Of a stretch of DNA of 44,346 bases, positions 1 to 44,346 are shown piece by piece (positions within the stretch are counted from its first letter, which is position 1; each line of letters begins with the position of its first letter). The stretch comes from a virus. The notes below the pieces were generated by a model. That model worked only from the letters and a program-made list of their open reading frames with translations, ran no database searches and had not been told where the DNA came from. The DNA is taken from the UHGV virus genome UHGV-0027446; one strand, 5' to 3'. The translations under genes and the position numbers were made by a program.

Positions 1-299
1 GCAGGGTGCGCGGTGATGTTGGGCTACCTACGCCAGCTTTCGATGTAACATCACCGACTGCGATAGACGCGGCGTTTGACGCAGGCCACTCCGACCCGAA
101 AGGTCTGGAACGCGCCGCCAGTCCGCAGAATTATGATGCGGTGTTGCTTGGTACTTATCACAGAGGGCGTGTAGTGTGGCACGCTGGCGTGTATTATGAC
201 GGTATGGTGAGCCACTGCGAGTTAGCGTCCAGACAAGTGCGCCTTGACCGCCTGGACGATTTACGCGACACATATCAGGAGATTGAATTTTGGCGATAG
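1..299 (+). CDS. NlpC/P60-like tail assembly protein, C-terminal part (partial at window start; apparently continues from 44280..44346)
   Basis: Frame open from window start; ends ...HAGVYYDGMVSHCE...EIEFWR; sits between minor tail genes and gpJ-like gene; joins in-frame with the truncated ORF at the window end. Confidence 0.4.
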   Translation, partial: RVRGDVGLPTPAFDVTSPTAIDAAFDAGHSDPKGLERAASPQNYDAVLLGTYHRGRVVWHAGVYYDGMVSHCELASRQVRLDRLDDLRDTYQEIEFWR

Positions 300-2839
300 T
301 CATCCACTACACCCGCAACGAAGACGGGACGTTCTCACAAAAACGGCATAACGACTCGCCGCTGAATTTCGTCGTAAACCATATCCCTGACGGTGTGCCG
401 TTTCGCGTTTTTCTCGAAGAGATAGGGGAGGATAACGACGTAACAGAAGATTTTGACGCATTAAAACAGGATGCTGTTTTTCACGTCCTGGAAGGTGCTG
501 GTGGCGGCGCTATAAAGGGTGTGATGAAAGTGTTCAGCATAATCCTTAAACCGCTGGCTAAATTACTCACACCGTCAACAAAGGGTGCGTCTAATAATCT
601 CGCTAACCAGCAAGCGGACTCGCCGAATAACAGTCTGACGGACCGAAATAACAAGGCCCGACCATATGAGCGAACTTATGACATCTGCGGCCGGGTGCAG
701 ACAATACCCAACAACCTTATGACAACTTATAAGGTTTTCGATAACGCGGGCCGCATCATTGAGTACGGCTACTATGATGCCGGGCGCGGGTATCTGGACG
801 TTAAAGCGGAAGACATCACCGACGGAGACACCAAAGTCCAGGAGATAACCGGAACTTCTGTAGCGGTGTACGCCCCGTACACGTCACCCAATAACACAAG
901 CTCTCCGCAACTTCTTGTTGGCGAACCTATCGACCAAAAGTTGTATATCACCATAGCATCTAATGAAGTAGACGGTGCGGTACTGAAAGCTCAAAACGGC
1001 ATAAGAGTAAACCCAAGCGATACCGGTGAGATATCGCTGCAAGGGACAACGGGTATTGTACGTGATGCAACCGGAGATTCCGCGTTTACAGAAATTCTGT
1101 CAGTTGGCGATGTGGCCGTTTTCAATCTCATTCTGGTAAAAGATGTCGCTAACGTAAGCGGTAATTATACGGTCACTTACGTCGATGATTTCGAGGTTAG
1201 AGTCGCTGTAGGTGGTATGCTCACCGAATGGCAGAAGTTGCCATCTGGTTTCACACGGATGACACAGGGTAACGAGGCGTGGATTTCACCCTCAAACACA
1301 TATGATAAATCATTAACCGACTGGACAACGCTTAACCGTCTGCCAGTAGAGCGCATCGTTGCAAATATTGCCGCCGCTAATGGCATGTATAAAGACAATG
1401 GCAGTAAACTAAGGGCCTCTGTCACCGTCGAGTTGCAGTATCAGTTACTCGATACCACCGGAACACCTTACGGGCCTGTATATAGTAAGCAAGGCGCCAT
1501 CTCAGGGCGGTCGTCAGATTACACCGGCGTAACAATCTATGCTGACCTGCCGTCGGCGTCTAACGTTCGTGTAAGGGCGCGCAGGGTGACAAACCTGGAC
1601 CTTGCTTTCGAAGGTACAGTAGTGGACGAGGTTTCTTACATAAACCTGTACGGGCAAATACGCGACACCACACCTAACTACGGAAACAGAACCACCGTAC
1701 ATTCAGCACGTAAACAGACACCCCGGGCCGCAGAGGTTAAACAGCCACAATTGCGAATGGTAGTAACTGAGATGGTGTACAAGTACCTCGGTAACGGTGT
1801 TTTTGACTCCGTAAGAACGCCAAACACGCAAGCGGTACAGTCGCTGATTCGTCTTGCCCGTGACCCTGATGTCGGCGCGTTGAATCTGACAACGGCAAAT
1901 ATGGATAAACTGTTAGCGGTACAGAGCGAAATTGAGGGCTATTTCGGTAGCGCATCCGCAGGAGAGTTTTGCTACACGTTTGATGACTATAAAACTACGA
2001 TGCAGGACATAGTAACTACGATAGCGGAAGCAATTTTCTGCACTCCATATCGTAGAGGCGCGGATGTTCTTCTGGACTTTGAGCGCCCGCGAATTGGTCC
2101 CGAGATGGTATTTACCCACCGCAGCAAAACCACCGCTACGGAGAAGTGGACACGCACGTTTAACGATGCCCAGGTATACGATAGCCTTAAGTTTTCATAC
2201 ATCGACCCGGATACTAACGTCAAAGAGACAATCAGCATCCCGGCCGAGGGCGGGGTTAATACTGAAACGTACGACTCTAAAGGTATCCGTAATTATCGAC
2301 AGGCGTACTGGGCCGCATATCGTCGATATCAGAAAAACCTGTTGAAGAAGGTGACAGTATCGTTCACGGCGACAGAAGAAGGGATTTTTGCAATGCCTGG
2401 GCGGGCGGTAAGTGTGGTGAAAGGTTCACGTATAGCCCCGCAAGACGGTTATGTAATCGCCGTTAATGGTCTTACCCTGACTTTATCACAGCCCGTTACG
2501 TTTACCCCCGGTGATGACCACTCACTGATTCTTAAGAAGCGAGACGGGGGAGTTCAAAGTGTCGCCGTTGTGCCTGGAAGCCACGACCGTGAAGTGGTTA
2601 TGCTATCCGCGCCACAGGAGGCGATATACACGGGGAATAGCGCACTAAAAACTGAGTTTTCATTCGGCAACGAAGCAAGGCATAATGCTCAGATGATTCT
2701 TGTTTCTACAGTTGACCCTGGAGACGACAGAACGGTTAAGATTACCGGGATTAAATATGAAGCAGATTTCTATAAATACGACGGCGTCGCGCCATACGGC
2801 AGCGGTTTCTCCGACGGATTCAGCAACGGTTTTAGTTAA
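290..2839 (+). CDS. tail tip / host-specificity protein (gpJ-like central fibre)
   Basis: 849-codon ORF after minor tail genes and before tailspike; TTG start preceded by AGGAG at about -9; Gly-rich hydrophobic N-terminal segment. Confidence 0.5.
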   Translation: MAIVIHYTRNEDGTFSQKRHNDSPLNFVVNHIPDGVPFRVFLEEIGEDNDVTEDFDALKQDAVFHVLEGAGGGAIKGVMKVFSIILKPLAKLLTPSTKGASNNLANQQADSPNNSLTDRNNKARPYERTYDICGRVQTIPNNLMTTYKVFDNAGRIIEYGYYDAGRGYLDVKAEDITDGDTKVQEITGTSVAVYAPYTSPNNTSSPQLLVGEPIDQKLYITIASNEVDGAVLKAQNGIRVNPSDTGEISLQGTTGIVRDATGDSAFTEILSVGDVAVFNLILVKDVANVSGNYTVTYVDDFEVRVAVGGMLTEWQKLPSGFTRMTQGNEAWISPSNTYDKSLTDWTTLNRLPVERIVANIAAANGMYKDNGSKLRASVTVELQYQLLDTTGTPYGPVYSKQGAISGRSSDYTGVTIYADLPSASNVRVRARRVTNLDLAFEGTVVDEVSYINLYGQIRDTTPNYGNRTTVHSARKQTPRAAEVKQPQLRMVVTEMVYKYLGNGVFDSVRTPNTQAVQSLIRLARDPDVGALNLTTANMDKLLAVQSEIEGYFGSASAGEFCYTFDDYKTTMQDIVTTIAEAIFCTPYRRGADVLLDFERPRIGPEMVFTHRSKTTATEKWTRTFNDAQVYDSLKFSYIDPDTNVKETISIPAEGGVNTETYDSKGIRNYRQAYWAAYRRYQKNLLKKVTVSFTATEEGIFAMPGRAVSVVKGSRIAPQDGYVIAVNGLTLTLSQPVTFTPGDDHSLILKKRDGGVQSVAVVPGSHDREVVMLSAPQEAIYTGNSALKTEFSFGNEARHNAQMILVSTVDPGDDRTVKITGIKYEADFYKYDGVAPYGSGFSDGFSNGFS

Positions 2840-2851
2840 AGAGGACTCTAT

Positions 2852-4870
2852 ATGTCAAGCGGATGCGGTGACGTTTTAAGCCTGGCGGATTTACAGACCG
2901 CCAAGAAACACCAGATTTTCGAAGCCGAGGTTATCACCGGTAAATCCGGCGGGGTTGCTGGTGGTGCTGATATTGATTACGCGACCAATGCTGTTACCTG
3001 GCAGACTCAGAAGACGCTACCCGCCGTGTTGCGTGACGCTGGCTTTTCTCCTGTGTCGTGGGATTTTGCTACAGGCGGAACACTAGCGGTCAACGACCGG
3101 GATAGGGTAGTTTATGACCCGGTTAGCAAAACATGGTACTCATACGCGGGAACGTTGCCTGTTACCGTTCCCGCCGGGTTTAACCCTGTTGGTAACGCTA
3201 ACTGGAAGCCGCAAACTGACCCAAATTTGAGGGACGATTTGTCCGCGCCGGATGGCCTCCGCCGTATAGGGCAAGTAAGTACGATAGCGGTGCTTCGGAC
3301 CATAGAGCCGGTGTCCAACGGCCAAAAAATACTTGTCGAGCAACACACGTCATCGACCGGTTTGGGAGGCGGCACATTCCAGGCGGTTATCCCTGGCACG
3401 TCCTTAACCGATAACAACGGGACGGTGATTAAAACCGCATCTGGAGCCGCGTGGCGGAGAGTTAATTATAAGGTCGCGACCCCCCGCATGTTTGGAGCAC
3501 TGGGGGATGGGATTACTAATGACCTTTCTGCGTTAAACGCAGCATTGGCCTCGGAGAAGGTAGTAGACGGCGAGGGTCTTACGTACCTCGTCCAATCAGG
3601 GGCGATTACAGTACCGTCATCGCGGACGTTTCGCAACGCCACCATTACCGAACCAGCGGTATCTAATACGACAATGCTTAGAGTTACCGGTAGCAACGTA
3701 ACGGTGTCTGATGTGAGTTTCGACGGTTCGACAGGCACTACCAGCCGCGGGATAATCGTCAATGCGGGCCTCTCTGATGTGCATATATTCAAGTGCAAGG
3801 CGAACGACCTTAAAAAACCATTTGTAGGGGTGTCCGGAGACTATGTTAATAATCTCTTCTGTGTTCGCATAACAATTGATAAATGTTTTGCCAATAACTG
3901 TGGCAACGACGGCACAAACTACGACAGAGCTACTGTAATATTTGATGGTGTTTCTGGTTGCACCGTAAAAGATTGCTACTTCAGTTCATGTAACTGGGGC
4001 ATCTCTTTTAGGCAGCCGTATGATTACCCGGCGCTAACAAATCCTTATGCGTTTTATAATAAAGTTGAGGGTTGCTACCTATCCGGGAAGGCCGGGTATC
4101 CCTATAACCAGGGGATTAGTGCGCAAAGCCAAAAGCATTTTTCGGCGTCAGGTAACACCATAGAAGGTTTTCTAGGGAACGCTATTGATAACCAGCGATG
4201 CGATTTCAGTCGCATAGAAAACAACAAATTGACGTCTGGTGACGACGGAGTGTTCTTTGGGGATTTAAACTGCAAGGGGCACGTTGTTACTGGTAACGTA
4301 ATTACTGGATGTGTAAGAGGGATTAGGGTTTATGGTGCTGTAGGAGATTGGGCTAATCAGGCCATGACGGATATAACCATAACCGGTAACATAATAACGG
4401 ATTCCACCGTAGTAGGCATCTATGTGTACCGCACGGAGCCTACTAACTCCTTTGCTGGTTTTAACATCACAGGAAATATCATAGACAACTCAGGCACAAG
4501 GGGTATAGCCAGCAACACGCAAGGCGTTCTCGTAACAGGGTTGTCGGGTGGTGTCGTGTCGAATAACGTTATACGCAATACGCGCATGGAAGGTTTAAGG
4601 TTCGAGAACTCAGTTGGGGTTGTGGCTGTGGGTAATTCTGTAACTGGATTCGATTACTCCGCTACGGCGCAAGCTGGTATTTACTTAGATGTAAACTCAA
4701 GAGGTGTACAGCTAAGGAACTCCACTATTTCAGTTTCAGGCGGCTCAGGTGCAGCAGTTCGCGAGGCAGGAGTTAATAACACAGTAACCGGGACCAGATG
4801 GAACGGAGTCACTACTGGGGTTAACTCCACCGGCACAGGTGCTGTTTTATCCGATAACTCAGCGTATTAA
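2852..4870 (+). CDS. tailspike protein with parallel beta-helix (putative polysaccharide depolymerase)
   Basis: ATG after AAGAGGA; N-terminal W.Y.GTLP..VPAG adaptor-type motif; C-terminal repeats of GN.ITG/ NNVIRN typical of a right-handed beta-helix. Confidence 0.7.
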   Translation: MSSGCGDVLSLADLQTAKKHQIFEAEVITGKSGGVAGGADIDYATNAVTWQTQKTLPAVLRDAGFSPVSWDFATGGTLAVNDRDRVVYDPVSKTWYSYAGTLPVTVPAGFNPVGNANWKPQTDPNLRDDLSAPDGLRRIGQVSTIAVLRTIEPVSNGQKILVEQHTSSTGLGGGTFQAVIPGTSLTDNNGTVIKTASGAAWRRVNYKVATPRMFGALGDGITNDLSALNAALASEKVVDGEGLTYLVQSGAITVPSSRTFRNATITEPAVSNTTMLRVTGSNVTVSDVSFDGSTGTTSRGIIVNAGLSDVHIFKCKANDLKKPFVGVSGDYVNNLFCVRITIDKCFANNCGNDGTNYDRATVIFDGVSGCTVKDCYFSSCNWGISFRQPYDYPALTNPYAFYNKVEGCYLSGKAGYPYNQGISAQSQKHFSASGNTIEGFLGNAIDNQRCDFSRIENNKLTSGDDGVFFGDLNCKGHVVTGNVITGCVRGIRVYGAVGDWANQAMTDITITGNIITDSTVVGIYVYRTEPTNSFAGFNITGNIIDNSGTRGIASNTQGVLVTGLSGGVVSNNVIRNTRMEGLRFENSVGVVAVGNSVTGFDYSATAQAGIYLDVNSRGVQLRNSTISVSGGSGAAVREAGVNNTVTGTRWNGVTTGVNSTGTGAVLSDNSAY

Positions 4871-4887
4871 TTAAAAAAAATAAAACT

Positions 4888-4907
4888 AAGGCCCCAAACG
4901 GGGCCTT
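4888..4907. terminator. bidirectional rho-independent terminator (AAGGCCCC-AAAC-GGGGCCTT)
   Basis: Perfect 8-bp GC-rich stem; T-run on plus side and long A-run (U-run for minus transcripts) on the other; between convergent gene blocks. Confidence 0.6.
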
Positions 4908-4911
4908 TTCT

Positions 4912-5049
4912 CTACTCTTCTGGTAGCTTCTCCAGTACAAACGCCAGTTGCGCATTAGCGGCGTCTCTTTGCTGCCGTAGTCGTAGAACCTCCTCTTCGA
5001 GCTCCTTGATACGTTTTTGCAATGCTGGAATTGGGGCTGTGATGTTCAT
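4912..5049 (-). CDS. small coiled-coil protein (45 aa), hypothetical
   Basis: Hand-translated ORF MNITAPIPALQKRIKELEEEVLRLRQQ...; its ATG overlaps the stop of the upstream gene (ATGA); below ORF-track size cutoff. Confidence 0.25.
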   Translation of the reverse strand: MNITAPIPALQKRIKELEEEVLRLRQQRDAANAQLAFVLEKLPEE

Positions 5050-5561
5050 CTGGTAAATTTCCTCGCAAGATACGTTATTTCTTCTTCACAAAGTTCATCA
5101 AGGTCGTTAGATACAAATCCTCTGGTGAATGTTTTGCTGAACTTTAAGCCCGCTTTATCATTGTCGCCGGCGCACACCCAATCATACGGCAAAAGTGACA
5201 TTTGCTGCCGTAAATCGGCTGGTATATTCGACCCCAGTGCGCTTACGGCATTGAACCCGCGATTCATCAAGGCTACGGCTTTGAATATGCTTTCGGTAAC
5301 AAATACCACCCCGCTATCCGGCAAATACTCAAGCCCCCATAAACACGGCCTTGTTGTTCTGGTAAAGTATCTCGCGTCTTTAGGGTTTTTACAGTTCTTT
5401 TCCGCATGTGGTTTGTAATGCTGGTATCCGCGAAGCCTACCATCAAACCCCCACAGGTAAAACGTAGCTACTCCAGAGCCTAAGACTACACGTAAACGGT
5501 CAGCGTCAAAACCTCGTGACAGCAGATGCGCCTTAAGTAGTAACTCCTCGCAATCCATCAT
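5046..5561 (-). CDS. Toprim-domain protein (DnaG-like primase core fragment)
   Basis: VVFVTESIFKAVAL (conserved Glu) and VCAGDNDKAGL (DxD) motifs; ATGA overlap with helicase gene. Confidence 0.4.
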   Translation of the reverse strand: MMDCEELLLKAHLLSRGFDADRLRVVLGSGVATFYLWGFDGRLRGYQHYKPHAEKNCKNPKDARYFTRTTRPCLWGLEYLPDSGVVFVTESIFKAVALMNRGFNAVSALGSNIPADLRQQMSLLPYDWVCAGDNDKAGLKFSKTFTRGFVSNDLDELCEEEITYLARKFTR

Positions 5562-6982
5562 TTCTTACCTCGTCTCTTCATGTAATTAAGCAACTCTTCC
5601 TGTACCGATTTCTTCTCGTCTGTGCGCGCGGCAACAACCTCATCCAGCGTGTCTTTAGCAACGATGTGGTACAGGAACACAGGGCGCTCGTGGCCTGCCT
5701 GTTTCTGGCGAACTGGGCCTATGCGCTCGACAACCTGCAAATAGTGCTCAAGGTTCCAGCCTTGCGAAATAAACGCCAGATGATGCCCGCCGTCCTGTAA
5801 ATTCAAACCATGACCGGCTGACGCAGGGTGCACGCATAAGATTTCGATTTCGCCACGGTTCCACGCTTCCATCTGTTTATTACCCTTCGCGCCTTTGGCA
5901 AACGCCTGTGCCTGCGGGAACCGCTTAAGGATGCGCTCCAGTTCGTGCTTGAACTGATAGGCCACCAGTAACGGCGCGCCCTGTAACTCCTCAACAATCG
6001 ACTCGAGCGCATCCAGTTTCGTGTCATGCACTTTCTCCCAGTCTTTGGTTGCTTCTCCGTCTGGCCCTGACACGTATACAGCGCCGGATGCAATCTGTAA
6101 ACACTTAGACGTTTTCGCTGCGGCGTTAGCCGCTTCGACTTCTCCGCTTTCAAGTTCCGCAAATAGCTTCTCCTCCATATCGATGTACGCCTGTCGCGCT
6201 TTCTTCGGCAGGTTGATTTCAACCGGTACAATAATCGGCGCTTCACAACCAAACCACTCGGCAGCGTCAATCGTGAGACTGATGTCCTTCATCTTCTGGT
6301 GAATTTCATTATCCGCACCAGGGCGGGCGTGGTATTCGCGCGCCATAGCCGACTTACCTTTCTGCACCGAGTTAAACCAGCGGTCGGTGAATGCCGTGTA
6401 TGAAGACCCGAGGCGCTCGCCGGCGTCGATAAACCAGTTCTGCCCCCACAAGTCCTTGAGGCCGTTCGGTGACGGTGTCCCTGTAAGGTTTATCAGCCGC
6501 TTAACATTTCTAAATGCTACTTTACTAAGCGCCTTTGCCCTCTTGCTCCCGCCAGAACGGCTACGGAATGATTTCAACTTCGTGCTTTCATCATTAACTA
6601 TCACGGTAAAAGGCCAGTCGTCTACGCCGTAATAGTCGATAAGCCACTCTATAACCTCATAGTTAATACAAATTACATTAGCGTCAGACTCCAGCGCCGC
6701 GATGCGGCGCTTCTCTGAACCGGTTGCATCGACGACACGCAGACACGGGAAACCCCACTTAGTTTGTTCTGCTGGCCATGTACCAGACGCAACGCGCAAC
6801 GGGGCGAGAATTAACACGCGGTCGTCGTCCGTAAGCTGCCCGTTGCGGAACAGGCGGTTTAAAGCCCACAGTACGCTGCCAGTCTTCCCGGCGCCCATGC
6901 TCGCCCAAATATTACAGCGATTGTGCCGCAACATGAACGAGGTCATGAGCTTCTGGTACTCGCGCCTTTGAAACTTACTCAT
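5558..6982 (-). CDS. SF2 (SNF2/DEAD-like) DNA helicase
   Basis: Walker A GAGKTG, DExx-like IVNDEST, C-terminal helicase domain motifs; in replication operon. Confidence 0.75.
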   Translation of the reverse strand: MSKFQRREYQKLMTSFMLRHNRCNIWASMGAGKTGSVLWALNRLFRNGQLTDDDRVLILAPLRVASGTWPAEQTKWGFPCLRVVDATGSEKRRIAALESDANVICINYEVIEWLIDYYGVDDWPFTVIVNDESTKLKSFRSRSGGSKRAKALSKVAFRNVKRLINLTGTPSPNGLKDLWGQNWFIDAGERLGSSYTAFTDRWFNSVQKGKSAMAREYHARPGADNEIHQKMKDISLTIDAAEWFGCEAPIIVPVEINLPKKARQAYIDMEEKLFAELESGEVEAANAAAKTSKCLQIASGAVYVSGPDGEATKDWEKVHDTKLDALESIVEELQGAPLLVAYQFKHELERILKRFPQAQAFAKGAKGNKQMEAWNRGEIEILCVHPASAGHGLNLQDGGHHLAFISQGWNLEHYLQVVERIGPVRQKQAGHERPVFLYHIVAKDTLDEVVAARTDEKKSVQEELLNYMKRRGKK

Positions 6983-7170
6983 TTCGCCACCAGAACTAAC
7001 TCTTTACGCCCGAACGCCGTAACGTTACCAGTTACATCTTCGATAACCAGTTTACCGTTCGACTCGACGTACACTGTATCAACGGCAACAGGGCGACGGG
7101 TCTTAACGTTGAAAATCATGTCGCCAGGTACGATGTCGCGGGCTGGTTTGCGGTCATATTCGTGTTTCAT
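6979..7170 (-). CDS. hypothetical protein
   Basis: 63-codon ORF translationally coupled (ATGA) to helicase; preceded by promoter 7204..7232. Confidence 0.4.
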   Translation of the reverse strand: MKHEYDRKPARDIVPGDMIFNVKTRRPVAVDTVYVESNGKLVIEDVTGNVTAFGRKELVLVAK

Positions 7171-7200
7171 TTCTAAATTCCTTATATTGTTGGTGTGTGA

Positions 7201-7485
7201 TTAACTATAATAGTTCGCTATTAGGTCGTCAACCTGTTTAAACGAACCAACGACAAAAACATTTGCACCACGTTTACGCATACGCTCGTGCTCTCGTAGC
7301 TGGTGCGGGTCAGGCTTCGTGTTTTCGTCTTTCTTAACCTCGACGAACCAGATGATGCCGCCGGGGAGGATTACCAACAGGTCGGGGGCGCCTCCTCTAT
7401 TTTCGTACGACAATTTGCGTACGAGGCCCCCCAGGGCCTCAAATCGGTCTTTTGCGTATTTCTGAACACGGCCCTCTTTAGTCAT
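7201..7485 (-). CDS. VRR-NUC domain nuclease
   Basis: PDLLVILPGGIIWFVEVKK PD-(D/E)XK-type core; probable start at internal ATG (MTKEGRV), track ORF starts at TTG 7500. Confidence 0.6.
   Translation of the reverse strand: MTKEGRVQKYAKDRFEALGGLVRKLSYENRGGAPDLLVILPGGIIWFVEVKKDENTKPDPHQLREHERMRKRGANVFVVGSFKQVDDLIANYYS
7204..7232 (-). promoter_or_regulatory. sigma70-type promoter, family A (TTGACG-N17-TATAGT)
   Basis: Minus-strand reading TTGACG acctaatagcgaactat TATAGT; shares spacer motif with promoters at 11734 and 14400. Confidence 0.45.
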
Positions 7486-7634
7486 GAGCGCAGAACCCAA
7501 GTAAGGAAAGCCCCACCGAGAACGGCAACGCCAACAAACTTAAAGAACAGGCCATAACAGAACATCGCGGCTATTCCAGCACCGAGTAACAGTGCAAGCA
7601 TGGTCACTATCGTCCAAAATACAAGCATTGTCAT
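7482..7634 (-). CDS. small hydrophobic membrane peptide (50 aa)
   Basis: Hand-translated MTMLVFWTIVTMLALLLGAGIAAMFCYGLFFKF...; stop overlaps VRR-NUC ATG. Confidence 0.25.
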   Translation of the reverse strand: MTMLVFWTIVTMLALLLGAGIAAMFCYGLFFKFVGVAVLGGAFLTWVLRS

Positions 7635-7720
7635 AATACACACCCCTCTCGTTTTGTATGCTCAATACCGCAGCGTGGACAGATTCGGCAGTCTTCTTCG
7701 TATAACCAGTAAATTTTCAT
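7631..7720 (-). CDS. small Cys-rich peptide (29 aa), zinc-ribbon-like
   Basis: Hand-translated MKIYWLYEEDCRICPRCGIEHTKREGCVL; ATGA overlaps on both sides. Confidence 0.2.
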   Translation of the reverse strand: MKIYWLYEEDCRICPRCGIEHTKREGCVL

Positions 7721-7848
7721 TCCAGTACCCACAAATAAATTGCTACTAGCATACCCAATACGGCGACCATCATGCCGTATTGACCCTCGTGACAGTAGAC
7801 ACCGGCGGCGAAGCCCGCCAGTACCGCGATAATCAGTTTACTTAGCAT
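7717..7848 (-). CDS. small hydrophobic membrane peptide (43 aa)
   Basis: Hand-translated MLSKLIIAVLAGFAAGVYCHEGQYGMMVAVLGMLVAIYLWVLE; start overlaps last codons of polymerase gene. Confidence 0.25.
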   Translation of the reverse strand: MLSKLIIAVLAGFAAGVYCHEGQYGMMVAVLGMLVAIYLWVLE

Positions 7849-10800
7849 AACGCTTCATCTCCGCGCCTTCCGCTACAAGAGGGAAGCCCTCTGCCCATTC
7901 CGGCAATTCGCACATCAACCGCCCAAGCTCTGCGACATTGTATTCTGGTAAATCTGGCGTCTCGCAGATAATCTCATCGTGAACATGAAGCACAATAGGA
8001 TAGCCGTTTGCCTCTACGTTCAGCAGTGCATTAGCCAGCAAATCACGGCACAGCGCCTGAGTGCAGTTTTCCACCAGTTTACCAGAGTAGGTGTACTGGA
8101 AACCCCACTGCCGTGTTAACTGGTTTTCACCCTGGTACTTGATGCGGACGTTAGTAGACACCTTCCCGTCTTCGTCTGTCTCTTTAGACACGCTTAACCC
8201 GACTCCGGGGTAAGACATAACGCGGCCCGACGGCAGCGTCATGCGCAACCACCAACCAGCGACTTTGTTGCCGTTGCTATCTGTCTCTACGTTGCGCGAA
8301 AATTTAACGCCGCGTGGCCCTGCAGTGAACTCTTTGCCAGGATTACGGATAGCCGCCATAGCCGCATCTTCAATATCCCGCCAGAACGCTACTGTTTCCG
8401 GGTGTGACTCACGCCACATGCGCTTGATAGCGTCGCAGGTACGCCACACTTTCTTATCAAGAATATACGATGGTCGGTCATCCTTTTCACCGGGCCGCGG
8501 AGGTCGCTTGGCTTCCTGAATACGCGCCCATTCATATCCGCGTGCAGTAGCGGCCCATATATGGTCGGGGAAAGTACCGTCCATTGTTTTAGCCATATCA
8601 ACAAGATTTAAGCCGAGGTTTTTAGCAAACTGAACGAAAGCGCCGACGCCGCCTGCGTAGCCGAGGCCCAATTCACAGTTATGCGCCACAAGAAAGCCAG
8701 AGTCTGACGCTATAAGAAAACGGTTACCGTCTTCCACATCAATCAGGTCGTAAACCGGCTCGCAGTAGGTTAATTTCCCGTTCAAGCTCAGCAATGCGGG
8801 CAACGGCTGCATCATATTTTCGTTGAAGCTCGGGTATTTGCCGCCTGTTACGGCAGTTTTCAGAACGGCTGACAAACCGAATGTTTCCAGGTTCGTAGTT
8901 ACCGTCTGTGTCGATTCTGTCCATTTCGAGGTTTGGGTCGTCCCAGCCTTCCAGAGTTTGAACATATCTAAGAAACGACCTTTTATCAGTCCTCCACTGG
9001 TTAAATACCGTGATGCCCCTGGCGCCATAGTTTTTATAGCCTTTGTCATTAGGTTTTGTTGTTCGCGATATCGCCGCGGACAGCCGGTTGAGCAATCGCG
9101 CTCTGTGACTGTCATCTGGCATCGCATCCTCGTAACAGAAATACTGTTTACGATATTTTTTTGTTGCTTCAAGTGCGCAGCGGTTACATTGAGTGGTTTT
9201 ACCTCTTCTAACATTGTCGTACCCGACGCGCCCCGGAATCTCTCCGCAATCACATTGAGCAAGTAGTTGTCTATGACCTTGTCGTTTTGGTAACTCGCGC
9301 AGGATAACCAGGCGTCCATACCTCTCTCCAGGGCGAGGCCCATCATATATTTGTTTGAAACGAGTTGCTTTGCCGCCTTCCAGGAATGCGTCAATATTTT
9401 GTGGTCTTCGGTCATTAGAACCCCGTCCACATTTATCACTGGTTTCCACCCCATAAGGTGCGCGCCTTTTGTATTCACCCATTTTTCACCGTTCCATACT
9501 TTATCTGTTGATGTAACCGCCATAATATCCTTAAATCCACCATCGGTCAAAACTTGGGTATGGCGGTGAAGACAGGCCTTGCCAATCTGGCGCAGGTCAC
9601 TACGGCTTTCGAGAATGTAATCGGGGTCCATTCCGAACATCTTACCCGCAGTTACACAGTAAATATCCAGTCCCGCACGGAAAGTATCGAGAGCGGTTTC
9701 TTCTCCCGCCAGCCATGCCAACCCGCGTCCTTCAACGTTAGAGTAATCGGCGACTACAAACTTATGTCCGGCTTCCGGTATGATGCAGCTACGCACCGTC
9801 GATGCCGTTAGTTTGGCCACATCAAAACGGCGATGCGCACGGCCTTTAAACAACAGGTCGATTCCGTAGGACAATGGGTGTGTTACTCGCCACCAGTCCT
9901 TCTCTGACATCCAGTCATAGCGTACTTTCTTCTTTTTATTCTTCGGGTCGTCGTGATAGTACCCGCGCGCCAGGTTCTGCGGCTGAAAGCCTTTGCCCGC
10001 AAATCGTAATGTACGCTTCGCTCCGCCATACTGGATGCAACCACGACGGCGGTCGTCCGACGAGCGGCCCAACAGCAGCGGGTTATATTTCGTTGACGCG
10101 GTAGACGCGGCTCCGAGGCGCATTTCGATAATCATGCGGGCGTCGTCCGGTAAATCATCATCCGCCAACAAGTCATTCAGCGTTGACTTCTGCGCGTTGT
10201 GGATGCGGTGCGCGGGTGCGAGTTCACGCAGAATCGGCAGAAAGTCTTTACCAGTAAGCGAGCCGCCGTATTTTCGTTGGGCTTCTTCCTGTAACTGCGC
10301 TTTGTGTTTCTCCACGGCTTCAATCGCGGCTTCTGCCAGCGCGACGTCTACCTTAAACCCTCGGTCATTGATTAACTGGTCCAGCTCAAGTACACGGTCC
10401 TCGAACTCTGAGTTACCCCACCGCGGCAGCTTATGGAAGACTTCACGCATCGCAGTGATGTCGCTCACGGCGTACTTGATGAACAGCGCCCACTCGTCCG
10501 GGTGTGTTTCGGCGGTGTAGCGGCGGATTTTGTAGTTCTTCGGCGTAGGTTTAGAAAAACGCTGAATCAGCGCCTTGCCGCGTTTGTCTTTTGCGTTGTC
10601 TGCGGACACGCCCAACACTTCGCACAAAGCATCAAGTGAACCCGGCAGCGCGTGACGAAACGCCCAAATCATCGTATCAATGGTGTTGTTTACCGGAATA
10701 TCAAAACCCCAGCAGTGTTTCATGATGAGCCTGTCGAACATTGAACCGTTGTGCCACACCATCTTGATACGGCTGTTCGGTTTAACCAGACGGCGTAGCG

Positions 10801-10987
10801 CGCGGTGCAAATCGCCAGGCATGTCGCTGCCGTCTGTGCAGTCCCATACCTGTACGGGCTCGTCGTCAAAAGCATAAGTACAGATGAGCACTTCGGTTGA
10901 CGGGTGTTCGGCGTAAGCGTAGGAACCGACTTTCTTTAAATCGACTCCGGAGAATGTTTCAAAGTCTAAGTAGAGTAATTCTGGCAT
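7838..10987 (-). CDS. family-A DNA polymerase with 3'-5' exonuclease domain, interrupted by an intein
   Basis: Exo I motif YLDFETFS; motif A VVADYSNVEGR; motif B split by a 299-codon insertion; likely start at ATG (MPELLYLDFE), track ORF extends to TTG at 11017. Confidence 0.85.
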   Translation of the reverse strand: MPELLYLDFETFSGVDLKKVGSYAYAEHPSTEVLICTYAFDDEPVQVWDCTDGSDMPGDLHRALRRLVKPNSRIKMVWHNGSMFDRLIMKHCWGFDIPVNNTIDTMIWAFRHALPGSLDALCEVLGVSADNAKDKRGKALIQRFSKPTPKNYKIRRYTAETHPDEWALFIKYAVSDITAMREVFHKLPRWGNSEFEDRVLELDQLINDRGFKVDVALAEAAIEAVEKHKAQLQEEAQRKYGGSLTGKDFLPILRELAPAHRIHNAQKSTLNDLLADDDLPDDARMIIEMRLGAASTASTKYNPLLLGRSSDDRRRGCIQYGGAKRTLRFAGKGFQPQNLARGYYHDDPKNKKKKVRYDWMSEKDWWRVTHPLSYGIDLLFKGRAHRRFDVAKLTASTVRSCIIPEAGHKFVVADYSNVEGRGLAWLAGEETALDTFRAGLDIYCVTAGKMFGMDPDYILESRSDLRQIGKACLHRHTQVLTDGGFKDIMAVTSTDKVWNGEKWVNTKGAHLMGWKPVINVDGVLMTEDHKILTHSWKAAKQLVSNKYMMGLALERGMDAWLSCASYQNDKVIDNYLLNVIAERFRGASGTTMLEEVKPLNVTAAHLKQQKNIVNSISVTRMRCQMTVTERDCSTGCPRRYREQQNLMTKAIKTMAPGASRYLTSGGLIKGRFLDMFKLWKAGTTQTSKWTESTQTVTTNLETFGLSAVLKTAVTGGKYPSFNENMMQPLPALLSLNGKLTYCEPVYDLIDVEDGNRFLIASDSGFLVAHNCELGLGYAGGVGAFVQFAKNLGLNLVDMAKTMDGTFPDHIWAATARGYEWARIQEAKRPPRPGEKDDRPSYILDKKVWRTCDAIKRMWRESHPETVAFWRDIEDAAMAAIRNPGKEFTAGPRGVKFSRNVETDSNGNKVAGWWLRMTLPSGRVMSYPGVGLSVSKETDEDGKVSTNVRIKYQGENQLTRQWGFQYTYSGKLVENCTQALCRDLLANALLNVEANGYPIVLHVHDEIICETPDLPEYNVAELGRLMCELPEWAEGFPLVAEGAEMKRYAK
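8678..9574 (-). mobile_element. intein inserted in polymerase motif B
   Basis: Starts CLHRHTQVLTDGG (block A), has LMTEDHKILT (block B), ends YDLIDVEDGNRFLIASDSGFLVAHN with Cys at +1; excision restores RQIGKA-CELGLGYAGG. Confidence 0.7.
8739..9482 (-). CDS. HNH homing endonuclease, encoded in an alternative frame within the intein
   Basis: 247-codon ORF, same strand as polymerase but a different frame; YGRLVIL, QCDCGEIPGRVGYDNVRRGKTTQCNRC, KGYKNYGARGITVFNQW, LEMDRIDTDGNYEPGNIRFVSRSENCRNRR. Confidence 0.55.
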   Translation of the reverse strand: MGEYKRRAPYGVETSDKCGRGSNDRRPQNIDAFLEGGKATRFKQIYDGPRPGERYGRLVILRELPKRQGHRQLLAQCDCGEIPGRVGYDNVRRGKTTQCNRCALEATKKYRKQYFCYEDAMPDDSHRARLLNRLSAAISRTTKPNDKGYKNYGARGITVFNQWRTDKRSFLRYVQTLEGWDDPNLEMDRIDTDGNYEPGNIRFVSRSENCRNRRQIPELQRKYDAAVARIAELEREINLLRAGLRPD

Positions 10988-11007
10988 GGTATTTCGACCC
11001 TTAGTAA

Positions 11008-11027
11008 AAAGGCCCAATGAAGGGCCT
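11008..11027 (-). terminator. intercistronic hairpin / attenuator between SSB-like gene and polymerase gene
   Basis: AAGGCCC-loop-GGGCCTT followed on the minus-strand transcript by UUUUUACU; lies in the 30-nt gap just upstream of the polymerase RBS. Confidence 0.45.
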
Positions 11028-11047
11028 TAGTTAAATTGATTCAGATA

Positions 11048-11674
11048 TTAACGGCGGCGACGTTCGCGGCGCGGTGCTTCATCGTCTTCATCGTCTTCCA
11101 GGTCATTGACGCTTGCGACAACTTTAGAACCGCCAAACGCTTTACCTTCACCAACGTATTTAATTCCCAGCAGCTTAACACCGAGGACTTTATATTTCTG
11201 GCTGAACCAGATTTCAACGCTTACGTTAGCGACGCATCCGCTGTAAACCTGTTCGCCTTCAATCTGTTCACCGTCTACATTGAAGTCCTGTTCTACCTGA
11301 GTCTCACCTTTTTTAGAGGTTATAATCAGAGGCTGTTTCTGTGCCTTCGCTTTGAAGTAGAAACCTTCCGGGAAGTCTTCAAACGGATTGTCGCGCTCGG
11401 CAATGTCTTTAATAGCGCATTTATCCATGTGCTTACCTTCGCCGTAGTTGGACCGCATCCACTTCTCGGCAGCGGCGGCACCTAACGCTTCTTCAACTAC
11501 AGCGTAAACAGTATCGTATAGCGCATTAATTTGAGCGTGGTCCGGCGTCAGGATAATCGTTGCGCTGTACTGGCCTTTAGTGATTGAGCCATCATCGTTT
11601 TCACGGTCTTTTTCTCGTTCAAATACGTTAACCCAAGCAGTGTTTACTTTACGCAGATTTAATGTCAGTCCCAT
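11048..11674 (-). CDS. putative single-stranded DNA-binding protein
   Basis: Adjacent to RecB-like exonuclease and polymerase; acidic C-terminal stretch DLEDDEDDE; assignment by context and composition. Confidence 0.4.
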   Translation of the reverse strand: MGLTLNLRKVNTAWVNVFEREKDRENDDGSITKGQYSATIILTPDHAQINALYDTVYAVVEEALGAAAAEKWMRSNYGEGKHMDKCAIKDIAERDNPFEDFPEGFYFKAKAQKQPLIITSKKGETQVEQDFNVDGEQIEGEQVYSGCVANVSVEIWFSQKYKVLGVKLLGIKYVGEGKAFGGSKVVASVNDLEDDEDDEAPRRERRRR

Positions 11675-11733
11675 CTTGATTTCTCGCTTTTAAGTTTCGT
11701 TTACTCCGGGAAGCTGCCCGGCCAGTGATTAGA

Positions 11734-11762
11734 ACTATAATAGCTAACTATTCAGGTGTCAA
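11734..11762 (-). promoter_or_regulatory. sigma70-type promoter, family A (TTGACA-N17-TATAGT)
   Basis: Minus-strand TTGACA cctgaatagttagctat TATAGT; spacer nearly identical to promoter at 14400. Confidence 0.5.
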
Positions 11763-11766
11763 CACT

Positions 11767-13008
11767 TTATTCTAAATCCTCCTCGGTTGCCTGATTCCAC
11801 TCAGGACGTTTGTCGTCCGCCGTTGCGACGCATGGTGCTCCGGGCTTACGGATAATGAAGTCTTTCAGTTCTTCTTCCGGTATTACTTTAACCGCTTCGG
11901 TCGGTGACATGAGCACTTCTTTAGTCAGCTTGTCGCCGTAGAGTTCTGCTACTTTCTCTGCGTCTTTCCACGCACGATTGCCCATCTTACCTTCTACCAG
12001 CTTGTACCCCGGCACTTTCTTACCAGAATGCAAAGCGGCAGCCATAGCTTTCTCAACCTTGTCTATGTGCTGGCGCAATAGCGGCAACTTCTCATACTCA
12101 GCTACGAGTTGCTCTGGCGTAAGTTCCAGCACAAAGTCGTCTTCCAGTTCTTCTGCCAGTACCGCGTTAACGGTTTTTGTACGCGCGGCGCACTGTTCAG
12201 AGAACCGGCACCACTGGCAACCATCGACCGACGGCCTGAAATCCGATGCTTTCAGGTTCTTCTTACCGCGGAAGTACGCATCAAGGGCTAACAGCGCGCG
12301 TTTCTGTGCGAACTTAGCGAACAGTTCCAGACCTTCAACCGAGATATCCCACTCCGACGCACCTCCGGCATACGGCTGGAAGATTACCAGACGAACCGTT
12401 GTTATGTTATAACGTCTCTTGAGTCGGCGATAAACACCGAGAGCGTAAAGCATAAGCTGCTTGTTTTCCTTCGCTTCGACACGATGCCGTCCTGTTTTCA
12501 GGTCACCAATAATAAGCATGTGCTCGTCGGTGTTAGCCAGTTCCTGCACGGCAACGAGGTCAGCGGTTCCGAACGTCTCGACGCCTTCGTAACCCGGATG
12601 CAGCACCTCAGTAAGATTGACGCGCATCTCGAGCTTGACGTAAGTCGCCACGTCAATAATCGCTTTGCAGTAATCGGTGTACTTTGTACACTGGTCAATC
12701 ATGTCCGCCGTAATCAGTACCGCGCCTTTCATCGGACTGATTAGCGCCTTAATCAGGCCTTTACCCTCGTCCAGCACGTAAGCACCGACTTCCCGCACTA
12801 AAGGCAACGCAGTTCCTTTAATGTACTGATTCAGGTGAATCTCAGATATCGTGTGCATAGCCGTGCCTGATACGGCAGCTTTGCCTGACGTGTTAGGAAT
12901 GTCTTTTTCACAGGCCAGTGATGCGGCGCAACTTAGCCACTTTTTAGCGCCGGACGGCGACAGCAGAGCGTGTACATCATTATTGCCGCCGCGTTCTTTT
13001 AGTTTCAT
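11767..13008 (-). CDS. RecB/Cas4-family PD-(D/E)XK exonuclease
   Basis: GTADLV...IIGDLKTG nuclease core and C-terminal Cys cluster CQWCRFSEQC; ATGA coupling to upstream gene. Confidence 0.6.
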   Translation of the reverse strand: MKLKERGGNNDVHALLSPSGAKKWLSCAASLACEKDIPNTSGKAAVSGTAMHTISEIHLNQYIKGTALPLVREVGAYVLDEGKGLIKALISPMKGAVLITADMIDQCTKYTDYCKAIIDVATYVKLEMRVNLTEVLHPGYEGVETFGTADLVAVQELANTDEHMLIIGDLKTGRHRVEAKENKQLMLYALGVYRRLKRRYNITTVRLVIFQPYAGGASEWDISVEGLELFAKFAQKRALLALDAYFRGKKNLKASDFRPSVDGCQWCRFSEQCAARTKTVNAVLAEELEDDFVLELTPEQLVAEYEKLPLLRQHIDKVEKAMAAALHSGKKVPGYKLVEGKMGNRAWKDAEKVAELYGDKLTKEVLMSPTEAVKVIPEEELKDFIIRKPGAPCVATADDKRPEWNQATEEDLE

Positions 13009-13352
13009 CGTACCCCCGCCAGATATAAGTTTAACGCCTGTAATTGTTCTTCTGTTGGTATGAAAGAATCATCACGATGTAAATCGCTCAACTGCTGCAA
13101 CATTCCAGCGAACTGGCGTCTTGCATCAACAGCAGCCATGTGATGCTTTTCACTTTTATATATTAATGTTTTCGGATAATCCTCAAGCCTACCAGACGAT
13201 TTATTTACTCGGAGCGCACGAGCTTCGTGCGCAATGTGGATGTACTTTTTGCCGTTTTGCAACACGGTAGCGACGCCACTGTTTTTTCTTCGGTCCCCGA
13301 CTGTGTACACTTTGTCGCCTTGACGGAGATTAAGCCACCATTTATCGGTCAT
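13005..13352 (-). CDS. hypothetical protein
   Basis: ORF with GGGAGG SD before internal ATG (MTDKWW); ATGA coupling both sides. Confidence 0.4.
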   Translation of the reverse strand: MTDKWWLNLRQGDKVYTVGDRRKNSGVATVLQNGKKYIHIAHEARALRVNKSSGRLEDYPKTLIYKSEKHHMAAVDARRQFAGMLQQLSDLHRDDSFIPTEEQLQALNLYLAGVR

Positions 13353-13621
13353 ACCCGGACCTCCCACTGGTCGATTAAATGCCGTGTCTGGTGATGGCAG
13401 TGCGTAGCCCAGCTATACATCGACTCGAAGACATAAAAGTCAGGCTTGGCGAAAGTCGTGCGCTTAATCTGCGACAAGTGACGGCCTATATCTTTAGGCC
13501 GCGGTACTTTGCCTAAGTAAGCCATCTCTTCCATCGGGTTAGCACCAGATGGCGCACGTAACAGCCATAGCGCCTCTGTGTCATCCCGCCTGTCTACGGC
13601 GCGGTAGAGTTGATAAATCAT
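13349..13621 (-). CDS. hypothetical protein
   Basis: ORF-track ORF 13349..13648; probable start at internal ATG after GAGGGT. Confidence 0.35.
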   Translation of the reverse strand: MIYQLYRAVDRRDDTEALWLLRAPSGANPMEEMAYLGKVPRPKDIGRHLSQIKRTTFAKPDFYVFESMYSWATHCHHQTRHLIDQWEVRV

Positions 13622-13821
13622 TTCTTTACCCTCACAGAATCCATCCACGCGAAAACGTCATCCATAGAAAAATCACCGTCGAAAACTTTTTGTGTTTTAT
13701 CCGACTTTTGCACATACGTAGGGCGTTTATTATCTACCGCGTGGAAGCATACGAAGTTATCCGTTTCTTCTATAACTCGCCCTGAAATAATAAGACCACT
13801 TTTCTTAGCTAAAATAGCCAT
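13618..13821 (-). CDS. hypothetical protein
   Basis: 67-codon ORF with GAGGGTCGG SD; preceded by GCGGCC-TTAG-GGCCGC hairpin. Confidence 0.35.
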   Translation of the reverse strand: MAILAKKSGLIISGRVIEETDNFVCFHAVDNKRPTYVQKSDKTQKVFDGDFSMDDVFAWMDSVRVKK

Positions 13822-13864
13822 AATTCCGACCCTCAGTTAAAGCGGCCCTAAGGCCGCAAGACAG

Positions 13865-14368
13865 TTATTCTTCTTCGAAATACTTGTTCTTGATTGCCGT
13901 CAGGCGTTCCAGGTATTCGGCCAAGTTTTCGTCTTTAATCGCGGCAATCTTCATCTTTTTACCAGTGAACTCTTCCAGCAGTTCATCAGAATCATCGCAC
14001 GCGGCATCGCTAGGACCTTCGTTAATCGCATCGTCGATAGCCTGAATCTGGTCACGCAGAGACTTATAATCGACCCCTTCTTCCGTTTCCGGCGTCGGTT
14101 CCTCTACTTTAGCTTTACGCGGCTTGCGTTTCGGCTTCTCTTCTTCTTCTGCCGGTTTAGTGTCAACGATGTCTTCACCTTCGATAGGGATTTCTTTCCC
14201 GACGCCAGTACCAGGGTCGACTTCAAGTACCTCTCCCGTAACCGATACGTCCACAAGCATTTCACCTACATGCTCAGTTTGGTGCACGGGGCGTTTTGCG
14301 ATATTCGCGGCAATCAGTTCATGTGCAACTACGAAACGTTCCAGTAATTTTAAGAATTGGTCTAACAT
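13865..14368 (-). CDS. acidic hypothetical protein, first gene of leftward early operon
   Basis: GAGGAGAG SD; highly acidic (E/D-rich) product; directly downstream of promoter 14400..14429. Confidence 0.45.
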   Translation of the reverse strand: MLDQFLKLLERFVVAHELIAANIAKRPVHQTEHVGEMLVDVSVTGEVLEVDPGTGVGKEIPIEGEDIVDTKPAEEEEKPKRKPRKAKVEEPTPETEEGVDYKSLRDQIQAIDDAINEGPSDAACDDSDELLEEFTGKKMKIAAIKDENLAEYLERLTAIKNKYFEEE

Positions 14369-14399
14369 TTGTTTCTCTCCTCTCGTTTGGTATGGGTTA

Positions 14400-14429
14400 A
14401 CTATAATAGCTAACTATTCATTATGTCAA
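14400..14429 (-). promoter_or_regulatory. sigma70-type promoter, family A (TTGACA-N18-TATAGT), leftward
   Basis: Minus-strand TTGACA taatgaatagttagctat TATAGT; divergent from Cro-like gene promoter. Confidence 0.5.
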
Positions 14430-14433
14430 TGGG

Positions 14434-14462
14434 CTTTTCTAAAATAATTAATATGGTACTAT
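14434..14462 (+). promoter_or_regulatory. extended -10 promoter (TGgTACTAT) for Cro-like gene
   Basis: TG at -15/-14 plus TACTAT; weak -35; 30 nt upstream of AGGAG SD. Confidence 0.45.
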
Positions 14463-14493
14463 TCACATATCAACTGACTAAGGAGTAATTGAC

Positions 14494-14709
14494 ATGCAAC
14501 CATCTGAACTAGGTATCCGTGTAGAACAACGCCGTAAAGAACTCGGCATCTCCCAGCGCCGTCTGGCTGTCCTGACCGGGGTTTCCCAGGGCGCAATTAA
14601 CCAGCTGGCTCTCGGTGTAACTCAGGACGTCCGTCCGGCGACGCTGTTTAAACTGGCGGAAGTGCTGCAAGTAGACGCCAAGTGGTTGGTGTTAGGTGAA
14701 GGGGCTTAA
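14494..14709 (+). CDS. HTH XRE-family (Cro-like) transcriptional regulator
   Basis: ELGISQRRLAVLTGVSQGAINQL helix-turn-helix; AAGGAG SD; lone plus-strand gene in divergent promoter region. Confidence 0.7.
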   Translation: MQPSELGIRVEQRRKELGISQRRLAVLTGVSQGAINQLALGVTQDVRPATLFKLAEVLQVDAKWLVLGEGA

Positions 14710-14726
14710 CGCCCCTTTCTTTTTAT
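14700..14726. terminator. rho-independent terminator (AGGGGC-TTAAC-GCCCCT + T-run)
   Basis: Hairpin overlaps Cro-like stop codon, followed by TTTCTTTTTAT. Confidence 0.55.
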
Positions 14727-15023
14727 CTATTCCAAATTCTTAATCGTGTGTTGCACATTCAGGTACTGAATCCAGGCGAAAAACCATACGCTCACCGGAA
14801 AACTAACCGCGGCAGCCGTTCTGAAAACCATGTGGGCGGTACACGCTACAATTTCCTTTAACGTCATATCCAGAACATGGCGCAATTCTGCAACTTCCTC
14901 TAACGCTAGCCTGCAAACAGGCCACCATTGGTGGGCTACACAAGAAACACATGTCAGGTATGACGGGCGGTATCCGGCCCTAACTGCTTTAAACGGGTTA
15001 TCTATAAAATCGTAAATATTCAT
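14727..15023 (-). CDS. hypothetical protein
   Basis: 98-codon ORF; ATG overlaps primase stop (ATGA); SD GAGGAGGA lies within primase C-terminal codons. Confidence 0.4.
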   Translation of the reverse strand: MNIYDFIDNPFKAVRAGYRPSYLTCVSCVAHQWWPVCRLALEEVAELRHVLDMTLKEIVACTAHMVFRTAAAVSFPVSVWFFAWIQYLNVQHTIKNLE

Positions 15024-17281
15024 TCCAAATCCTCCTCTGTCACTGTCAGCATTTCATTCGGTTCGTATATCGTCTTCGGAATCTTGTTGTCGTTTATGCC
15101 CCACGGCAACCGGTATTGCTTAGGGATAGGCCTGTTGTTGTTATCCAGGCCTGAGACGATAACCCCGGCCTCGTGCATCTCTTCCAGTTTCTTTCGAAGG
15201 TCGTTATTAGCGTTAATCGGTACGCCGTAACTATCTTCTTTCGCTGCTTTGACGATAGCCGACATAGAAAACCCCCGCTTGTCGTCGCCCTGCTCCTGCA
15301 ATTTACCCAACGCGTAAATAACCGTAGCTTCTTTGGTGTCCAGTTTCTCGAACTGGACTACCTTCTCTTTAACGGCTTCCTTCTGTTCGTCGGTCATACC
15401 TTCTACTTTCTTCACGAAGACAGAGAATGCGTTGAAGTTAACAAAGACATCAATATGCGGATTTCCTGCGTCAAAATCGCGGACATCATCACTACTGTAC
15501 CCTTCCGGAAGACCCATGAAGTTGTGAGTTGGTTCTTTCTTTTCCGGTGGCTCCGCTATCTGAATCTTTTGTATTACGAACCCTCTGGCTTTCTGCCGTT
15601 CTCCGTTTCGGTTCTTTATGTGATACAGATTTATCTCTAAGTTATTGTCGTTGTCCGGCTTATGCAGGAACATCCCGTTATCGATGGAGTTGTGAAAATC
15701 ACTACCACCCTTCGGCATCATGCCGTTCTCGGATGGTACGGTTTCGTCAATGTTTTTAGTTGGGTGCACCATAGCACCTACCGCGGCATTAAGCGTCGAC
15801 GCTATTTCGTTAAGTGCCTGCGCGGCTTCTTTCATCGAGCGGTTGTCATTCTCATCAAAGCCCGGAATACATGTTTGCAGCGTATCAAAAGTGACTTTAA
15901 CAATTTTCTCTTCCCCGGCAACACGGCGCATCATTCTCACCGCCTGGCGTCGCCATGCTTCGTCGAGTAGGTTACACCCATCTGCAACACAGTCGATAAT
16001 GTGTAAGCGGTCCAGGTTATCGCCAAGAGCAATCTGCAAAGATTTTTTATGTCGTTCGAACGACTGTGCACCTTCACCGGCGAAAATGAACGCATGTCCT
16101 TCCGCGACCTCTGCCCCGCCGAACGCATATCTTTTTTCGGCGGCAATAGCGGCGTCAATCGCCATGCTAAACGTTGACTTACCAGTGTGGGACTTTGCGC
16201 AAATGTAGAATGATTCGTTAGTCTGCATAAGGCCGTCTACGACGGAGTAAGCAGGTTCTTTTTCAACTTCCGGCTCGTCTTCGAGGTCTTCCAGCGTGCA
16301 AGTTACTGGCTCTTCGTTCTCTGTGCGGTGCAATTCCTCAATCTCTTCGTCCGGTAAATCCGGCAGAGCCGCGCGAATGCTGTTAATACTAATAGGTTGC
16401 TTGTCTACGTTAAGCTCATCCGGAAGACCGCACATACGCAGGGCCAAATGTTGCCGGCGATTAAGCTCGGTGCAAGCGCCATTGTTCGTGTGCTGGCACA
16501 CGAAGCGCACTTCTTTACCGTCGAGCATGATGCTGGTGGAGCCTTTGCCCGTGTGCAGATGCTCGTTGGGGCATGGCACTTCATACCCGCGCCCGGAAGA
16601 TAAAGCGTCAAGTCCAAGCTCCGCTTCACAGAAATGTGCGATATCAGCGTTAAGCCCATGCTCATCGGCGGCAAGTGTCTTAGCTTCACGCTTACGCAAC
16701 CCCATCTCTTCGGCTTTCTTGATGTACCGCTCGGCACGGATAACACGCCCTTCTGTAACCGTTATCTTCGACTCTCTATGCGGCAGGTAGATAAGGCGGT
16801 TGCCGTCTTCCGTGCAGTGGTCGCGCAATGCTTCGTCTATTTCTAACTCTGCACAAATAGCACGTTGCACCATCCACGCGTCGTTAGAGTTAAACGGTGT
16901 GCGGGCCGGTACAAGAACGCGGAAAGCGTAATCACCGTTTTTACATGCGTGCTGGTGCGACGCCGTTGTATGCAGGATATTGAAGAACGGCGCATTCTTG
17001 AATTTACGTGTCAGGTCGCGATACTGTGTACGGTTGAGATGGTCGAAGTCGAACTTAACTACACTATCTTCCAGAATCGCGTTCTTACGGCGACCACCAA
17101 CAGGCGCAATTGCTTTCTGCTTAATCTTGGCCGCGTCGTACTCTTCCTTAGTCCACGACGGGTCTACCGACAAACGCTTCGATGTATCGCAGACATACTC
17201 TACGAACTGCTCAAGCGGCATTTCACGCGCTACAGGGTTTTTATCGAATGTGTTACGCAGTGTTGCAAAAACAATATTCAT
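15020..17281 (-). CDS. DNA primase/helicase (primase-type N-terminal domain with zinc-binding Cys/His cluster, P-loop NTPase C-terminal domain)
   Basis: VKFDFDHL acidic motif, CPNEHLHTGKG...CQHTNNGAC, Walker A AKSHTGKST. Confidence 0.65.
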   Translation of the reverse strand: MNIVFATLRNTFDKNPVAREMPLEQFVEYVCDTSKRLSVDPSWTKEEYDAAKIKQKAIAPVGGRRKNAILEDSVVKFDFDHLNRTQYRDLTRKFKNAPFFNILHTTASHQHACKNGDYAFRVLVPARTPFNSNDAWMVQRAICAELEIDEALRDHCTEDGNRLIYLPHRESKITVTEGRVIRAERYIKKAEEMGLRKREAKTLAADEHGLNADIAHFCEAELGLDALSSGRGYEVPCPNEHLHTGKGSTSIMLDGKEVRFVCQHTNNGACTELNRRQHLALRMCGLPDELNVDKQPISINSIRAALPDLPDEEIEELHRTENEEPVTCTLEDLEDEPEVEKEPAYSVVDGLMQTNESFYICAKSHTGKSTFSMAIDAAIAAEKRYAFGGAEVAEGHAFIFAGEGAQSFERHKKSLQIALGDNLDRLHIIDCVADGCNLLDEAWRRQAVRMMRRVAGEEKIVKVTFDTLQTCIPGFDENDNRSMKEAAQALNEIASTLNAAVGAMVHPTKNIDETVPSENGMMPKGGSDFHNSIDNGMFLHKPDNDNNLEINLYHIKNRNGERQKARGFVIQKIQIAEPPEKKEPTHNFMGLPEGYSSDDVRDFDAGNPHIDVFVNFNAFSVFVKKVEGMTDEQKEAVKEKVVQFEKLDTKEATVIYALGKLQEQGDDKRGFSMSAIVKAAKEDSYGVPINANNDLRKKLEEMHEAGVIVSGLDNNNRPIPKQYRLPWGINDNKIPKTIYEPNEMLTVTEEDLE

Positions 17282-17406
17282 TTCTTTTTCTCCGCACGTT
17301 CTAAGGCTTCCTGCATACGGCGCATTGCGCGGTTCATCTTTACCGGTGCGAAGAAGTCAGCGCCGTGTTTCTGGCGGCGTAGCTGTGGAACTATTAACTT
17401 CGTCAT
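17278..17406 (-). CDS. small basic protein (42 aa), hypothetical
   Basis: Hand-translated MTKLIVPQLRRQKHGADFFAPVKMNRAMRRMQEALERAEKKK; ATGA coupling to primase. Confidence 0.25.
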   Translation of the reverse strand: MTKLIVPQLRRQKHGADFFAPVKMNRAMRRMQEALERAEKKK

Positions 17407-17474
17407 TGTATAATCCTTGTGCTTACTTTGATGGTTTGTACTTTAGCCCCGACGTTCTAGCGTTGGGGTTTCTT

Positions 17475-17687
17475 TTACTTAACGCCCGCGATCCACGCAC
17501 GCTCAGAAGTGTAGAAACGACACTTACTTAACGACTCGATTGGCATCTTAATAATTCGTGTTGTTCCTGAAAAATAATCAGGTTTGCATATTTCTGCATA
17601 GAAACCGCTGTCCGTAATTTCTGACGCAAACTTAAACCGGTATTTAACTTTACCGTTCTCAAAGTAACAACCCATACGTCCAATCAT
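17475..17687 (-). CDS. hypothetical protein
   Basis: 70-codon ORF, ATGA coupled to AlpA-like gene. Confidence 0.4.
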   Translation of the reverse strand: MIGRMGCYFENGKVKYRFKFASEITDSGFYAEICKPDYFSGTTRIIKMPIESLSKCRFYTSERAWIAGVK

Positions 17688-17866
17688 TTAACGTTCTCCT
17701 TAATCCACGCTTCAACTTTATTACGGTCAAATGTTCCCGGTAAACGGCGGCCCATAACCTTAATACAGCAATCCGGGAATTTACCACTGCGCAACCAGTT
17801 ATTAATTGTCTGACGTGTCACCCCGATACGTTCAGCTACTTCATTCTGTGTCATGTAATTCGGCAT
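17684..17866 (-). CDS. AlpA/excisionase-like HTH DNA-binding protein
   Basis: MPNYMTQNEVAERIGVTRQTINNWLRSGKFP; AGGAGAT SD before internal ATG (track ORF extends to 17938). Confidence 0.55.
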   Translation of the reverse strand: MPNYMTQNEVAERIGVTRQTINNWLRSGKFPDCCIKVMGRRLPGTFDRNKVEAWIKENVK

Positions 17867-17907
17867 TTTTACATCTCCTGTTTGTTTGGTGAAAACGAGT
17901 ATAGGAT

Positions 17908-17936
17908 GGCGGGAATGTAAAAGCAACCAAAACAAC
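17908..17936 (-). promoter_or_regulatory. sigma70-type promoter (TTGCTT-N17-TATACT), leftward
   Basis: Read on minus strand immediately upstream of AlpA-like gene. Confidence 0.4.
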
Positions 17937-17973
17937 ACACAAAGTTACTAAGATACAAAAGATGCTACCGGTA

Positions 17974-18002
17974 TTGACTTTTACTAAGAAATATGGTAAG
18001 CT
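17974..18002 (+). promoter_or_regulatory. extended -10 promoter of conserved element copy R1 (TTGACT-N14-TGgTAAGCT)
   Basis: Near-identical promoter at 31328..31356. Confidence 0.45.
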
Positions 18003-18005
18003 CAG

Positions 18006-18215
18006 CCTGAGCTTGTGAAGTATGAACAAGCGACCGCGGCGCGCGGCAGGCGAAACGAGCACGTGTAGCGTGTGGAGTGAGGCTCGCTAGCGCGTTTGGG
18101 AGGCCCAAAGTCTATTGTAATTCCAGCCTAAATATCTAAGTTACTGATTTGCCGTAGGTTTTATCCGCAAGCTCACTCACTCACTCTTGGTGCCTTCGGC
18201 ACCACGTTCGTTTCG
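18006..18215 (+). ncRNA. candidate conserved leader / small RNA, copy R1
   Basis: Begins at predicted TSS with 38 nt identical to 31360..31397, including hairpin GCTTGT-gaagtatga-ACAAGC; ends near GGTGCC-TTCG-GGCACC hairpin. Confidence 0.3.
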
Positions 18216-18280
18216 TTTCGCTCGCTATCCCCTTAAACAAAAGAATCACAACGGCAACGTAACCATTTTCGATGAATCTC

Positions 18281-18309
18281 TTGCACACCCCAACATAATA
18301 GGCTACTAT
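18281..18309 (+). promoter_or_regulatory. sigma70-type promoter, family B (TTGCAC-N17-TACTAT)
   Basis: TTGCAC accccaacataataggc TACTAT; near-identical copies at 31233 and 40095 (minus) and 19646 (plus). Confidence 0.5.
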
Positions 18310-18343
18310 TCACTTATCGAAACGAGACAGAGGAGTGAGGGCT

Positions 18344-18523
18344 ATGTTTAAACGTGGTCAAATCGCACGAGACAACAACGGTTCTATTTATTCTATCCGC
18401 AGCATGGAGATTTTTAATGGGTTCTACCGTGTGCAGGATGTTGTTTCGGGAAAGGTGCTTGTGCGCCATGCTTCAAATTTAAAACTCATCGGCAACAATT
18501 TTAAATTCAAAGGGGCGAAGTGA
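18344..18523 (+). CDS. hypothetical protein
   Basis: ATG after GAGGAG; first gene after promoter. Confidence 0.4.
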   Translation: MFKRGQIARDNNGSIYSIRSMEIFNGFYRVQDVVSGKVLVRHASNLKLIGNNFKFKGAK

Positions 18524-18708
18524 TGGAAGAATTAATTTACGACGTATACGTCGACGGGGTTATCTCAGAGACGACAAGTAATAGAGATTACGCAATAAAG
18601 CTGTATGTGTATTACGCGGCCATTGTAGGAAAGATGGTAGAAGTGCGGGAGCGAACGGCATCGAATCATGATGCTCGTGCCGACGACTCTGAGGGAGGTT
18701 GCCGTTGA
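18520..18708 (+). CDS. hypothetical protein
   Basis: ORF overlapping previous stop. Confidence 0.35.
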   Translation: MMEELIYDVYVDGVISETTSNRDYAIKLYVYYAAIVGKMVEVRERTASNHDARADDSEGGCR

Positions 18709-18899
18709 TGAGGACTCGAATAATTAATGTCGATTATGTGCTGCCGCCGGGGTATGGCGACCATTCTTTGCGCCACTTTGGTGTTTCGGTCGGCGATGAG
18801 TTCGAGGTTACGTCAAGTAATGATTATGGATGCACAGTCGAACACTGCGGAGAGGAACTGTACGTGCGTAGACGAGAATACGTAATTCTGGAGGACTAA
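18699..18899 (+). CDS. hypothetical protein
   Basis: ORF overlapping previous gene end. Confidence 0.35.
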   Translation: MPLMRTRIINVDYVLPPGYGDHSLRHFGVSVGDEFEVTSSNDYGCTVEHCGEELYVRRREYVILED

Positions 18900-19317
18900 G
18901 TTATGAGAGAAGCATTCGAACGGTGGGCCATCGTCGAGGGTCTGCCGGTTAACAAGGGCTCGAAGAAAGAATACCTGAACGTTAAGACGCGTCTCGCGTG
19001 GCGGGCGTGGAAAGCTGGTGCGCAATCTGTGGTGAATAAGGGGTGATTTAAGGGCGAGTGGATTAAGTGTAGTGAGCGGATGCCTGATAGCAATTGCTTG
19101 TATCTTTGCTGTGGGACGTATTTTGAAGGGGGTGAACCAGGTTACATTCCTGCTTATTTCTATACCCATCAAACCAATGGATGAGCGGAGCGGCAGCCGG
19201 TAGAGGATGACTGCAACCCTCGTGAAGTAAGTGTAACTCACTGGATGCCGTTACCTGAGCCGCCGGAAGTGTGATGTCATATTGTAACAATAGTTTGGGA
19301 TTTTACTGAGTGACTTA

Positions 19318-19356
19318 CGCTGCTGTGTAGCAGCGTATCATTTTTCTCATTTTTGT
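19318..19356 (+). terminator. rho-independent terminator
   Basis: TACGCTGCT-GTGT-AGCAGCGTA stem-loop followed by TCATTTTTCTCATTTTT. Confidence 0.5.
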
Positions 19357-19407
19357 TCTATTTCACTAAACGCAACAATCGAAGCGACTATTGCAGGAGA
19401 TGCAACA

Positions 19408-19638
19408 ATGAAACTAACGAAACGACAGGCAGAGACCTTACGGGAAATCGCAAACGGCAGAACTATGCTCAGGGGCAGGTTCGACCGGTACTGGTGGCAA
19501 GATTCTGATGAGTTATGCACTATGGTCGCCCGACGTCTCCGTAGCAAAGGGCTTATTAGAACTGTGTATCTCAGTGCCACTCGTGATGTGGTTCAGATAA
19601 CCGTGGCAGGTGAAAGCGAGTTACTAAAACACCAATAA
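19408..19638 (+). CDS. hypothetical protein
   Basis: ATG after GCAGGAGA SD. Confidence 0.4.
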   Translation: MKLTKRQAETLREIANGRTMLRGRFDRYWWQDSDELCTMVARRLRSKGLIRTVYLSATRDVVQITVAGESELLKHQ

Positions 19639-19645
19639 AATTTAC

Positions 19646-19674
19646 TTGCACGCTGAGCTAGAATAGGCTACTAT
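19646..19674 (+). promoter_or_regulatory. sigma70-type promoter, family B (TTGCAC-N17-TACTAT)
   Basis: TTGCAC gctgagctagaataggc TACTAT, then conserved leader with GAGAGGAGAG SD. Confidence 0.5.
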
Positions 19675-19705
19675 TCATTTACACAAACGAGAGGAGAGAC
19701 AGAAG

Positions 19706-19843
19706 ATGAAATACGAAAGATACATAATTATGGACGGGGTTAAAAAATTGAGCGGATGGTGCCGGCTAGATTGGGCTCGTGATGCACTCGATTTTTATAT
19801 TTCAAACGGGCTAACAACAGCACGTATCGTACCCATTCATTAG
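19706..19843 (+). CDS. small hypothetical protein (45 aa)
   Basis: Hand-translated MKYERYIIMDGVKKLSGWCRLDWARDALDFYISNGL...; strong SD. Confidence 0.3.
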   Translation: MKYERYIIMDGVKKLSGWCRLDWARDALDFYISNGLTTARIVPIH

Positions 19844-19867
19844 TTCTAGTGGGAGGAGAGACCGAAG

Positions 19868-20287
19868 ATGGGTAACAAAAACGAAGTATTCGAGTACCTG
19901 ATTGACAAACTACGGCAGCAGGTAACTAACAACCAGTGCGAAGACCTGGCGCATGAGGTGCAGTCACTTAAGAACCAGTTACGTGACGCGTCGGCGCAGA
20001 TTAAGGAGTTGCATCTGGCATTGGCCAAGGCTACATGCGATGTAGAGGCTTATAAACTTATCCGCGAATGTGGGTCTATCGATGGCGGTCGGCGATATGT
20101 AGTGGGTGAACATGTGCCCGGGGCAACGGTAAATTGTCGGTGTACCCCGACGCCTGTACCGCCAGAACAATCCGGTTGCCGTAAAGAGGATACCCAGGAA
20201 TGGCCCTACCGTTTCTATTATGTAGTGACAGATGGCTCCGCGCCGTTCGGTACGAAAGTATGTAAAACGTGCGGGGGATACTTCTGA
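19868..20287 (+). CDS. Cys-rich hypothetical protein
   Basis: ATG after GGGAGGAGAG; multiple CxxC pairs in C-terminal half. Confidence 0.45.
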   Translation: MGNKNEVFEYLIDKLRQQVTNNQCEDLAHEVQSLKNQLRDASAQIKELHLALAKATCDVEAYKLIRECGSIDGGRRYVVGEHVPGATVNCRCTPTPVPPEQSGCRKEDTQEWPYRFYYVVTDGSAPFGTKVCKTCGGYF

Positions 20288-20490
20288 TGACCAGCATCTT
20301 ATTTATATGGGTATTGTCGGCGGGCCAGATGCAACTAGCGGCATCAGAAACGTTTTACTCGATGGAGGCGTGCCAGTCAGCGGCACGCGCCGCGGAGAAC
20401 GCGCACTTCCTGTTTCAGGGCGACAAGCCCAACGATTCAGAGGTACGCGCTATATGCTCACCCAAGCGACTTGGTAAACAGGAGAAGTGA
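20287..20490 (+). CDS. small protein with N-terminal hydrophobic signal-like segment
   Basis: MTSILFIWVLSAGQMQLAASE...; ATG overlapping previous stop. Confidence 0.4.
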   Translation: MTSILFIWVLSAGQMQLAASETFYSMEACQSAARAAENAHFLFQGDKPNDSEVRAICSPKRLGKQEK

Positions 20491-20492
20491 TT

Positions 20493-20783
20493 ATGGTGCA
20501 GAGATATGAGTTTAAAGATATGGATGCTAGTCCGTACCACCCGTATTACGAGATGGTGGAGAGCGACAAAGGTGACTGGGTGGGCTATGAAGACTACAAG
20601 GAACTTGAGCGTAAGTTCAATGAACTCAGGGCGAGGCGTGTGCGGATACCCAAAGGCGCTTTCGACACTTTAGCGCGGGCAGAAAAAGCGGAAGCTGAGT
20701 TACAGAAATACAAAGACCAGTTCCCTGATTACGTCGAGTGTGCGAACTGTGGGTCGGTTACACATGTGGACGGGGTGGAGTGA
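20493..20783 (+). CDS. hypothetical protein, paralog 1 (MVQRY...GDWVGYEDY family)
   Basis: AGGAGAAG SD; shares N-terminus and GDWVGYEDY motif with next gene. Confidence 0.45.
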   Translation: MVQRYEFKDMDASPYHPYYEMVESDKGDWVGYEDYKELERKFNELRARRVRIPKGAFDTLARAEKAEAELQKYKDQFPDYVECANCGSVTHVDGVE

Positions 20784-20995
20784 TGGTACAGAGATACTTA
20801 TTACAAGGCGGTTTAATAGGGCCGAACGACGAAGGTGACTGGGTTGGTTATGAAGACTACGCGAAACTCGAAGCGCTGTATGCAGCCGCGATAGAACTTA
20901 TGGTGTCTGTGCATAACCGCTATAACACCGATGCATCTCCTGCACTACAAGAATTGTACGAGAAAGCGAGTGGCGCTAATGAGCCTTGCAACTGA
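20783..20995 (+). CDS. hypothetical protein, paralog 2 (MVQRY...GDWVGYEDY family)
   Basis: ATG overlapping previous stop; tandem paralog. Confidence 0.45.
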   Translation: MVQRYLLQGGLIGPNDEGDWVGYEDYAKLEALYAAAIELMVSVHNRYNTDASPALQELYEKASGANEPCN

Positions 20996-21272
20996 CATCC
21001 TGAAACGAAGCGGCCTTGTGCCGCTGTCACCTAGAGCGAACACCCGGATATACAAGCGCCGCCGTAACGCGCTGTACCCGGAGATTCAGGCCAGACGTAA
21101 GGCTGTCCGCGCCTGTGGGTTCCAGAACGGGAAGGCAGTGAATCTCGGTGAGTTCAAAACAAAGGAACGCGCAGTAATCGCAAACCGGTTATTTAATTAC
21201 TGGAAATCGCTGGGGCATGATGATGTTCCGACGAAACCGCAGAGACGACAATACATCTGGAGACATAAATAA
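20979..21272 (+). CDS. basic hypothetical protein
   Basis: Internal ATG of track ORF 20931..21272; start uncertain. Confidence 0.35.
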   Translation: MSLATDILKRSGLVPLSPRANTRIYKRRRNALYPEIQARRKAVRACGFQNGKAVNLGEFKTKERAVIANRLFNYWKSLGHDDVPTKPQRRQYIWRHK

Positions 21273-21347
21273 ACTGTTATTAGGATAATTCCTACCCGTG
21301 CTATCCTCCAGTTACTGCATACTTAATACGCACCTGGAGGATTCATC

Positions 21348-21656
21348 TTGGATAAATTTACTGAAACAGTGACAGGCTGGCTTCTCGCTGCCGCTCTGGC
21401 TGGCGGGGTAATCGGGCTAAGGCAACATAAGTCCGTTATTTCTGGCCCCATCGACGGCTTCTGCTTTATTGCAACTGGCTTCACTTGCGCCGTGTTTGGT
21501 GCACCTCTTGCCGCTCAATGGTTCGGCATTACCGGCGAACGTGAAATAGCTGGCCTCGGATTTATCATTGCCATTCTCTGGATGCCCATCTATTCCCGCC
21601 TCTCCGGTATCGTCGCCGGAGAATACATCTCACGTCGAGGAGGCACAGATGACTGA
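21348..21656 (+). CDS. holin-like membrane protein (three predicted TM segments)
   Basis: TTG start 6 nt after GGAGGA; three hydrophobic segments; immediately upstream of endolysin. Confidence 0.5.
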   Translation: MDKFTETVTGWLLAAALAGGVIGLRQHKSVISGPIDGFCFIATGFTCAVFGAPLAAQWFGITGEREIAGLGFIIAILWMPIYSRLSGIVAGEYISRRGGTDD

Positions 21657-21921
21657 GTTATTCTGGTTCGGCGGTATGCTGGCAATCGGGGGCGCATCGC
21701 TGTTTAATGTATATCACCCCAGCGTTGACGACGGACTATTCGGTCGGGTGCTCTATATCCTGACTGCTATTGTTTGCGCCGCGGGGTGTATCCACCTGTT
21801 ACAGGGCAGCATGTCACCGACGCTGCCTGAGACATTAATCACATTAGTCGCGCTGCGCCAGATTCGCCAGGCGTGGCTGTCGTACGGAGGACATAAGCGT
21901 GTCTCGAAACATTTCAGATAA
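21649..21921 (+). CDS. second holin/antiholin-like membrane protein (two predicted TM segments)
   Basis: ATG after AGGAGG; MTELFWFGGMLAIGGASLF and YILTAIVCAAGCIHLL hydrophobic segments. Confidence 0.45.
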   Translation: MTELFWFGGMLAIGGASLFNVYHPSVDDGLFGRVLYILTAIVCAAGCIHLLQGSMSPTLPETLITLVALRQIRQAWLSYGGHKRVSKHFR

Positions 21922-22387
21922 TGGATTGCATTTTACCGCCGCGTTTGAAGGATTCCGCGGAACTGCGTACCGTGCTACGCCGAACGAGAAGTACCTGACG
22001 ATAGGCTACGGTCACTACGGTCCGGACGTAACCCCGGGCAAGACCATCACTCCGGGACAAGGACTCCTGTTACTAAACCGAGATATGGCTAAGGCGGTAT
22101 CCGCAGTTGATGCAGCAGCACACCATTCACTGACACAAGCCCAGTTCGATGCGGTGTGTGACCTGGTATTTAACGCGGGTGCTGGTGTAATTGCAGCTAC
22201 TACTGGCACAGGTAAGGCGCTGCGTTCCGGTGATATTGTAACTCTGCGGGCTAAGCTGGCGCTGTTCATCAACCAGAACGGCAAACCGTTACTTGGCCTG
22301 CGTCGTCGTACAGCCGGTCGTCTGGCGCTGTTCGACGGTAAACCGTGGCAGGAGGCTGAGGCTATTGGGCGCGCGGTGAAAGGTTGA
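21899..22387 (+). CDS. endolysin, phage lysozyme-like (T4-lysozyme/GH24-type)
   Basis: FEGFRGTAYRATPNEKYLTIGYGHY catalytic-region motif; GTG start after GGAGGA. Confidence 0.8.
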   Translation: MSRNISDNGLHFTAAFEGFRGTAYRATPNEKYLTIGYGHYGPDVTPGKTITPGQGLLLLNRDMAKAVSAVDAAAHHSLTQAQFDAVCDLVFNAGAGVIAATTGTGKALRSGDIVTLRAKLALFINQNGKPLLGLRRRTAGRLALFDGKPWQEAEAIGRAVKG

Positions 22388-22450
22388 CACCTAAGACTAA
22401 TCCGACGATACTTAAATCACCTCCTGTCCCATCCCTCTGCTCTCCAGTTT

Positions 22451-22483
22451 TATCCCGGCCCTGACCCAGCCGGGATTTTTTTT
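22451..22483 (+). terminator. rho-independent terminator
   Basis: ATCCCGGC-loop-GCCGGGAT followed by TTTTTTTTAT. Confidence 0.6.
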
Positions 22484-22505
22484 ATCTGTTTTCTGCAATG
22501 ACTAG

Positions 22506-22534
22506 TTGACTATTACCTGTGACCCTATTATATT
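22506..22534 (+). promoter_or_regulatory. sigma70-type promoter (TTGACT-N17-TATATT)
   Basis: Near-consensus -35, 17-nt spacer containing ccctattat as in family B. Confidence 0.55.
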
Positions 22535-22567
22535 TACTTCATCGACAACGAGAACGGAGTAGAGAAG

Positions 22568-22645
22568 ATGCGTAATTTTCATAACGAACATGTGATGCAG
22601 TTCTATCGCCATAATCTGAAAACTAAAGGAGTGTTTGGAAAATGA
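22568..22645 (+). CDS. small hypothetical peptide (25 aa)
   Basis: Hand-translated; GAGAAG SD; ATGA coupling to next ORF. Confidence 0.2.
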
Positions 22646-22791
22646 AAATCACAGATATCGAAGCATTCAAAGACGCGCAACTTATGGCGCGCATTGCGGT
22701 TAGTAACCTGAACAACAGCATTCCGGCGGATGCGTTCTTGTTCGCCGCGATGCAGACACTGAAAGCAGCTTATGCGGGAGAGAAGAAATGA
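22642..22791 (+). CDS. small hypothetical protein (49 aa)
   Basis: Hand-translated [26 protein letters not shown]...; AGGAG SD. Confidence 0.3.
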
Positions 22792-22946
22792 GCGAACAAG
22801 GTCAAGTAAGCCAACCATTACGAGTAGGCCGTAAAGTCAGTCACACCCCGTTTCCGACACGTGAAGAACTGATGAAACGTAACAGTTTCCCCGGGCCGGA
22901 CAAGAACAAGTATCTCAATCGCATGTGGGGAGCACGCAAAGTATGA
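22788..22946 (+). CDS. small hypothetical protein (52 aa)
   Basis: Hand-translated [22 protein letters not shown]...; ATGA coupled both sides. Confidence 0.3.
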   Translation: MSEQGQVSQPLRVGRKVSHTPFPTREELMKRNSFPGPDKNKYLNRMWGARKV

Positions 22947-23116
22947 CTAACAACGAATATGAGAAACTTAGCGTCGAATCCGCGACCGGTGAGTCTGAAA
23001 TAGCGTGGATTGATGCCCACATCGAGCACCACTTACGGCAGGTAGATAAACTTATGGAGCGTCGCCGTGAACTGATTAACCGCTTCAACCTGAACAAGGG
23101 TGACACCAATGCCTAA
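22943..23116 (+). CDS. hypothetical protein
   Basis: Internal ATG of track ORF 22925..23116, coupled to upstream ORF. Confidence 0.4.
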   Translation: MTNNEYEKLSVESATGESEIAWIDAHIEHHLRQVDKLMERRRELINRFNLNKGDTNA

Positions 23117-23348
23117 AATTACAATCACATCGCTCGAGCGCAGTATCCTGGTGCTTGAGTCGGAGAAGCAGACGTTAGGCGGGCAACTGTCAATTAACGG
23201 TGAGTTTCAACTGGAGGCGTTTAAGTTGTTACTTGAGCGCATGAAAGCGGACGAAAAGCCTTGCGAGCACGATTACTACATACGTGTTGTTGGTGGGTCC
23301 CGACGTATCACATGCCTGAAATGTGGTGAAGTGTATGGGTGCACCTGA
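23109..23348 (+). CDS. hypothetical protein with C-terminal CxxC...CxxC
   Basis: AGGGTGA SD; CEHDYY...CLKCGEVYGC. Confidence 0.4.
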   Translation: MPKITITSLERSILVLESEKQTLGGQLSINGEFQLEAFKLLLERMKADEKPCEHDYYIRVVGGSRRITCLKCGEVYGCT

Positions 23349-23535
23349 ACCAGTAGTAATTGATGGCGTCCTGTGGAAACCTTACTCGGTTAACCACATC
23401 GACGCCGACGGGAAGAAGTTCAGCTTCTACATTTTTGCAATTAGCCGTGAGCACGCCGCCTGTGTGGTAGACGATATACGAGAAACGGCGTGGCTCGGTG
23501 ATGAGATAGTGGGGTGGGAGTATGGAACAGATTGA
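23335..23535 (+). CDS. hypothetical protein
   Basis: Internal ATG of track ORF 23323..23535. Confidence 0.35.
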   Translation: MGAPEPVVIDGVLWKPYSVNHIDADGKKFSFYIFAISREHAACVVDDIRETAWLGDEIVGWEYGTD

Positions 23536-23782
23536 ACAACTCAAGAAGAACAACAAAGACCTTAAGAAGGCGCTTGATAAGATTAACGGTAAATACTCAA
23601 AAGCAACTCAGGAACTGACCGCTGCGAAACTTGAGATTGAACACTTAACGCGTGTTCGCGATATTCTGGAGAACGCAGAAACTTTGCGTAGCCAGTGGGC
23701 GTTGACAAATACGACAGTATCGATTCTGATTGGAGTAGCGGTCGGGATGTTAGTTATGTGGGGTGTTGGGTATGTTCAATGA
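23522..23782 (+). CDS. coiled-coil protein with C-terminal transmembrane anchor
   Basis: N-terminal heptad-like region, C-terminal VSILIGVAVGMLVMWGVGYV. Confidence 0.45.
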   Translation: MEQIEQLKKNNKDLKKALDKINGKYSKATQELTAAKLEIEHLTRVRDILENAETLRSQWALTNTTVSILIGVAVGMLVMWGVGYVQ

Positions 23783-23942
23783 CATAGACGCAGCAATCGA
23801 AGAAGCAATCTGGCGACGTTACAATGGCGAGCAGCAACGGCACTTCTGCCTCGTGCAACGCGGCAACATGGTGGCTGTGGTGCAGGACCGGGATAACAAA
23901 TACCCGAATGCGATGTGGACAACGAGGAATTTCTTAGGATGA
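23772..23942 (+). CDS. small hypothetical protein (56 aa)
   Basis: Hand-translated MFNDIDAAIEEAIWRRYNGEQQRHF...; ATGA coupled to next gene. Confidence 0.3.
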   Translation: MFNDIDAAIEEAIWRRYNGEQQRHFCLVQRGNMVAVVQDRDNKYPNAMWTTRNFLG

Positions 23943-24175
23943 TTACCAGCATTCCGAACCTGATTAAAGAATTCGGCACGATGGCGGAGACATGCCGACA
24001 AACCGGCATCAATGAAATGACCATCGCCAAGTACAGCAAAGACGTTGATTGCGAGCGTCACGTAATTTATAACAACCGTCTGATGACGCACGTTAAGACA
24101 AGTCCGGTGTTATTCACGCGCCGCGGTATCACTAAAACTGAGCAACGTATCGCACGAGGGGAGAGCAGGGAATGA
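23939..24175 (+). CDS. hypothetical protein (possible DNA-binding)
   Basis: Internal ATG of track ORF 23915..24175. Confidence 0.4.
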   Translation: MITSIPNLIKEFGTMAETCRQTGINEMTIAKYSKDVDCERHVIYNNRLMTHVKTSPVLFTRRGITKTEQRIARGESRE

Positions 24176-24247
24176 TTGACGTCTGAATAGCCCGCTAGTA
24201 TAGTTAAAACGCTTCATACACTAATTTAACGAACAGAGAGAGCAAAC

Positions 24248-24478
24248 ATGGGTACTAAATTTGAAGTAATCGACGAAAACACAGTTACGGTAACGGAAGA
24301 AGGTAGCCACTACATCCTTATTGATAAGGTAAACGGTAGCTGGAGAGCAAAAGCGTACTTTAACGGCGGCGCTACAGTCGTATCAAAAGGAGCGCATGCG
24401 TCTTTTACTTCCGCGTACGACAACCTTAAAGATGCGGTTAAAGCCGCAGCCAGTCATCTGGCATCCGTAGAGCTGTAA
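24248..24478 (+). CDS. hypothetical protein
   Basis: ATG after AGAGAGAG; followed by terminator. Confidence 0.45.
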   Translation: MGTKFEVIDENTVTVTEEGSHYILIDKVNGSWRAKAYFNGGATVVSKGAHASFTSAYDNLKDAVKAAASHLASVEL

Positions 24479-24493
24479 AATAACCAACCCACA

Positions 24494-24518
24494 AGCCCTC
24501 TACGGAGGGCTTTTCTGT
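24494..24518 (+). terminator. rho-independent terminator
   Basis: AGCCCTC-TACG-GAGGGCT followed by TTTTCT. Confidence 0.55.
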
Positions 24519-24610
24519 ACATCCCGCCCAATCACCTTATATAATCCCTTTAGACGCGTAGGGCGCGTCTGGTGCGCTCTGATGGTCAGACGCATACGCA
24601 AGGGGATTCT

Positions 24611-25123
24611 ATGAAGCTGAAACTCAAGCAGCCATCACCAGAGGTGGTGCAAGCTGCACATGAAGAAGCTGTTAGCGCAAACCGTCGCCGTAAACGGCCG
24701 CGCGGAAAACAGAGCCTTTATCAATCGTCCCGTAATTCTGCCGCGTTGTGGGACCCGGACTATTGCGACGAATTGATTCGATTCTTCGACCGCACGTCGT
24801 GGAAGCTTGTGCCTACGTCTAAGGGTGATGAACGCCCGCTGATTCAGGATAAACCGCCGTCTCTCGCCCGCTTCGCCCTGCACATCGGCGTCACTATCCC
24901 AATTATTAAGCTGTGGCTGCGCGAGATTCCTGCATTTGCCGAAGCCTGGGAAACAGCACAGGCGCTGGAAGAGGCGTATTTCACTGAGACAGGGGCCGCG
25001 GGTATCTCTGCTACGTTTGCTGCCGCTAAGCTGGGCCTGAATAAGAAAGAAGAATCGACTGGCGAGGGTTCTGAACCTATCGAGATTCGTTTCGTTAAGG
25101 CTGTTAAACCGGGGGGCGAGTAA
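24611..25123 (+). CDS. terminase small subunit
   Basis: Immediately upstream of and overlapping terminase large subunit; basic N-terminus and HTH-like LARFALHIGVTIPIIKLWL. Confidence 0.55.
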   Translation: MKLKLKQPSPEVVQAAHEEAVSANRRRKRPRGKQSLYQSSRNSAALWDPDYCDELIRFFDRTSWKLVPTSKGDERPLIQDKPPSLARFALHIGVTIPIIKLWLREIPAFAEAWETAQALEEAYFTETGAAGISATFAAAKLGLNKKEESTGEGSEPIEIRFVKAVKPGGE

Positions 25124-26358
25124 TGGATATTCCATTAACAGAACCCCAACAGGACTTTGTATTCAGTACAAAGACACATCCAGCTATTGTCGCTGGACTG
25201 GGGGCAGGTAAGTCCCGCGCGGCAACGATGCGCCTTTTGTATCTTATGTTGCGCGAGCGCGGGATAAACACCCTGTACACCATGCCTACGTATGACCTGT
25301 TGAAGCTGCGCGCCATCCCTGGGGTGGTTGATGACCTGAATATGATGGGGCTTAAGTATGACCTCAACAAATCGGAATACAGTATCCACGTTAAGGGGTA
25401 CGGCACTATGTTTTTCCGGTCATACGACAACCCGAACCGTCTAATCGCTTTTGAAGTGGCGCATTCTGTCGCAGACGAACTTGACGTGCTTACTAAAGAA
25501 CAGGCATCTCTGGTGTGGCGTAAGATTTCAGAGCGTACCCGACAACCATGTAGGGGTGGGAACAGTATTGCCGCCGTGACTACACCTGACCAGGGATTCT
25601 CTGGATTTGTGTACGACTATTGGGTTACTAACGCCGACAGTTCTACGGAACTGATTAAGGCATCTACATTGTCGAACCCATATTTACCTGAAGGCTACGT
25701 CGAGCAGATACGAAGGAACTACGACGCGGCTTTGGCCGATATGTATATCCACGGTGAATTTGTCAGTTTGACGGCCAATAAGGTGTATCACTATTTCAAG
25801 CGAAGCACACATGACTCCGCCCGCACCTTGCAGAACGGAGACGCTCTGCATATAGGGCTGGACTTTAACATCGGCGGCTGTTGCGCCACCGTGAGCGTTA
25901 TCGAAGACGGCAACCCGACGGTTGTTGATGAGTTTGTCAGTCATAATACCGACGATTTCGTCAATAACGTCAGGATACGGTACCCGGGCCATACGGTTAC
26001 GGTTTACCCCGACGCCTCAGGCCGCTCAGGCCACACTAACGCATCATTATCCGACATAGGTATCATCGAAAAGGCCGGCTTACGTGTTAACGCTCCAAGT
26101 AAGAACCCATTCGTTAAAGACAGAATAAACGCGGTTAACGCGCTTTTGTCACATAGCCGTTTGAGGGTTAACACTTCAAAATGCCCTAAATTAACGCAGT
26201 CACTGGAAACGCAGGGGTATAACGATAATGGCGAACCGGAGAAGTTTAAAACTCACCCGGCTATTGACGACTGGAACGACAGTTTAGGTTATTGTATGCA
26301 CAGGTTGTTCCCTGTTGTCCGCCCTGTTATCAACACTCCTGTCAGATTCGCACTTTAA
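25123..26358 (+). CDS. terminase large subunit
   Basis: Walker A GLGAGKS, Walker B VADELD, C-terminal nuclease-type acidic motifs (GLDFN...). Confidence 0.8.
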   Translation: MDIPLTEPQQDFVFSTKTHPAIVAGLGAGKSRAATMRLLYLMLRERGINTLYTMPTYDLLKLRAIPGVVDDLNMMGLKYDLNKSEYSIHVKGYGTMFFRSYDNPNRLIAFEVAHSVADELDVLTKEQASLVWRKISERTRQPCRGGNSIAAVTTPDQGFSGFVYDYWVTNADSSTELIKASTLSNPYLPEGYVEQIRRNYDAALADMYIHGEFVSLTANKVYHYFKRSTHDSARTLQNGDALHIGLDFNIGGCCATVSVIEDGNPTVVDEFVSHNTDDFVNNVRIRYPGHTVTVYPDASGRSGHTNASLSDIGIIEKAGLRVNAPSKNPFVKDRINAVNALLSHSRLRVNTSKCPKLTQSLETQGYNDNGEPEKFKTHPAIDDWNDSLGYCMHRLFPVVRPVINTPVRFAL

Positions 26359-26370
26359 GAGGATTATTCA

Positions 26371-27840
26371 ATGTTAACTATGAACGGTCAGAATCAGGGT
26401 GTTAAGATAAAACACCGGGAATGGCTGCACCACTTCGATAAATGGCAGAAGGTACGCCACGCACTGGAAGGTGACCTTATTCGCTATCTTCGCAATGTGG
26501 GGAAGAATGAGCCTGACCCGACCTACGCGGCACAGCGCCAGGAAGAATACGAGAACGGCGCTATCTGCTACAACTTCACTAAACGTACCCTGGCGGGGAT
26601 GGTTGGGTCGGTAATGCGTAAAGACCCTGAGCAGATTATCCCGCCTGAACTGGAGTACCTGTTACGTAACGCCGACGGTTCCGGTGTCGGCCTGTGGCAG
26701 CACGCGCAGGACACTCTTATGGAGATTGACTCGGTAGGCCGTGGTGGGTTGCTGGTGGACGCCCCGGAGACAGCCGCGGCAACGGCAGCCGAACAGAACG
26801 CAGGGTTATTAAACCCGGTCATCGCATTCTATACCGCAGAGAACATCATCAACTGGCGACTGACTCGCGTCGGTTCTGTTAACCGCGTGACAATGGTTGT
26901 ACTACGTGAGGTATGGGAGTACTCAGAACCTGGTGCAGAGTTCGAAACAAAATTCGGCGAGCAATACCGCGTTCTCGATTTGATTGACGGGCGCTATCGC
27001 CAGCGCATTTACCGCTTCGATGCCGAAGGTGGCGCACATGGCGACGTAAAAGAAATCTTCCCGGAACTTGGCGGACAGTTGCGCGGCAAAATCCCGTTCA
27101 CGTTCATTGGGGCAAGCAACAACGACGCAACCATTGACGACGCGCCTTTGCTGCCGTTGGCTGAACTTAATATCGGGCATTTCCGCAACAGCGCGGACAA
27201 TGAGGAATCCAGCTTCGTTGTGGGCCAGCCCACTCTGTTCATCGCCCCTGGTGAGAACATGAACACGGAACAGTGGAAAGAAGCCAACCCCCACGGCGTG
27301 CGCATGGGGTCGCGTTCAGGTCACAACATCGGCTACGGCGGCAATGCGTTTCTTGTCCAGGCGGGTGAGAACAACCTCGCCAAACAGAACATGCTGGATA
27401 AAGAGAACCAGGCCATTCAGATTGGCGCGCAGCTTATCACCCCGACGCAGCAAATCACCGCGGAGTCAGCCCGCCTGCAACGTGGTGCTGATACTTCAGT
27501 TATGGCGACAATCGCGCGTAACGTAAGCATGGCGTATACCGATGCGTTGCGTTGGGTTGCGGGTATGCTCGGACTTAGTGACGGTACTGAAATTGAGTTC
27601 AAACTGAACATGGAGTTCTTCCTGCAACCGATGACCGCTCAGGACCGTGCTCAGTGGATGGCAGACATTAACGCAGGTTTGCTACCCGCCACTGCTTACT
27701 ATGCCGCGTTGCGTAAGGCTGGTGTAACCGACTGGACAGACGAGGATATTCAGAACGCTATCGAGGACGCGCCGCTGCCGTTAGGTGCAAATACTCAGGT
27801 AGCGGGGGAGATTCCGCAGTCGGCGCAGCAACAGGAGTAA
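26371..27840 (+). CDS. portal protein
   Basis: 489-codon ORF directly after terminase large subunit; assignment by size and position. Confidence 0.6.
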   Translation: MLTMNGQNQGVKIKHREWLHHFDKWQKVRHALEGDLIRYLRNVGKNEPDPTYAAQRQEEYENGAICYNFTKRTLAGMVGSVMRKDPEQIIPPELEYLLRNADGSGVGLWQHAQDTLMEIDSVGRGGLLVDAPETAAATAAEQNAGLLNPVIAFYTAENIINWRLTRVGSVNRVTMVVLREVWEYSEPGAEFETKFGEQYRVLDLIDGRYRQRIYRFDAEGGAHGDVKEIFPELGGQLRGKIPFTFIGASNNDATIDDAPLLPLAELNIGHFRNSADNEESSFVVGQPTLFIAPGENMNTEQWKEANPHGVRMGSRSGHNIGYGGNAFLVQAGENNLAKQNMLDKENQAIQIGAQLITPTQQITAESARLQRGADTSVMATIARNVSMAYTDALRWVAGMLGLSDGTEIEFKLNMEFFLQPMTAQDRAQWMADINAGLLPATAYYAALRKAGVTDWTDEDIQNAIEDAPLPLGANTQVAGEIPQSAQQQE

Positions 27841-27843
27841 ATA

Positions 27844-27867
27844 TTAAGGCCCCGATAGGGGCCTTAA
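27844..27867. terminator. bidirectional terminator (TTAAGGCCCC-GATA-GGGGCCTTAA)
   Basis: Perfect 10-bp stem between convergent portal and nuclease genes. Confidence 0.6.
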
Positions 27868-27869
27868 TC

Positions 27870-29285
27870 TCACTTATTCCACACCAATTTCTCTTGTCCG
27901 CTATCCCATATGCGGGATACACCTTCCTCGGCGTACCATTCCGACTGAGTGAGACCCTCTGGCGCTTTGTTCCATTTTTGCCGTGATTCTGTTTTAGTCG
28001 CATTGTTTACGACGATACGGAAGCCGCATCTCACAGAAGCCTTTTTAAACCCCGCTGATAAGTATGCTTCTCCGGTAAATAAATCCCGGTCAGTGTAGGT
28101 AAAACCGTCGGTGATGCTATAACGGCGTACTGCGTAAGTCCATAGCTTTGACAGCCCTCCGACCACCGAACATGACGTAGCGTACCGCACAAGTTCCCAT
28201 TCGCCTTTTCTACACGTCAGCGTCATTACCGCGACAATCTTCTCTTCATACACAAGGCTGATATACTTCGTCGAGTTACGGAATCCTTGTATGTGGTTCT
28301 CCTCCAGAAAATATTCTGCGCGCAGTTTGTTAATCTCTTTTACATGGCATTTGCGGGCGAAAACGCGCAAAGAAGAGACGCCAACGGAATGGCTGATTAT
28401 TTTCTTTATTATTTCTTTTTTATGCAGCCATAGCTCGTCCCTTATTGACAGGAGTCGGAACCCTCTTGCCTCAACGGCAACTCTTTTCTCCATGTGATAC
28501 TTTCTCCCCTTCCCGGCAGCTTCGCTGTGCCAGTACAGGCCGTTTATTTCTATAGCCAGATTATGTTGTGGTATTAAAATATCTATCTCTCTTGGGTGGA
28601 TAAGACTTCTATCATTCCGACGATATTCCACCCCCATGCTGTCGAGAAATTCACAGACTTCATCCTCCACTTTACTACGCCCAAACGACGCACACCGCGG
28701 GCACCCTCTACCCTGAAAGATGTTACCAAGCGTAGCGGCCCATTCATGGCCTTTTTGACACCTCAGTGCCGACGGCATACGGCAGATATCCCCTGAATAA
28801 GACACCAGTTCAAAACCAGTGCCGCGTAACCTTTCCTCTATTTCGCCGATCTCAAGCCTTTTTCTGTTAGTGCTGCAATTCGGGCAATGACTTTTACCCC
28901 TTAAAACGTCGCTGCCGGTAGCGGACCAGACGAACCCGCATTTACATCTGAACGTTGATTTCCCACTGACAGCACCCGCGTAGCGAACACATTCAACCCC
29001 ATTAGGCCACTCTGCTACTTTCGCCCGTTTTTCCTCCGCATAGCATTGCGGGCAACCATGACCGTTCAGGACGGTATTAGCCTTTGTATCCCACACATGC
29101 CCCCTACGGCAGCGGAATTTAGACTTAAGTTTAGAGTGACCCGCATACTCAATTACGACTATCCCCCGTGATTCTAGTCTCAGGTTTATATCTTCTTCGG
29201 TTAAACGTCTGGACCCCATTAAAATATCCTCCACTTCTTCTTCTAGTATAAAGATTGCGCATATACATGTATCACAGCAAGACAT
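27870..29285 (-). CDS. multi-domain nuclease-like protein: three zinc-ribbon repeats + Vsr/PD-(D/E)XK-like core + C-terminal domain (homing-endonuclease-like)
   Basis: Three repeats of F(R/K)C..GH.W......(L/F).G.GCP.C; REIDILIPQHNLAIEINGLYWHS...ARGFRLLSIRD; alternative start at internal ATG 29219 after GGAGGA. Confidence 0.55.
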   Translation of the reverse strand: MSCCDTCICAIFILEEEVEDILMGSRRLTEEDINLRLESRGIVVIEYAGHSKLKSKFRCRRGHVWDTKANTVLNGHGCPQCYAEEKRAKVAEWPNGVECVRYAGAVSGKSTFRCKCGFVWSATGSDVLRGKSHCPNCSTNRKRLEIGEIEERLRGTGFELVSYSGDICRMPSALRCQKGHEWAATLGNIFQGRGCPRCASFGRSKVEDEVCEFLDSMGVEYRRNDRSLIHPREIDILIPQHNLAIEINGLYWHSEAAGKGRKYHMEKRVAVEARGFRLLSIRDELWLHKKEIIKKIISHSVGVSSLRVFARKCHVKEINKLRAEYFLEENHIQGFRNSTKYISLVYEEKIVAVMTLTCRKGEWELVRYATSCSVVGGLSKLWTYAVRRYSITDGFTYTDRDLFTGEAYLSAGFKKASVRCGFRIVVNNATKTESRQKWNKAPEGLTQSEWYAEEGVSRIWDSGQEKLVWNK

Positions 29286-29356
29286 CGCACCGCAATAAAA
29301 AAAATCCCTGAAATATTATTTCTATGCGTTACACTGTCGATACTACAGGAGGGCTT

Positions 29357-30400
29357 ATGAGCTTACTTACATCCCTAATCAGCCACCAGATATGGCTGCA
29401 ACGCACCGCATCCGGCGAAGTGAAAGACCTCGCACCGTTCATTAAGGAAATGCGGGACGAAATCAAACGGCAGGTGCTGCTATTCGGTGACGACGGTCGC
29501 AGCACTGCGCGGCTGAATAAACTGTTACACGACCTTGAAGAAGCACTAACCGGACTTACAGGTGACTGGCAAACAAAGCTAACAGAAGACCTTAAGGAAC
29601 TGGCGGCATATGAGGCTGAGTGGAACGTAAAGACACTGACGGCTAACGTTAACGCTGAATTTGTTACGCCTACCGCCGAACAGGTGTGGGCCGCTGCCGA
29701 GTTTCAGCCCTTATCGTTAAGCGACAAGCCCGTCGATTTCACTAAGCTGATGGATGGCTGGGGTGAAACAGAAGTATCGCGCCTGGTAACCGGCGTTAAG
29801 ATGGGTTTTGTGCAAGGCCAGACAACACGGCAGATTGTTAAGAATGTCGTAGGCGCTGGCGGACTGGCAGACATCTCTGAGCGCAACGCCGCTGCGGTAA
29901 TCCGCACCGCGCTGTCCCATGTATCCAACGAAGCTCGTAACGAGACGTACCGCCAGAACGACGACATCATCGAGAAATACGAATGGGTGTCAACTCTGGA
30001 CAGCCGTACCAGCACGATTTGCAGGGCCAGAGACGGAATGACGTGGGAAATTGGTAAAGGGCCGATGCCCCCCGCCCATCCGAATTGCCGGTCGTGCACG
30101 GCTCCGGTAATTAGTTCCGAGTTCGACTTCCTTGATAAAGGCGCAAAACGCGCGGCTAAGGGTGCAGATGGCGGTACTCAGGTAAGCGCAGACACAACCT
30201 ATTACGAGTTCCTTAAACAACAGCCAGCGTGGTTTCAGGACCAGGCGCTCGGCCCAGTTCGCGGTAAGATTTTCCGTAACAGCGGTATATCGCTGGAAGA
30301 GTTTCGCGTAATATCTGTAGATGGTTTCGGGAATCCGCTCACGCTTAAGCAGATGGCGGAACTCGATAAACGTGTTGCTGATTATCTGAAAGGGGAATAA
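29357..30400 (+). CDS. head morphogenesis protein (SPP1 gp7 / Mu F-like minor head protein)
   Basis: LDSRTSTICRARDGMTW...HPNCRSC signature; AGGAGGG SD before internal ATG of track ORF. Confidence 0.75.
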   Translation: MSLLTSLISHQIWLQRTASGEVKDLAPFIKEMRDEIKRQVLLFGDDGRSTARLNKLLHDLEEALTGLTGDWQTKLTEDLKELAAYEAEWNVKTLTANVNAEFVTPTAEQVWAAAEFQPLSLSDKPVDFTKLMDGWGETEVSRLVTGVKMGFVQGQTTRQIVKNVVGAGGLADISERNAAAVIRTALSHVSNEARNETYRQNDDIIEKYEWVSTLDSRTSTICRARDGMTWEIGKGPMPPAHPNCRSCTAPVISSEFDFLDKGAKRAAKGADGGTQVSADTTYYEFLKQQPAWFQDQALGPVRGKIFRNSGISLEEFRVISVDGFGNPLTLKQMAELDKRVADYLKGE

Positions 30401-30861
30401 TGATGGGCTTTTTCAAAGTAACTGACGTACCGTCGCGTCGCGTAGTCCAGTACGCCCGTGTGTCTGGCTCCGGTGAGAACGTGGTGTTTATTGAAGATGA
30501 AAGTGTGCTAGGTACACCGGTAGACGACATGCCGTTTGCTGACAAGACTGGTATTGCGCTCCCCGCGGCGGGTATGCTTTATGAGATTCCGTATCTGGCT
30601 GACGCTGGTGATGTGTATTTCTCTGTGCAACCGAAAGACACGGAACTGACAGACGGCAGCGCAACTATCGCTGTCGAGGTTAAGGCAGGCAAAGCGCCGT
30701 ATGTGCTGACCTGGTACAAAGACGGGAAGGAAGTGGTAAACGCGCCGGAAGAGGCTTTGTCTCTGACGGTTAACGCTGCAGGTGAATACTTCGTTAAAGT
30801 CACCGATGCCGATGGGGTAGAGGCAGTAAGCAAAGCGGCGAAGGTTACCAAGCCAGAATGA
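30400..30861 (+). CDS. hypothetical structural protein with Ig-like C-terminal segment
   Basis: YVLTWYKDGKEV...GEYFVKVTDADG resembles Ig-like fold motif. Confidence 0.4.
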   Translation: MMGFFKVTDVPSRRVVQYARVSGSGENVVFIEDESVLGTPVDDMPFADKTGIALPAAGMLYEIPYLADAGDVYFSVQPKDTELTDGSATIAVEVKAGKAPYVLTWYKDGKEVVNAPEEALSLTVNAAGEYFVKVTDADGVEAVSKAAKVTKPE

Positions 30862-30865
30862 TAAA

Positions 30866-30892
30866 AGGCCCCTTACGGGGCCTTAGTTTTAT
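30866..30892. terminator. bidirectional terminator (AAGGCCCC-TTAC-GGGGCCTT + T-run)
   Basis: Between convergent genes 30400..30861 and 30889..31203. Confidence 0.55.
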
Positions 30893-31203
30893 TTCTTTCC
30901 TAATGCTTTCTTGATTGCTCTGTCGGCCAGACTTAACGGATGGTCTTTATGGCAATTGTCAGAAGATACTACACAAACATCCTCAACGTAATCGCGAAGC
31001 TGGCGAAGAGCTTCAAGTAACTCTGGTGCCGAGGCGATAAGTTCGGCGTCGTGTTTATCATTAATTTCTTCTGCAACTGGAGTTCGGATAGTACAGCCGT
31101 ACATTTTCTTTAATGAGCCTTTCTGAAACACAAACCACTCCTGCTCGCCTTTTTCTTTCTTGAACTCCCACGGACCTTTCGTGCCTTTAAATTCATCTTT
31201 CAC
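30889..31203 (-). CDS. hypothetical protein (opposite-strand insertion)
   Basis: GTG start after GAGGAGGG SD, driven by family-B promoter; GPWEF...LIASAPELLEAL motif. Confidence 0.45.
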   Translation of the reverse strand: MKDEFKGTKGPWEFKKEKGEQEWFVFQKGSLKKMYGCTIRTPVAEEINDKHDAELIASAPELLEALRQLRDYVEDVCVVSSDNCHKDHPLSLADRAIKKALGKK

Positions 31204-31232
31204 TTTATACCCTCCTCGTTTCGATGTAATGA

Positions 31233-31261
31233 ATAGTACCCTATTATGCTGGGGTGTGCAA
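31233..31261 (-). promoter_or_regulatory. sigma70-type promoter, family B (TTGCAC-N17-TACTAT)
   Basis: Minus-strand TTGCAC accccagcataataggg TACTAT. Confidence 0.5.
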
Positions 31262-31327
31262 ACTATTTATTAGCCTATTCCAGTTATTCCGCTCAATTGT
31301 AAATGTTGGAATAAACTATTCGAATAG

Positions 31328-31356
31328 TTGACTTTTCACTGAAAATATGCTAAGCT
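31328..31356 (+). promoter_or_regulatory. extended -10 promoter of conserved element copy R2 (TTGACT-N14-TGcTAAGCT)
   Basis: Same architecture as 17974..18002; -35 overlaps 16-bp palindrome AACTATTCGAATAGTT. Confidence 0.45.
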
Positions 31357-31359
31357 CCA

Positions 31360-31563
31360 CCTGAGCTTGTGAAGTATGAACAAGCGACCGCGGCGCGGGC
31401 AGGTAACGGAGCGGGACGTAAGTCCTGAGTGTAGTTACGCTGACGCGTTCGGAAGGGCCATACTCTATTGCTTGTGTAAAAAGTAACTGGTTTACTGAAA
31501 TTGCGCCGTTTCTATGTTTAAATGATAAGTACTAGCGCCCCGCTTTAAGGCGGGGCTTTACTT
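31360..31563 (+). ncRNA. candidate conserved leader / small RNA, copy R2 (upstream of spanin genes)
   Basis: 38 nt identical to R1 at predicted TSS, ~70% identity beyond; ends in GCCCCGC-TTTAAG-GCGGGGC hairpin + TTTACTT. Confidence 0.3.
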
Positions 31564-31580
31564 ATCGAGAAAGGAGAAAC

Positions 31581-31967
31581 ATGAATCTTAAAGCAGCAAT
31601 CATAACCACGGCATGTTCCGCGTTTCTCGTTTTCGCTTACGGGAAATACAACTATCTTCAAGGATGGAACGAAGGCCGGGAGAATCTCGTTTCGCAGCAA
31701 CAGCAGAAAGCACAAGCCGAGCTAGCGAAGAAAACACAACGGCAGCAGCAGGACGAATCAAAGGCCGCAGCCGCTGACATCGAAGGCAAGACGAAATCAG
31801 AGGTTATCACCCGTGAAGTCGTTAAGTACATTAAAACGCCTGGTCGCAGCGTATGCACTTTCGATGATGCTCGCGTCCTGCTCAAGTCCCGCGCCGTCGC
31901 AAACGCCAATTACATCCCCGGATACGACGATGATGCAGCCGCCGTGCAAACTGGCCGCACCAAGTAG
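31581..31967 (+). CDS. i-spanin (Rz-like)
   Basis: N-terminal TM segment, Q/K/A-rich coiled-coil region; AAGGAG SD; overlapping embedded lipoprotein gene. Confidence 0.6.
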   Translation: MNLKAAIITTACSAFLVFAYGKYNYLQGWNEGRENLVSQQQQKAQAELAKKTQRQQQDESKAAAADIEGKTKSEVITREVVKYIKTPGRSVCTFDDARVLLKSRAVANANYIPGYDDDAAAVQTGRTK

Positions 31968-32076
31968 CGACGCTGACGAGGATTTAGCTATTGACGTTCG
32001 GAACGCCGAATGCGTACGGCAACTGAGACTGAAAGTGTTCATGTTGCAGGATTACGTGAGGAATATTCTGGAATAG
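31813..32076 (+). CDS. o-spanin (Rz1-like outer-membrane lipoprotein), overlapping Rz in another frame
   Basis: Signal peptide with lipobox LASC, Pro-rich mature region; starts inside Rz gene and extends past its stop. Confidence 0.55.
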   Translation: MKSLSTLKRLVAAYALSMMLASCSSPAPSQTPITSPDTTMMQPPCKLAAPSSDADEDLAIDVRNAECVRQLRLKVFMLQDYVRNILE

Positions 32077-32158
32077 TTGCCTTGCATGTTGGAATAATTT
32101 ATTCTTGACATGTAAATCCGGGTGGCCCGGATTCCAACGTCCAGGGGACATACTGACT

Positions 32159-32863
32159 ATGAATCGTTTTTTACGCTATCCGTTCCAGGAAGAAGCTGGG
32201 GCAGAAGATAAATCCGGCGGCGGTGACGCTCCGAAAATGTTCACCGCTGAAGAAGTTCAGGCACTGATTGAGAAAGAAGTTGCCGGGCTTAAGGCTAATC
32301 AGGAAGCATTGCTGGCGGAGAAGAAAGAAGCCGCCCGTAAAGCAAAAGAGGCCGAAGAAGAACGGCAGCGCGCGCACCAGGAGGCGTTAAAAGCCGCTGG
32401 TAAGATGGACGAGTTCGAAAAGACGATCCGTAGCCAGTATGACCCGGTGTTGGCCGAGAAAGATGGACGCATCTCCAGAATGGCAGAGCGCATCCTTGGC
32501 AGCGAACGTAAAGCGGTGTTAGGCTCTTTCGCGGGCGACTTTATCACCCCGGAGGCAGTAGACATTCTCGCACCGTTCGTTAAGACTGAGTTCGAAGGCG
32601 ATGACGTGGTTACTAAATTTGTTGGCGCAGATGGCAACGTAATCACGACTGACCCGGAACAGTTCCGCAAATACCTGCGTGAACACAAAGCGTTTTCGCA
32701 TTTGATTAAAGCAAATGCAGCTTCCGGCGGCGGGGCTCCCGGTAGCAAAGGCGGCGGGGCCGCACCAGCGTTTAAAGACATGAGTGAAGCGGAGCGTATT
32801 GCTCTGTACGAATCGAACCCTGCCGAATTTGAACGGCAACTTAAAGCCCTGAGGAAAAAATAA
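32159..32863 (+). CDS. putative scaffolding protein
   Basis: Directly upstream of major capsid gene; Ala/Glu/Lys-rich predicted coiled coil. Confidence 0.5.
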   Translation: MNRFLRYPFQEEAGAEDKSGGGDAPKMFTAEEVQALIEKEVAGLKANQEALLAEKKEAARKAKEAEEERQRAHQEALKAAGKMDEFEKTIRSQYDPVLAEKDGRISRMAERILGSERKAVLGSFAGDFITPEAVDILAPFVKTEFEGDDVVTKFVGADGNVITTDPEQFRKYLREHKAFSHLIKANAASGGGAPGSKGGGAAPAFKDMSEAERIALYESNPAEFERQLKALRKK

Positions 32864-33912
32864 TGGCAATTACTACTATTGGCGATATCGTAACTGGTAA
32901 AGAATCGGTAATCCTGTCTTACATGACAGAGGATCCGGTAGAAAAAACCGCGTTTTTCCAGTCCGGTATTCTGACCCCAACTCCGTACGCCGCCGCTATC
33001 GCAAACGGCCCGTCCAACAAAGCTGTTCTGCCGTACTGGAAAGCGATTGATACCTCTATCGAGCCGAACTACTCGAACGACGTATATCAGGACGTCGCCA
33101 CCCCGCGTAACGTGCAGACCGGTGAGATGGATGTTCGCGTAGCTTACCTGAACGAAGGTTTTGGTCAGGCGGATTTGACTGTCGAACTGACCAGCCAGAA
33201 TCCGCTGCAATCCGTAGCGTCCCGTCTGGATAACTTCTGGCAACGTCAGGCACAACGCCGTCTGATTGCTACCGCGCTCGGTCTGTACAACGACAACGTA
33301 GCCGCTACCGATGCTTACCACGAGCAGAACGACATGGTTGTAGACGTGTCCGCCACTCTAGGCTTCGACTCCGGCGCGTTCATCGATGCTACTCAGACTA
33401 TGGGTGATGCGCTGATGGGCAACGGCGGTGAAGTTCTCGGTGCTATCGCGATGCACAGCTTCGTTTATGCGCAGGCTCGTAAGCAGCAGCTTATTGACTT
33501 CATCCGTGACGCTGACAACAACACCATGTTCGCCACCTACCAGGGCTACCGTGTGATTGTTGACGACAGCATGACCGTAGTTGGCTCCGGCTCGAGCCGC
33601 AAGTTCATTTCCATCATCTTCGGCAACGGCGCTATCGGTTACGGTGAAGGCAACCCAACCAATCCGCTGGCATACGAGCGCGAAGAGTCCCGCGGCAACG
33701 GCGGCGGTGCAGAAACACTGTGGACCCGTAAGACCTGGCTGCTGCATCCGTTGGGCTACAGCTTCACCAGCGCAGTAATCACCGGCAACGGCACCGAGAC
33801 TGTCGCCCGCTCTGCTTCCTGGCAGGACCTGGCGAATGCCTCAAACTGGAACCGTGTTGTTGAGCGTAAGCATGTACCGATTGCCTTCCTGGTAACTGGT
33901 GTCGGGGCTTAA
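32863..33912 (+). CDS. major capsid protein
   Basis: 349-codon ORF after scaffold gene, ATG overlapping previous stop, followed by strong terminator. Confidence 0.75.
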   Translation: MAITTIGDIVTGKESVILSYMTEDPVEKTAFFQSGILTPTPYAAAIANGPSNKAVLPYWKAIDTSIEPNYSNDVYQDVATPRNVQTGEMDVRVAYLNEGFGQADLTVELTSQNPLQSVASRLDNFWQRQAQRRLIATALGLYNDNVAATDAYHEQNDMVVDVSATLGFDSGAFIDATQTMGDALMGNGGEVLGAIAMHSFVYAQARKQQLIDFIRDADNNTMFATYQGYRVIVDDSMTVVGSGSSRKFISIIFGNGAIGYGEGNPTNPLAYEREESRGNGGGAETLWTRKTWLLHPLGYSFTSAVITGNGTETVARSASWQDLANASNWNRVVERKHVPIAFLVTGVGA

Positions 33913-33928
33913 GGTTAAGCTATAATCG

Positions 33929-33956
33929 AGAGGGACTTCGGTCCCTCTTTTCATTT
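33929..33956 (+). terminator. rho-independent terminator
   Basis: AGAGGGAC-TTCG-GTCCCTCT followed by TTTCATTT. Confidence 0.5.
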
Positions 33957-33971
33957 ACTAAGAGGTAAATT

Positions 33972-34271
33972 ATGGCCAAGACCGGAAAAGGCTTGCCGCG
34001 CAGCCTTCAGAATGTCGATTTCGGCGACTTTGATATCCCAGTCACGCCTGCTACTACCAGCGTAGTTGGTGGGGTTAAAAAGTCAGCTACTGTGGCTGCA
34101 CCTGCGGCCATTACCGCCGCCGCCGGAGTTCAGGCCGCCGCAGACCCGACTAAGGCGGAGTTTGATGCGCTTGTAGCAGAGTACAATAAACTCCGAACCG
34201 ATGTTACCGCGCTGCGAACTACCGTAGCAAATCTGCTGACTGCGCTTAAAAACGCAGGAACTGTAAGCTAA
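33972..34271 (+). CDS. hypothetical head protein (Ala-rich)
   Basis: ORF after capsid gene with AGAGG SD. Confidence 0.4.
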   Translation: MAKTGKGLPRSLQNVDFGDFDIPVTPATTSVVGGVKKSATVAAPAAITAAAGVQAAADPTKAEFDALVAEYNKLRTDVTALRTTVANLLTALKNAGTVS

Positions 34272-34283
34272 AGGAGCTTAAAA

Positions 34284-34634
34284 ATGGTTGATGTAATTAA
34301 ACGTCGCATTACTGGTGTCTCCGACGACTCCCCGGCCGATGGTCAGGTAGAAATTGACATGGAGAATATTTCTCCGGCGTCTTTCTCTACCGCACTTGCG
34401 GCTACCACCGCAGTTACGGCAGGACAGACCATGACGCTGACCGTAGCAGTAACCGGAGGGGCCGAACCGTATTCATACCAGTGGTTCAAGAACAATAACG
34501 CCATCCCAGGCGCTACTGCCGCTACCTATGCTAAAGCGTCAACCACTACCGCCGATTCTGGCACGTATAAAGTGGTTGTGCAGGATGATTATGGTAATAT
34601 TATCTCCAGTAGCACCGTAGCAACTGTGTCTTAA
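34284..34634 (+). CDS. Ig-like domain protein (possible head decoration)
   Basis: YSYQWFKNNNAIPGATAATYAKA...SGTYKVVVQD Ig-like motif. Confidence 0.45.
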   Translation: MVDVIKRRITGVSDDSPADGQVEIDMENISPASFSTALAATTAVTAGQTMTLTVAVTGGAEPYSYQWFKNNNAIPGATAATYAKASTTTADSGTYKVVVQDDYGNIISSSTVATVS

Positions 34635-34670
34635 TACAACGGCCCTTCGGGGCCGTAATAAGGAAAGGTC

Positions 34671-34850
34671 ATGGCCGATAATTATGTAATCCGCGAAAAG
34701 TACACCCACGTTGATATTGTTGACGGTCAGGTGATGCCAGTTCGCGGTGTGGTAGGGGCTGATGAACTGGTTGCGACTCAACCGGACAACGAAGAAGCGC
34801 ACAACAACGGCGGTGGTGCTAAGCGTCGTCGCCGTAAATCAGAGGAATAA
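34671..34850 (+). CDS. small hypothetical protein (59 aa)
   Basis: Hand-translated MADNYVIREKYTHVDIVDGQ...; AGGAAAGG SD; just below track cutoff. Confidence 0.3.
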   Translation: MADNYVIREKYTHVDIVDGQVMPVRGVVGADELVATQPDNEEAHNNGGGAKRRRRKSEE

Positions 34851-34853
34851 TTT

Positions 34854-35366
34854 ATGCCGCTAATCGTGGAAGATGGGTCGATAGTACCCAACGCCGACAG
34901 TTACATTAGTCTGGCTGACGCCCGCGCGTTAGCGGCTAATTATGGCCTTGAGCTACCGGAAGACGATATCGCTGCCGAAGTTGCCTTACGTAACGGTGCC
35001 ACTTATGTCGGGCTGGCAGAACCGCAGATGTGTGGTCGTCGCGTATCCGCTGAACAGTCTCTCGCTTACCCACGCGCTGGCGTAACGTTGAATGGCTTCC
35101 CTGTAGCTAACAATGCCATTCCGAAACAGGTAATTCTTGCGCAGGTAATCGCGTCCGCCACGTACGGGGCGGGCACAGAAGTGCGTGCTAACTCGGACGG
35201 TCGCTCCGTGCAGACTGAGCGCGTGGAAGGTGCAGTTACCGTGACATACTTCAACAACGGCAACAGTGGGGCTACAACTGCGATTACCGCCGCTGACGAC
35301 GCCTTACGCCCGTTACTGTGTGGCGGTCTCAACAATGGCTTCTCGTTTAACGTGTACCGGGGTTAA
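34854..35366 (+). CDS. putative head-tail connector/adaptor protein
   Basis: Position between head and tail genes; assignment by synteny only. Confidence 0.35.
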   Translation: MPLIVEDGSIVPNADSYISLADARALAANYGLELPEDDIAAEVALRNGATYVGLAEPQMCGRRVSAEQSLAYPRAGVTLNGFPVANNAIPKQVILAQVIASATYGAGTEVRANSDGRSVQTERVEGAVTVTYFNNGNSGATTAITAADDALRPLLCGGLNNGFSFNVYRG

Positions 35367-35368
35367 AA

Positions 35369-35983
35369 ATGGCGAAGACTAAGTCAGAGATGTTTACTCT
35401 TATCGGCACGAACCTCCCCGATAACACCACCGGACTTATTACCCCGGCCGCATTGCGCGAGGTAATGACGCAGATGGCTGACTCGCCTATTTACGCCACT
35501 CCTGGCGTTAAAGAGGTTGAAGTTCTCCGTGCTGCGTCTACTGTAACCCAAGCGCCTACCGCAGTAGATACAGCGTTGCAGCTAACTTTCGGTGCTGCGC
35601 AGGGTAGCGCATCCGACCCGGTAATGGTTAATGCCGCAGGGCTGGTTACGTTCAATACCGCGGGTAACTACGCCGTTCGCATCAAGTTACAGGCGGGGCG
35701 CACCGGAGCGAGCGGAACGTCTATCCTGTTGTCCCGCATTCTTCTTAACGGCGCTCAGTACGGCTCGCCCGCCGCTACGAAACTGGTAAGCGCCGATACT
35801 ACAATCCCGATTGAGTCTCGCGTCGTTATCAACCCCACCGCAGGCCAGACGTTTGCCGTTCAGATTATGCGAGATAGTGCCGGAACTAACTTCGGCGGCG
35901 TATACCCGCAAGCGGCTACCGTAACCACATGGGGTACAGCGCCCTCCGCGCTACTGGTTATTTCGAGACTGGAGGCCGCGTAA
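35369..35983 (+). CDS. hypothetical structural protein
   Basis: ORF with ATG overlapping previous stop in neck region. Confidence 0.4.
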   Translation: MAKTKSEMFTLIGTNLPDNTTGLITPAALREVMTQMADSPIYATPGVKEVEVLRAASTVTQAPTAVDTALQLTFGAAQGSASDPVMVNAAGLVTFNTAGNYAVRIKLQAGRTGASGTSILLSRILLNGAQYGSPAATKLVSADTTIPIESRVVINPTAGQTFAVQIMRDSAGTNFGGVYPQAATVTTWGTAPSALLVISRLEAA

Positions 35984-36114
35984 TGCGTAAGATAATTAAT
36001 ATGTGGATTAACTCTGATTTTTTGTGGAAGTACGAATTTTTGGTATCAGTGTTTGCGCTGGTATCAACAACAGCTCTAATTATATTTTTAGCGGTTTGCG
36101 GGGAGTCAGCATGA
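35983..36114 (+). CDS. small membrane peptide (43 aa)
   Basis: Internal ATG of track ORF 35929..36114; FLVSVFALVSTTALIIFLAV hydrophobic segment. Confidence 0.25.
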   Translation: MRKIINMWINSDFLWKYEFLVSVFALVSTTALIIFLAVCGESA

Positions 36115-36470
36115 GCACCGCTTTCAGTAAACGTATGCAAGGCGTGGGTACGCGCCTGCTAACCAAATTCGGTAGTACGGTATCTCTTGTTCGCGCTGGA
36201 TCGAAAGTGTGGGATGAAGTTCTCGGCGAGTACGTCTGGTCCGCGAATGAAGTGTTGCCGTTGAGGGCCGTTCCGGTTCCGGTAAACGTGGGACTGGTAA
36301 ACGGTACGTCGATTCAGGCCGGTGACGTGATCGTTAAAACTGATTGCAGCGTCGTTCCGAAGATGGAAGACAAGGTGCAATTCGACGGCGGGCAATGGTC
36401 TGTCGTAGCCATCGAGAAGAAGATGGTTAATGGTGATGTCGTAGCCTACTTTATTCAGGTGAGAAAATGA
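36111..36470 (+). CDS. putative neck/head-closure protein
   Basis: GGGGAG SD before internal ATG of track ORF 36024..36470; synteny only. Confidence 0.4.
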   Translation: MSTAFSKRMQGVGTRLLTKFGSTVSLVRAGSKVWDEVLGEYVWSANEVLPLRAVPVPVNVGLVNGTSIQAGDVIVKTDCSVVPKMEDKVQFDGGQWSVVAIEKKMVNGDVVAYFIQVRK

Positions 36471-36862
36471 GTTTCGCGCTTGATGTCTCTAAGTTCGTGG
36501 AAAAGGCGAAGAAGAACCCTGAGAAGGTGATGCGTCAGGTGTCTATCAAGCTGTTTTCCGCTATCATAAAGGCGAGTCCGGTAGACACTGGTCGGTTTCG
36601 TATGAACTGGATGGCATCTGGTGGTGCTCCCGCGACCAGAACCACAGACGCTACGGATAAATCAGGAAACACAGCAGTCGGAAACGCTACGAGTTTCGTT
36701 CTGAAAGCTACAGACTGGCACGAGTTCACGCTGACAAATAATCTGCCGTATGCGCAACGACTGGAGTATGGCTGGTCGCAACAGGCCCCACAAGGCATGG
36801 TCAGGACTAATATATCGCGTTTCCAGCAACTCATTAACGAAGAAGCCAACAAGGTGAAATGA
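36467..36862 (+). CDS. tail completion protein (HK97 gp10-like)
   Basis: PVDTGRFRMNW ... LPYAQRLEYG matches gp10-family signature. Confidence 0.55.
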   Translation: MSFALDVSKFVEKAKKNPEKVMRQVSIKLFSAIIKASPVDTGRFRMNWMASGGAPATRTTDATDKSGNTAVGNATSFVLKATDWHEFTLTNNLPYAQRLEYGWSQQAPQGMVRTNISRFQQLINEEANKVK

Positions 36863-37275
36863 TGGGCTACTTTGAGGACTTAACAAAAGCGTTTGACGTG
36901 CCGCTGGTAGCCTTCGGAACCACCAACGGCATCAAGGTTGCGCTTGAAAACATCGACGCGCCGACGTCAACCGATACGCCGTATCTGGCGAGTTACATGT
37001 TACTGGCGGATACGGAACAGGCTGACTTATTCTTCACCGAGCAACGCTCTGGTATTTATCAGGTCGACATTAACTACGCATCGGTGAAAGGTAGCGCGCC
37101 AATCAATAAAATGGCAGACTTACTTAACACGGCGTTTAAAGCAGGTAAGTCATTTTCGCGTAACGACATCTGCGCCGAGGTTCAATCGGTTAGCCTGGGG
37201 CCGCTGATTGTAGAAAACGGATGGGCCAAACGGCCATTGTCAATTAACTTTATTGCATTCACCAAGAGGCTGTGA
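36859..37275 (+). CDS. putative tail terminator protein
   Basis: Immediately upstream of major tail protein gene; synteny only. Confidence 0.4.
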   Translation: MMGYFEDLTKAFDVPLVAFGTTNGIKVALENIDAPTSTDTPYLASYMLLADTEQADLFFTEQRSGIYQVDINYASVKGSAPINKMADLLNTAFKAGKSFSRNDICAEVQSVSLGPLIVENGWAKRPLSINFIAFTKRL

Positions 37276-37277
37276 AT

Positions 37278-38447
37278 ATGGCTACAACTCCTTTTAAGGG
37301 CGCGAATACCGCGCAATTCTATGTGGCGGAAGTGACCCCGGGCGTAACACCAAGTAACCCGGTATGGTCGCCGCTGCGCAATACTGGCGGCGTTCCCGCG
37401 GTAACCCGCGACGCGCTGACTTCCAACGAACTCGACGGCAGCCGAGAAACTACATCCATCCGCACTGGTAACAAACAGGTCAGCGGCGAGTATGCCATTG
37501 AGCTTAGCTCCCGTAGTCAGGATGATTTCCTTGCTGGTGCGATGACATCTACTTGGCAGGATGGTGTAACCTTATCCGCTGTTGGCATTACGGTAGACCC
37601 TGTAGCTAAAACCTTTACCCGCGCCACCGGCAGCTTCATTACTGACGGCGTAGAGGTCGGGGACCTTCTGTATTTTGACGCTTTAACCGGAGATAACTCT
37701 AAGCCGTTCATCGTTACTGCCGTAACAGCTACTGTGGTTACTGGTGCAGGCATTCAGCACACCCTTACCGCCGAAGGCCCTATTGAGACCGATGGAAAAA
37801 CTGGCGATAAACTGGAAACCGGTAACGCATGTAAGACGTTCTCCATCCTGACATGGTTCAAAGGACAGTGCGGGAACCCTGACGCGTACATGTTGACCAA
37901 AGGCGTGGAAATCTCCGGTTTTACTATCGAGCAGGCCGTAAACGCGATGGTGACAGGCAGCTTCCCGTTCATCGGTCTGAGTCAGGAAATTCTTACCGCG
38001 CCGCCAGCAGGTTCTGACTTCTCCCAGGTTACGTTCACCGATGAGCCGTTCTCGTCTGTAGATGTATCTGTGTTCGACGGTTCCACGCCGTTGCGTTGTG
38101 ATACTCTGACCATCACCAACGACAACGGCGCATCTGCTCAGTTCGAACTCGGCAACAGTAGCGTTGCGTTCGTGGAACGTGGTCGCGCGGCTAACACCTT
38201 CTCTATCTCCGGCAAGCTGTACGACATGGCGATGATTCAGAAGTTTATCAACGAACAGCAGGTGGAGATTAACTCTATTCTGGCCGGGGTAAACGGGGCT
38301 ATGTCTTTCAGCCTGAAACGCGCAGAACTTACGGCGGTTACACCAGAGATTGGTGGGCCAGAGTCAATCACTCAGTCCATCGAAGGCCAGGCAACCGGCA
38401 ATCAGTATCAGTCATCTATTGTTATCCAGCGTATCACCTACGCATAA
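37278..38447 (+). CDS. major tail (tube) protein
   Basis: 389-codon ORF upstream of chaperone and tape-measure genes; AAGAGG SD. Confidence 0.6.
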   Translation: MATTPFKGANTAQFYVAEVTPGVTPSNPVWSPLRNTGGVPAVTRDALTSNELDGSRETTSIRTGNKQVSGEYAIELSSRSQDDFLAGAMTSTWQDGVTLSAVGITVDPVAKTFTRATGSFITDGVEVGDLLYFDALTGDNSKPFIVTAVTATVVTGAGIQHTLTAEGPIETDGKTGDKLETGNACKTFSILTWFKGQCGNPDAYMLTKGVEISGFTIEQAVNAMVTGSFPFIGLSQEILTAPPAGSDFSQVTFTDEPFSSVDVSVFDGSTPLRCDTLTITNDNGASAQFELGNSSVAFVERGRAANTFSISGKLYDMAMIQKFINEQQVEINSILAGVNGAMSFSLKRAELTAVTPEIGGPESITQSIEGQATGNQYQSSIVIQRITYA

Positions 38448-38450
38448 AAC

Positions 38451-38476
38451 TAAGGCCCCGACAGGGGCCTTTTTCT
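38451..38476. terminator. bidirectional terminator (TAAGGCCCC-GACA-GGGGCCTT + T-run)
   Basis: Between major tail gene and convergent minus-strand cassette. Confidence 0.6.
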
Positions 38477-38706
38477 CACTCATCTATATTACTCCTGTAT
38501 TCCCGTAACTTCTCCAGACTTTCAATTGCCTCCGCTAAGTCTGTTACAGTGTCCTTGTGACCACGCAAGCCCATGCACAATAGCTTCTTTAACGCATGCT
38601 GTAGCGCCGGGTCGCGGATATCGAAGGCCCGTAGCACATCGTAAACGTCTACGGTCATAGTGGTGCCGTGAGTATTTGTCATTGTGCGGTTGTATTTTGA
38701 AGTCAT
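38476..38706 (-). CDS. hypothetical protein (cassette gene 3)
   Basis: VYDVLRAF...ALQHALKKLLCMGLRGHKD motif; ATGA coupled to phosphoesterase gene. Confidence 0.45.
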   Translation of the reverse strand: MTSKYNRTMTNTHGTTMTVDVYDVLRAFDIRDPALQHALKKLLCMGLRGHKDTVTDLAEAIESLEKLREYRSNIDE

Positions 38707-39833
38707 CCCAGCATCTCCGGTGAAATAGTTAAACGTGCGACCTCACCATATTCGGCGCTATAAGTAATTACATTTGCACTACGGCCTGACATCCACCCAC
38801 CGCGTGAGGCGTAGGCGTCTTTAGCCGCTAAGGTGCGGTGTTGCTCAACAATCATGTTACGGCTTTCTACAATCTTTTGGTGGTGCAGGTGGCCTACGTG
38901 GGCGTAGCTGTAAACGCTCCCGCCGAACGCTTTGCGGAACTTGGCAATCATAACTGGCTCTATAGCGTCGAATCGTGCTTTATGTCCGTGTGTAAAGAAT
39001 AGCGTTGTTTTGCCGTGTTGCACCATCTTGTAAACATCCGGCGACGTATCGACGAACACACGCGGCTCGTTGTCGTACAGCGTACTGAACATCTCAGCCA
39101 ACCAAATCATCCCCGATTCGTCGTGATTCCCTTGCACGATAAGCAAGCGAACATTTTTATGTTTAACGAGGGCCATATCGACAACACGGCGGACCATGCG
39201 AATCATGTAGCGGACCAGTTTCTGATAGCGCGTGTCAGCGTCAAGAACGTGGCCACTCGCTGGCGTAACGGCATCCAGACTATCGAAGTGCGCAAGGTCG
39301 CCCAGCAGATTAATAACTCCTGTTCCGGCATCCGGGGCTTTCTGGAATGCCGCGTCGAACCAGCGAGAGAACAGGTCTTCCGCAATCTTCATGTCCCAGT
39401 CGTCGCCGCTCTCGTCGGCCCATGCCAGCATACCGAGATGGAAATCGGATACAGTGTAAAGATTGAGTAGCTTGTCATCACGTTTGGCGCGTGCCGCTTT
39501 AACAGGCGCAACGGGGGTAATCTCCGACTTCATGCCTTCGATTACGGCTTTCATCAACTCTACCTGACGTTCGACATCGGTATCAGTCTTAACCCATTGC
39601 AGTTTAGTGTTGCCGAACTCGTCAACAAGTGACGACGTGCCTTTAATCTTGTAGCCGTCTGGCACGAGGTGGCTAACGTCACGCCCGTGGCCTACACCTT
39701 TCTTAGCCAGCTTCGCTTTACGGATACGAATAACGCGGTCCGAGATGCCGTATTTACGGGCGATGTCTACGTTCTTCATCCCGGCGTTCAATTCTTCCTG
39801 TAACTGTTCGTCGGTTATTTTCTTATGGGCCAT
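38703..39833 (-). CDS. HTH-fused calcineurin-like metallophosphoesterase (SbcD/Mre11-like)
   Basis: N-terminal NVDIARKYGISDRVIRIRKAKL HTH; motifs VSDFHLG, GDLAHFD, QGNHDE, HGH, GHLHH. Confidence 0.65.
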   Translation of the reverse strand: MAHKKITDEQLQEELNAGMKNVDIARKYGISDRVIRIRKAKLAKKGVGHGRDVSHLVPDGYKIKGTSSLVDEFGNTKLQWVKTDTDVERQVELMKAVIEGMKSEITPVAPVKAARAKRDDKLLNLYTVSDFHLGMLAWADESGDDWDMKIAEDLFSRWFDAAFQKAPDAGTGVINLLGDLAHFDSLDAVTPASGHVLDADTRYQKLVRYMIRMVRRVVDMALVKHKNVRLLIVQGNHDESGMIWLAEMFSTLYDNEPRVFVDTSPDVYKMVQHGKTTLFFTHGHKARFDAIEPVMIAKFRKAFGGSVYSYAHVGHLHHQKIVESRNMIVEQHRTLAAKDAYASRGGWMSGRSANVITYSAEYGEVARLTISPEMLG

Positions 39834-39872
39834 GCTTTACTTCCTCGTGTTTAGGATTTGTCTTATAGTAGC

Positions 39873-40064
39873 CTACTTCTCTTTCACGTTCGAGTTGCAA
39901 GCCCATATTAAAATAAATAACCACGGCAGCAGAACCCAACCAAGAAACAGGTTAGCCATGAATATAGCTAACTTCGCTTTATGGTTACGGAAGTACGCAA
40001 CCAGGAAAGGCGCGAAATAAGCGAGCAGTGCAAACAGAATTAAGGAAACTGGTAAACTGGACAT
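39873..40064 (-). CDS. superinfection-immunity (Imm)-like small membrane protein
   Basis: Two TM segments, LLAYFAPFLVAYFRNHKAKLAIFMANLFLGWVLLPWLFILIWA; internal ATG after AAGGGG. Confidence 0.5.
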   Translation of the reverse strand: MSSLPVSLILFALLAYFAPFLVAYFRNHKAKLAIFMANLFLGWVLLPWLFILIWACNSNVKEK

Positions 40065-40094
40065 TTTAAACCCCTTCATTGTTGGTGTAAGTGA

Positions 40095-40123
40095 ATAGTA
40101 CCCTATTATATTGGGGTACGCAA
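40095..40123 (-). promoter_or_regulatory. sigma70-type promoter, family B (TTGCGT-N17-TACTAT)
   Basis: Minus-strand TTGCGT accccaatataataggg TACTAT driving the cassette. Confidence 0.5.
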
Positions 40124-40231
40124 GTAATGTGATAGAATAATTTTGCGCCTAGTGTCGCACACGAAAAGCGGGTGGTTCCCGTCTGGCGCATTTATCGTTA
40201 ACCTGTAACCTCTTAACCAAAGGATTAAAGA

Positions 40232-40651
40232 ATGAAACTTTCTGATTTCTATTTCGAAGAGAAAGCGCTGGTAGGCAAGAAGATGCCGATTCTGCTACCA
40301 AACGGTGAAGACTCCGGTGAGTGGCTTAATGTGGTAAGCCCTGACGCGGATGTCGCCGTTAAAGCGGGGCGTGCTTTCATTATCGCGTACCGCCGCGGGC
40401 TGGCGCGTTTTGAAGAACTGGAAAAAGCTGCCAAAGAATCCGGCGACTATACTGAATATAACCTGGCGATTAATGAACTAGCGGAAGACCTCAACCGGCA
40501 ACTCGCGGCAGAAGTCGTAAACGGCTGGAGCTTTGACGACGAGCCTTTCTCTAAGGAAGCGTTTAACAAATTGCTCGACCAGTTCAAAGGTCTTGGAACC
40601 CAGGTTGCAGCGTTCCATAACGCCGAGCGCAAAACATTACAGGAAAAGTAG
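40232..40651 (+). CDS. tail assembly chaperone (gpG-like)
   Basis: AAAGGA SD; position immediately before -1-frame ORF and tape measure gene. Confidence 0.55.
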   Translation: MKLSDFYFEEKALVGKKMPILLPNGEDSGEWLNVVSPDADVAVKAGRAFIIAYRRGLARFEELEKAAKESGDYTEYNLAINELAEDLNRQLAAEVVNGWSFDDEPFSKEAFNKLLDQFKGLGTQVAAFHNAERKTLQEK

Positions 40652-41016
40652 ACGCGCTGTACAGGTTCGCCACCTACGAGTTTGTGGATAAGCATAAAAT
40701 CAGAGAGTTTGATTCTATAGCTGACGGTCACGAACAGGCGCTTATCGCGATGGGTGTAATCGATAAGAAAAAACGTGCAGCGCGACGGGGTGGGCCAGAA
40801 TGCCCGCCCCTTTTTATATCCACCTTTGAGACGTACTGTGACATTAAGTTTACGCGACACGTGCGCGAGGACGCTGTAGTATTGTTCGCAAGAGAATCCG
40901 TTACGTGGCAAGACCTGAAAGCCTATCTCGATGTTACGCAAAAACAGCTTAGCCTGTTCGAGATAGACATTATCATGGGCTTAGAAGCAATCTTTGAAGG
41001 TAGAAATCATGGCTGA
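40621..41016 (+). CDS. tail assembly chaperone frameshift extension (gpT-like, -1 frame)
   Basis: -1 frame open from 40621 overlapping last 10 codons of G; no SD before first in-frame start codon (GTG 40684); ends overlapping tape-measure ATG. Confidence 0.4.
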   Translation, partial: RRAQNITGKVDALYRFATYEFVDKHKIREFDSIADGHEQALIAMGVIDKKKRAARRGGPECPPLFISTFETYCDIKFTRHVREDAVVLFARESVTWQDLKAYLDVTQKQLSLFEIDIIMGLEAIFEGRNHG

Positions 41017-43273
41017 TACCGCTAGCTTGATAGTACGAGTATCCTCGACCGGCGTCGATAAAACCACATCACAACTGAACGGACTTACCAAGGCGGCTGG
41101 CGCTGCCGCTGCTGCCGTTGTCAGTCTGGAAACCGCTAAGCAGGTGTTCAGTGCGCTGGTGGACTCTCAGCGCAACTTCGATAAGCTGAACTCCGGCCTC
41201 ATCACAATGACTGGAAGCGCAGAGAACGCGGCTAAGGCTTTCAGCGTCCTGCAACAGTTCGCAAAAGAGACCCCGTACGGTCTCAATCAGGCGGTCGAGG
41301 GCTTCACTAAACTTGTAGCCCTCGGTCTTAACCCCAGCAAAGAGGCGTTAATCTCCTACGGCAACACCGCGGCGGCTATGGGTAAAGACCTTAATCAGAT
41401 GATTGAGGCAGTCGCCGACGCCAGTACATTCGAATTTGAGCGCTTAAAAGAGTTCGGCATCAAGTCGTCGCAACAGGCGGATACAGTTTCTTTCACGTTC
41501 CGTGGTGTTACTACCACGGTTAAAAAGAACTCCGAAGAGATTCAGAAATACCTGTTAAACATCGGTAACACTGATTTCGCCGGGGCGATGGAGACGCGCT
41601 CGAAGACATTAGACGGCCAGTTATCGAGCCTCGCGGACTCTTTCGATGGCCTTGTACTTGCGGTGGCGCAATCAGGTTTCGGCGACGCCGTAGGTGAGCA
41701 AGCCGCGAGAGCGGAAGATGCTATCACAGCACTCACCGACGCTATCGCGTCTAATGAGATCACCGCCACGCTCCAGGATTGGGTGACACTGTTCAATGAA
41801 TCGTTCAAGTTTATTTCTGATGCCTTAAACGACCTGGCATACGATACTGAGGACAAATCCGCTGATATGTCCGATTCGCTGGGTACTATACCAGACGCTA
41901 TCCGTGAGTGGTTGCCCGACATCCAGCAGACGTTCCACGAGGTTATTGCGTGGTTCCAGCGCATTGACGATTACGCCGTAGCGCTTGGCCAGACCCTCGC
42001 CGACGTGTTTGACCCGAGCAAAACGGCAGCGCTCACATTTAAAAAACTGACTGCAGAGGCTGATGCTGCATACGACGCCAGCATAAAACGCGCAGAGGCA
42101 GAATCACAGGCCATTACCAACAGGTCTAAGCAGCGTAAGAAAGAAATTGAGGAACAGCGCAAGCAGTACAATGAGCGCAAGAAGCAAGAGATTGACTTAG
42201 CCAGCCTTGTTAATGGGAAGGGCGGAAAGGGCGGAACTGGCGGAACCGGAAATACCAACGACAAAGACGCGAAAGCCGCCGCTAAGAAAGCAGAACAATT
42301 GCGTAAACAGGCCCAGGATTATCTGGACACTTTGGCCCGTCAGAATAACGACGAGTTAAAGGCAATTGACGCGCAGGAACAGCAGAAACTGGCTAAAGCA
42401 AAAGAGTTTTACAGTCAGGGCGCGTTGTCTCTGAAAGAATACGAGCAAGCTAAAACGGCTATTGTCCTCGAAGCAGGGCAAAAACGACAAGATGAACTGG
42501 ATAAACGCCAGAAAGAAGCCCAGGAAAAGCAGCAGAGCGCCGATGCATATGTGGCCCAACTGCAAGCCAGCTTCGAAGGTGAATCCGCAGAGCTTGACCG
42601 CCAGTATCAGATAAAGCAGGATAAGCTGGACAAGTTCCACGAAGAAGGATTGATTAGTGAGGAAACGTACCAGAACGCTCTTGCTGACCTGCGTAAACAA
42701 AAATCAGATGCACTAATCGAAGATGACCTGTCGACCTGGGGTACTATTGCCGCTAATGTTAAAAATGCCTCACGCGAGAACACCGCTTTGTATAAAGCCG
42801 CGGCTATCACGGAGGCCACCATTTCCACATACCTGGCGGCGAACAAAGCACTGGCAACTGGCGGCCCAATCCTCGGCCCAATCCTCGCGGCGTCGGCGGT
42901 TGCGCTCGGTCTGGCTAACGTGGCTAAAATAAGTTCCGCCCGTGAGCAGGGTGGTCAGTTATCCGCAGGCCAGATGTCTACCGTCGCGGAACGCGGCAAA
43001 CCCGAGGTTATCATGCCCGCGGGTGCATCGCGTGTGCGCACCGCGCAGCAGATGAAAGAGATTATGGGGCAAAACGGCGGCGGCCCGTCCGGCGGCGATA
43101 ACGTCACCATCGTCAACAACACCACCGGACGTGTAGATTCCGCGGTAACAGAACGTGATGACGAAGGGCGTTTACGTATTATAATCAGTGAAACAGTAGC
43201 GTCGCAGTTACAGGATAACAACTCACCGATTTCTAAAGCTCGCCGCTCTACTCGCGGTCAGCCGGGGTATTGA
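41009..43273 (+). CDS. tail tape measure protein
   Basis: ~755-codon ORF, Ala/Gln/Lys-rich coiled-coil, Gly-rich GKGGKGGTGGTG segment, after G/T chaperone pair. Confidence 0.8.
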   Translation: MADTASLIVRVSSTGVDKTTSQLNGLTKAAGAAAAAVVSLETAKQVFSALVDSQRNFDKLNSGLITMTGSAENAAKAFSVLQQFAKETPYGLNQAVEGFTKLVALGLNPSKEALISYGNTAAAMGKDLNQMIEAVADASTFEFERLKEFGIKSSQQADTVSFTFRGVTTTVKKNSEEIQKYLLNIGNTDFAGAMETRSKTLDGQLSSLADSFDGLVLAVAQSGFGDAVGEQAARAEDAITALTDAIASNEITATLQDWVTLFNESFKFISDALNDLAYDTEDKSADMSDSLGTIPDAIREWLPDIQQTFHEVIAWFQRIDDYAVALGQTLADVFDPSKTAALTFKKLTAEADAAYDASIKRAEAESQAITNRSKQRKKEIEEQRKQYNERKKQEIDLASLVNGKGGKGGTGGTGNTNDKDAKAAAKKAEQLRKQAQDYLDTLARQNNDELKAIDAQEQQKLAKAKEFYSQGALSLKEYEQAKTAIVLEAGQKRQDELDKRQKEAQEKQQSADAYVAQLQASFEGESAELDRQYQIKQDKLDKFHEEGLISEETYQNALADLRKQKSDALIEDDLSTWGTIAANVKNASRENTALYKAAAITEATISTYLAANKALATGGPILGPILAASAVALGLANVAKISSAREQGGQLSAGQMSTVAERGKPEVIMPAGASRVRTAQQMKEIMGQNGGGPSGGDNVTIVNNTTGRVDSAVTERDDEGRLRIIISETVASQLQDNNSPISKARRSTRGQPGY

Positions 43274-43276
43274 TTA

Positions 43277-43771
43277 ATGGGCGATTTGAGATTCCCTATG
43301 TCCCTTCGCCCGATAGTGTCGAAGGGGTACTCCCAAACGCGAGGGAGTAATATCTGGCGTACAGAAGTTCAGGGCGGCTTACCCCGCCAGGGGCGAGACA
43401 CGTACTTCGAGCCGGTTCCTATTAGCGTAACGCTTGTCGTGTCTTCTCTCGGGCGCCAGGCGTTTTATAGCTTCCTGAACAACATCGACGGCGGGGCGTC
43501 CTCGTTTATCATGCCGCATGATACGGGTATGGGCATCGAGGACCACCTGGTACTCATCACCTCAACGATTAGTGACAGCACCGACGACGGCAAGAACTGG
43601 GTAATCTCGTTCACTGCTACAGCGGAGCGAACAGCGATTCAGGAAGATACCTGCCTTACTAAGAATCTACCGGATTTGTTCGGTTGTTATGGCGATTGCT
43701 TAGGTGGGTTCCTTAAAGCCTATGGAGCCGCGCAATCAACGTTTCCACGAATTTGGGACCCGATGCAATGA
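43277..43771 (+). CDS. minor tail protein (distal tail, gpM-like position)
   Basis: First gene after tape measure; synteny. Confidence 0.45.
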   Translation: MGDLRFPMSLRPIVSKGYSQTRGSNIWRTEVQGGLPRQGRDTYFEPVPISVTLVVSSLGRQAFYSFLNNIDGGASSFIMPHDTGMGIEDHLVLITSTISDSTDDGKNWVISFTATAERTAIQEDTCLTKNLPDLFGCYGDCLGGFLKAYGAAQSTFPRIWDPMQ

Positions 43772-44283
43772 GTCAGGAATCAGTAGAAGCAGCCTATCGC
43801 CGTAAACTGGCATCTAACCCCGACGGCGAACTGGACTACATTACGCTTGAAATAACGCACCCGCTTCTCTCGAAGCGGTGGTTGCTTGTGCGCGGTACGT
43901 CTGACCTTACCGCTACTCTTGAAACCGGGGAAACTGTTACGTTCGAGGCCACGCCTATGGACGCCAAGAACGCCGCGAACAATAATGACATGGACCAGAC
44001 AGCATCATTCTCGCTGCCGGATGTTCTTAACATTCTTGATGAAGAAATGGACCGCATCCCGTATAGCAATACAGAGCTACCTAAATTCATATTCCGCCGT
44101 TATGTAAGCACCGACCTGTCGTACCCGTGCGATGGCCCGGTGGTATACGAGTTGCAGACTTTGACGCAAGAAAAAGGCGTGTTCACCGCAGAGACCGGAA
44201 CACCTATGCTAAACCAAAGGCAGACCGGAATCCTTATGACGCCGGAAGAAATACCGCTGTTGCGTGGGGTTCTTTTGTCATGA
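43768..44283 (+). CDS. minor tail protein (gpL-like position)
   Basis: ATGA coupling to previous gene; synteny. Confidence 0.45.
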   Translation: MSQESVEAAYRRKLASNPDGELDYITLEITHPLLSKRWLLVRGTSDLTATLETGETVTFEATPMDAKNAANNNDMDQTASFSLPDVLNILDEEMDRIPYSNTELPKFIFRRYVSTDLSYPCDGPVVYELQTLTQEKGVFTAETGTPMLNQRQTGILMTPEEIPLLRGVLLS

Positions 44284-44346
44284 GTATCATCGACTATACG
44301 GGAATCCCTTATGACTTCCGTCGTTACAATTGTTGGCATCACGTGC
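44280..44346 (+). CDS. NlpC/P60-like tail assembly protein, N-terminal part (truncated by window end)
   Basis: MSIIDYTGIPYDFRRYNCWHHV...; ATGA coupled to previous gene; frame continues into positions 1..299. Confidence 0.4.
   Translation, partial: MSIIDYTGIPYDFRRYNCWHHV

Follow-up and report, generated by a model that had tools for sequence, protein, structure and literature searches.

Three overlapping, conserved microprotein genes between the DNA polymerase and VRR-NUC genes of a Kagunavirus genome

Three small genes lie in a row between the family A DNA polymerase gene and the VRR-NUC nuclease gene on the minus strand of virus genome UHGV-0027446. These open reading frames (ORF1, ORF2 and ORF3) are under purifying selection, behave as modules in related phages and keep the overlaps between start and stop codons that link them to each other and to their neighbors. 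Comparison of homologous copies makes it nearly certain that all three are genuine protein-coding genes. ORF1 and ORF3 are predicted to encode membrane peptides and ORF2 a Cys-rich peptide that may bind zinc. Taken as a whole, this account of the genes and of their anatomy is likely to be correct, specific roles being excluded from that judgment.

The window, that is, the whole stretch of 44,346 nucleotides that was analyzed, comes from an Escherichia coli phage of the genus Kagunavirus, subfamily Guernseyvirinae. The region under study shares 93% identity with Escherichia phage K1ind1. By megablast it matches 362 phage records, nearly all from Kagunavirus or from Jersey-like phages of Salmonella in the same subfamily.

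The coordinates of the ORFs and of the neighboring features are collected in Table 1. The preliminary description had placed three ORFs, translated by hand, in positions 7482-7848, and they were said to encode a hydrophobic, a Cys-rich and a second hydrophobic peptide of 43, 29 and 50 aa. When the minus strand from 7300 to 8000 was re-read and ORFs of at least 20 aa were listed, the hand translation was reproduced exactly; all three ORFs were recovered at this low length cutoff with the same lengths and sequences, and none is interrupted by a stop codon. Together they fill the space from the polymerase stop codon (TAA, 7840..7838 on the minus strand) to the VRR-NUC start codon (ATG, 7485). The further claim of an unbroken series of ATGA overlaps anchored at both ends needs one correction. 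ATGA overlaps are present at the ORF1/ORF2, ORF2/ORF3 and ORF3/VRR-NUC junctions, but the polymerase/ORF1 junction is of another kind: the ATG of ORF1 lies 11 nt within the polymerase gene (ATGCTAAGTAA), whose last 11 nt overlap the start of ORF1. In composition-preserving shuffles of these 367 nt, a gap-filling chain of ATG-initiated ORFs, each of at least 20 aa, appeared in 41 of 20,000 cases under generous rules. The evolutionary evidence for coding, described below, is much stronger than this test.

Table 1. Features of the replication operon around the three ORFs, with positions numbered along the window.
Feature	Coordinates	Strand	Description	Basis
Family A DNA polymerase gene with intein	7838..11017	minus		ORF listing; Pfam DNA_pol_A and exonuclease domains
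ORF1	7717..7848 (ATG 7848 to TGA 7717)	minus	43 aa, MLSKLIIAVLAGFAAGVYCHEGQYGMMVAVLGMLVAIYLWVLE	Re-translation
ORF2	7631..7720 (ATG 7720 to TGA 7631)	minus	29 aa, MKIYWLYEEDCRICPRCGIEHTKREGCVL	Re-translation
ORF3	7482..7634 (ATG 7634 to TGA 7482)	minus	50 aa, MTMLVFWTIVTMLALLLGAGIAAMFCYGLFFKFVGVAVLGGAFLTWVLRS	Re-translation
VRR-NUC nuclease gene	7201..7485	minus	94 aa	phrog_93 endonuclease, E=5e-33; phrog_5702 Holliday junction resolvase
63-aa gene	6979..7170	minus	63 aa, function not assigned	ORF listing; phrog_4879, E=3e-46
Terminator-like hairpin, strong	4888..4907	minus	8-bp stem, 6 G-C pairs, then T-run	

The genes belong to a minus-strand replication and recombination operon with the order SSB-like gene (Gp2.5-like, phrog_112), polymerase, ORF1, ORF2, ORF3, VRR-NUC, the 63-aa gene, SNF2-type helicase and a primase/Toprim-like gene (phrog_849). 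Relatives annotate the polymerase gene as a DNA polymerase or an intein-containing precursor; the tabulated coordinates are those of the longest ORF, which begins with TTG; translation probably starts instead from the ATG near 10987. The nuclease gene matches the Pfam VRR_NUC model weakly, below the curated cutoff, and in relatives is labeled VRR-NUC, endonuclease or Holliday junction resolvase. Farther along the operon, the stop codon of the 63-aa gene overlaps the start of the SNF2-type helicase gene (6982) as ATGA. The hairpin at 4907..4888 probably ends the operon that contains the ORF chain.

The coding status of the ORFs was examined in 79 IMG/VR loci, which were fetched with the VRR-NUC protein as the query and in which the peptides were located by tblastn. 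The copies recovered numbered 47 for ORF1, 54 for ORF2 and 26 for ORF3. The length was 132 nt in every copy of ORF1, 153 nt in every copy of ORF3 and either 90 or 99 nt in ORF2. All of the copies end in TGA and lack internal stop codons, and within a length class there are no indels. Pooled Nei-Gojobori dN/dS ratios in the proposed frames are 0.195 for ORF1, 0.082 for ORF2 and 0.187 for ORF3, as measured over a shallow tree of homologues that are all at least about 75% identical and among which metagenomic singletons may contain sequencing errors. In contrast, the shifted frames give ratios of 0.76-2.8. Summed nucleotide diversities at codon positions 1, 2 and 3 are 2.9, 1.3 and 7.2 for ORF1, 1.0, 1.0 and 7.3 for ORF2, and 4.8, 1.9 and 10.6 for ORF3, so that diversity at the third position is 2.2 to 7 times that at the other two. 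For ORF2, pS is 0.40 and pN is 0.046. Thus, purifying selection in frame is accompanied in all three ORFs by conservation of frame and length.

The intein linker of the polymerase gene in the same window provides an internal comparison. It is open in nine of nine copies, yet its dN/dS in the polymerase frame is 0.86. The ORFs of the chain, at 0.08-0.19, therefore differ from reading frames that are kept open for read-through only. Additionally, an ORF in an alternative frame (7665..7540, 41 aa, starting with TTG) is open in many relatives; it was rejected as non-coding, since the dN/dS in shifted frames exceeds 1. The preliminary description had argued from the chain of overlaps that the ORFs are translated, and this argument is strengthened by purifying selection in the proposed frames, by conservation and by the retention of the overlaps in relatives, all of which are comparisons of sequence. 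The conservation in related phages is extensive, each ORF being present in a hundred or several hundred GenBank phage records (see below).

At the gene level, the three ORFs are already known as hypothetical proteins in GenBank relatives, and they belong to PHROG families without an assigned function, phrog_10404 (ORF1), phrog_38225 (ORF2) and phrog_14925 (ORF3). In phages Snoke (MK931441; CPT_Snoke_041, 040 and 039) and Bas71 (PQ850615; Bas71_0041, 0040 and 0039), three hypothetical CDS are found at the same relative coordinates. The overlaps in Bas71 are identical to those of the window, whereas ORF3 of Snoke is annotated as a shorter protein of 39 aa from a later start. Phage vB_EcoS-22664BS2 has an ORF1 and an ORF2 that are 100% identical to those of the window. 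Many other matched records list 'hypothetical protein (x3)' at this place, and older records, K1ind1 among them, annotate nothing in the gap. The ORFs were missing only from the ORF track of the preliminary description; many GenBank relatives annotate all three. A literature search found no paper on the function of ORF1-3, and the passages searched of the one Kagunavirus transcriptome paper found, which uses 57 annotated genes, contain nothing on them (PMC12645636).

The junction between the polymerase and VRR-NUC genes acts as a modular slot that accommodates small cargo genes. In 52 Guernseyvirinae loci from two closely related genera, the gap between the two genes ranges from 86 to 1125 nt. 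The commonest single architecture is that of the window, ORF1-ORF2-ORF3 (TMa43-Zn29-TMb50). Other loci contain only ORF1 and ORF2, with an ORF2 of either 29 or 32 aa, the longer form ending in DEYA and overlapping the VRR-NUC gene by 14 nt. In a further variant, an in-frame fusion of 33-36 aa (MLSKLI+IYYFREEDCRICPRCG...) occurs alone or is followed by ORF3; the lone MLSKLI-Zn fusion, with a gap of 86 nt, is the typical Jerseyvirus arrangement. Some loci also carry a 64-aa gene (phrog_25645), short hydrophobic peptides (23-25 aa) or HNH endonuclease genes (165-231 aa). Despite this variety, the start/stop overlaps persist irrespective of the cargo, also when modules are added or removed. Over the 52 loci, the offset at the junctions is -4 in 116 cases, -11 in 52 (the junction of the polymerase with the first gene) and -14 in 15, with only a few others.

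The three modules differ in how widely they are distributed. In tblastn searches of GenBank phages, about 447 Guernseyvirinae records contain ORF2, compared with 224 for ORF1 and 121 for ORF3. Because the Guernsey-type VRR-NUC is present at 80% identity or more in 442 GenBank records, ORF2 occurs roughly once per Kagunavirus or Jerseyvirus genome and is the conserved core of the slot. Moreover, ORF2 is seen alone, with only ORF1 or with only ORF3 in related loci, and ORF1 and ORF3 are optional genes that are gained or lost independently of each other. Annotation of ORF2 is uneven: in an even sample of the tblastn ranking, 23 of the 49 annotated records have no feature over it. In Serratia phage Tsm2, the most divergent member of the Guernseyvirinae checked, ORF2 is absent and an unrelated 117-aa gene occupies the slot, so that this replication module can exist without ORF2. 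More distant phages with the same polymerase/VRR-NUC synteny lack it too.

The peptide encoded by ORF2 is hydrophilic (GRAVY -0.39) and taken to be soluble, and its residues 1-28 match positions 5-32 of the 36 in phrog_38225 (E=2.7e-21). Its Cys-rich character, one part of the preliminary description, is borne out by the 54 copies: C14 and C27 are present in all 54, C17 in 53, H21 in 52 and the semi-conserved C11 in 48, and no copy lacks two of these five residues. The conserved pattern is CX2CX3HX5C (C14-x2-C17-x3-H21-x5-C27) around a CPRCG knuckle. This pattern suggests that ORF2 binds zinc, likely a single ion, which is somewhat more probable than the opposite. An AlphaFold2 model of the 36-aa Jersey-type form, built from a four-row alignment, has a pLDDT of 55 and is uninformative.

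Comparison with known zinc-binding families places the similarity at the level of the motif. The Cys2-His-Cys set of ORF2 spans the same 14 residues as that of the retroviral-type zf-CCHC (PF00098, CX2CX4HX4C). However, the spacing within it is CX2CX3HX5C, and PF00098 does not match at E values up to 1, so that ORF2 falls outside this family. Likewise, ORF2 shares a CPxCG knuckle with ribbons of the zinc_ribbon_2/DZR type, but these possess two CxxC knuckles while ORF2 has one CPxCG together with single Cys and His residues. With one knuckle and no Pfam match, it is not a member of the zinc ribbons, and its likeness to zinc-ribbon repeat proteins is confined to the knuckle. No Pfam zinc-finger model matches ORF2 at E <0.2, and the similarity to zinc ribbons in the PDB is of knuckle level (E >0.2). 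Weak matches outside the family are all to CPxCG knuckles, in Cox5B, RNA polymerase subunit M, S27ae and repeated zinc-ribbon membrane proteins. When 1.84 billion representatives were searched with a profile, only the family of ORF2 itself, repeat proteins sharing CPxCG and one low-complexity repeat protein were retrieved, and a protein search with a tandem-duplicated query returned only near-identical copies and frameshift-fused assembly artefacts.

The best guess from these features is that ORF2 is a small factor that binds either a nucleic acid or another protein. A narrower proposal is that it represents a previously unrecognized zinc-knuckle microprotein of 29-36 aa that would act as a partner of the adjacent VRR-NUC or polymerase, such as a subunit that binds DNA or has a regulatory part; this is unlikely on the current evidence. 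In distant phages, unrelated small Cys/His peptides are found directly upstream of VRR-NUC, an anecdotal observation. One of these, a 49-aa peptide, passes the Pfam zf-CCHC model (23.2 bits against a cutoff of 20.8; locus L065), and two other loci (L071 and L072) have a CxxC...H...C peptide in this position. They hint toward a partner role for ORF2.

The hydrophobic character given to ORF1 and ORF3 in the preliminary description also held. In ORF1, with a GRAVY of 1.48 and a central polar dip, the polar loop CHEGQY is flanked by two hydrophobic segments, each about 15-17 residues long; the peptide matches phrog_10404 over its full length (residues 1-43 to positions 1-43 of 43, E=2.5e-31). ORF3 is hydrophobic across all 50 residues (GRAVY 1.77), is rich in small-xxx-small motifs of G and A, and matches positions 1-50 of the 50 in phrog_14925 with its residues 1-50 (E=5.1e-33). 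AlphaFold2 predicts an all-helical structure for residues 2-49 of ORF3 (pLDDT 91), which is drawn as one helix of 48 residues and not as a hairpin. Both peptides are thus predicted to have hydrophobic helical segments of bilayer-spanning length, as in integral membrane microproteins, and they very probably insert into the membrane, presumably the inner one. The two are not detectably related to each other in sequence. Paralogy was rejected, since BLASTP finds no alignment between them.

Database matches to ORF1 and ORF3 are all at least about 75% identical, are unnamed or called 'hypothetical', and come from contigs of phage size (40-45 kb) or from shorter fragments; none lies outside the subfamily, and there are no distant homologues. 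Searches of Pfam, NCBIfam and PDB sequences with all three peptides gave nothing significant, nor did any of them match the PADLOC anti-phage defence families at E values up to 1. Weak matches to EMC6, PufX and 3-hydroxyanthranilate dioxygenase were rejected as hydrophobic or knuckle noise. At least one GenBank record, that of phage JSSK01, has a feature named '3-hydroxyanthranilate 3,4-dioxygenase' adjoining ORF1, a label that may reflect the same spurious match applied to ORF2.

Because the distribution of ORF1 and ORF3 is patchy and independent, an accessory role in host interaction is suggested, and such a role is most likely for them in preference to one in core replication. Small phage inner-membrane proteins with accessory roles include the superinfection-exclusion proteins T4 Imm and HK97 gp15 as well as phi29 p1 and p16.7. 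Like ORF1 and ORF3, for which the membrane location is predicted, these proteins are small, expressed with early or middle genes and patchy among close relatives. However, in PHROGs, Pfam and NCBIfam they have no sequence similarity to ORF1-3. Any one specific accessory role, for example in excluding superinfection or in modulating a membrane protein of the host, is possible but doubtful.

Two other roles for the hydrophobic peptides were considered. In the first, the three peptides would work as one unit, in which the zinc peptide is held at the membrane by its two hydrophobic partners and tethers the replication or recombination machinery, in the manner of the small phi29 membrane proteins p1 and p16.7. 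The genes are adjacent and apparently co-translated inside a replication operon, next to the polymerase, and more of the related loci have ORF1-ORF2-ORF3 than any other one architecture, which speaks for this proposal. The modules nevertheless occur independently, with ORF2 alone or with either partner and with records numbering about 447, 224 and 121; moreover, ORF1 and ORF3 are dissimilar, and no library searched reveals homology to the phi29 proteins. A joint function of the three peptides is improbable. In the second, ORF1, ORF3 or both would be lysis-related or toxin-like proteins that permeabilize the membrane, such as holins, antiholins or type I toxin-like peptides. This would suit two very small, highly hydrophobic peptides rich in Gly/Ala small-xxx-small motifs, but it is improbable as well: they are encoded in the replication operon and not with the lysis genes, at least half of the relatives do without them, and PHROGs, Pfam and NCBIfam connect them with neither holins nor toxins. 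An accessory role in host interaction remains the preferred reading for ORF1 and ORF3.

The arrangement of the genes also bears on how they might be translated. Upstream of ORF1, GGAG is positioned 10 nt before the ATG (-6.6 kcal/mol against the anti-SD), and ORF3 is preceded by an SD-like GAGGGG (-8.6 kcal/mol). The SDs of ORF2 (-3.7 kcal/mol) and VRR-NUC (-3.1 kcal/mol) are weak. Since each start overlaps the preceding stop, ORF1-3 are probably translated by termination-reinitiation. The overlap geometry expected of coupled genes is present in the chain and is conserved in the 52 loci; likewise, many phage and bacterial operons contain coupled genes that overlap as ATGA or TGATG, and the chain has four consecutive start/stop overlaps. 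The weak SDs before two of the starts also fit what is seen in coupled operons elsewhere, the coupling proposed here being deduced from geometry. Because these SDs are weak, expression of ORF2 and VRR-NUC is probably dependent on coupling. In the proposed mechanism, ribosomes that finish the polymerase, and then each ORF in turn, would reinitiate at the overlapping AUG, and translation of ORF1 and ORF3 would be helped also by their reasonable SDs. ORF2 would then fold around one zinc ion and bind nucleic acid or protein, while ORF1 and ORF3 would insert as helical peptides in the inner membrane and play an accessory part.

The same features could be explained if the ORFs were kept open only to relay ribosomes from the polymerase to the weakly initiating VRR-NUC, the peptides themselves being functionless. 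The overlaps are indeed conserved whatever the cargo, SD pairing is weak before ORF2 as well as VRR-NUC, and in some relatives a single ORF of 33-36 aa bridges the gap. A relay, however, needs nothing more than an open frame, and the dN/dS ratios of ORF1-3 are far from that of the intein linker, which is constrained in this way. In addition, some related phages (such as L078 and L080) have their VRR-NUC gene 2-12 nt after the polymerase gene with no ORF between them. It is thus very improbable that relaying ribosomes is all that the ORFs do, and coupled translation of functional peptides is favored. It is more improbable still that the 59-nt core of ORF2 (7699..7641) is a cis-acting DNA or RNA element in which the ORF is incidental: this piece is the sole blastn-matched part in many Jerseyvirus records, within unannotated sequence, but substitutions in ORF2 are concentrated at third positions, the signature of protein constraint, its high synonymous divergence speaks against a nucleic-acid element, and Rfam gives no match at E values up to 1 anywhere in positions 6500-8500. 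A hidden RNA element or an internal promoter or terminator was rejected: Rfam gives no match, and hits resembling promoters or terminators, from the hairpin at 4888-4907 to 11.7 kb, are no commoner than in shuffled sequences.

In conclusion, the biology of the chain is ordinary and already catalogued, and it resembles the usual coupled operons of phages. As a discovery it carries little weight because the genes have been deposited and clustered in PHROGs. What is mildly new is the near one-to-one conservation of ORF2 together with its frequent lack of annotation, the modularity of the slot and, anecdotally, the Cys/His micro-peptides upstream of VRR-NUC in distant phages. About 450 phage genomes, many of them candidates for phage therapy against Salmonella and E. 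coli, share a conserved gene of 29-36 aa that roughly half of the sampled annotated records overlook. ORF2 is a reasonable and cheap target for knockout or zinc-binding work. Overall, sequence comparison shows cleanly that selection acts on all three microproteins, and the junction between polymerase and VRR-NUC emerges as a modular slot in which insertions of small cargo genes and of homing endonucleases have left the start/stop overlaps intact.

The family A DNA polymerase gene of this Kagunavirus genome is interrupted by an insert whose first residues are CLHRHTQ and last VAHN|C (polymerase residues 482-780), and 219 records possess it. The label 'intein-containing DNA polymerase precursor' is already used in many relatives. 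A second gene, for an HNH endonuclease, lies within the intein in a frame other than that of the polymerase. Based on nine homologous copies, the two intein termini are under constraint in the polymerase frame, with dN/dS of 0.12 and 0. For the 750 nt in between, in contrast, dN/dS is 0.15 in the HNH frame, a sign of constraint, versus a nearly neutral 0.86 in the polymerase frame. Despite this near neutrality, the polymerase frame is stop-free throughout the 299 codons. Because the ends are constrained in one frame and the middle in the other, with no stop codon, the insert looks, from its sequence, like a mini-intein whose linker would be an out-of-frame reading of a homing-endonuclease gene. 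The nested gene is comparable to the 'hidden out-of-frame HNH' described for a phage methylase insertion (PMC11855218). Among the 25 records listed, an endonuclease is annotated over this region only in VT223; the other 24 carry a polymerase-type or other label alone, or none.

Features of the window, of related and more distant IMG/VR loci (L numbers) and of public-assembly proteins matched in homolog searches for ORF2 (P numbers)
Feature	Location	Strand	Details
Intein in polymerase	window 8678-9574	minus	299 aa
Nested HNH endonuclease gene	window 8739-9482	minus	247 aa; phrog_374, E=2.5e-47
Alternative-frame ORF across ORF2/ORF3 boundary	window 7540-7665	minus	41 aa; TTG start
Gene between VRR-NUC and SNF2 helicase	window 6979-7170	minus	63 aa; phrog_4879, E=3e-46; function not assigned
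HNH gene at junction	L014 1453-2148
HNH gene at junction	L025 1765-2280
Homing-endonuclease insertion	L039/L043, between ORF2 and VRR-NUC
Optional module after ORF2	L008 2161-2355; L027 2310-2504; similar loci		63-64 aa
zf-CCHC peptide	L065 2334-2483		49 aa; Pfam zf-CCHC, 23.2 bits (passes cut-off of 20.8)
CxxC...H...C peptide	L071/L072 2340-2495		51 aa
Small hydrophobic peptides in place of Cys/His peptide	L077 728-1023		31 and 67 aa
'Fusion' proteins	P0001-P0006, P0008, P0010, P0011, P0013

Free-standing homing-endonuclease genes have an insertion hotspot at the junction between the polymerase and VRR-NUC nuclease genes, a junction occupied in the window by the small genes ORF1, ORF2 and ORF3. 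The HNH genes found there encode 165-231 aa. GenBank carriers of such insertions include the phages Sciku, Bas73 and Bas74, the last two with the gene labelled 'endonuclease VII'. Insertion occurs at two points, polymerase/ORF1 or ORF2/VRR-NUC, and the starts and stops of the endonuclease genes mostly still overlap or abut those of their neighbours.

In addition, some relatives possess an extra module (MSNKPFSKKLAALVDMPEWEF...CAGCTHKG...) joined after the Cys-rich ORF2 by ATGA overlaps. It belongs to a family without assigned function (phrog_25645, E=8e-41), and its resemblance to the A2L zinc ribbon is weak, falling under the Pfam cut-off. In more distant phages, with VRR-NUC at 38-46% identity, the gene directly upstream of VRR-NUC sometimes encodes an unrelated Cys/His micro-peptide, an anecdotal observation.

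Both the window and many relatives keep an alternative frame open across the boundary between ORF2 and ORF3. It was rejected as a fourth gene because dN/dS exceeds 1 in the shifted frames, and on these substitution patterns it is judged a side effect of the real genes.

Public assemblies, from metagenomes and from read archives, also contain 68-79 aa 'fusions' of ORF1 with ORF2 or of ORF2 with ORF3, in which the junction residues are scrambled. They have the look of assembly artefacts, caused by frameshifting indels in overlapping tiny genes, and not of real fusion proteins. In Escherichia phage JSSK01 (OQ442786.1) a '3-hydroxyanthranilate 3,4-dioxygenase' feature adjoins the ORF1 homolog. This may be a spurious name on an ORF2 homolog, since the PDB search with ORF2 gives the same non-significant knuckle match (1yfu, E about 0.4).

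Downstream of VRR-NUC, the stop of the 63-aa gene and the start of the SNF2 helicase gene share an ATGA overlap, which extends the probably coupled chain downstream.

Follow-up and report, generated by a model that had tools for sequence, protein, structure and literature searches.

Endonuclease genes out of frame within inteins

Canonical bifunctional inteins such as PI-SceI and PI-PfuI carry an in-frame LAGLIDADG or HNH domain within the intein polypeptide. A different arrangement was described in actinobacteriophages by Gosselin, Arsenault and Gogarten (bioRxiv 10.1101/2025.01.02.630785), who reported that ‘frame 3’ of non-canonical inteins encodes a homing endonuclease resembling endonuclease VII. 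These inteins are contiguous, enclose the endonuclease gene on the same strand in another frame, have a host-frame centre without recognisable structure, and were proposed to originate from a free-standing endonuclease gene invading an intein. The host genes given in the preprint encode DNA polymerase (only Pol III alpha is listed), minor capsid, terminase and thymidylate synthase, and no host gene is named specifically for the endonuclease VII-like type. In the ShiLan domain, an HNH-type gene is hidden out of frame in a mycobacteriophage DNA methylase gene whose own frame has been kept open; looping-out of the insert is predicted (Arsenault et al., 2025, PMC11855218). In the fractured genes described by Dassa et al. 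(2009, PMC2677866), an endonuclease gene of the free-standing type lies between N- and C-terminal intein halves, the host gene is divided into two ORFs, and splicing occurs in trans.

We analyzed a window of 44,346 nucleotides, the whole stretch of DNA examined from virus genome UHGV-0027446. Its family A DNA polymerase gene contains an intein that encloses a same-strand ORF in another frame while the polymerase frame remains open, with the offset of +2 that corresponds to ‘frame 3’ of the preprint, and the features listed above for the actinobacteriophage inteins are shared, the origin by invasion as a proposal. Since the preprint reported the general architecture for other inteins, the present case is a variant rather than a new kind. 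There are also differences: family A polymerase is not among the preprint’s host genes, its phages infect actinobacteria, unlike the present phage, and its nuclease was matched to T4 endonuclease VII, whereas the nested protein here matches PHROG 374. Such architectures were called rare in the preprint, while at least 269 relatives are present in IMG/VR here. Second ORFs in the preprint typically lie outside the splicing domain, whereas the one described here overlaps about 55 N-terminal and about 25 C-terminal splicing codons, and its ATG falls in a conserved Trp codon.

Compared with the other systems, the HINT domain is split by the endonuclease-coding region at the same loop as in canonical bifunctional inteins, and a homing life cycle is presumed for both, but the nested product would be a separate polypeptide from another frame. 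The ShiLan domain lacks any splicing domain and is believed to be retained in the mature protein, whereas the complete HINT domain found here should excise the insert. Unlike in the fractured genes, the host frame is open and the intein contiguous. Contiguous mini-inteins of 135-142 aa (P0124, P0198, P0240, P0255) occupy the same polymerase site with homologous splicing halves, and have a short linker in place of the nested-gene region of about 165 codons. In all, 1413 polymerase inteins were recovered, and there is a second site, YGGKL/C. An earlier note on this DNA did not know of the arrangement as a standard one. This holds for the present intein, for which we found no description as dual-coding in the literature searched (subscription papers on SETP3 and Ent1 excepted), but not for the architecture in general, given the 2025 preprint on other phage inteins. 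Sodalis phage SO-1 also carries an annotation of the nested ORF, which is interpreted there as an intron.

The polymerase intein and its two reading frames

The polymerase precursor ORF has 1059 codons when counted from the TTG of the ORF listing, although translation probably begins at the ATG at 10985-10987, as it does in homologues. Alignment with the intein-less polymerase of phiEc4, whose exteins are 98% identical, revealed an insert of exactly 299 codons (RQIGKA/C...VAHN/CELGLGY, slashes marking the junctions), and the intein-less junction reads CGCCAGATTGGCAAGGCC followed directly by TGTGAATTGGGCCTCGGC. The insertion point is thereby fixed within motif B (O-helix) of the polymerase, between RQIGKA and CELGLGY, in agreement with the position and coordinates proposed in the earlier note. 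The Pfam DNA_pol_A match breaks off at the junction, where profile position 212 corresponds to residue 481. All features are summarized in Table 1.

Table 1. Coordinates of the polymerase gene, the intein and the nested ORF in the window
Feature	Position	Strand	Basis
Precursor polymerase ORF	7838..11017	-	Pfam DNA_pol_A, homologue alignment
N-extein: 3'-5' exonuclease domain and polymerase domain up to RQIGKA of motif B	9575..11017	-	
Intein, 299 codons, CLHRH...LVAHN	8678..9574	-	
N-terminal splicing part, residues 1-95 (C1 9572-9574; block B TEDH 9401-9412)	9290..9574	-	confidently modelled HINT strands
C-terminal splicing part, residues 251-299 (D276 8747-8749; H298-N299 8678-8683; with Cys+1, 8675-8683)	8678..8824	-	
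C-extein from +1 Cys codon (8675-8677), CELGLGY...	7838..8677	-	
Nested ORF, frame +2, PHROG 374 ‘HNH endonuclease’-annotated protein	8739..9482	-	
Folded core of nested protein, residues 50-247	8742..9335	-	predicted model
Zone selected in nested frame, not polymerase frame; intein codons 61-250	8825..9394	-	
Putative internal translation start: GGTG (9487-9490), AAAA spacer, ATG (9480-9482)	9480..9490	-	function putative

The insert contains the residue set of a class 1 intein: C1, the block B TxxH, the block F Asp, the C-terminal His-Asn and a Cys at +1. Across 60 related inteins C1, T55, H58, D276 and N299 do not vary and conservation of H298 is 90% or higher; the +1 residue in relatives is Cys or Ser. 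The predicted model of the intein adopts a HINT fold and matches the solved inteins 1jva, 1dq3 and 2cw8; Pfam and NCBIfam scans of the polymerase-frame translation returned no intein profile. Together, the insertion, the catalytic residues and the predicted fold support a contiguous class 1 intein. Protein splicing is likely to be active, given that the host gene is essential, the catalytic residues are conserved and the splicing ends are under purifying selection. The centre of the intein in the polymerase frame (residues ~105-255) is predicted to be a disordered linker, modelled with a pLDDT of 40-50 and without secondary structure.

The nested ORF consists of 247 codons plus TGA and lies at offset +2 because it begins 1535 nt downstream of the polymerase ORF start. 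The third frame of the same strand contains 32 stops over the locus. When we fixed the nested protein and redrew its synonymous codons according to phage codon usage, the polymerase frame remained open in 0.28% of 20,000 trials (mean of 4.7 stops expected; across our estimates, 0 observed against 4.6-4.7 expected). Two open frames are thus unlikely by chance, as the earlier note had argued, although a value of about 1 in 350 for a single sequence is not astronomically small. The stronger support for dual coding is the conservation of the open frame: the polymerase frame runs without stops over the intein in 11 of 12 phage copies fetched and in all 67 distinct metagenomic inteins, while free-standing relatives of the nested ORF have 4-23 stops in the corresponding frame. 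The one exception among the phage copies compared is the old SS3e record, with two additional bases and a broken polymerase. An antisense ORF of 147 aa (8823..9266, plus strand) was dismissed as a chance ORF because internal stops interrupt it in eight of 11 relatives.

The frame under selection changes along the intein. In codons 1-60 and 251-299, the polymerase-frame dN/dS is 0.04-0.15 and variable sites fall at polymerase codon position 3. In codons 61-250, dN/dS is 0.12-0.21 in the nested frame versus about 1.1 in the polymerase frame, and variable sites in codons 61-260 fall at polymerase codon position 2, which is position 3 of the nested frame. The central constraint therefore stems from the nested frame, since the polymerase frame is neutral there. 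The first 35 or so codons of this central zone still lie within the confidently modelled splicing part. With the splicing ends constrained in one frame and the centre in the other, dual coding of the locus is confirmed, and the earlier observation that the intein centre holds no recognisable endonuclease motif in the polymerase frame is borne out by its low model confidence and neutral evolution. Selection would appear to maintain the splicing residues at both ends in the polymerase frame and a nuclease-like protein mid-intein in the other frame, and to exclude stop codons from the polymerase frame over the entire insert.

The nested protein and its probable translation start

The nested protein matches PHROG 374, annotated as HNH endonuclease (E=2.5e-47), and other PHROGs annotated ‘HNH endonuclease’ match it too, while its match to a PHROG ‘endonuclease VII’ is weak (E 1.7e-5). 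These PHROGs are the only profiles that would place the protein among HNH enzymes. Neither the nested ORF nor any of 26 family members and three remoter relatives gave a Pfam HNH match, and hhalign detected no similarity (probability 0.3%) to SETP3 gp37, a genuine HNH_3 protein (Pfam, E 3.7e-11). A phmmer/profile search of PDB sequences recovered zinc-ribbon and coiled-coil similarities, with no intein or HNH match; Foldseek comparison of the model with the PDB yielded nothing significant, the NCBIfam scan of the nested translation nothing relevant, and PADLOC no match.

In the predicted model, residues 50-247 are folded (pLDDT ~90) and appear to comprise a CapR-like zinc-ribbon/beta-barrel domain, a helical middle, a beta-beta-alpha motif and a coiled-coil tail, whereas residues 1-45, which overlap the N-terminal splicing part of the intein, are predicted to be disordered. 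Structural matches to nucleases are weak. In the nested family, the position of the general-base His of HNH enzymes is occupied by an invariant Arg (D188-R189), and N200, N209 and N212 are invariant and placed where HNH Asn residues would be expected. The earlier description of this product as a typical phage HNH can be upheld in part: its PHROG 374 match, its dN/dS of 0.12 and its folded model indicate a real conserved protein, but the Pfam and hhalign results and the Arg in place of His do not fit the word ‘typical’. Of the profile searches proposed for the two translations, those against PHROGs were positive and those against Pfam, for intein and HNH alike, negative. We infer that the nested protein could be a nuclease directed at intein-less polymerase alleles.

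Translation of the nested ORF probably initiates internally. Its ATG, which shares bases with the codon for the conserved intein residue Trp32 (9479-9481), is itself conserved in the family and is preceded by purine-rich WDG codons; the Shine-Dalgarno-like GGTG is weak and just 4 nt away.

Distribution, proposed mechanism and alternatives

The polymerase was matched by 359 records, of which 166 carry the insert; in 163 of these it is nearly complete. Each of the 80 IMG/VR relatives examined for the nested protein (42-93% identity) lies inside an open frame of 600-1280 aa at the same offset, and when these were considered with three metagenome contigs, 80 of the 83 loci showed C...HN inteins of 277-299 aa, followed by C or S, in polymerase motif B. 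More distant relatives are scattered free-standing genes of a type that annotations call homing endonucleases. Identity to the Dhillonvirus phage copies is 84% for the intein versus 59-74% for the exteins, and the intein is absent from the nearest extein relative; part of this extra identity could be due to the double coding constraint. In both fPoEco01 and VT223 the polymerase gene is a mosaic whose crossovers lie around the intein. Mosaic genes are common in phages regardless of inteins. The element is thus sporadic among close relatives, and its relatedness conflicts with that of the host gene, as would be expected for a homing gene. This distribution points to horizontal spread, which may have occurred by homing.

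Our preferred reading, which we consider probable, is of a composite mobile element in which a class 1 intein in motif B of a family A polymerase encloses a free-standing-type endonuclease gene in frame +2. Ribosomes on the polymerase message would cross the nested gene in the wrong frame and produce an unstructured linker of about 150 residues between the splicing halves, which would form a HINT domain, excise the 299-residue insert and join RQIGKA to CELGLGY, restoring a polymerase of roughly 760 residues. The same mRNA would also yield the nested protein as a separate product, initiated at its own ATG, and this protein would cleave intein-less polymerase alleles of co-infecting phages, and repair off the intein-bearing allele would copy the entire element in. 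What the analysis shows is the anatomy, the selection specific to each frame, the folds as predicted, the broad conservation and the horizontal pattern of distribution; active splicing, internal initiation, nuclease activity with its target, and homing are inferred. The interpretation given in the earlier note is supported as a whole, with corrections on the typicality of the HNH protein and on the prior description of the architecture.

The nested protein could instead be conserved without being a homing nuclease, as a non-catalytic DNA-binding or accessory protein that serves the phage or recruits another nuclease and is merely tolerated by the intein. Arg189, the missing Pfam and hhalign similarity, the weak structural matches and the resemblance of the CapR-type N-terminal domain to a DNA-binding module all speak for this reading, which we regard as unlikely: a host-beneficial gene would not be expected solely inside an intein, as is the case in all 80 close relatives examined, and the sporadic element with an intein better conserved than its exteins, the free-standing distant relatives and the modelled beta-beta-alpha topology with Asn200 and Asn209 at the expected places weigh against it as well. 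It is highly improbable that the gene is a relic in an immobile, vertically inherited element, held open merely through the overlapping polymerase-frame constraint. Both frames share bases, so that constraint on one slows change in the other, but the neutral polymerase frame in the centre (~1.1 against 0.12) largely refutes this explanation, relatives as distant as 42% identity retain an intact ORF, and intein presence and absence cut across extein relatedness.

That a -1 ribosomal frameshift at the A-run GAAAAAT, and not internal initiation, yields the nuclease in fused form is less probable still. Five A’s stand right before the ATG and a -1 slip would enter the nested frame; the idea was dropped because family members do not conserve the A-run (...gttgaATG, ...caatcATG, ...gaagcATG), unlike the ATG, and the product, a truncated polymerase joined to a nuclease, would have no obvious use. 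We give almost no credence to a group I intron with an HNH gene, even though the SO-1 record states ‘type I self-splicing intron’ and such introns are reported from phage DNA polymerase genes (PMC3428280). A cmscan of 8500..9750 against Rfam 15 (E<=1) gave no match, all intact copies have an open polymerase frame, which is under purifying selection at both ends, and the intein residues and HINT fold are present. A sequencing or assembly artefact, with two compensating indels masking an in-frame HNH domain, was the refutation envisaged in the earlier note, and the broken SS3e record might seem to invite it. It is already refuted, since the frames are identical in 163 independent phage records and 80 metagenomic loci, and no in-frame copy of the nested protein was found among 149 related intein-bearing polymerases.

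We somewhat favour the further view that the composite element belongs to an extensive, long-established and stable lineage of mobile elements with dual coding and is not a transient accident. On this view the endonuclease-type gene has long been retained in the +2 frame of a polymerase intein, while the nested protein diverged to 42% identity and the element moved between three insertion registers; the stop-free polymerase frame is kept by selection, and the start codon lies within conserved Trp codons of the splicing domain. If so, the lineage would offer the best model yet found in nature for an origin in which the splicing domain comes first and the endonuclease invades later, and the out-of-frame state could be an evolutionary end point and not just a step to in-frame fusion. 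In E. coli and Salmonella phages it offers a system amenable to experiment in which the composite-origin model of inteins can be examined, and it would also reveal how inteins and separate endonucleases work together in homing. Tolerance of a disordered linker of this length is relevant to intein engineering, and such long natural dual coding with a visible hand-over of selection could serve as a benchmark for gene finders and dN/dS methods.

Although common to hundreds of phages, the layout has for the most part escaped notice or been annotated wrongly. More than 160 GenBank phage genomes, including many Jerseyvirus and Kagunavirus phages under study for therapy and biocontrol, would benefit from corrected annotation, the nested gene having been missed or read as an intron, or having led to polymerase entries under the names ‘endonuclease’, ‘hypothetical protein’ or ‘ssDNA-binding protein’.

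Anatomy and identity of the insertion

The dual-coding intein is real, and is well supported both as anatomy and as evolution. The window belongs to a Guernseyvirinae phage (Kagunavirus/Jerseyvirus group), and its polymerase gene is matched by 359 phage records. Pfam finds two domains in the product, 3'-5' exonuclease and family A polymerase, the match to the latter stopping at profile position 212 (residue 481). Alignment with the intein-less polymerase of phage phiEc4 (flanks 98% identical) delimits an insertion that begins with Cys, ends with His-Asn and is followed by Cys in the flank. Its removal joins RQIGKA to CELGLGY, which gives the R-x3-K-x7-Y pattern of motif B (O-helix) of family A polymerases. 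A nested ORF is open within the insertion, and the remaining third frame across the locus holds 32 stops. The insertion and the second-frame ORF had both been proposed in the earlier note, and ORF calls, the phiEc4 alignment and a coordinate check place them correctly to the base; its codon numbers (482-780 of 1059) are ten too high counted from the ATG of homologues, because the ORF finder uses an upstream TTG.

Positions of the features discussed, in the window unless another phage is named
Feature	Position	Strand	Length	Remark
Polymerase ORF	7838..11017	-	1059 codons	
Start codon of homologues	ATG 10985-10987	-		ORF finder instead picks TTG (11017), ten codons earlier
Insertion (intein)	8678..9574	-	299 codons	exact, aligned with phiEc4 polymerase
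Nested ORF	8739..9482	- (same as polymerase)	247 codons	offset +2
Mini-ORF from Trp27 ATG	9483-9496	-	three codons	M-E-R-stop
Antisense ORF	8823-9266	+	147 codons	spans dual-coding region
SNF2-type helicase	5558-6982	-	474 residues	without intein
Polymerase of Caulobacter phage RLK (OQ135106.1)	978-3929			
Nested ORF of phage RLK	2974-3615		213 codons	offset +1

The insert is an intein. It escaped sequence-profile searches; using its joined ends as a query against 1.84 billion representative proteins returned 1413 matches, among them mini-inteins, contiguous and 135-142 residues long, that occupy this same polymerase site. All ten matches scanned are family A polymerases broken at the same or a nearby profile position. 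Among 60 aligned related inteins, C1, T55, H58, D276 and N299 never vary and H298 hardly does, and these residues make up the class 1 intein catalytic set. In the polymerase-frame model, intein residues 105-255 lack secondary structure (pLDDT 40-50).

Two open frames under selection

The insert is matched by 166 phage records, 163 of them near full length. Of the 12 copies checked, 11 keep the polymerase frame open, the exception being the old SS3e record, in which two extra bases leave the polymerase in two pieces. Scanning the nested-protein alignment against IMG/VR yielded 269 relatives, and each of the best 80 (42-93% identity) lies within an open frame of 600-1280 residues at the same offset. 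A search of 149 related polymerases turned up no copy of the nested protein in frame. The out-of-frame arrangement is old and widespread.

Selection was compared in the two frames across twelve intein copies with nucleotide divergence of up to 16%. Over intein codons 1-60, variable sites fall at polymerase codon position 3, dN/dS is 0.07-0.08 in the polymerase frame, and the nested frame is unconstrained (0.95 or more). Over codons 61-250 the values are 1.12-1.16 for the polymerase frame and 0.12-0.21 for the nested frame, with variable sites over codons 61-260 at polymerase position 2, which is nested position 3. Codons 251-299 give 0.04-0.15 in the polymerase frame and an unconstrained nested frame (0.55 or more), variable sites from codon 261 to the intein end being at polymerase codon position 3. 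The centre of the intein is thus not selected as a polypeptide, and the nested protein is selected. Both frames are under selection, each in different zones of the intein, and in the centre the polymerase frame has only to stay free of stops. When the synonymous codons of the nested gene were redrawn, 4.7 stops were expected in the polymerase frame and 0.28% of redraws were open; for 67 distinct related inteins, 4.6 stops were expected in each and none was observed in any. Free-standing relatives carry 4-23 stops in the equivalent frame.

That the two frames reflect a sequencing or assembly artefact is excluded by the base-exact anatomy and by the recurrence of the same frames across phage records and IMG/VR loci, while a relic ORF is excluded by the frame-specific selection that contradicts it. 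In the SO-1 record the insert is entered as a type I intron; the view that a group I intron carries the nested gene is rejected, since there is no Rfam match and the whole body of evidence for an intein opposes it.

The antisense ORF is probably a by-product of low stop content, because internal stops interrupt it in 8 of 11 relatives.

The nested protein and its translation

The second frame codes for a real protein, with 297 homologues in a 5.8-billion-protein collection and free-standing distant relatives in Staphylococcus, Ralstonia and Pseudomonas phages. Its model is disordered over residues 1-45 and confident over residues 50-247 (pLDDT about 90), with a beta-barrel bearing a CxC...CxxC zinc ribbon (scored by Pfam as a CapR homology domain in two members of the family), a predicted helical middle, a predicted strand-loop-strand-helix unit (residues 185-215) and a predicted C-terminal long coiled coil. 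The earlier note read the protein as an HNH homing endonuclease. A match to PHROG 374, annotated 'HNH endonuclease' (E=2.5e-47), agrees with that reading, but Pfam HNH models match none of the family members scanned, hhalign against a genuine HNH_3 protein was negative, and an invariant arginine closes the first strand, in the position of the catalytic histidine of HNH enzymes. The HNH label is weaker than had been assumed, and we therefore name the product an HNH-like putative endonuclease. The same arginine makes it possible that the protein is conserved yet non-catalytic.

The nested ATG is conserved; its A is the final base of a polymerase codon, and its TG comes from a conserved intein Trp codon (in the window W32, elsewhere W27). 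Conserved W-D-G codons right upstream give a purine-rich GGAYGGTG, and the window reads GGTG-AAAA-ATG before the nested start. Together, the conserved ATG and the purine-rich stretch make internal initiation plausible. Frameshifting on the A-run is an unlikely route, because the run is not conserved in the family. In the most likely mechanism, the intein would splice out of the polymerase, the nested protein would start by internal initiation, and the element would spread by homing.

The Trp27 mini-ORF of the window lies one codon before the Trp32 ATG; Dhillonvirus copies lack its stop, and their nested ORF begins at the Trp27 ATG (252 codons).

Distribution, mobility and earlier descriptions

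Adding three metagenome contigs with homologues to the best 80 IMG/VR relatives gave 83 loci, 80 of which have as host a family A polymerase whose motif B holds a C...HN|C/S intein, 277-299 residues long. Junctions at loci L014-L096 show one intein family using three neighbouring registers in this motif: GKx|C..HN|CxLGLGY, GKVA|C..HN|CLALGY and GKVxELA|C..HN|CG[FY]xGG. At two of these loci the +1 residue is Ser, not Cys. Many related polymerases carry two inteins (L071, L077, L087; proteins P0122, P0129, P0140, P0141), in motif B and at a YGGKL/VEN site, the latter a mini-intein or about 300 residues long.

Comparisons of the intein with its exteins speak for mobility. Between the window and Dhillonvirus SO-1, EP23 and PS2, the intein is 84% identical and the exteins are 59-74% identical. 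The closest relative of the window's exteins is an intein-less Kagunavirus (86-94%), and those of its intein are Jerseyvirus copies (93%). In fPoEco01 and VT223 the polymerase is a mosaic that switches around the intein, with Kagunavirus-like and Jerseyvirus-like parts arranged reciprocally: in fPoEco01, nt 1-800 are Kagunavirus-like and nt 2641-3177 Jerseyvirus-like, and in VT223 the order is reversed. Long metagenome contigs with relatives (L014, L015, L016) all break off at the element, no more than 350 nt from the nested gene, and many relatives lie on contigs of about 900-1000 nt, near intein size; such ends may mark places where a polymorphism in the presence of the intein interrupted the assembly. 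The helicase gives this phage group a second site of intein polymorphism. Jerseyvirus helicases are annotated with an intein, SETP3 with a Hom_end-associated Hint domain and Ent2 with an intein and a LAGLIDADG endonuclease.

Annotators know the polymerase intein as 'intein-containing DNA polymerase precursor', and for phage Ent2 the description goes no further than 'encoding splicing domains'. The annotations of SO-1 and SS3e include the nested ORF, its nature not being recognised there. The element has caused annotation errors in PP280813.1, PQ766629.1, NC_013600.1 and NC_006940.2, and the polymerase is named 'endonuclease' in VT223 and 'ssDNA-binding protein' in Proteus phage ABTNLP14.

The general idea is already published for other inteins. 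Actinobacteriophage inteins with an endonuclease VII-like homing endonuclease gene in 'frame 3' have been described, and called rare, by their authors (2025, bioRxiv 10.1101/2025.01.02.630785), and in the ShiLan element, a related case, an HNH is hidden but no splicing domain is present (PMC11855218). The polymerase-A family is set apart from the frame-3 inteins by the family of its nuclease, by its host gene and by the group of phages that carry it, by an overlap that reaches into the splicing blocks, and by a far larger and older membership. In the literature searched, with subscription papers outside its scope, we found no description of this family as dual-coding.

Caulobacter phage RLK (L097) has a related intein at a different polymerase site (YSGKL|C...LIVHN|CENVVQA), and its nested ORF is 30% identical to the window's nested protein. 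The offset of this ORF differs from that in the window, the host frame stays open and 14 stops fall in the remaining one; RLK is apparently a second, independent case of a nested ORF in a polymerase intein.

Follow-up and report, generated by a model that had tools for sequence, protein, structure and literature searches.

A matched acidic C-terminal motif in the exonuclease and primase-helicase of a duf2800-gp2.5-polA phage module, a candidate docking element

Genes and features of the locus

The window (the whole 44,346 nt stretch of viral DNA analysed here, virus genome UHGV-0027446) is a Kagunavirus-like siphophage that carries a duf2800-gp2.5-polA replication/recombination module (Steczkiewicz 2021; Lopes 2010), of the type described in PMC8093625 and PMC2896510. 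The genes for the exonuclease, the Gp2.5-like ssDNA-binding protein (SSB) and the family-A polymerase are adjacent and all on the minus strand, without a separate ssb gene (Table 1).

Table 1. Coordinates of the module genes, their tail motifs and neighbouring elements in the window
Feature	Coordinates	Strand	Evidence or remark
Family-A DNA polymerase gene, intein-containing	7838..11017	-	DNA_pol_A
Gp2.5-type SSB / annealing protein gene (DUF2815 / Enc34_ssDNA-bd), 208 aa	11048..11674	-	PF10991 E=6.9e-14; phrog_112 'Gp2.5-like' E=3.4e-39
SSB proximal motif V189-E199 (VNDLEDDEDDE), D-L-E core as in both tails	11078..11110	-	37-lineage comparison
Near-consensus sigma-70 promoter TTGACA-17-TATAGT, directly after exonuclease stop	11734..11762	-	11/12 matches, spacer 17
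DUF2800 / PD-(D/E)XK exonuclease gene (RecB/Cas4-like, four conserved Cys), 413 aa	11767..13008	-	PF10926, phrog_69, Foldseek
Exonuclease C-terminal tail ATEEDLE, clade-specific D-L anchor	11770..11790; stop codon 11767..11769	-	Sequence, homologues
Next gene after primase-helicase, 98 aa	14727..15023	-	phrog_2638 (E=7e-25); ATG overlaps primase-helicase stop (ATGA)
Primase-helicase gene, 753 aa, RepA/DnaB-like AAA_25 core, mosaic allele	15020..17281	-	AAA_25; phrog_3228 E=5e-297
Primase-helicase C-terminal tail VTEEDLE	15023..15043; stop codon 15020..15022	-	Sequence, homologues

The exonuclease had been labelled RecB-like in an earlier note on this DNA, and both the domain matches and the RecB/AdnA/Cas4-like fold agree with that label. 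PF10926 (DUF2800) matches with E=2.9e-69 and 234.5 bits (cut-off 21) over residues 13-402, so that the domain model stops short of the last 11 residues, and PF12705 (PDDEXK_1) scores 32 bits against a cut-off of 22; Foldseek matches include AdnA, MGME1, Dna2, AddB, Cas4, RecE and lambda Exo, with E values down to 8.6e-6. Homologues number 11,622 at E<=1e-3 in a representative library, and within an alignment of 121 family sequences D150, D169, K171, C27, C267 and C273 are invariant and C264 nearly so. The primase/helicase label given to the second protein is likewise sound, phrog_3228 being annotated 'replicative helicase-primase' and the core belonging to AAA_25. Its N-terminal part contains DxD / sxH-type motifs and a Cys/His cluster, and from the invariant D78 and D80 we infer that it is an AEP-type primase. 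A homologue search with a diverse primase-helicase profile returned the same close cluster again and added nothing, and sequence searches for solved structures of the exonuclease and primase-helicase families found none.

The SSB shows a weak match to PDB 4jg2, which ends ..AADDFTTIEDD, the motif type of Firmicutes phages. Its own motif, ASVNDLEDDE, lies 7 residues past the end of the OB core (..KAFGG), and its position and motif type are alike in all 37 lineages compared, at a fixed distance after the core. The sequence following the core (..ASVNDLEDDEDDE) continues through an acidic run into a basic APRRERRRR, and the motif is hence not at the extreme C-terminus. The polymerase ends ..RYAK or ..YRKD in all lineages and is the sole constant member of the module that never carries a tail.

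Two C-termini with the same hexapeptide

The exonuclease gene ends GCA ACC GAG GAG GAT TTA GAA TAA (A T E E D L E stop, 11790..11767) and the primase-helicase gene ends ACA GAG GAG GAT TTG GAA TGA (T E E D L E stop, 15040..15020). Translation thus bears out what the earlier note had reported, namely that both proteins end in TEEDLE and that the coding sequences are nearly identical there: the 18 nt stretch gaggaggatttRgaatRa is alike at 16 of 18 positions. In a six-frame translation of the window TEEDLE occurs twice only, each time as a C-terminus, and the exonuclease and primase-helicase are the only products with a C-terminus of the form DL.{0,3} among 62 greedily called genes. Phage replication proteins are often rich in acidic residues, and the coincidence of two acidic C-termini might on that account be ascribed to chance; however, only 1.1e-4 protein pairs are expected to have a common C-terminal 6-mer (1e-4 by Monte-Carlo shuffling), and hundreds of homologues, from both families, retain the motif, so that we regard chance as extremely improbable.

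Conservation and lineage-specific matching of the tails

Conservation in homologues had been put forward in the earlier note as a way to check its claim, and homologues without the motif as grounds for refuting it. The refutation fails, since almost every one of the 240 closest homologues (120 exonucleases and 120 primase-helicases) has V[TS]EEDLE. For the primase-helicase the tail is present in 119 of 120 sequences whose overall identity is only about 60%; in the window's own allele the helicase core has been replaced (17-43% identity), and the last 19 residues are about 99% conserved. An acidic-x-D-L tail is found in both proteins in every lineage at 47-95% exonuclease identity, and both retain the core [ST]-x-[DE]-D-L-x(0-3) down to 47%. 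Across 86 window-clade loci, DL.{0,3}$ describes 56 of the 60 distinct exonuclease and primase tails versus 15 of 1167 (1.3%) tails of other genes, nine of the latter 15 belonging to one further protein family that ends AT[LP]EDLE or ASPEDLE. In relatives of the window, an unrelated 77-aa protein encoded upstream of the primase-helicase has the same tail at its C-terminus in 23 of 23 cases.

The exact form of the tail varies between lineages, and does so jointly. Matching pairs from the window clade include SDEDLS / SDEDLNS, ATDEDLSNE / ATDDDLKD and ADADLSD / DDDLSD, and more distant modules use other motifs (DDFxxL, WDDEDEV, DDDDEL and AESLI) that are again alike within each genome. Matching tails of this kind are found in Staphylococcus phage 3A (AEDDFDKL / AEDDFDEL), the Chi-like phage Siskin (WDDEDDDEV / WDEDEDWEDEV / FDDEDEV), phiWae15 (DDDDDEL / DEDDDDL / DDDDEL), YeP4 (ESAESLI / DAESLI) and L157 (TVNVDDFDDD / TVNVNDFDDD). 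One example of a module tail peptide is KRPEWNQATEEDLE.

Within-genome co-variation was quantified over 37 non-redundant lineages, with exonucleases below 65% identity. The exonuclease tail scores 24.3 against the SSB proximal motif of its own genome versus 18.3 across genomes (p=1e-5), and its own SSB partner ranks first in 12 of the 37 lineages; the same-genome test of exonuclease against primase tails gives p=2e-4, and the polymerase controls are flat (p=0.39 and p=0.17). Over all lineages the primase tail does not match the SSB distal or proximal motif significantly (p=0.05-0.3), although it does resemble SSB or exonuclease in some of them (the window clade and the Chi-like, phiWae15-like, Javan51 and 3A-like lineages), so that participation of the primase is lineage-restricted rather than general. 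As a separate point, the clade with the L-type anchor is monophyletic, and any polymerase or SSB substitution specific to it would therefore correlate with anchor type.

Constraint on the peptide rather than on the DNA

The earlier note had also remarked that the tail nucleotides of the primase gene supply the Shine-Dalgarno sequence of the gene downstream, and they do so: GAGGAGGA at 15037..15030 lies within the tail codons, six bases 5' of the overlapping ATG (15023..15021), and the 98-aa gene is translationally coupled through these codons. A GGAGG-type element 5-9 nt before an overlapping start is present for the primase gene and absent for the exonuclease in the window, where a promoter and not a gene follows the stop; the exonuclease tail codons thus serve no gene as a ribosome-binding site in this genome. 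Many relatives have the same promoter arrangement past the exonuclease stop, and then GAA GAA codons.

Two explanations that place the constraint on DNA can be weighed against these data. The tail could be a by-product of keeping GAGGAGGA as a Shine-Dalgarno sequence, the in-frame translation of which gives EE(D), and besides the primase gene of the window there are many relatives whose exonuclease stop overlaps the next ATG and which do use GAG GAG. Nonetheless, relatives with TAA and a promoter after the exonuclease retain EEDLE as GAA GAA GAT TTG GAA, and many primase genes that end in TAG and a terminator hairpin retain TEEDLE; moreover, the D and L are left unexplained, with Leu codons of TTA, TTG, CTG, CTC, CTT and CTA across lineages and D-L kept in distant lineages by wholly different codons. 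The peptide thus stays where no gene follows (GAA GAA codons; TAA or TAG with a promoter or terminator), and because relatives recode the tail in that situation, the nucleotide similarity and the Shine-Dalgarno overlap in the window are incidental. On this survey of codons and downstream contexts we reject the by-product explanation as very improbable. Concerted evolution without function, by which short-tract gene conversion or recombination would copy one tail onto other genes of the same genome, fits the close nucleotide likeness of the window's two tails, the fact that the module codes for its own annealing protein and the highly mosaic nature of these genomes. It predicts shared codons, but codon sharing at identical residues is 44% for exonuclease-primase and 51% for exonuclease-SSB pairs versus 43% across genomes, and Dhillonvirus pairs are unlike at almost every codon; that each protein family has kept the motif over deep divergence likewise implies selection. 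With a codon-level excess absent, this candidate is rejected too, and its probability is similarly slight. The synonymous recoding, the use of all six Leu codons and the lack of any excess of shared codons together indicate that selection acts on the peptide and not on the DNA.

A cis-acting tail, or a host receptor

An AlphaFold2 model of the exonuclease, built from the diverse 121-sequence alignment, sets an ordered tail against the protein body (last blocks pLDDT 94 and 90, with a helix at 409-412), and the tail may consequently pack on the exonuclease itself and not be a free peptide. The D-L anchor stands 8 residues past a conserved DKRP element, a spacing fixed across the family, and together with the ordered model this fits a cis-packed element as well as it does a releasable tail. 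The C-terminal region is described as disordered in an independent AF3 model of a homologue (bioRxiv 10.64898/2026.07.14.737667). For the primase-helicase, tail values of pLDDT 31-38 come from a model based on a shallow alignment that is poor as a whole (mean 44.6). Homology of the exonuclease C-terminal domain to SSB beyond the tail was considered and ruled out (hhalign probability 0.6%).

Given this predicted packing, docking still has a serious rival in a role exclusively in cis. Each tail would then be an independent element, with no common receptor, that covers the DNA-binding surface of the protein bearing it, as a structural plug or by acidic mimicry of DNA, and the likeness between proteins would come from similar physico-chemical requirements; the gp2.5 and gp32 tails provide precedents, and the T7 gp2.5 tail is stated to compete with ssDNA for the cleft of its own protein (Marintcheva 2008, cited by PMC5686142). 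The family-wide anchor register and the constant distance of the SSB motif from the OB core are as such a role would have them. What it does not lead one to expect is an identical hexapeptide on unrelated folds, or motif types that change jointly lineage by lineage, or the same tail on a fourth unrelated protein, the 77-aa product of the relatives; in T7 and T4, furthermore, cis binding is compatible with docking in trans. On balance we think an exclusively cis role unlikely, although clearly less so than the other alternatives considered here. The tail might instead be recognised by a host factor, as a protease degron, as a sliding-clamp-binding motif, or by mimicry of the host SSB tip that captures SSB-interacting proteins, and bacterial SSB does recruit many partners through an acidic C-terminal tip with a hydrophobic residue. 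However, the C-terminus of bacterial SSB has a Pro-Phe tip and the clamp-binding pattern is QLxLF, and EEDLE has neither. Phages of the same group of enterobacterial hosts (E. coli, Salmonella and Yersinia) also carry three unrelated motif types (EEDLE, WDDEDEV and DF..AESLI), which points to a receptor encoded by the phage and not by the host. Recognition by a host factor therefore seems improbable.

Comparison with known systems

The closest parallel to matched tails on a helicase-primase and an SSB is that of phage T7, in which the acidic tails of gp4 and gp2.5 bind basic patches of the gp5 DNA polymerase (PMC12593628). Both T7 tails end in DF (gp4 ..STDWSNDTDF, gp2.5 ..EEADEDGDF), and in T7 as in the window a helicase-primase and a gp2.5-family SSB of one phage have short acidic tails that match and are anchored by a hydrophobic residue, alongside a tail-less family-A polymerase in a small, self-contained module. 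There are also differences. The tail in the window is also present on a RecB/Cas4-type exonuclease, whereas the T7 gp6 exonuclease ends ..EIYLWRP and has none, and in relatives it extends to the 77-aa protein; Leu serves as the anchor and Glu stands last, whereas the T7 tails need a C-terminal aromatic (Phe), although F or W anchors are used in other lineages of the duf2800-gp2.5-polA module. Unlike that of T7, the SSB copy in the window clade is internal, being followed by a long charged extension and then the basic PRRERRRR, and the model of the exonuclease predicts an ordered tail.

The SSB of the window belongs to the same family (PF10991) as the Enc34 and DUF2815 proteins, and in four crystal structures the tails of gp2.5-family SSBs (Enc34 ORF6, two DUF2815 proteins and T7 gp2.5) touch neighbouring OB domains; in Enc34 the proximal acidic C-terminus lies on the OB sheet of its neighbour, with 842 A2 buried (PMC5686142). 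Those contacts are between SSBs, and are crystal contacts of unproven biological relevance; an exonuclease or helicase tail may use the same site. The adjacency of the exonuclease and annealing-protein genes recalls the two-component recombinases lambda Exo-Red beta and RecE-RecT, whose exonuclease makes a specific contact with its annealase. A specific link is to be expected within the window's pair as well, and Gp2.5-like proteins of such modules anneal in vivo (PMC2896510). In lambda a folded C-terminal domain of Red beta makes the contact with Exo (PMC6393309), whereas the link suggested for the window's pair is a short motif that both proteins carry in matching form, and the exonuclease has a RecB/Cas4-like fold and an additional C-terminal domain.

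A short acidic motif with a hydrophobic anchor is also reminiscent of the bacterial SSB tip, which lies at the end of a flexible tail and serves protein recruitment at ssDNA. That tip (..DDDIPF) is an interaction hub, one SSB tip binding many enzymes, whereas in the phage module the topology would be inverted, the enzymes themselves bearing the SSB-like motif. In the literature that we searched, no earlier paper describes shared tails in DUF2800 / Gp2.5-like modules.

A possible docking motif

We think it probable, if by no means certain, that TEEDLE is this clade's form of a docking motif that co-evolves among the proteins bearing it, akin to the tails of T7 gp4 and gp2.5 but present on an exonuclease as well. 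Selection would keep an acidic-hydrophobic C-terminal motif, [ST]-x-[DE]-D-L plus 0-3 residues, matched among the ssDNA-handling proteins of one module, namely the DUF2800 exonuclease, the primase-helicase, the gp2.5-type SSB and, in relatives, the 77-aa protein. We infer that the tail is a common protein-protein contact element, through which the enzymes that generate ssDNA (the resection nuclease and the helicase) would both be tethered to one receptor, encoded by the phage, which also recognises the motif of SSB itself.

The earlier note had proposed, by analogy with the T7 tails that dock on the polymerase, a common docking peptide for one replisome partner. The analogy gains from the SSB being a gp2.5 homologue with the same motif and from the co-variation of the tails within genomes across the module family; the polymerase is not singled out as the partner, the OB domain of SSB being equally indicated (PMC5686142). 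This OB domain, reached by mimicry of the SSB tail that touches neighbouring SSBs in crystals, is a tentative candidate for the receptor, and some other site, a pocket of the exonuclease among them, may be put forward just as tentatively. Basic patches on the family-A polymerase, suggested by analogy with T7 and by the constant, tail-less nature of this protein, are a candidate that we favour only slightly less.

More speculatively still, the motif might be a transferable, lineage-specific 'address tag' that holds the widespread duf2800-gp2.5-polA module together, displayed by SSB and copied onto every enzyme whose substrate is ssDNA, either nascent or coated by SSB. The tag would always be present on the exonuclease and, in some lineages, on the primase-helicase, on small accessory proteins and on a second helicase. 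Such a tag could supply the physical link still missing from the Gp2.5-type two-component recombinase, coupling exonuclease to annealase by tail mimicry, and its fast diversification could keep the replication machineries of co-infecting phages apart; we find this extension conceivable and do not yet favour it.

If the motif is indeed a docking tag, it would provide a testable handle on the assembly of a phage replication/recombination module that is very common but of which the biochemistry is unstudied, and would account for the coupling of the DUF2800 nuclease to its SSB/annealase. A July 2026 preprint identifies a homologue of this nuclease as a retron trigger and still calls its role in the life cycle unknown. 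The T7 'acidic tail' principle would also be widened, from two proteins to a family-wide, co-evolving code. Tail matching could further serve to predict which proteins of uncharacterised phages belong to the replisome; it has already picked up a 137-aa protein in phiWae15, as it did the 77-aa protein of the window's relatives.

Two replication enzymes share an acidic C-terminal tail

The window phage is a Kagunavirus-like (Guernseyvirinae) siphophage whose replication region is ~91% identical to that of Escherichia phage Golestan. Two of its enzymes end in TEEDLE: a DUF2800/PD-(D/E)XK nuclease (PF10926, E=2.9e-69), here the exonuclease, whose AlphaFold model matches the RecB-family nucleases AdnA, MGME1, Dna2, AddB, Cas4, RecE and lambda Exo, and a primase-helicase of phrog_3228 ('replicative helicase-primase') with an AAA_25 core. 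The earlier note picked out this shared terminus and proposed T7-like docking; the sharing is real and not due to chance, because TEEDLE occurs at only two sites in a six-frame translation of the whole window, both at these C-termini, these are the only DL.{0,3} C-termini among 62 called genes, and ~1e-4 protein pairs with a common C-terminal hexapeptide are expected.

Features of the replication region and their coordinates in the window
Feature	Coordinates	Strand	Detail
Family-A polymerase	7838..11017	-	
Intein in polymerase	8677..9577	-	CLHRH...VAHNC
HNH endonuclease ORF	8739..9482	-	247 aa; phrog_374, E=2.5e-47
gp2.5-type SSB/annealase	11048..11674	-	PF10991; phrog_112; post-OB motif ASVNDLEDDEDDE
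SSB C-terminus	11048..11110	-	APRRERRRR
Sigma-70 promoter	11734..11762	-	TTGACA-17/18-TATAGT, 11/12 matches; right after exonuclease stop
Exonuclease	11767..13008	-	413 aa; ..NQATEEDLE
'13.88 kDa' protein	13865..14368	-	167 aa; phrog_3127; KNKYFEEE
Sigma-70 promoter	14400..14429	-	TTGACA-17/18-TATAGT, 11/12 matches (near-consensus); upstream of 13.88 kDa gene
Primase-helicase	15020..17281	-	753 aa; ..LTVTEEDLE
Primase tail codons GAGGAGGA	15037..15030		ribosome-binding site

Conservation in homologues, which the earlier note had left to be checked, is extensive. In the top 120 homologues of each protein, almost every exonuclease ends in V[TS]EEDLE and almost every primase-helicase in V[VTI]TEEDLE, the latter despite ~60% overall identity to the window protein. 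A wider sample of 80 IMG/VR loci and several GenBank phages (exonuclease identity 47-95%; Kagunavirus, Jerseyvirus, Dhillonvirus and further lineages) has an acidic-x-D-L tail on both enzymes throughout, with lineage-specific pairs in this clade such as TEEDLE/TEGDLE, TDSDLED/EEDDLEN, SDEDLS/SDEDLNS, ATDEDLSNE/ATDDDLKD and ADADLSD/DDDLSD. There DL.{0,3}$ describes 56 of the 60 distinct exonuclease and primase tails, against 15/1167 tails of other genes.

The window primase-helicase is itself a mosaic, found in one 90% cluster only (P0121, 351 member sequences): measured against the common Kagunavirus allele, identity is ~99% over residues 1-320, drops to just 17-43% in the helicase core (about 350-715) and returns to ~99% over the final 19 residues (PKTIYEPNEML.VTEEDLE).

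Nine of the 15 matching tails from other genes belong to a fourth tail-bearing family, a 77-aa protein (phrog_5169; 'UvsX-like' in one record, with no Pfam match) whose gene lies just 5' of the primase-helicase gene in 23/86 loci (e.g. 470..703, +, in L001) and which ends in AT[LP]EDLE or ASPEDLE in all 23. The gene is absent from the window, which has unrelated small ORFs at the corresponding position. A 91/106-aa variant in two loci (L021 and L030) ends in S[RH]DLE.

Selection on the tail peptide

The primase tail nucleotides do double as the Shine-Dalgarno sequence of the overlapping downstream gene, as the earlier note had read them, with GAGGAGGA preceding its ATG at 15023. The tail as a by-product of ribosome binding is made very unlikely by recoding, with the peptide kept, where no gene overlaps. 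Relatives with a small gene overlapping the exonuclease at its stop (ATGA) use GAG GAG GAT TTA GAA; those with TAA and a promoter there use GAA GAA GAT TTG GAA, the peptide EEDLE being unchanged; and many primase genes ending in TAG and then a terminator hairpin retain TEEDLE. All six Leu codons and both Asp codons are used across lineages. This survey of codons and downstream context points to selection on the peptide, ribosome binding being an overlay.

In the window the exonuclease tail is written with GAG GAG, and after its TAA stop comes a near-consensus promoter, predicted from sequence, that drives the SSB gene; in relatives the promoter site is occupied instead by the small overlapping gene.

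The tail motif in the SSB and its co-variation

The gene adjoining the exonuclease encodes the SSB. In every lineage the OB core of this protein finishes with ..DG(E/D)(P/A)(L/F)GG, followed after a 2-8-residue spacer by a motif of the exonuclease-tail type (ATDDDLDDDDD, ANDDDLDDDD and CSDEDLGDDD elsewhere in the window clade). After this acidic run the SSB has a conserved basic end (PR[RK]xRR in all Guernseyvirinae/Dhillonvirus lineages), not the usual acidic-hydrophobic tip; the basic cluster may make electrostatic contacts with acidic tails or serve SSB-SSB cooperativity.

The exonuclease, SSB and polymerase genes form the widespread duf2800-gp2.5-polA module (PMC8093625), with 1554 phage records and 11,622 representatives at E<=1e-3. 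Its distant members have other motif types, yet these are matched inside each genome.

Matched motifs in distant members of the module
Phage or locus	Exonuclease	SSB	Other proteins
Staphylococcus phage 3A	..SAEDDFDKL	..AAEDDFDELD..	
Chi-like Siskin	..AWDDEDDDEV	..AWDEDEDWEDEV	primase ..PFDDEDEV; helicase ..VWDDEE
Aeromonas phiWae15	..FDDDDDEL	..DEDDDDL	primase ..HDDDDEL; 137-aa protein ..EEEEEDL
Yersinia YeP4	..NDFENVDETESAESLI	..DDFDEITEGADAESLI	
L157	TVNVDDFDDDIE	TVNVNDFDDDLG	
L143	EDFDGEFGG	TDFDGEFDD	

Co-variation was tested by permutation in 37 non-redundant lineages (exonuclease <65% identity). Exonuclease tails scored 24.3 against the proximal SSB motif of the same genome and 18.3 against those of other genomes (p=1e-5). 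The SSB partner of the same genome ranked top in 12/37 lineages, the signal persisted with the window clade left out, and polymerase controls were flat. Exonuclease and primase tails also co-vary (p=2e-4), the signal coming from the window clade and from Chi-like and phiWae15-like phages. Gene conversion does not account for the matching, since codon sharing at identical tail residues shows no within-genome excess over between-genome pairs.

Acidic C-terminal tails are a well-established means of connecting replisome proteins. In the searchable literature we found no account of members of this module having a tail in common. The novelty lies in the particular motif, in its being carried by a RecB/Cas4-type exonuclease as well as by accessory proteins, and in the way it co-varies from genome to genome over a very large family.

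Proposed docking, or a plug in cis

A less likely but serious alternative is that each tail is a cis-acting plug on its own protein. An AlphaFold2 model of the exonuclease (121-sequence diverse alignment; mean pLDDT 93.5, with <50 for the N-terminal 8 residues) places the tail confidently, at pLDDT 94 and 90 for residues 401-410 and 411-413, with EEDL forming helix 409-412. Across the family, in 146 representative exonucleases, a conserved DKRP element is followed by a [DE]-[F/L/W] anchor (F 69, L 30, W 9) at a median distance of 8 residues (IQR 7-9), a spacing that the window exonuclease fits exactly. The model and this fixed register suggest that the tail packs on the exonuclease, which could occur in cis or in trans inside a homo-oligomer. 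This ordering is not secure, since the C-terminal region of the phage Bas14 homologue was called disordered in an AF3 model (bioRxiv 10.64898/2026.07.14.737667); our primase-helicase model (mean pLDDT 44.6) is too poor to place its tail. A plug does not easily account for identical hexapeptides on unrelated folds, nor for the co-variation. The exonuclease C-terminal domain has no homology to the SSB past the tail. An ordered tail is also compatible with docking, since cis binding and partner binding coexist in the tails of gp2.5 and gp32.

For docking, the closest precedent is T7, in which the similar, acidic tails of gp4 (..STDWSNDTDF) and gp2.5 (..EEADEDGDF) bind basic patches of gp5 (PMC12593628; Hamdan 2005, as cited by others). 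The T7 exonuclease gp6 lacks such a tail, whereas among duf2800-module proteins it is the exonuclease that bears one most consistently. Three different motif types are in use among enterobacterial phages, which favours a receptor encoded by the phage over one from the host. By analogy with T7 the polymerase, the sole constant module member without a tail, is a plausible candidate. The SSB OB domain is another: crystal structures of Enc34 ORF6, two further DUF2815 proteins and T7 gp2.5 show the proximal part of the acidic C-terminus resting on a neighbour's OB sheet (PMC5686142). Such a receptor would make biological sense. The resection nuclease and the helicase both make ssDNA, and each would carry a mimic of the SSB inter-subunit motif. 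Loading of the SSB/annealase would thereby be tied to the generation of ssDNA. If so, the link would be the counterpart, for Gp2.5-type recombinases, of the lambda Exo-Red beta contact; annealing activity of such recombinases has been shown (PMC2896510).

A 2026 preprint identifying the DUF2800 nuclease of Bas14 as the trigger of retron type IX states that its life-cycle function is unknown, and its escape mutants with nuclease truncations are viable (bioRxiv 10.64898/2026.07.14.737667). The nuclease is therefore dispensable in Bas14, which may bear on the design of tail-deletion experiments.

Other observations

The highly acidic '13.88 kDa' protein, encoded between the primase-helicase and exonuclease genes, has an aromatic-acidic tail (KYYE[IL]ED in homologues, KYYDLED in one) and may likewise dock, at the same site or at a related one.

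The polymerase gene holds an intein, and an HNH endonuclease ORF lies wholly inside it on the same strand in another reading frame. Both frames are stop-free in 11/11 intein-bearing polymerases sampled, Dhillonvirus included. With nucleotide identity at 70%, amino-acid identity is 71% in the HNH frame but only 39% in the intein frame. The insert resembles a mini-intein with a linker that its homing endonuclease overprints.

Follow-up and report, generated by a model that had tools for sequence, protein, structure and literature searches.

A dyad overlapping nearly every promoter of a virulent Kagunavirus genome is a probable operator of its 434 Cro-like protein

The genome analyzed here (the window; the whole 44.3-kb stretch of virus genome UHGV-0027446) encodes a 71-amino acid protein of the 434 Cro type, and the inverted repeat AATAG-N4-CTATT, which lies on nearly every promoter of the phage, is probably the operator at which this protein would block RNA polymerase (estimated probability about 0.7). 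The link between operator and Cro, and with it both binding and repression, is most likely on the combined evidence of the sites themselves, their placement and conservation, the family to which the protein belongs, and an association between recognition helix and operator among temperate relatives. A reading made earlier from the letters of the sequence (the sequence-only reading) had proposed the Cro-like protein as the binder of this palindrome, and all of the comparative evidence agrees with that proposal. The best reading is that an operator-repressor pair in the style of those of 434, P22, and D3 may be used here as a genome-wide, autoregulated regulon in a virulent phage; no account of regulation of this kind in a virulent member of the group was found in the literature.

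The window is essentially the near-complete, circularly permuted genome of an E. coli Kagunavirus, a virulent siphovirus. A megablast query with bp 13000-16000 matched 444 phage records, the best of which are Escherichia phages Golestan, Schulenburg, and other members of Kagunavirus (Guernseyvirinae) at ∼91% identity. The leftward replication block of the annotated relatives encodes a helicase, a VRR-NUC nuclease, DNA polymerase, an ssDNA-binding protein, a PD-(D/E)XK nuclease, and small genes; it is followed by one rightward gene called Cro or transcriptional repressor and then by more leftward genes (helicase-primase and an HTH protein). The cro gene was rightly described before as a lone XRE/Cro-like gene, as it is the sole plus-strand gene between about 5046 and 17938. 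The largest open reading frames of the window encode the tail fibre, tailspike, DNA polymerase, helicase-primase, and tape measure proteins. The annotations of the close relatives Schulenburg and Golestan include no integrase, CI-type repressor, or RNA polymerase, and none was found by a Pfam scan of ten large or unplaced open reading frames of the window, so that the earlier statement that CI and integrase are missing stands within that scope. Pfam finds neither an HTH nor an S24 domain in the product of the gene that diverges from cro (13865..14368). The fBC-Eco01 paper (PMC9825357) likewise reports the absence of a lysogeny module and integrase, as does the Golestan paper.

The three leftward promoters of the form TTGAC(A/G)-N17/18-TATAGT that had been noticed in the sequence are present on the minus strand where they were described (type A in Table 1), and the one nearest cro is indeed arranged divergently with an extended -10 cro promoter of the form TGnTACTAT. 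The inverted arms reported in their common spacer are real as well, since all three contain the dyad AATAG-N4-CTATT, but the spacer as a whole is not the conserved unit. Positions 11733-11752 and 14399-14418 share the 20-mer AATAGTTAGCTATTATAGTT, which had no match in 100 shuffles, and the three bases that differ in its third copy (7203-7222) all lie in the 4-bp center of the dyad (TTAG to CGAA) with the arms unchanged; the TATAGT at the end of this 20-nt stretch is simply the -10 hexamer. The genome contains four matches to TTGAC-N17-19-TATAGT where 0.04 are expected, and the fourth, which had escaped the sequence-only reading, is the plus-strand promoter at 24176..24204.

A search with the arms alone (pattern AATAGNNNNCTATT) shows that the dyad is by no means confined to the leftward promoters. 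Seven perfect copies of AATAG-N4-CTATT are present in the genome (0.04 expected), and 12 if one mismatch is allowed (1.0 expected); when all 5-N(0-10)-5 dyads are counted without bias, it is the most over-represented, and next after it there is only a family of terminator hairpins. Of these 12, 11 are located on promoters of the sigma70 type, with either a ribosome-binding site and start codon or an RNA downstream, and the twelfth, at 1930 within the tail-fibre gene, agrees with the approximately one copy expected by chance. The promoters that carry the dyad serve cro, the replication operons, the rightward small-gene and lysis operons, the terminase and capsid blocks, and two minus-strand cassettes within the structural module, one of which begins with a superinfection-immunity gene. 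The genome-wide occurrence of the dyad and its presence over the -10 of the cro promoter had both been missed.

The dyad takes three registers relative to the promoter hexamers. In type A it lies in the spacer and touches the -10 hexamer (about -25 to -12); in type B it extends from about -19 to -6, so that its right half contains the -10 hexamer (plus-strand sites 18297 and 19662, minus-strand sites 31232 and 40094, and site 14450-14463 of the cro promoter; hexamers TTGC(A/G)(C/T)-N17-TACTAT); and in type C it covers the -35 hexamer (about -40 to -27; sites 22501 and 31323, the former also found in Schulenburg and Jersey). Because it occurs in three registers, the dyad is an independent element and not a part of the promoter, and all three registers place it inside the core polymerase footprint. 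The promoter "family A" of the sequence-only reading is thus a real promoter type, but it represents only one of the three promoter-operator registers, and the idea of a local control region for three leftward early promoters has to be given up, since 11 promoters on both strands carry the dyad.

Table 1. Features of the cro region and promoters with the dyad; operators are predicted
Feature	Position	Strand	Details
Leftward promoter P_L, type A	14400..14429	-	TTGACA 14429..14424, spacer 18 nt, TATAGT 14405..14400; 11/12 consensus matches; transcribes genes 13865..14368 onward to 11767
Operator O1 AATAGCTAACTATT, predicted	14405..14418		Perfect dyad; about -25 to -12 of P_L; one base in common with -10 hexamer
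Operator O2 AATATGGTACTATT, predicted	14450..14463		9/10 arm bases; right arm holds cro -10 hexamer
cro promoter, extended -10 TGgTACTAT	14454..14462	+	TG 14454-14455, TACTAT 14457-14462; weak -35 CTTTTC 14434-14439
cro ribosome-binding site AAGGAG	14480-14485	+	ATG at 14494
cro gene	14494..14709	+	71-aa Cro-like HTH protein
cro intrinsic terminator	14698..14727	+	Hairpin GAAGGGGC-TTAA-GCCCCTT(T), then T-run; overlaps stop codon
Type A promoter TTGACA-N17-TATAGT	11734..11762	-	Perfect dyad 11739-11752; drives ssDNA-binding protein and DNA polymerase operon
Type A promoter TTGACG-N17-TATAGT	7204..7232	-	Perfect dyad 7209-7222, center CGAA; drives helicase operon
Type A promoter TTGACG-N17-TATAGT	24176..24204	+	Dyad 24186-24199 AATAGCCCGCTAGT, one mismatch; precedes gene 24248 and terminase genes
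Type B promoter TTGCAC-N17-TACTAT	18281..18310	+	Perfect dyad 18297-18310, -10 in right half; rightward small genes
Type B promoter TTGCAC-N17-TACTAT	19646..19675	+	Perfect dyad 19662-19675; rightward small genes and lysis genes (lysis by synteny)
Type B promoter TTGCAC-N17-TACTAT	31232..31261	-	Perfect dyad 31232-31245; drives gene 30889..31203
Type B promoter TTGCGT-N17-TACTAT	40094..40123	-	Perfect dyad 40094-40107; superinfection-immunity-like gene 39873..40079 and phosphoesterase gene
Type C promoter TTGACT-N17-TATATT	22501..22534	+	Dyad 22501-22514 ACTAGTTGACTATT, one mismatch, over -35
Type C promoter TTGACT-N17-TAAGCT	31323..31356	+	Dyad 31323-31336 AATAGTTGACTTTT, one mismatch, over -35; drives ∼200-nt structured RNA, then spanin, scaffold, and capsid genes

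The arrangement of the sites suggests how such a regulon might work. Cro, which probably dimerizes on the DNA, would occupy one operator per promoter and thereby deny RNA polymerase access; repression is expected because every operator falls inside the core footprint of the polymerase. The cro gene itself would be expressed from its extended -10 promoter, with transcription ending directly after the gene (the site equivalent to the cro terminator is an annotated terminator in phage Schulenburg). O2 departs from the dyad only at position 5 (AATAT for AATAG), where it has the T of the extended -10 TG, and the cro promoter therefore appears to trade one operator base for promoter function; as its -10 lies within this slightly weakened operator, cro would be negatively autoregulated. 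The centers of O1 and O2 are 45 bp apart in the window and 43, 55, or 64 bp apart in relatives, and looping between them was considered and dropped, because the helical phase is not constant across these spacings.

Perfect dyads lie on the three replication promoters, the two rightward small-gene/lysis promoters, and the two minus-strand accessory-cassette promoters, whereas dyads with one mismatch lie on the cro promoter and the three promoters that precede late blocks (22501, 24186, and 31323); this division is kept in Schulenburg and partly in Jersey. It is these one-mismatch differences that suggest graded affinity and a temporal role for the putative repressor: as Cro rises, the early and accessory promoters would be shut off first and the late promoters would be least affected. 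There is no obvious logic in a lytic cycle for a repressor that sits over nearly all promoters, late ones included. The published time course of Kagunavirus K1B4 (PMC12645636) is poorly synchronised and coarse relative to an early shut-off.

The Cro-like protein matches Pfam family HTH_3 (PF01381) over residues 11-65 with 48.2 bits (cut-off 23; E = 1.1e-12). Its best sequence matches in the PDB are the 434 repressor N-terminal domain, 434 Cro, and P22 C2, and it is 36-40% identical to the 434 proteins. An AlphaFold2 model built from the single sequence (mean pLDDT 82) has five helices (residues 5-17, 21-28, 32-39, 48-57, and 63-66), the second and third of which form the HTH, and the top Foldseek match to it in the PDB is 434 Cro (2cro; TM 0.71-0.76, 40% identity), followed by the 434 repressor, SinR, and P22 C2 (Foldseek E-values ∼1e-3). 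The predicted recognition helix is S31-Q-G-A-I-N-Q-L38, in which Q32, G33, N36, and Q37 may contact the operator as Q28, Q29, and Q33 do in the 434 repressor. In Kagunavirus the predicted helix reads SQGAINQL, in Jerseyvirus SQSLITHL, and in Cornellvirus TQSAISHL; covariation of helix and half-site within the subfamily is not clean, as the Kagunavirus and Jerseyvirus helices differ and the dyad is the same. No binding or expression experiment with a Guernseyvirinae Cro was found in the literature, and the BASEL paper says nothing on regulation.

Conservation of the sites across Guernseyvirinae was examined in an alignment of 46 distinct cro-upstream sequences, 36 of the Kagunavirus type and 10 from Jerseyvirus contigs. 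The arms of O1 are invariant in the 36 Kagunavirus-type sequences, in which its center has five forms (CTAA, CTAG, CGAA, TGAA, and CAAA), and the spacer from O1 to the -35 is variable and includes a 1-nt indel. In the same alignment O2 is likewise invariant, and the TG of the extended -10 is retained and is followed by G, A, or C in relatives. Circularity was avoided by picking promoters by their hexamers alone and only then scoring the dyad. All 48 distinct TTGAC[AG]-N17/18-TATAGT promoters picked in this way (from 38 Kagunavirus loci) have the dyad, at 9 or 10 of its 10 arm bases; type A promoters so chosen carry ∼2 bits of information in the arms and <1 bit in the center, which has 22 different forms, and in type B promoters the left arm, which lies outside both hexamers, is nearly invariant.

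The dyads also keep their positions at 10 sites in Schulenburg and at seven in Salmonella phage Jersey, where the form is TAATAG-N4-CTATTA and the GenBank record annotates sigma70 promoters at four of the sites. The sequence AATAG-N4-CTATT is absent from Cornellvirus Shemara, but the equivalent promoters there carry ATTAG-N4-(G/C)TA(A/T)T in the same three registers. The Shemara sites are asymmetric, and the pattern AWTAS-N4-STAWT has five copies in that genome (0.7 expected), all of them in promoters; a PHIRE-like search of Shemara for repeated words returned only coding low-complexity repeats.

Temperate phages provide an association between the recognition helix and the operator that is cleaner than the one within the subfamily. 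Seven independent temperate lineages encode CI proteins whose recognition helix has the form [ST]QG.I.Q and whose N-terminal domains are 38-43% identical to the window protein. Six of these have perfect A[AT]TAG-N4-CTA[AT]T dyads ∼100 bp or less upstream, and the other (L070) has no clear dyad within 331 bp of sequence. In the six lineages the dyads lie between the divergent CI and Cro genes, in many cases with three sites in tandem, and recur at a second, downstream promoter. By contrast, none of 18 relatives with other recognition helices (recovered via the C-terminal helix or by tblastn) has this dyad upstream (6/7 versus 0/18; Fisher probability ∼4e-5). Several of the 18 have 5-N4-5 dyads of their own that differ in sequence, such as the annotated D3 operators (ATGGG-N4-CCCAT) and the GTAGG-N4-CCTAC dyads of an Stx2c phage and YeP1. 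There is no evidence for cross-immunity with enterobacterial prophage repressors of this last kind (Stx phages and YeP1), which have other helices and GTAGG-type dyads.

The small Cro proteins encoded divergently in the temperate loci have helices TQGAISQV, which is of the Kagunavirus type, or TQSAISHV, which is of the Jersey/Cornell type. As both types sit beside the same operator family in the temperate phages, the occurrence of two helix types with one operator in Guernseyvirinae is explained. Furthermore, single temperate immunity regions contain both AATAG and ATTAG half-sites, so position 2 of the half-site is A or T for the family as a whole, and the apparent difference in specificity of Cornellvirus disappears. 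The predicted family-level operator is A(A/T)TAG-N4-CTA(A/T)T.

The temperate contigs with this operator family (L056, L057/L069 from Candidatus Glomeribacter, L060/L061, L062, L064, and L065 from Corticimicrobacter) resemble the window in their CI recognition helix, [ST]QG.I.Q, and in a promoter-operator module whose -10 hexamer and right dyad arm overlap. They differ from it in having a CI protein, which is about 225-230 amino acids long with a LexA-like C-terminal domain in L056, L060, L061, and L065 and shorter elsewhere, and in having a divergent Cro paired with it and, where resolved, three tandem operators, a true lysis/lysogeny switch. No published experimental study of the A(A/T)TAG-N4-CTAAT temperate immunity regions was found. 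Among named phages, Pseudomonas phage D3 is the closest relative of the temperate CI proteins; its CI is 38.7% identical to that of L056. Like the sites in the window, the three annotated D3 operators between its divergent cI and cro genes are 14-bp 5-N4-5 dyads, but D3 is temperate and differs in its recognition helix (DQTSISN) and half-site.

The 434 repressor, 434 Cro, and P22 C2 bind 14-bp operators with ∼5-bp arms and a 4-bp center that is not contacted, and the 434 operator reads ACAAG/T-N4-...TTGT. The window protein, which equals 434 Cro in length (71 amino acids), combines the HTH_3 profile and five-helix fold with a predicted operator of this 14-bp 5-N4-5 architecture, and the 434 proteins are its best matches of solved structure. 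In both systems the operators have arms of ∼5 bp ending in G...C and a variable 4-bp center, overlap the promoter core, and share A-G at positions 4-5 of the half-site. On the other hand, the phage in the window has AATAG in place of ACAAG/T, no CI partner, no tripartite OR/OL, and no lysogeny, and eleven single predicted operators are scattered over a virulent genome where 434 has two operator clusters. Nor does the cro region resemble a lambdoid switch, in which CI is divergent from cro and three operators are adjacent; here no such CI, integrase, or lysogeny module was found in the annotations of close relatives or among the scanned open reading frames of the window, and there are only two predicted operators, 45 bp apart, one per promoter. 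Operators dispersed over a genome, at or downstream of promoters and recognized by one repressor, are known in mycobacteriophage L5 (the "stoperators" of gp71), in P1 (C1), and in phiC31 (inverted repeats). The window shares with these three a single putative repressor and many sites across the whole genome; theirs, however, maintain lysogeny and belong to other protein families with other site architectures, whereas here the phage is virulent and the dyads lie strictly in promoter cores.

Other explanations of the dyad have been weighed against this reading. It might be bound by a different phage protein or by a host protein, with Cro controlling something else or only its own region. One candidate is the second HTH protein in the window, an HTH_17 protein (Pfam) encoded by gene 17684..17938, since this gene is the first of a leftward operon that includes the helicase-primase gene and whose promoter (TTGCTT-N17-TATACT, about 17927..17899) has no dyad; a plus-strand promoter at 17975 (TTGACT-N17-TAAGCT) also lacks it. 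The HTH gene of K1B4 that is probably its counterpart was classed as early (PMC12645636), and the imperfect covariation of Cro recognition helices within the subfamily also leaves room for another binder. HTH_17 homologues are present in Jersey and L041, but none was detected in the complete Cornellvirus genome even though its promoters retain dyads. A symmetric 5-N4-5 site suits HTH_3 dimers of the 434/P22/D3 type, and six unrelated temperate lineages have the same dyad family next to their homologous HTH_3 repressors, whereas it is missing next to relatives whose helices are of other kinds. A host factor in particular is disfavored because Jerseyvirus and Cornellvirus both infect Salmonella and yet carry different dyads. 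Recognition by a protein other than Cro is thus unlikely. It is still less probable that the palindrome is restricted to the three leftward early promoters and that Cro is a simple local early switch acting at 14369-14493. These type A promoters do resemble one another most, two of them being identical over 20 nt, but eight more promoters on both strands have the dyad, among them those of the structural module and of cro itself, and the positions are kept in Schulenburg and Jersey.

Switches that turn early promoters off and late promoters on are known, for example p4 of phi29 and CI at P_RM, and binding at the dyad could in principle activate some promoters, such as the weak type B or the late type C promoters. 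The hexamers of types B and C are poorer than those of type A, and the promoters that precede the late blocks differ in register. But the operator centers, at about -12.5, -18.5, and -33.5, all fall in the core polymerase footprint and not at the usual activator positions (about -41.5 or farther upstream), and no dyad promoter has the overlong spacer of MerR-type activation; judged by geometry alone, a dual role for Cro is very unlikely. The motif itself has already been published, as a "phage RNA polymerase promoter": the fBC-Eco01 paper lists seven such promoters identified by PHIRE, with the consensus tgAATAGTa-ccTATTat-T (PMC9825357), and the Golestan paper lists seven PHIRE promoters as well, in its text without their sequence. 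PHIRE detects repeated words only, and the promoter label fails because there is no phage polymerase gene, either annotated in close relatives or among the scanned open reading frames of the window, and because the sites lie on sigma70 promoters in three registers. Every site falls within a canonical -35/N17-18/-10 sigma70 arrangement, and three registers relative to the hexamers would be intolerable for an element recognized by a polymerase. A promoter specific for a phage RNA polymerase or a phage-modified polymerase is therefore extremely improbable.

If the dyad is indeed the Cro operator, the annotation of this recurring motif in the genome papers would be corrected, and the phage would offer a compact and testable regulon of 11 sites, one 71-amino acid protein, and three promoter-operator geometries. 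Phages of Kagunavirus and Jerseyvirus are widely isolated with a view to therapy and biocontrol, and their use as small synthetic-biology chassis has been suggested; no study of their gene regulation was found in the literature. On this reading, these phages should be blocked when Cro is supplied in trans, mutations in the operators should release defined operons from control, and the modules should be usable as compact repressible parts. The question it raises is why a lytic phage would put nearly all of its promoters under one repressor. A bolder and rather doubtful answer is that the Guernseyvirinae, a subfamily of siphoviruses regarded as strictly virulent, may retain the DNA-binding half of a temperate immunity system, with its PL/PR-type operator-promoter module copied onto almost every transcription unit, and that one 71-amino acid protein could silence nearly the whole genome. 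Only two promoters would escape such silencing, that of the HTH_17/primase operon and that of one copy of a paralogous structured RNA. One or more consequences might follow: homoimmunity could keep out superinfecting relatives in the absence of lysogeny, transcription could be put on reversible stand-by in a carrier or pseudolysogenic state, or dosage could be compensated as genome copies titrate the repressor.

Comparison of the dyad with the consensus sequences for the host sites of ArgR, SlyA, IHF, and LexA gave no convincing likeness. A conserved leader motif showed no enrichment with the first pattern tried, and AAACGAGR is modestly enriched (9 versus 3.7).

Two paralogous transcription units, each about 200 nt long and each running from its own promoter to an intrinsic terminator, lie in the window, and their 5′ portions are near-identical (CTGAGCTTGTGAAGTATGAACAAGCGACCGCGGCGCG...). 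When 13 copies taken from Kagunavirus contigs are aligned, a conserved 5′ hairpin is apparent, together with an inner hairpin whose pairing is kept despite sequence change and a long helix in which some pairs are compensatory, such as UA/CG/AU (columns 38-98) and AU/GC/UA (columns 48-87). The units match no Rfam family, and blastn found no copy in Jersey (Jerseyvirus) or Shemara (Cornellvirus). Judged by sequence, they are a candidate new family of phage small RNAs or leaders. The second copy carries the operator (AATAG-N4-CTATT, the predicted site of the Cro-like protein) over its -35 hexamer, and the first copy has no operator.

Features discussed in the text and their positions in the window
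Feature	Position	Strand	Remarks
GC-rich hairpin family, 5 copies	4888, 11009, 27846, 30865, 38452		AAGGCCC(C)-N4-6-(G)GGGCCTT
In-frame insertion in DNA polymerase ORF	8678-9574	-	about 299 aa, intein hallmarks
AAACGAG(A/G) copies	14381, 18320, 19685, 31214 and other sites		
Small HTH protein gene	17684-17938	-	Pfam HTH_17
RNA transcription unit, copy 1	17975-18215	+	TTGACT-N17-TAAGCT promoter to intrinsic terminator
471-aa ORF	27870-29285	-	between portal and head-morphogenesis genes
RNA transcription unit, copy 2	31328-31560	+	TTGACT-N17-TAAGCT promoter to intrinsic terminator
Calcineurin-like phosphoesterase gene	38703-39833	-	
Superinfection-immunity protein gene	39873-40079	-	Pfam Imm_superinfect, 1e-12; T4 Imm-like

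The leader motif AAACGAG(A/G) occurs nine times where 3.7 copies are expected. It runs into the Shine-Dalgarno sequence and lies directly 3′ of several operator-bearing promoters, in whose leaders four of the nine copies are found; it may simply be a common 5′-UTR inherited along with the promoter module.

All five GC-rich hairpins are located at gene-block boundaries, and at least two of them have A-runs upstream and T-runs downstream and may therefore act as bidirectional terminators. Jersey and Shemara each contain three copies. The helicase-primase operon, transcribed leftward, ends where cro converges on it (14698-14727 and 14727-15023), and the cro terminator has a T-run in the plus direction only, so leftward transcripts may read antisense through cro.

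The small HTH_17 gene, whose true start is likely the ATG at about 17866, is at the head of the helicase-primase operon, and its promoter (about 17899-17927, minus strand) has no operator dyad. The transcriptome of K1B4, another Kagunavirus, includes just four "early" genes, an HTH gene among them (PMC12645636), which is probably the counterpart of this gene. The HTH_17 protein is conserved in Jerseyvirus and in L041, and has no detectable homolog in the complete Cornellvirus genome.

The Imm-like and phosphoesterase genes form a single minus-strand cassette within the tail module; its promoter is of type B (-10 hexamer inside the right half of the dyad) and has a perfect operator. The 471-aa ORF is probably a homing endonuclease, because it contains a treble-clef zinc-finger (DUF4379) and a Vsr/REase-like domain. 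Jersey has a "Hef-like homing endonuclease" near this position, but the Kagunavirus phage Schulenburg has none there. The DNA polymerase ORF (7838..11017) encodes 1059 aa, whereas that of Schulenburg encodes 741 aa. Its larger insertion begins at ...GKA|CLHRHTQVLTDGG and ends at ...GFLVAHN|CELGLGY, with Cys1, His-Asn and a +1 Cys as the intein hallmarks; a second insertion of 23 aa lies near residue 360.

Klebsiella phage 37P2 (L087) represents a fourth Guernseyvirinae lineage with a Cro homolog, which is 40% identical and has the helix LSQSALSF. In the cro promoter of 37P2, the -10 hexamer TATAGT is covered by a different palindrome, (G)ATAC-TATA-GTAT(T) (about 1100-1170 of the L087 2.6-kb piece), which, from its sequence, may be a further half-site variant, AATAC.

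Follow-up and report, generated by a model that had tools for sequence, protein, structure and literature searches.

The window analysed here, a viral genome stretch of 44,346 nucleotides (UHGV-0027446), is a Kagunavirus genome in which a promoter and the leader behind it occur twice, each time at the head of an operon. The question raised by this locus is what has been conserved between the two copies, whether a small gene, a signal in the DNA or an RNA, and what it does for the genes that follow. Our analysis indicates that the element is very probably a structured RNA family of the Guernseyvirinae without earlier description, made from the plus strand under a predicted strong sigma-70 extended -10 promoter. 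The putative role of this ~110-nt RNA is probably the control of transcription continuing into the genes behind it.

The two copies, R1 (17974-18215) and R2 (31328-31563), share a block of 38 nt, CCTGAGCTTGTGAAGTATGAACAAGCGACCGCGGCGCG, which occurs exactly twice in the window, at 18006-18043 and 31360-31397, both on the plus strand, and which none of 100 shuffles matched. Directly 5' of both lies the promoter TTGACT-N17(TGn)-TAAGCT; written as TTGACTTTT-N11-TGn-TAAGCT, with a 17-nt spacer and an extended -10, this pattern has its sole window matches before the two copies in a scan allowing up to three mismatches, compared with 0.11 expected. The identity and the promoters are as given in the preliminary description, and some of its dimensions have to be revised. 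Similarity does continue beyond the 38-mer, but it is lower than ~70%: 67% as far as CTATTG and 60% in the 100 nt after it. The core of the element extends to about 18117, and the remainder that had been assigned to it (18118-18215) is only loosely conserved between the copies. The non-coding gap exists, with a length of 477 bp (17867 to 18343) instead of ~400 bp; the divergent gene of an HTH regulator, which adjoins R1, starts at 17867.

The conserved unit is ~110 nt counted from the predicted start site, the start sites of R1 and R2 being placed from promoter geometry only. It consists, in order, of a short 5' hairpin I, a 2-nt linker, a ~66-nt imperfect and bulged hairpin II, and an invariant unpaired tail, GGAAGGGCC...UCUAUUG. 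The tail is followed by a poorly conserved spacer of ~65-70 nt and then by a GC-rich terminator-type hairpin, which stands at about +180 to +195 in both copies (Table 1).

Table 1. Positions in the window of the features of copies R1 and R2.
Feature	Position	Strand	Sequence or basis
R1 promoter	17974..18002	+	-35 TTGACT 17974-17979, TG 17994-17995, -10 TAAGCT 17997-18002
R1 predicted start site	G18009 or A18010	+	promoter geometry
R1 hairpin I	18011..18031	+	GCUUGU / 9-nt loop GAAGUAUGA / ACAAGC; 1-2 nt from predicted 5' end
R1 hairpin II	18034..18100	+	long, imperfect; MFE folds and covariation
R1 3' tail, unpaired	18101..18117	+	AGGCCCAAAGUCUAUUG; alignments A3 and A4
R1 terminator-type hairpin	18188..18204	+	UGGUGCC-UUC-GGCACCA, GC-rich, poor U tract ACGUUCGUUUCG
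R2 promoter	31328..31356	+	-35 TTGACT 31328-31333, TG 31348-31349, -10 TAAGCT 31351-31356
R2 predicted start site	G31363 or A31364	+	promoter geometry
R2 hairpin I	31365..31385	+	same sequence as R1 hairpin I
R2 hairpin II	31388..31452	+	CCG.GGCGCG / CGCGUU.CGG, then GGC/GCU or CAG/CUG, then GUAAC/GUUAC
R2 unpaired tail	31453..31470	+	AAGGGCCAUACUCUAUUG; conserved in alignments
R2 intrinsic terminator	31537..31563	+	8-bp stem GCCCCGCU-UUAA-GGCGGGGC, 7 G-C pairs, hairpin 31537-31556, plus UUUACUU

The 5' hairpin described beforehand, GCTTGT-GAAGTATGA-ACAAGC, is present at 18011-18031 and is kept as a structure, but its loop is not conserved family-wide and most of the structure of the element resides in hairpin II, which the preliminary description did not include. 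Hairpin I appears in the single-sequence MFE folds of every variant when the core is folded alone, and all of its alignment cells pair; in its place phage Jersey has UACGCU-UUC-AGCGUA, and variant e an 8-bp stem capped by a GAUA loop. Hairpin II of R1 is closed by CC(G)...(U)GG plus GGCGCGC/GCGCGUU and next GGC/GCU, and carries an internal loop with GGAGUGAG on its 3' side and a variable apical stem-loop, GCACGU-GUA-GCGUGU. In R2 the internal loop is GGAG / AGUGUA, the apical stem is CGGGAC-GUAA-GUCCUG and the pair C31394-G31447 covaries; the covariance model scores this copy at 148 bits (E = 1.4e-43).

Covariation argues strongly for this fold. In the MAFFT alignment A3, 94.5% of cells pair, compared with 33-39% when partners are slid, and 43 cells are changed on both sides, a count attained by 0 of 500 shuffles (10.9 in shuffles); in A4, a model-fitted alignment with the Jersey type included, 95.7% of cells pair and compensatory changes occur in 11 pairs (1 of 500 shuffles). 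One pair, at A3 columns 37-98, is seen as C-G, U-A and A-U, another, at columns 48-87, as U-A, A-U and G-C, and the apex shows several versions of its stem. Furthermore, G-U pairs occupy several conserved helix positions where the other strand would have C-A mismatches, and the fold therefore belongs to the plus strand. Because of these compensatory substitutions and G-U positions we conclude that the element is conserved at the RNA level, as had been suspected from the comparison of the two copies. The unpaired segments are invariant across genera, and the tail consensus GGAAGGG(C/U)C-N6-8-UAUUG is common to the K and Jersey types and partly to Cornellvirus.

All variants can also form a local hairpin, CCGC-GGC-GCGG, which cannot coexist with the closing helix of hairpin II; in variant d a compensatory change preserves it and two pairs of the long-range helix are broken. 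This local hairpin may be a folding intermediate. A three-way junction, in which it would be combined with CCUG/CAGG closing hairpin I, was rejected in favour of the better-supported long-range helix, with three Watson-Crick types at one pair. In R2 the loop of hairpin I (AGUAUG) could pair perfectly with the tail (CAUACU) over 6 bp, but this pseudoknot was also set aside: it is not retained in R1, e, d and J, and its middle position varies freely. Folding of the leader up to the start codon revealed no conserved alternative structure, and an all-against-all search for covarying tertiary pairs was uninformative, the independent lineages being too few.

Coding potential was rejected because indels of 1-2 nt are common in the alignment of the element and start codons are missing. 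Owing to a 1-nt indel (GCGCGCGG vs GCGCG-GG), as noted before, the one short ORF, MNKRPRR..., has another length and frame in R1 than in R2. It lacks conservation: variant e and the Jersey type have no ATG for it, and there is no conserved frame. A tiny upstream ORF (SD-like AAGGG plus UUG) loses its start codon in K1G and L008. Searches for known RNAs gave nothing in the whole window with Rfam 15 at gathering thresholds, chance-level matches far under threshold for R1, R2 and the Jersey copy in E-value mode, and no tRNA or tmRNA in the window. Among the papers searched, none ties Guernseyvirinae to non-coding RNA, antitermination or mapped transcripts. Likewise, a PHROG scan of 20 small ORFs in or beside the early region and around R1 and R2 recognized no Q- or N-like protein, returning only families of unknown function and one HTH/excisionase-like regulator.

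The element is widespread. The preliminary description had named absence from related genomes as a sign of fortuitous duplication; the element is present in hundreds of related phages. Among the more than 450 Guernseyvirinae genomes in the searched collection, R2 or a diverged Jersey-type version stands 5' of the Rz-like/scaffold/capsid operon in ~450 of ~460 records, in all cases 5' of the Rz-like spanin gene and directly 3' of a promoter. The K type is found in 181 records and the Jersey type in 269, and a capsid protein with 80% identity or more is encoded in ~462 records. Several of the records annotate the element as nothing or as a spurious 'hypothetical protein'. Metagenomes contributed 33 loci, comprising 28 full-length, nearly invariant K-type R2 copies, 3 chance matches and 2 with too short an upstream region. 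Cornellvirus gives a weak match of 10.4 bits, confined to GACCGC...CGGAAGGGUC, and by this sequence similarity its copy is perhaps a candidate homologue. No match was seen in 5,426 complete E. coli genomes, and the GTDB genomes gave one true match, a mis-binned phage contig, and two chance matches; with no further bacterial-genome copy, host origin or mimicry was rejected.

R2 is the ancestral, near-universal copy and R1 a secondary, optional duplicate, restricted to a minority of Kagunaviruses. The promoter and element have been duplicated as a cassette before a different operon, and the fold has been kept through five diverged variants. In LSPA1 the element is a small mosaic block in a Jersey-like backbone; many mosaic blocks were present when this mosaic was searched for a co-varying partner protein. 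The median identity of the element is 97%, compared with 92% for the adjacent coding sequence.

The two copies serve different genes. R2 heads the late operon (Rz-like spanin, scaffold, capsid and onwards), and R1 the other rightward operon (small genes, lysis genes, terminase, portal); the distance from the element to the first start codon is ~110-220 nt, with another hairpin between. On the 5' side of R2 are a terminator (30865-30884) and a minus-strand gene, and R2 is thus the sole evident promoter for the operon starting at 31581. A gap of 10 nt separates the R2 terminator from the ribosome-binding site of the Rz-like spanin gene (ATG 31581), and the terminator stem shows compensatory changes in relatives (GCCCTGC/GCAGGGC, GCCCGGC/GCCGGGC, GCCCGAC/GTCGGGC). 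A second strong terminator lies 3' of the capsid gene (33928-33949; Jersey counterpart 9859-9876), and a candidate extended -10 site, TGATAGAAT, at about 40131 could serve distal tail genes. At R1, the previously reported hairpin GGTGCC-TTCG-GGCACC is present at 18188-18204; variants c and e have in its place a longer hairpin, GGGGUGGGC-UAAC-GCCCACCCC inside AGAGUAC/GUACUCU, followed by UUUUAAG. A second promoter, at 18281-18309, lies between the R1 hairpin and the first gene.

For this arrangement we tentatively propose, at less than even confidence and by analogy with the put RNAs of phage HK022, a cis-acting leader with which host RNA polymerase would read through the following terminator. 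The nascent RNA of the element would act on the polymerase that has just made it, alone or together with a host or phage factor, and the polymerase would become resistant to pausing and termination. Transcription from both promoters would then pass the terminator behind the element and internal ones, such as that after the capsid gene. This proposal is consistent with the real terminator (8-bp stem, 7 G-C pairs plus UUUACUU) that separates R2 from the first ribosome-binding site, and the duplication of the cassette before a different operon, with its fold kept, fits a function independent of the genes behind. The mosaic block of LSPA1, the post-capsid terminator, the lack of a recognized Q- or N-like protein and the higher conservation of the element than of coding sequence also count for it, as does, by analogy, the match to the layout of putL (promoter, two-hairpin RNA, terminator-like hairpin). 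Several observations count against it, among them the lack of any sequence or structure similarity to put. In the Jersey type, in the R1 of the window and in Cornellvirus, only a poor U tract accompanies the hairpin ahead of the first gene, and a conserved termination function is therefore not secure. The promoter between the R1 hairpin and the first gene means that R1 could be a self-contained unit, and R1 is missing in most relatives, e.g. K1G. In addition, the stretch transcribed from R2 as a late unit may amount to only ~7 kb and contain a single internal terminator, since the candidate site at about 40131 could serve the distal tail genes.

The separate promoter 3' of R1 would also suit an explanation that we consider unlikely, though substantial: that each copy is a stand-alone small RNA gene, producing an abundant ~175-200-nt transcript that acts in trans on host or phage targets, with host takeover, an anti-defence decoy or protein titration as possible roles. 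The two copies would be paralogues, and the genes behind them would depend on leaky read-through for their expression. In favour of this, a strong promoter and a terminator-type hairpin accompany each copy, the terminator stem is preserved via compensatory changes, and the invariant unpaired segments, such as the tail, could serve as a seed or protein-binding site. The R2 locus argues otherwise: the phage's most highly expressed genes have no other promoter there and their ribosome-binding site is 10 nt past the hairpin, so that much transcription must pass it. The poor U tracts of the Jersey, R1 and Cornellvirus versions also tell against a small RNA, as do the hairpin I loop, the most exposed candidate seed, which differs between the K, e and J types, and the lack of anything similar in E. 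coli genomes.

We regard as improbable a 5' untranslated leader acting post-transcriptionally, by shielding the message from 5'-end-dependent decay (RNase E/RppH), by providing an RNase III site or by tuning translation of the first gene. All types do place hairpin I within 1-2 nt of the predicted 5' end, although its sequence differs, the cassette is located before the operons needing highest expression, and hairpin II, being long and irregular, resembles the duplexes cut by RNase III. However, a stabilizer requires a 5' hairpin only, which leaves the invariant tail, the internal-loop sequence GAGUGUAG and the extreme conservation over 110 nt unexplained, and the first start codon is ~110-220 nt away with a further hairpin intervening.

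A regulated attenuator, in which the leader would bind a phage (N-like) or host protein or a small ligand and so decide terminator formation and late-gene timing, seems to us quite improbable. The layout of promoter, structured RNA, terminator and late genes recalls lambda PR'-tR' and riboswitch leaders, the local hairpin that excludes the closing helix of hairpin II is retained by compensatory change in variant d, and a partner might be sought among the many small early proteins without assigned function. Nevertheless, the element and the terminator stem show no conserved alternative pairing with each other and are ~65 nt of poorly conserved spacer apart, no known antiterminator protein family was detected in the 20 small ORFs scanned and there is no Rfam riboswitch match; the element also moves between backbones as a small block, though other mosaic blocks exist. 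Finally, a signal at the DNA level only, a promoter plus operator whose RNA has no function, is already largely refuted by covariation and very improbable: both copies have an inverted repeat across the -10 and start site (AAGCTC-N5-GAGCTT) and a repeated -10 hexamer (TAAGCT...TGAGCT, Jersey TACGCT...TACGCT) that covaries between the K and Jersey types, and an HTH regulator gene adjoins R1, but such a signal cannot explain compensatory changes through 100 nt past the start site or strand-specific G-U pairs, the repeated hexamer is missing in Cornellvirus and lacks the critical A at position 2 in the K-type copy, and the varying spacing of the hairpin I arms (N9, N4, N3) is ill-suited to a dimeric DNA binder.

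Few therapeutic and biocontrol phages of E. coli and Salmonella are isolated as often as Guernseyvirinae, and the element is the most conserved non-coding feature of this subfamily, situated at the sole evident promoter for scaffold and capsid. It represents a new RNA family under the leader and small-RNA readings alike. Should the RNA render polymerase resistant to termination, only one such class would have been known from phages before it, and synthetic biology would gain a compact, portable part; a small RNA, on the other hand, would be an abundant effector of the phage.

Comparison with known systems places these readings in context. Like 5'-terminal stabilizer hairpins (ompA 5' UTR), the element has a hairpin at the very 5' end of the predicted transcript, and like the RNase III sites of T7 early mRNA it has a long irregular duplex in the untranslated leader of a highly expressed phage operon. 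Stabilizers of the ompA type and T7 RNase III sites show little sequence conservation beyond their stems, in contrast to the unpaired segments of the element, which do not vary across genera.

The lambda nutL and nutR sites resemble R1 and R2 as two related RNA sites, one per operon near the promoters, with a hairpin and conserved single-stranded sequence. A search for boxA (GCUCUUUAACAA / CGCUCUUA) with up to three mismatches gave 40 matches in the window versus 40.5 expected, none in the R2 leader and in the R1 leader a single 3-mismatch match, at 18229. The hairpin I loop is not conserved across types, which makes boxB-like recognition unlikely, and no N-like protein was recognized among the 20 small ORFs scanned. 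The ops element GGCGGTAGnnTG, which is associated with RfaH, had no plus-strand match in either leader with up to two mismatches (34 in the window versus 36.8 expected).

The late leader of lambda PR' comprises a qut site, a sigma-dependent pause, the tR' terminator and the '6S' leader RNA, and is served by protein Q. The element shares with it a constitutive-looking strong promoter, a ~180-200-nt untranslated leader ending in a terminator, and structural and lysis genes directly behind. In the K and Jersey types a -10-like hexamer, a candidate pause element, is repeated at the start site. This repeat is TAAGCT-N5-TGAGCT in the K type, with G at the critical second position, and an exact TACGCT-N3-TACGCT in Jersey; Cornellvirus has none. 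The Q system differs in operating at the level of DNA and protein, where a conserved RNA fold is not required, and no Q-like protein was found among the 20 small ORFs.

The put RNAs are cis-acting antiterminators, which block pausing and termination without protein factors via the beta' zinc-binding domain of RNA polymerase. In HK022, putL and putR are copies located shortly 3' of sigma-70 promoters that head long operons, with two bulged stem-loops and terminator-like hairpins after them (PMC9378689). The Guernseyvirinae element likewise has related copies in one phage genome, each 3' of a sigma-70 promoter heading an operon, and two stem-loops with bulges, conserved unpaired bases and terminators downstream, although the hairpin proportions differ: it is ~110 nt with one short and one long hairpin, compared with ~70 nt and two similar-sized hairpins in put. 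At the sequence level, the R1 and R2 covariance models, run over the entire HK022 genome, match nothing at E <= 10, a blastn-short comparison of putL and putR with R1, R2 and the Jersey copy yields words of 7-9 nt only, and Rfam holds no put model. HK022 is a lambdoid temperate phage, whereas the phage of the element is a virulent siphovirus; unlike put, the element heads the late structural operon and is a single copy in most relatives. It is possible, if doubtful, that the element forms by this analogy a second RNA class reprogramming host RNA polymerase in cis, unrelated to put and carried as a portable promoter-plus-RNA cassette, which would serve a late operon without a phage antiterminator protein across the subfamily (Kagunavirus, Jerseyvirus and perhaps Cornellvirus). 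The logic of the proposed read-through would then be that of the HK022 put RNAs, achieved by an unrelated fold.

Judged by its sequence, the leader element carried twice in this genome (copies R1 and R2) forms a new RNA family for which no relationship to a curated family could be detected. Its kind is one already known: a promoter-proximal structured leader and putative antiterminator in cis. The preliminary description had read R1 as a structured leader or small RNA conserved at the RNA/DNA level, and our analysis supports this reading; the feature is real and significant, its fold is kept by compensatory changes and the element is found in relatives. The 38-mer said to be shared by the two copies occurs exactly twice in the window and never in shuffled sequence, and each occurrence follows an extended -10 promoter (TTGACTTTT-N11-TGn-TAAGCT; -35, 17-nt spacer, extended -10) of which the window holds only these two examples. 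The 5' hairpin, the 1-nt indel between the copies and the hairpin further downstream were likewise as described. Identity between R1 and R2 is 23/32 in the promoter, 38/38 over the next positions, 67% up to CTATTG and 60% over the subsequent 100 nt; from the promoter geometry, transcription should start at the positions listed in the table. A few bases past the -10 hexamer, the 5' arm of hairpin I carries a repeat of it (TAAGCT-N5-TGAGCT in the K type, the Kagunavirus version of R2; TAAGCT-N4-TGAGCT in R1 variant e; TACGCT-N3-TACGCT in phage Jersey; absent in Cornellvirus), and in the K type the repeat also forms a palindrome, AAGCTC-N5-GAGCTT, spanning the start site; these could serve as an operator or in sigma-dependent pausing.

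Positions of the element and of associated features in the window and in related phages
Feature	Genome	Position	Strand
38-mer, R1	window	18006-18043	+
38-mer, R2	window	31360-31397	+
Predicted start, R1	window	G18009/A18010	
Predicted start, R2	window	G31363/A31364	
5' hairpin (hairpin I), R1	window	18011-18031	
Repeated -10 hexamer	window	17997-18014, 31351-31368	
Repeated -10 hexamer	Jersey (L150)	7295-7325	
TTGCCGT	window	18149-18155	
(CTCA)n microsatellite	window	18173-18187	
R1 downstream hairpin	window	18188-18204	
ACGGCAA	window	18251-18257	
TTGCAC-N17-TACTAT promoters	window	18281-18309, 19646-19674	+
TTGCAC-N17-TACTAT promoters	window	31233-31261, 39865-39893, 40095-40123	-
Bidirectional terminator	window	4888-4907, 30865-30884, 38452-38471	
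Bidirectional terminator	Jersey (L150)	7187-7207, 14328-14347, 26169-26188	
Possible extended -10 site	window	near 40131	
Terminator-like hairpin	window	40787-40810	+
DNA polymerase ORF	window	7838-11017	-
Small HTH gene, last of leftward replication block	window	17684-17866	-
Rightward block (small genes, lysis genes, terminase, portal)	window	begins 18344	
Second rightward block (Rz-like spanin, scaffold, capsid, connectors, tail)	window	begins 31581	
Tandem repeat	K1G (L001)	37500-37580	
Kagunavirus-like block	LSPA1 (L204)	6150-7750	
'Hypothetical protein' call	L002	3303-3410	-
'Hypothetical protein' call	L140	449-559	+
'Hypothetical protein' call	Jersey (L150)	7265-7456	+

Selection on the RNA fold is evident in a MAFFT alignment of 34 distinct sequences that was fitted to no structure. 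Standard pairs make up 94.5% of cells, against 33-39% when partners are slid by 1-3 columns, and 43 cells have both partners changed, where shuffles give 10.9 +/- 2.6 (0/500). Columns 37-98 (C31394-G31447) contain the pair types C-G, U-A and A-U, columns 48-87 contain U-A, A-U and G-C, and the apical stem of hairpin II exists in at least five sequence versions. With the diverged Jersey type added in a model-fitted alignment, compensatory change is seen in 11 pairs, and pairing extends to 95.7% of cells. Nearly every sequence has G-U at three helix positions; the opposite strand would have C-A mismatches there, so it is the plus-strand transcript that folds. Among K-type genomes the median identity of the element is 97%, against 92% for adjacent coding sequence, a comparison that is rough because it is ungapped.

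Every variant, folded singly, adopts the same architecture: hairpin I (6 bp, 9-nt loop), a 2-nt linker (GA), hairpin II of about 66 nt and an unpaired 3' tail (GGAAGGGCC-N6-UCUAUUG). The closing helix of hairpin II, CCG.GGCGC(G)/(C)GCGUU.CGG, is surmounted by GGC/GCU (or CAG/CUG) and a 5-bp GUAAC/GUUAC helix; beyond an internal loop (GGAG/AGUGUA), the apical stem-loop is variable. In Jersey, UACGCU-UUC-AGCGUA replaces GCUUGU-N9-ACAAGC in hairpin I, and a continuous GGUCGCG/CGCGACC helix replaces GGCAGGUAAC/GUUACGCUG in the middle of hairpin II. The unpaired segments are invariant across genera, a pattern that implies recognition by a macromolecule.

A short ORF over the element was rejected as coding, since it is not conserved; for the same reason the 'hypothetical protein' ORFs annotated across it in several GenBank records, on either strand, are probably gene-calling artefacts over a structured RNA. 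No Rfam family matches the element, and Rfam contains no model of put, the cis-acting antiterminator RNAs of phage HK022. The putL and putR positions were located here, with residue numbering checked against PMC9378689, and homology to them was rejected, as neither a covariance model nor blastn gave any similarity. The ops and boxA consensus sequences were not found in the R1 and R2 leaders, and PHROG scans of 20 neighbouring small ORFs recognised no protein like the lambda antiterminators Q or N; they returned one HTH/excisionase-like regulator and otherwise families of unknown function.

The window belongs to Kagunavirus (Guernseyvirinae); its nearest relatives are Escherichia phages Snoke, Shashou and Sciku (~94% identity around the element), and K1G has the same gene order. 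Its DNA polymerase ORF, at 1059 aa, is longer than the 726-aa ORF of K1G and Jersey, likely through an insertion of ~330 aa (an intein or homing endonuclease); K1G carries three tandem copies of a ~26-nt unit (TATAACTGACCGCAGGCTTATCCG) in an unannotated early region. Both an exact-word scan of IMG/VR and a blastn search of GenBank phages found the element in Guernseyvirinae alone. K-type R2 is nearly invariant in 181 records, comprising all Kagunavirus and ~65 Salmonella phages; these records hold 224 places, so only ~43 genomes have an additional R1 copy. R1 is dispensable in most relatives, and K1G has a different promoter and an unrelated ~200-nt stretch at that site. Where present, R1 falls into at least five diverged variants (w, that of the window, b, c, d and e), and a c-type core in the R2-position copy of one record (L038) points to exchange between the two sites. 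The much more diverged Jersey version occupies the same place (covariance model 34.7 bits, E = 1e-8; second model 59.9 bits) behind its own promoter, TTGACT-N17(TGn)-TACGCT, and is present in 269 further records, giving 450 with the element against ~462 with a capsid protein at least 80% identical. In the single Cornellvirus record examined the resemblance is weak and partial (GACCGC...CGGAAGGGUC, 10.4 bits). Nothing similar was found among 5,426 E. coli genomes, the sole true match among 185,579 GTDB genomes was one mis-binned phage contig, and a metagenome scan added only near-identical K-type copies. Salmonella phage LSPA1 combines a Jersey-like backbone with a K-type element, which lies in a ~1.6-kb block 86-97% identical to Kagunavirus; by this sequence evidence the promoter, leader and 5' spanin gene segment pass between genera as one module.

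About 70 nt beyond the tail lies a GC-rich hairpin, whose stem is likewise maintained through compensatory changes in relatives. The R2 hairpin makes a good intrinsic terminator (8-bp stem with 7 G-C pairs, then UUUACUU), and 10 nt separate its end from the ribosome-binding site of the first late gene. The U tracts are poor in the Jersey type, the R1 copy of the window and Cornellvirus; R1 variants c and e have a longer hairpin followed by UUUUAAG. A (CTCA)n microsatellite separates the R1 element from its hairpin (3-4 units in the window, ~7 in L042). The exact complements TTGCCGT and ACGGCAA flank this hairpin, and since both are kept in K1G, which has no R1, they may constitute a leader domain of their own further downstream. 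A bidirectional terminator, AAGGCCCC-N4-GGGGCCTT, recurs at the borders of rightward and leftward gene blocks and is conserved between Kagunavirus and Jersey; in both, one copy lies upstream of the R2 promoter, and a strong terminator follows the capsid gene. Another strong terminator-like hairpin (GGGGTGGGC-CAGAAT-GCCCGCCCC, then TTTTT) lies within the frameshift extension of the tail assembly chaperone gene, just upstream of the tape measure gene; Jersey showed no counterpart at the corresponding position. The sites of a second promoter family, TTGCAC-N17-TACTAT, share a conserved spacer (..CCCCAAcATAATAGGsTACTAT), and the family corresponds to the PHIRE 'phage-specific promoter' consensus of phage fBC-Eco01 (PMC9825357); its sites, one of which points away from R2, probably make up a temporal class of host-polymerase promoters in their own right.

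What we observe is a conserved folded 5' RNA and then a terminator; everything beyond that we infer. The element always starts at the predicted transcript 5' end, behind one particular type of strong promoter. No promoter other than that of R2 is evident for the scaffold and capsid genes, yet a genuine terminator separates the element from the first ribosome-binding site. Promoter and element were duplicated together, as a cassette, in front of a different operon, where the fold is kept despite substantial divergence, and the element is transferred as a small block from one phage backbone to another. We tentatively favour, as the simplest reading, a leader that would act in cis on the elongating host RNA polymerase such that following terminators are ignored, with or without a host or phage cofactor. 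This read-through model is weakened by the poor U tracts, by the dispensability of R1 and by the R2 unit, which may span only ~7 kb: its probable end is the rightmost bidirectional terminator of the window, and the possible extended -10 site beyond could serve the distal tail genes. We found no literature on transcription in Guernseyvirinae.

A stand-alone small RNA, which we think rather unlikely, fits R1 well, where a TTGCAC-N17-TACTAT promoter separates the hairpin from the first gene, and fits R2 poorly because the late genes must be transcribed through the R2 hairpin. Still less likely is a 5' stabiliser or processing site, which accounts for a 5'-terminal hairpin and leaves the invariant unpaired sequence unexplained. 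We give slightly less credence again to a regulated attenuator: a local hairpin (CCGC-GGC-GCGG) competes with the closing helix of hairpin II, and variant d retains it through compensatory change while weakening the long-range helix, but no link of the element to the terminator stem was found. A purely DNA-level signal is contradicted by the covariation and is highly improbable, although the palindrome and repeated hexamer may add a DNA-level or pausing component.

The cis-acting read-through leader that we favour has its closest parallel in put of HK022, where a promoter is followed by a two-hairpin RNA and then a terminator-like hairpin (PMC9378689). The genomic layout is the same as that of the element, and the antitermination logic that we propose is the same; the element could represent a second class of polymerase-reprogramming RNA with a fold unrelated to put, a suggestion that we regard as doubtful.
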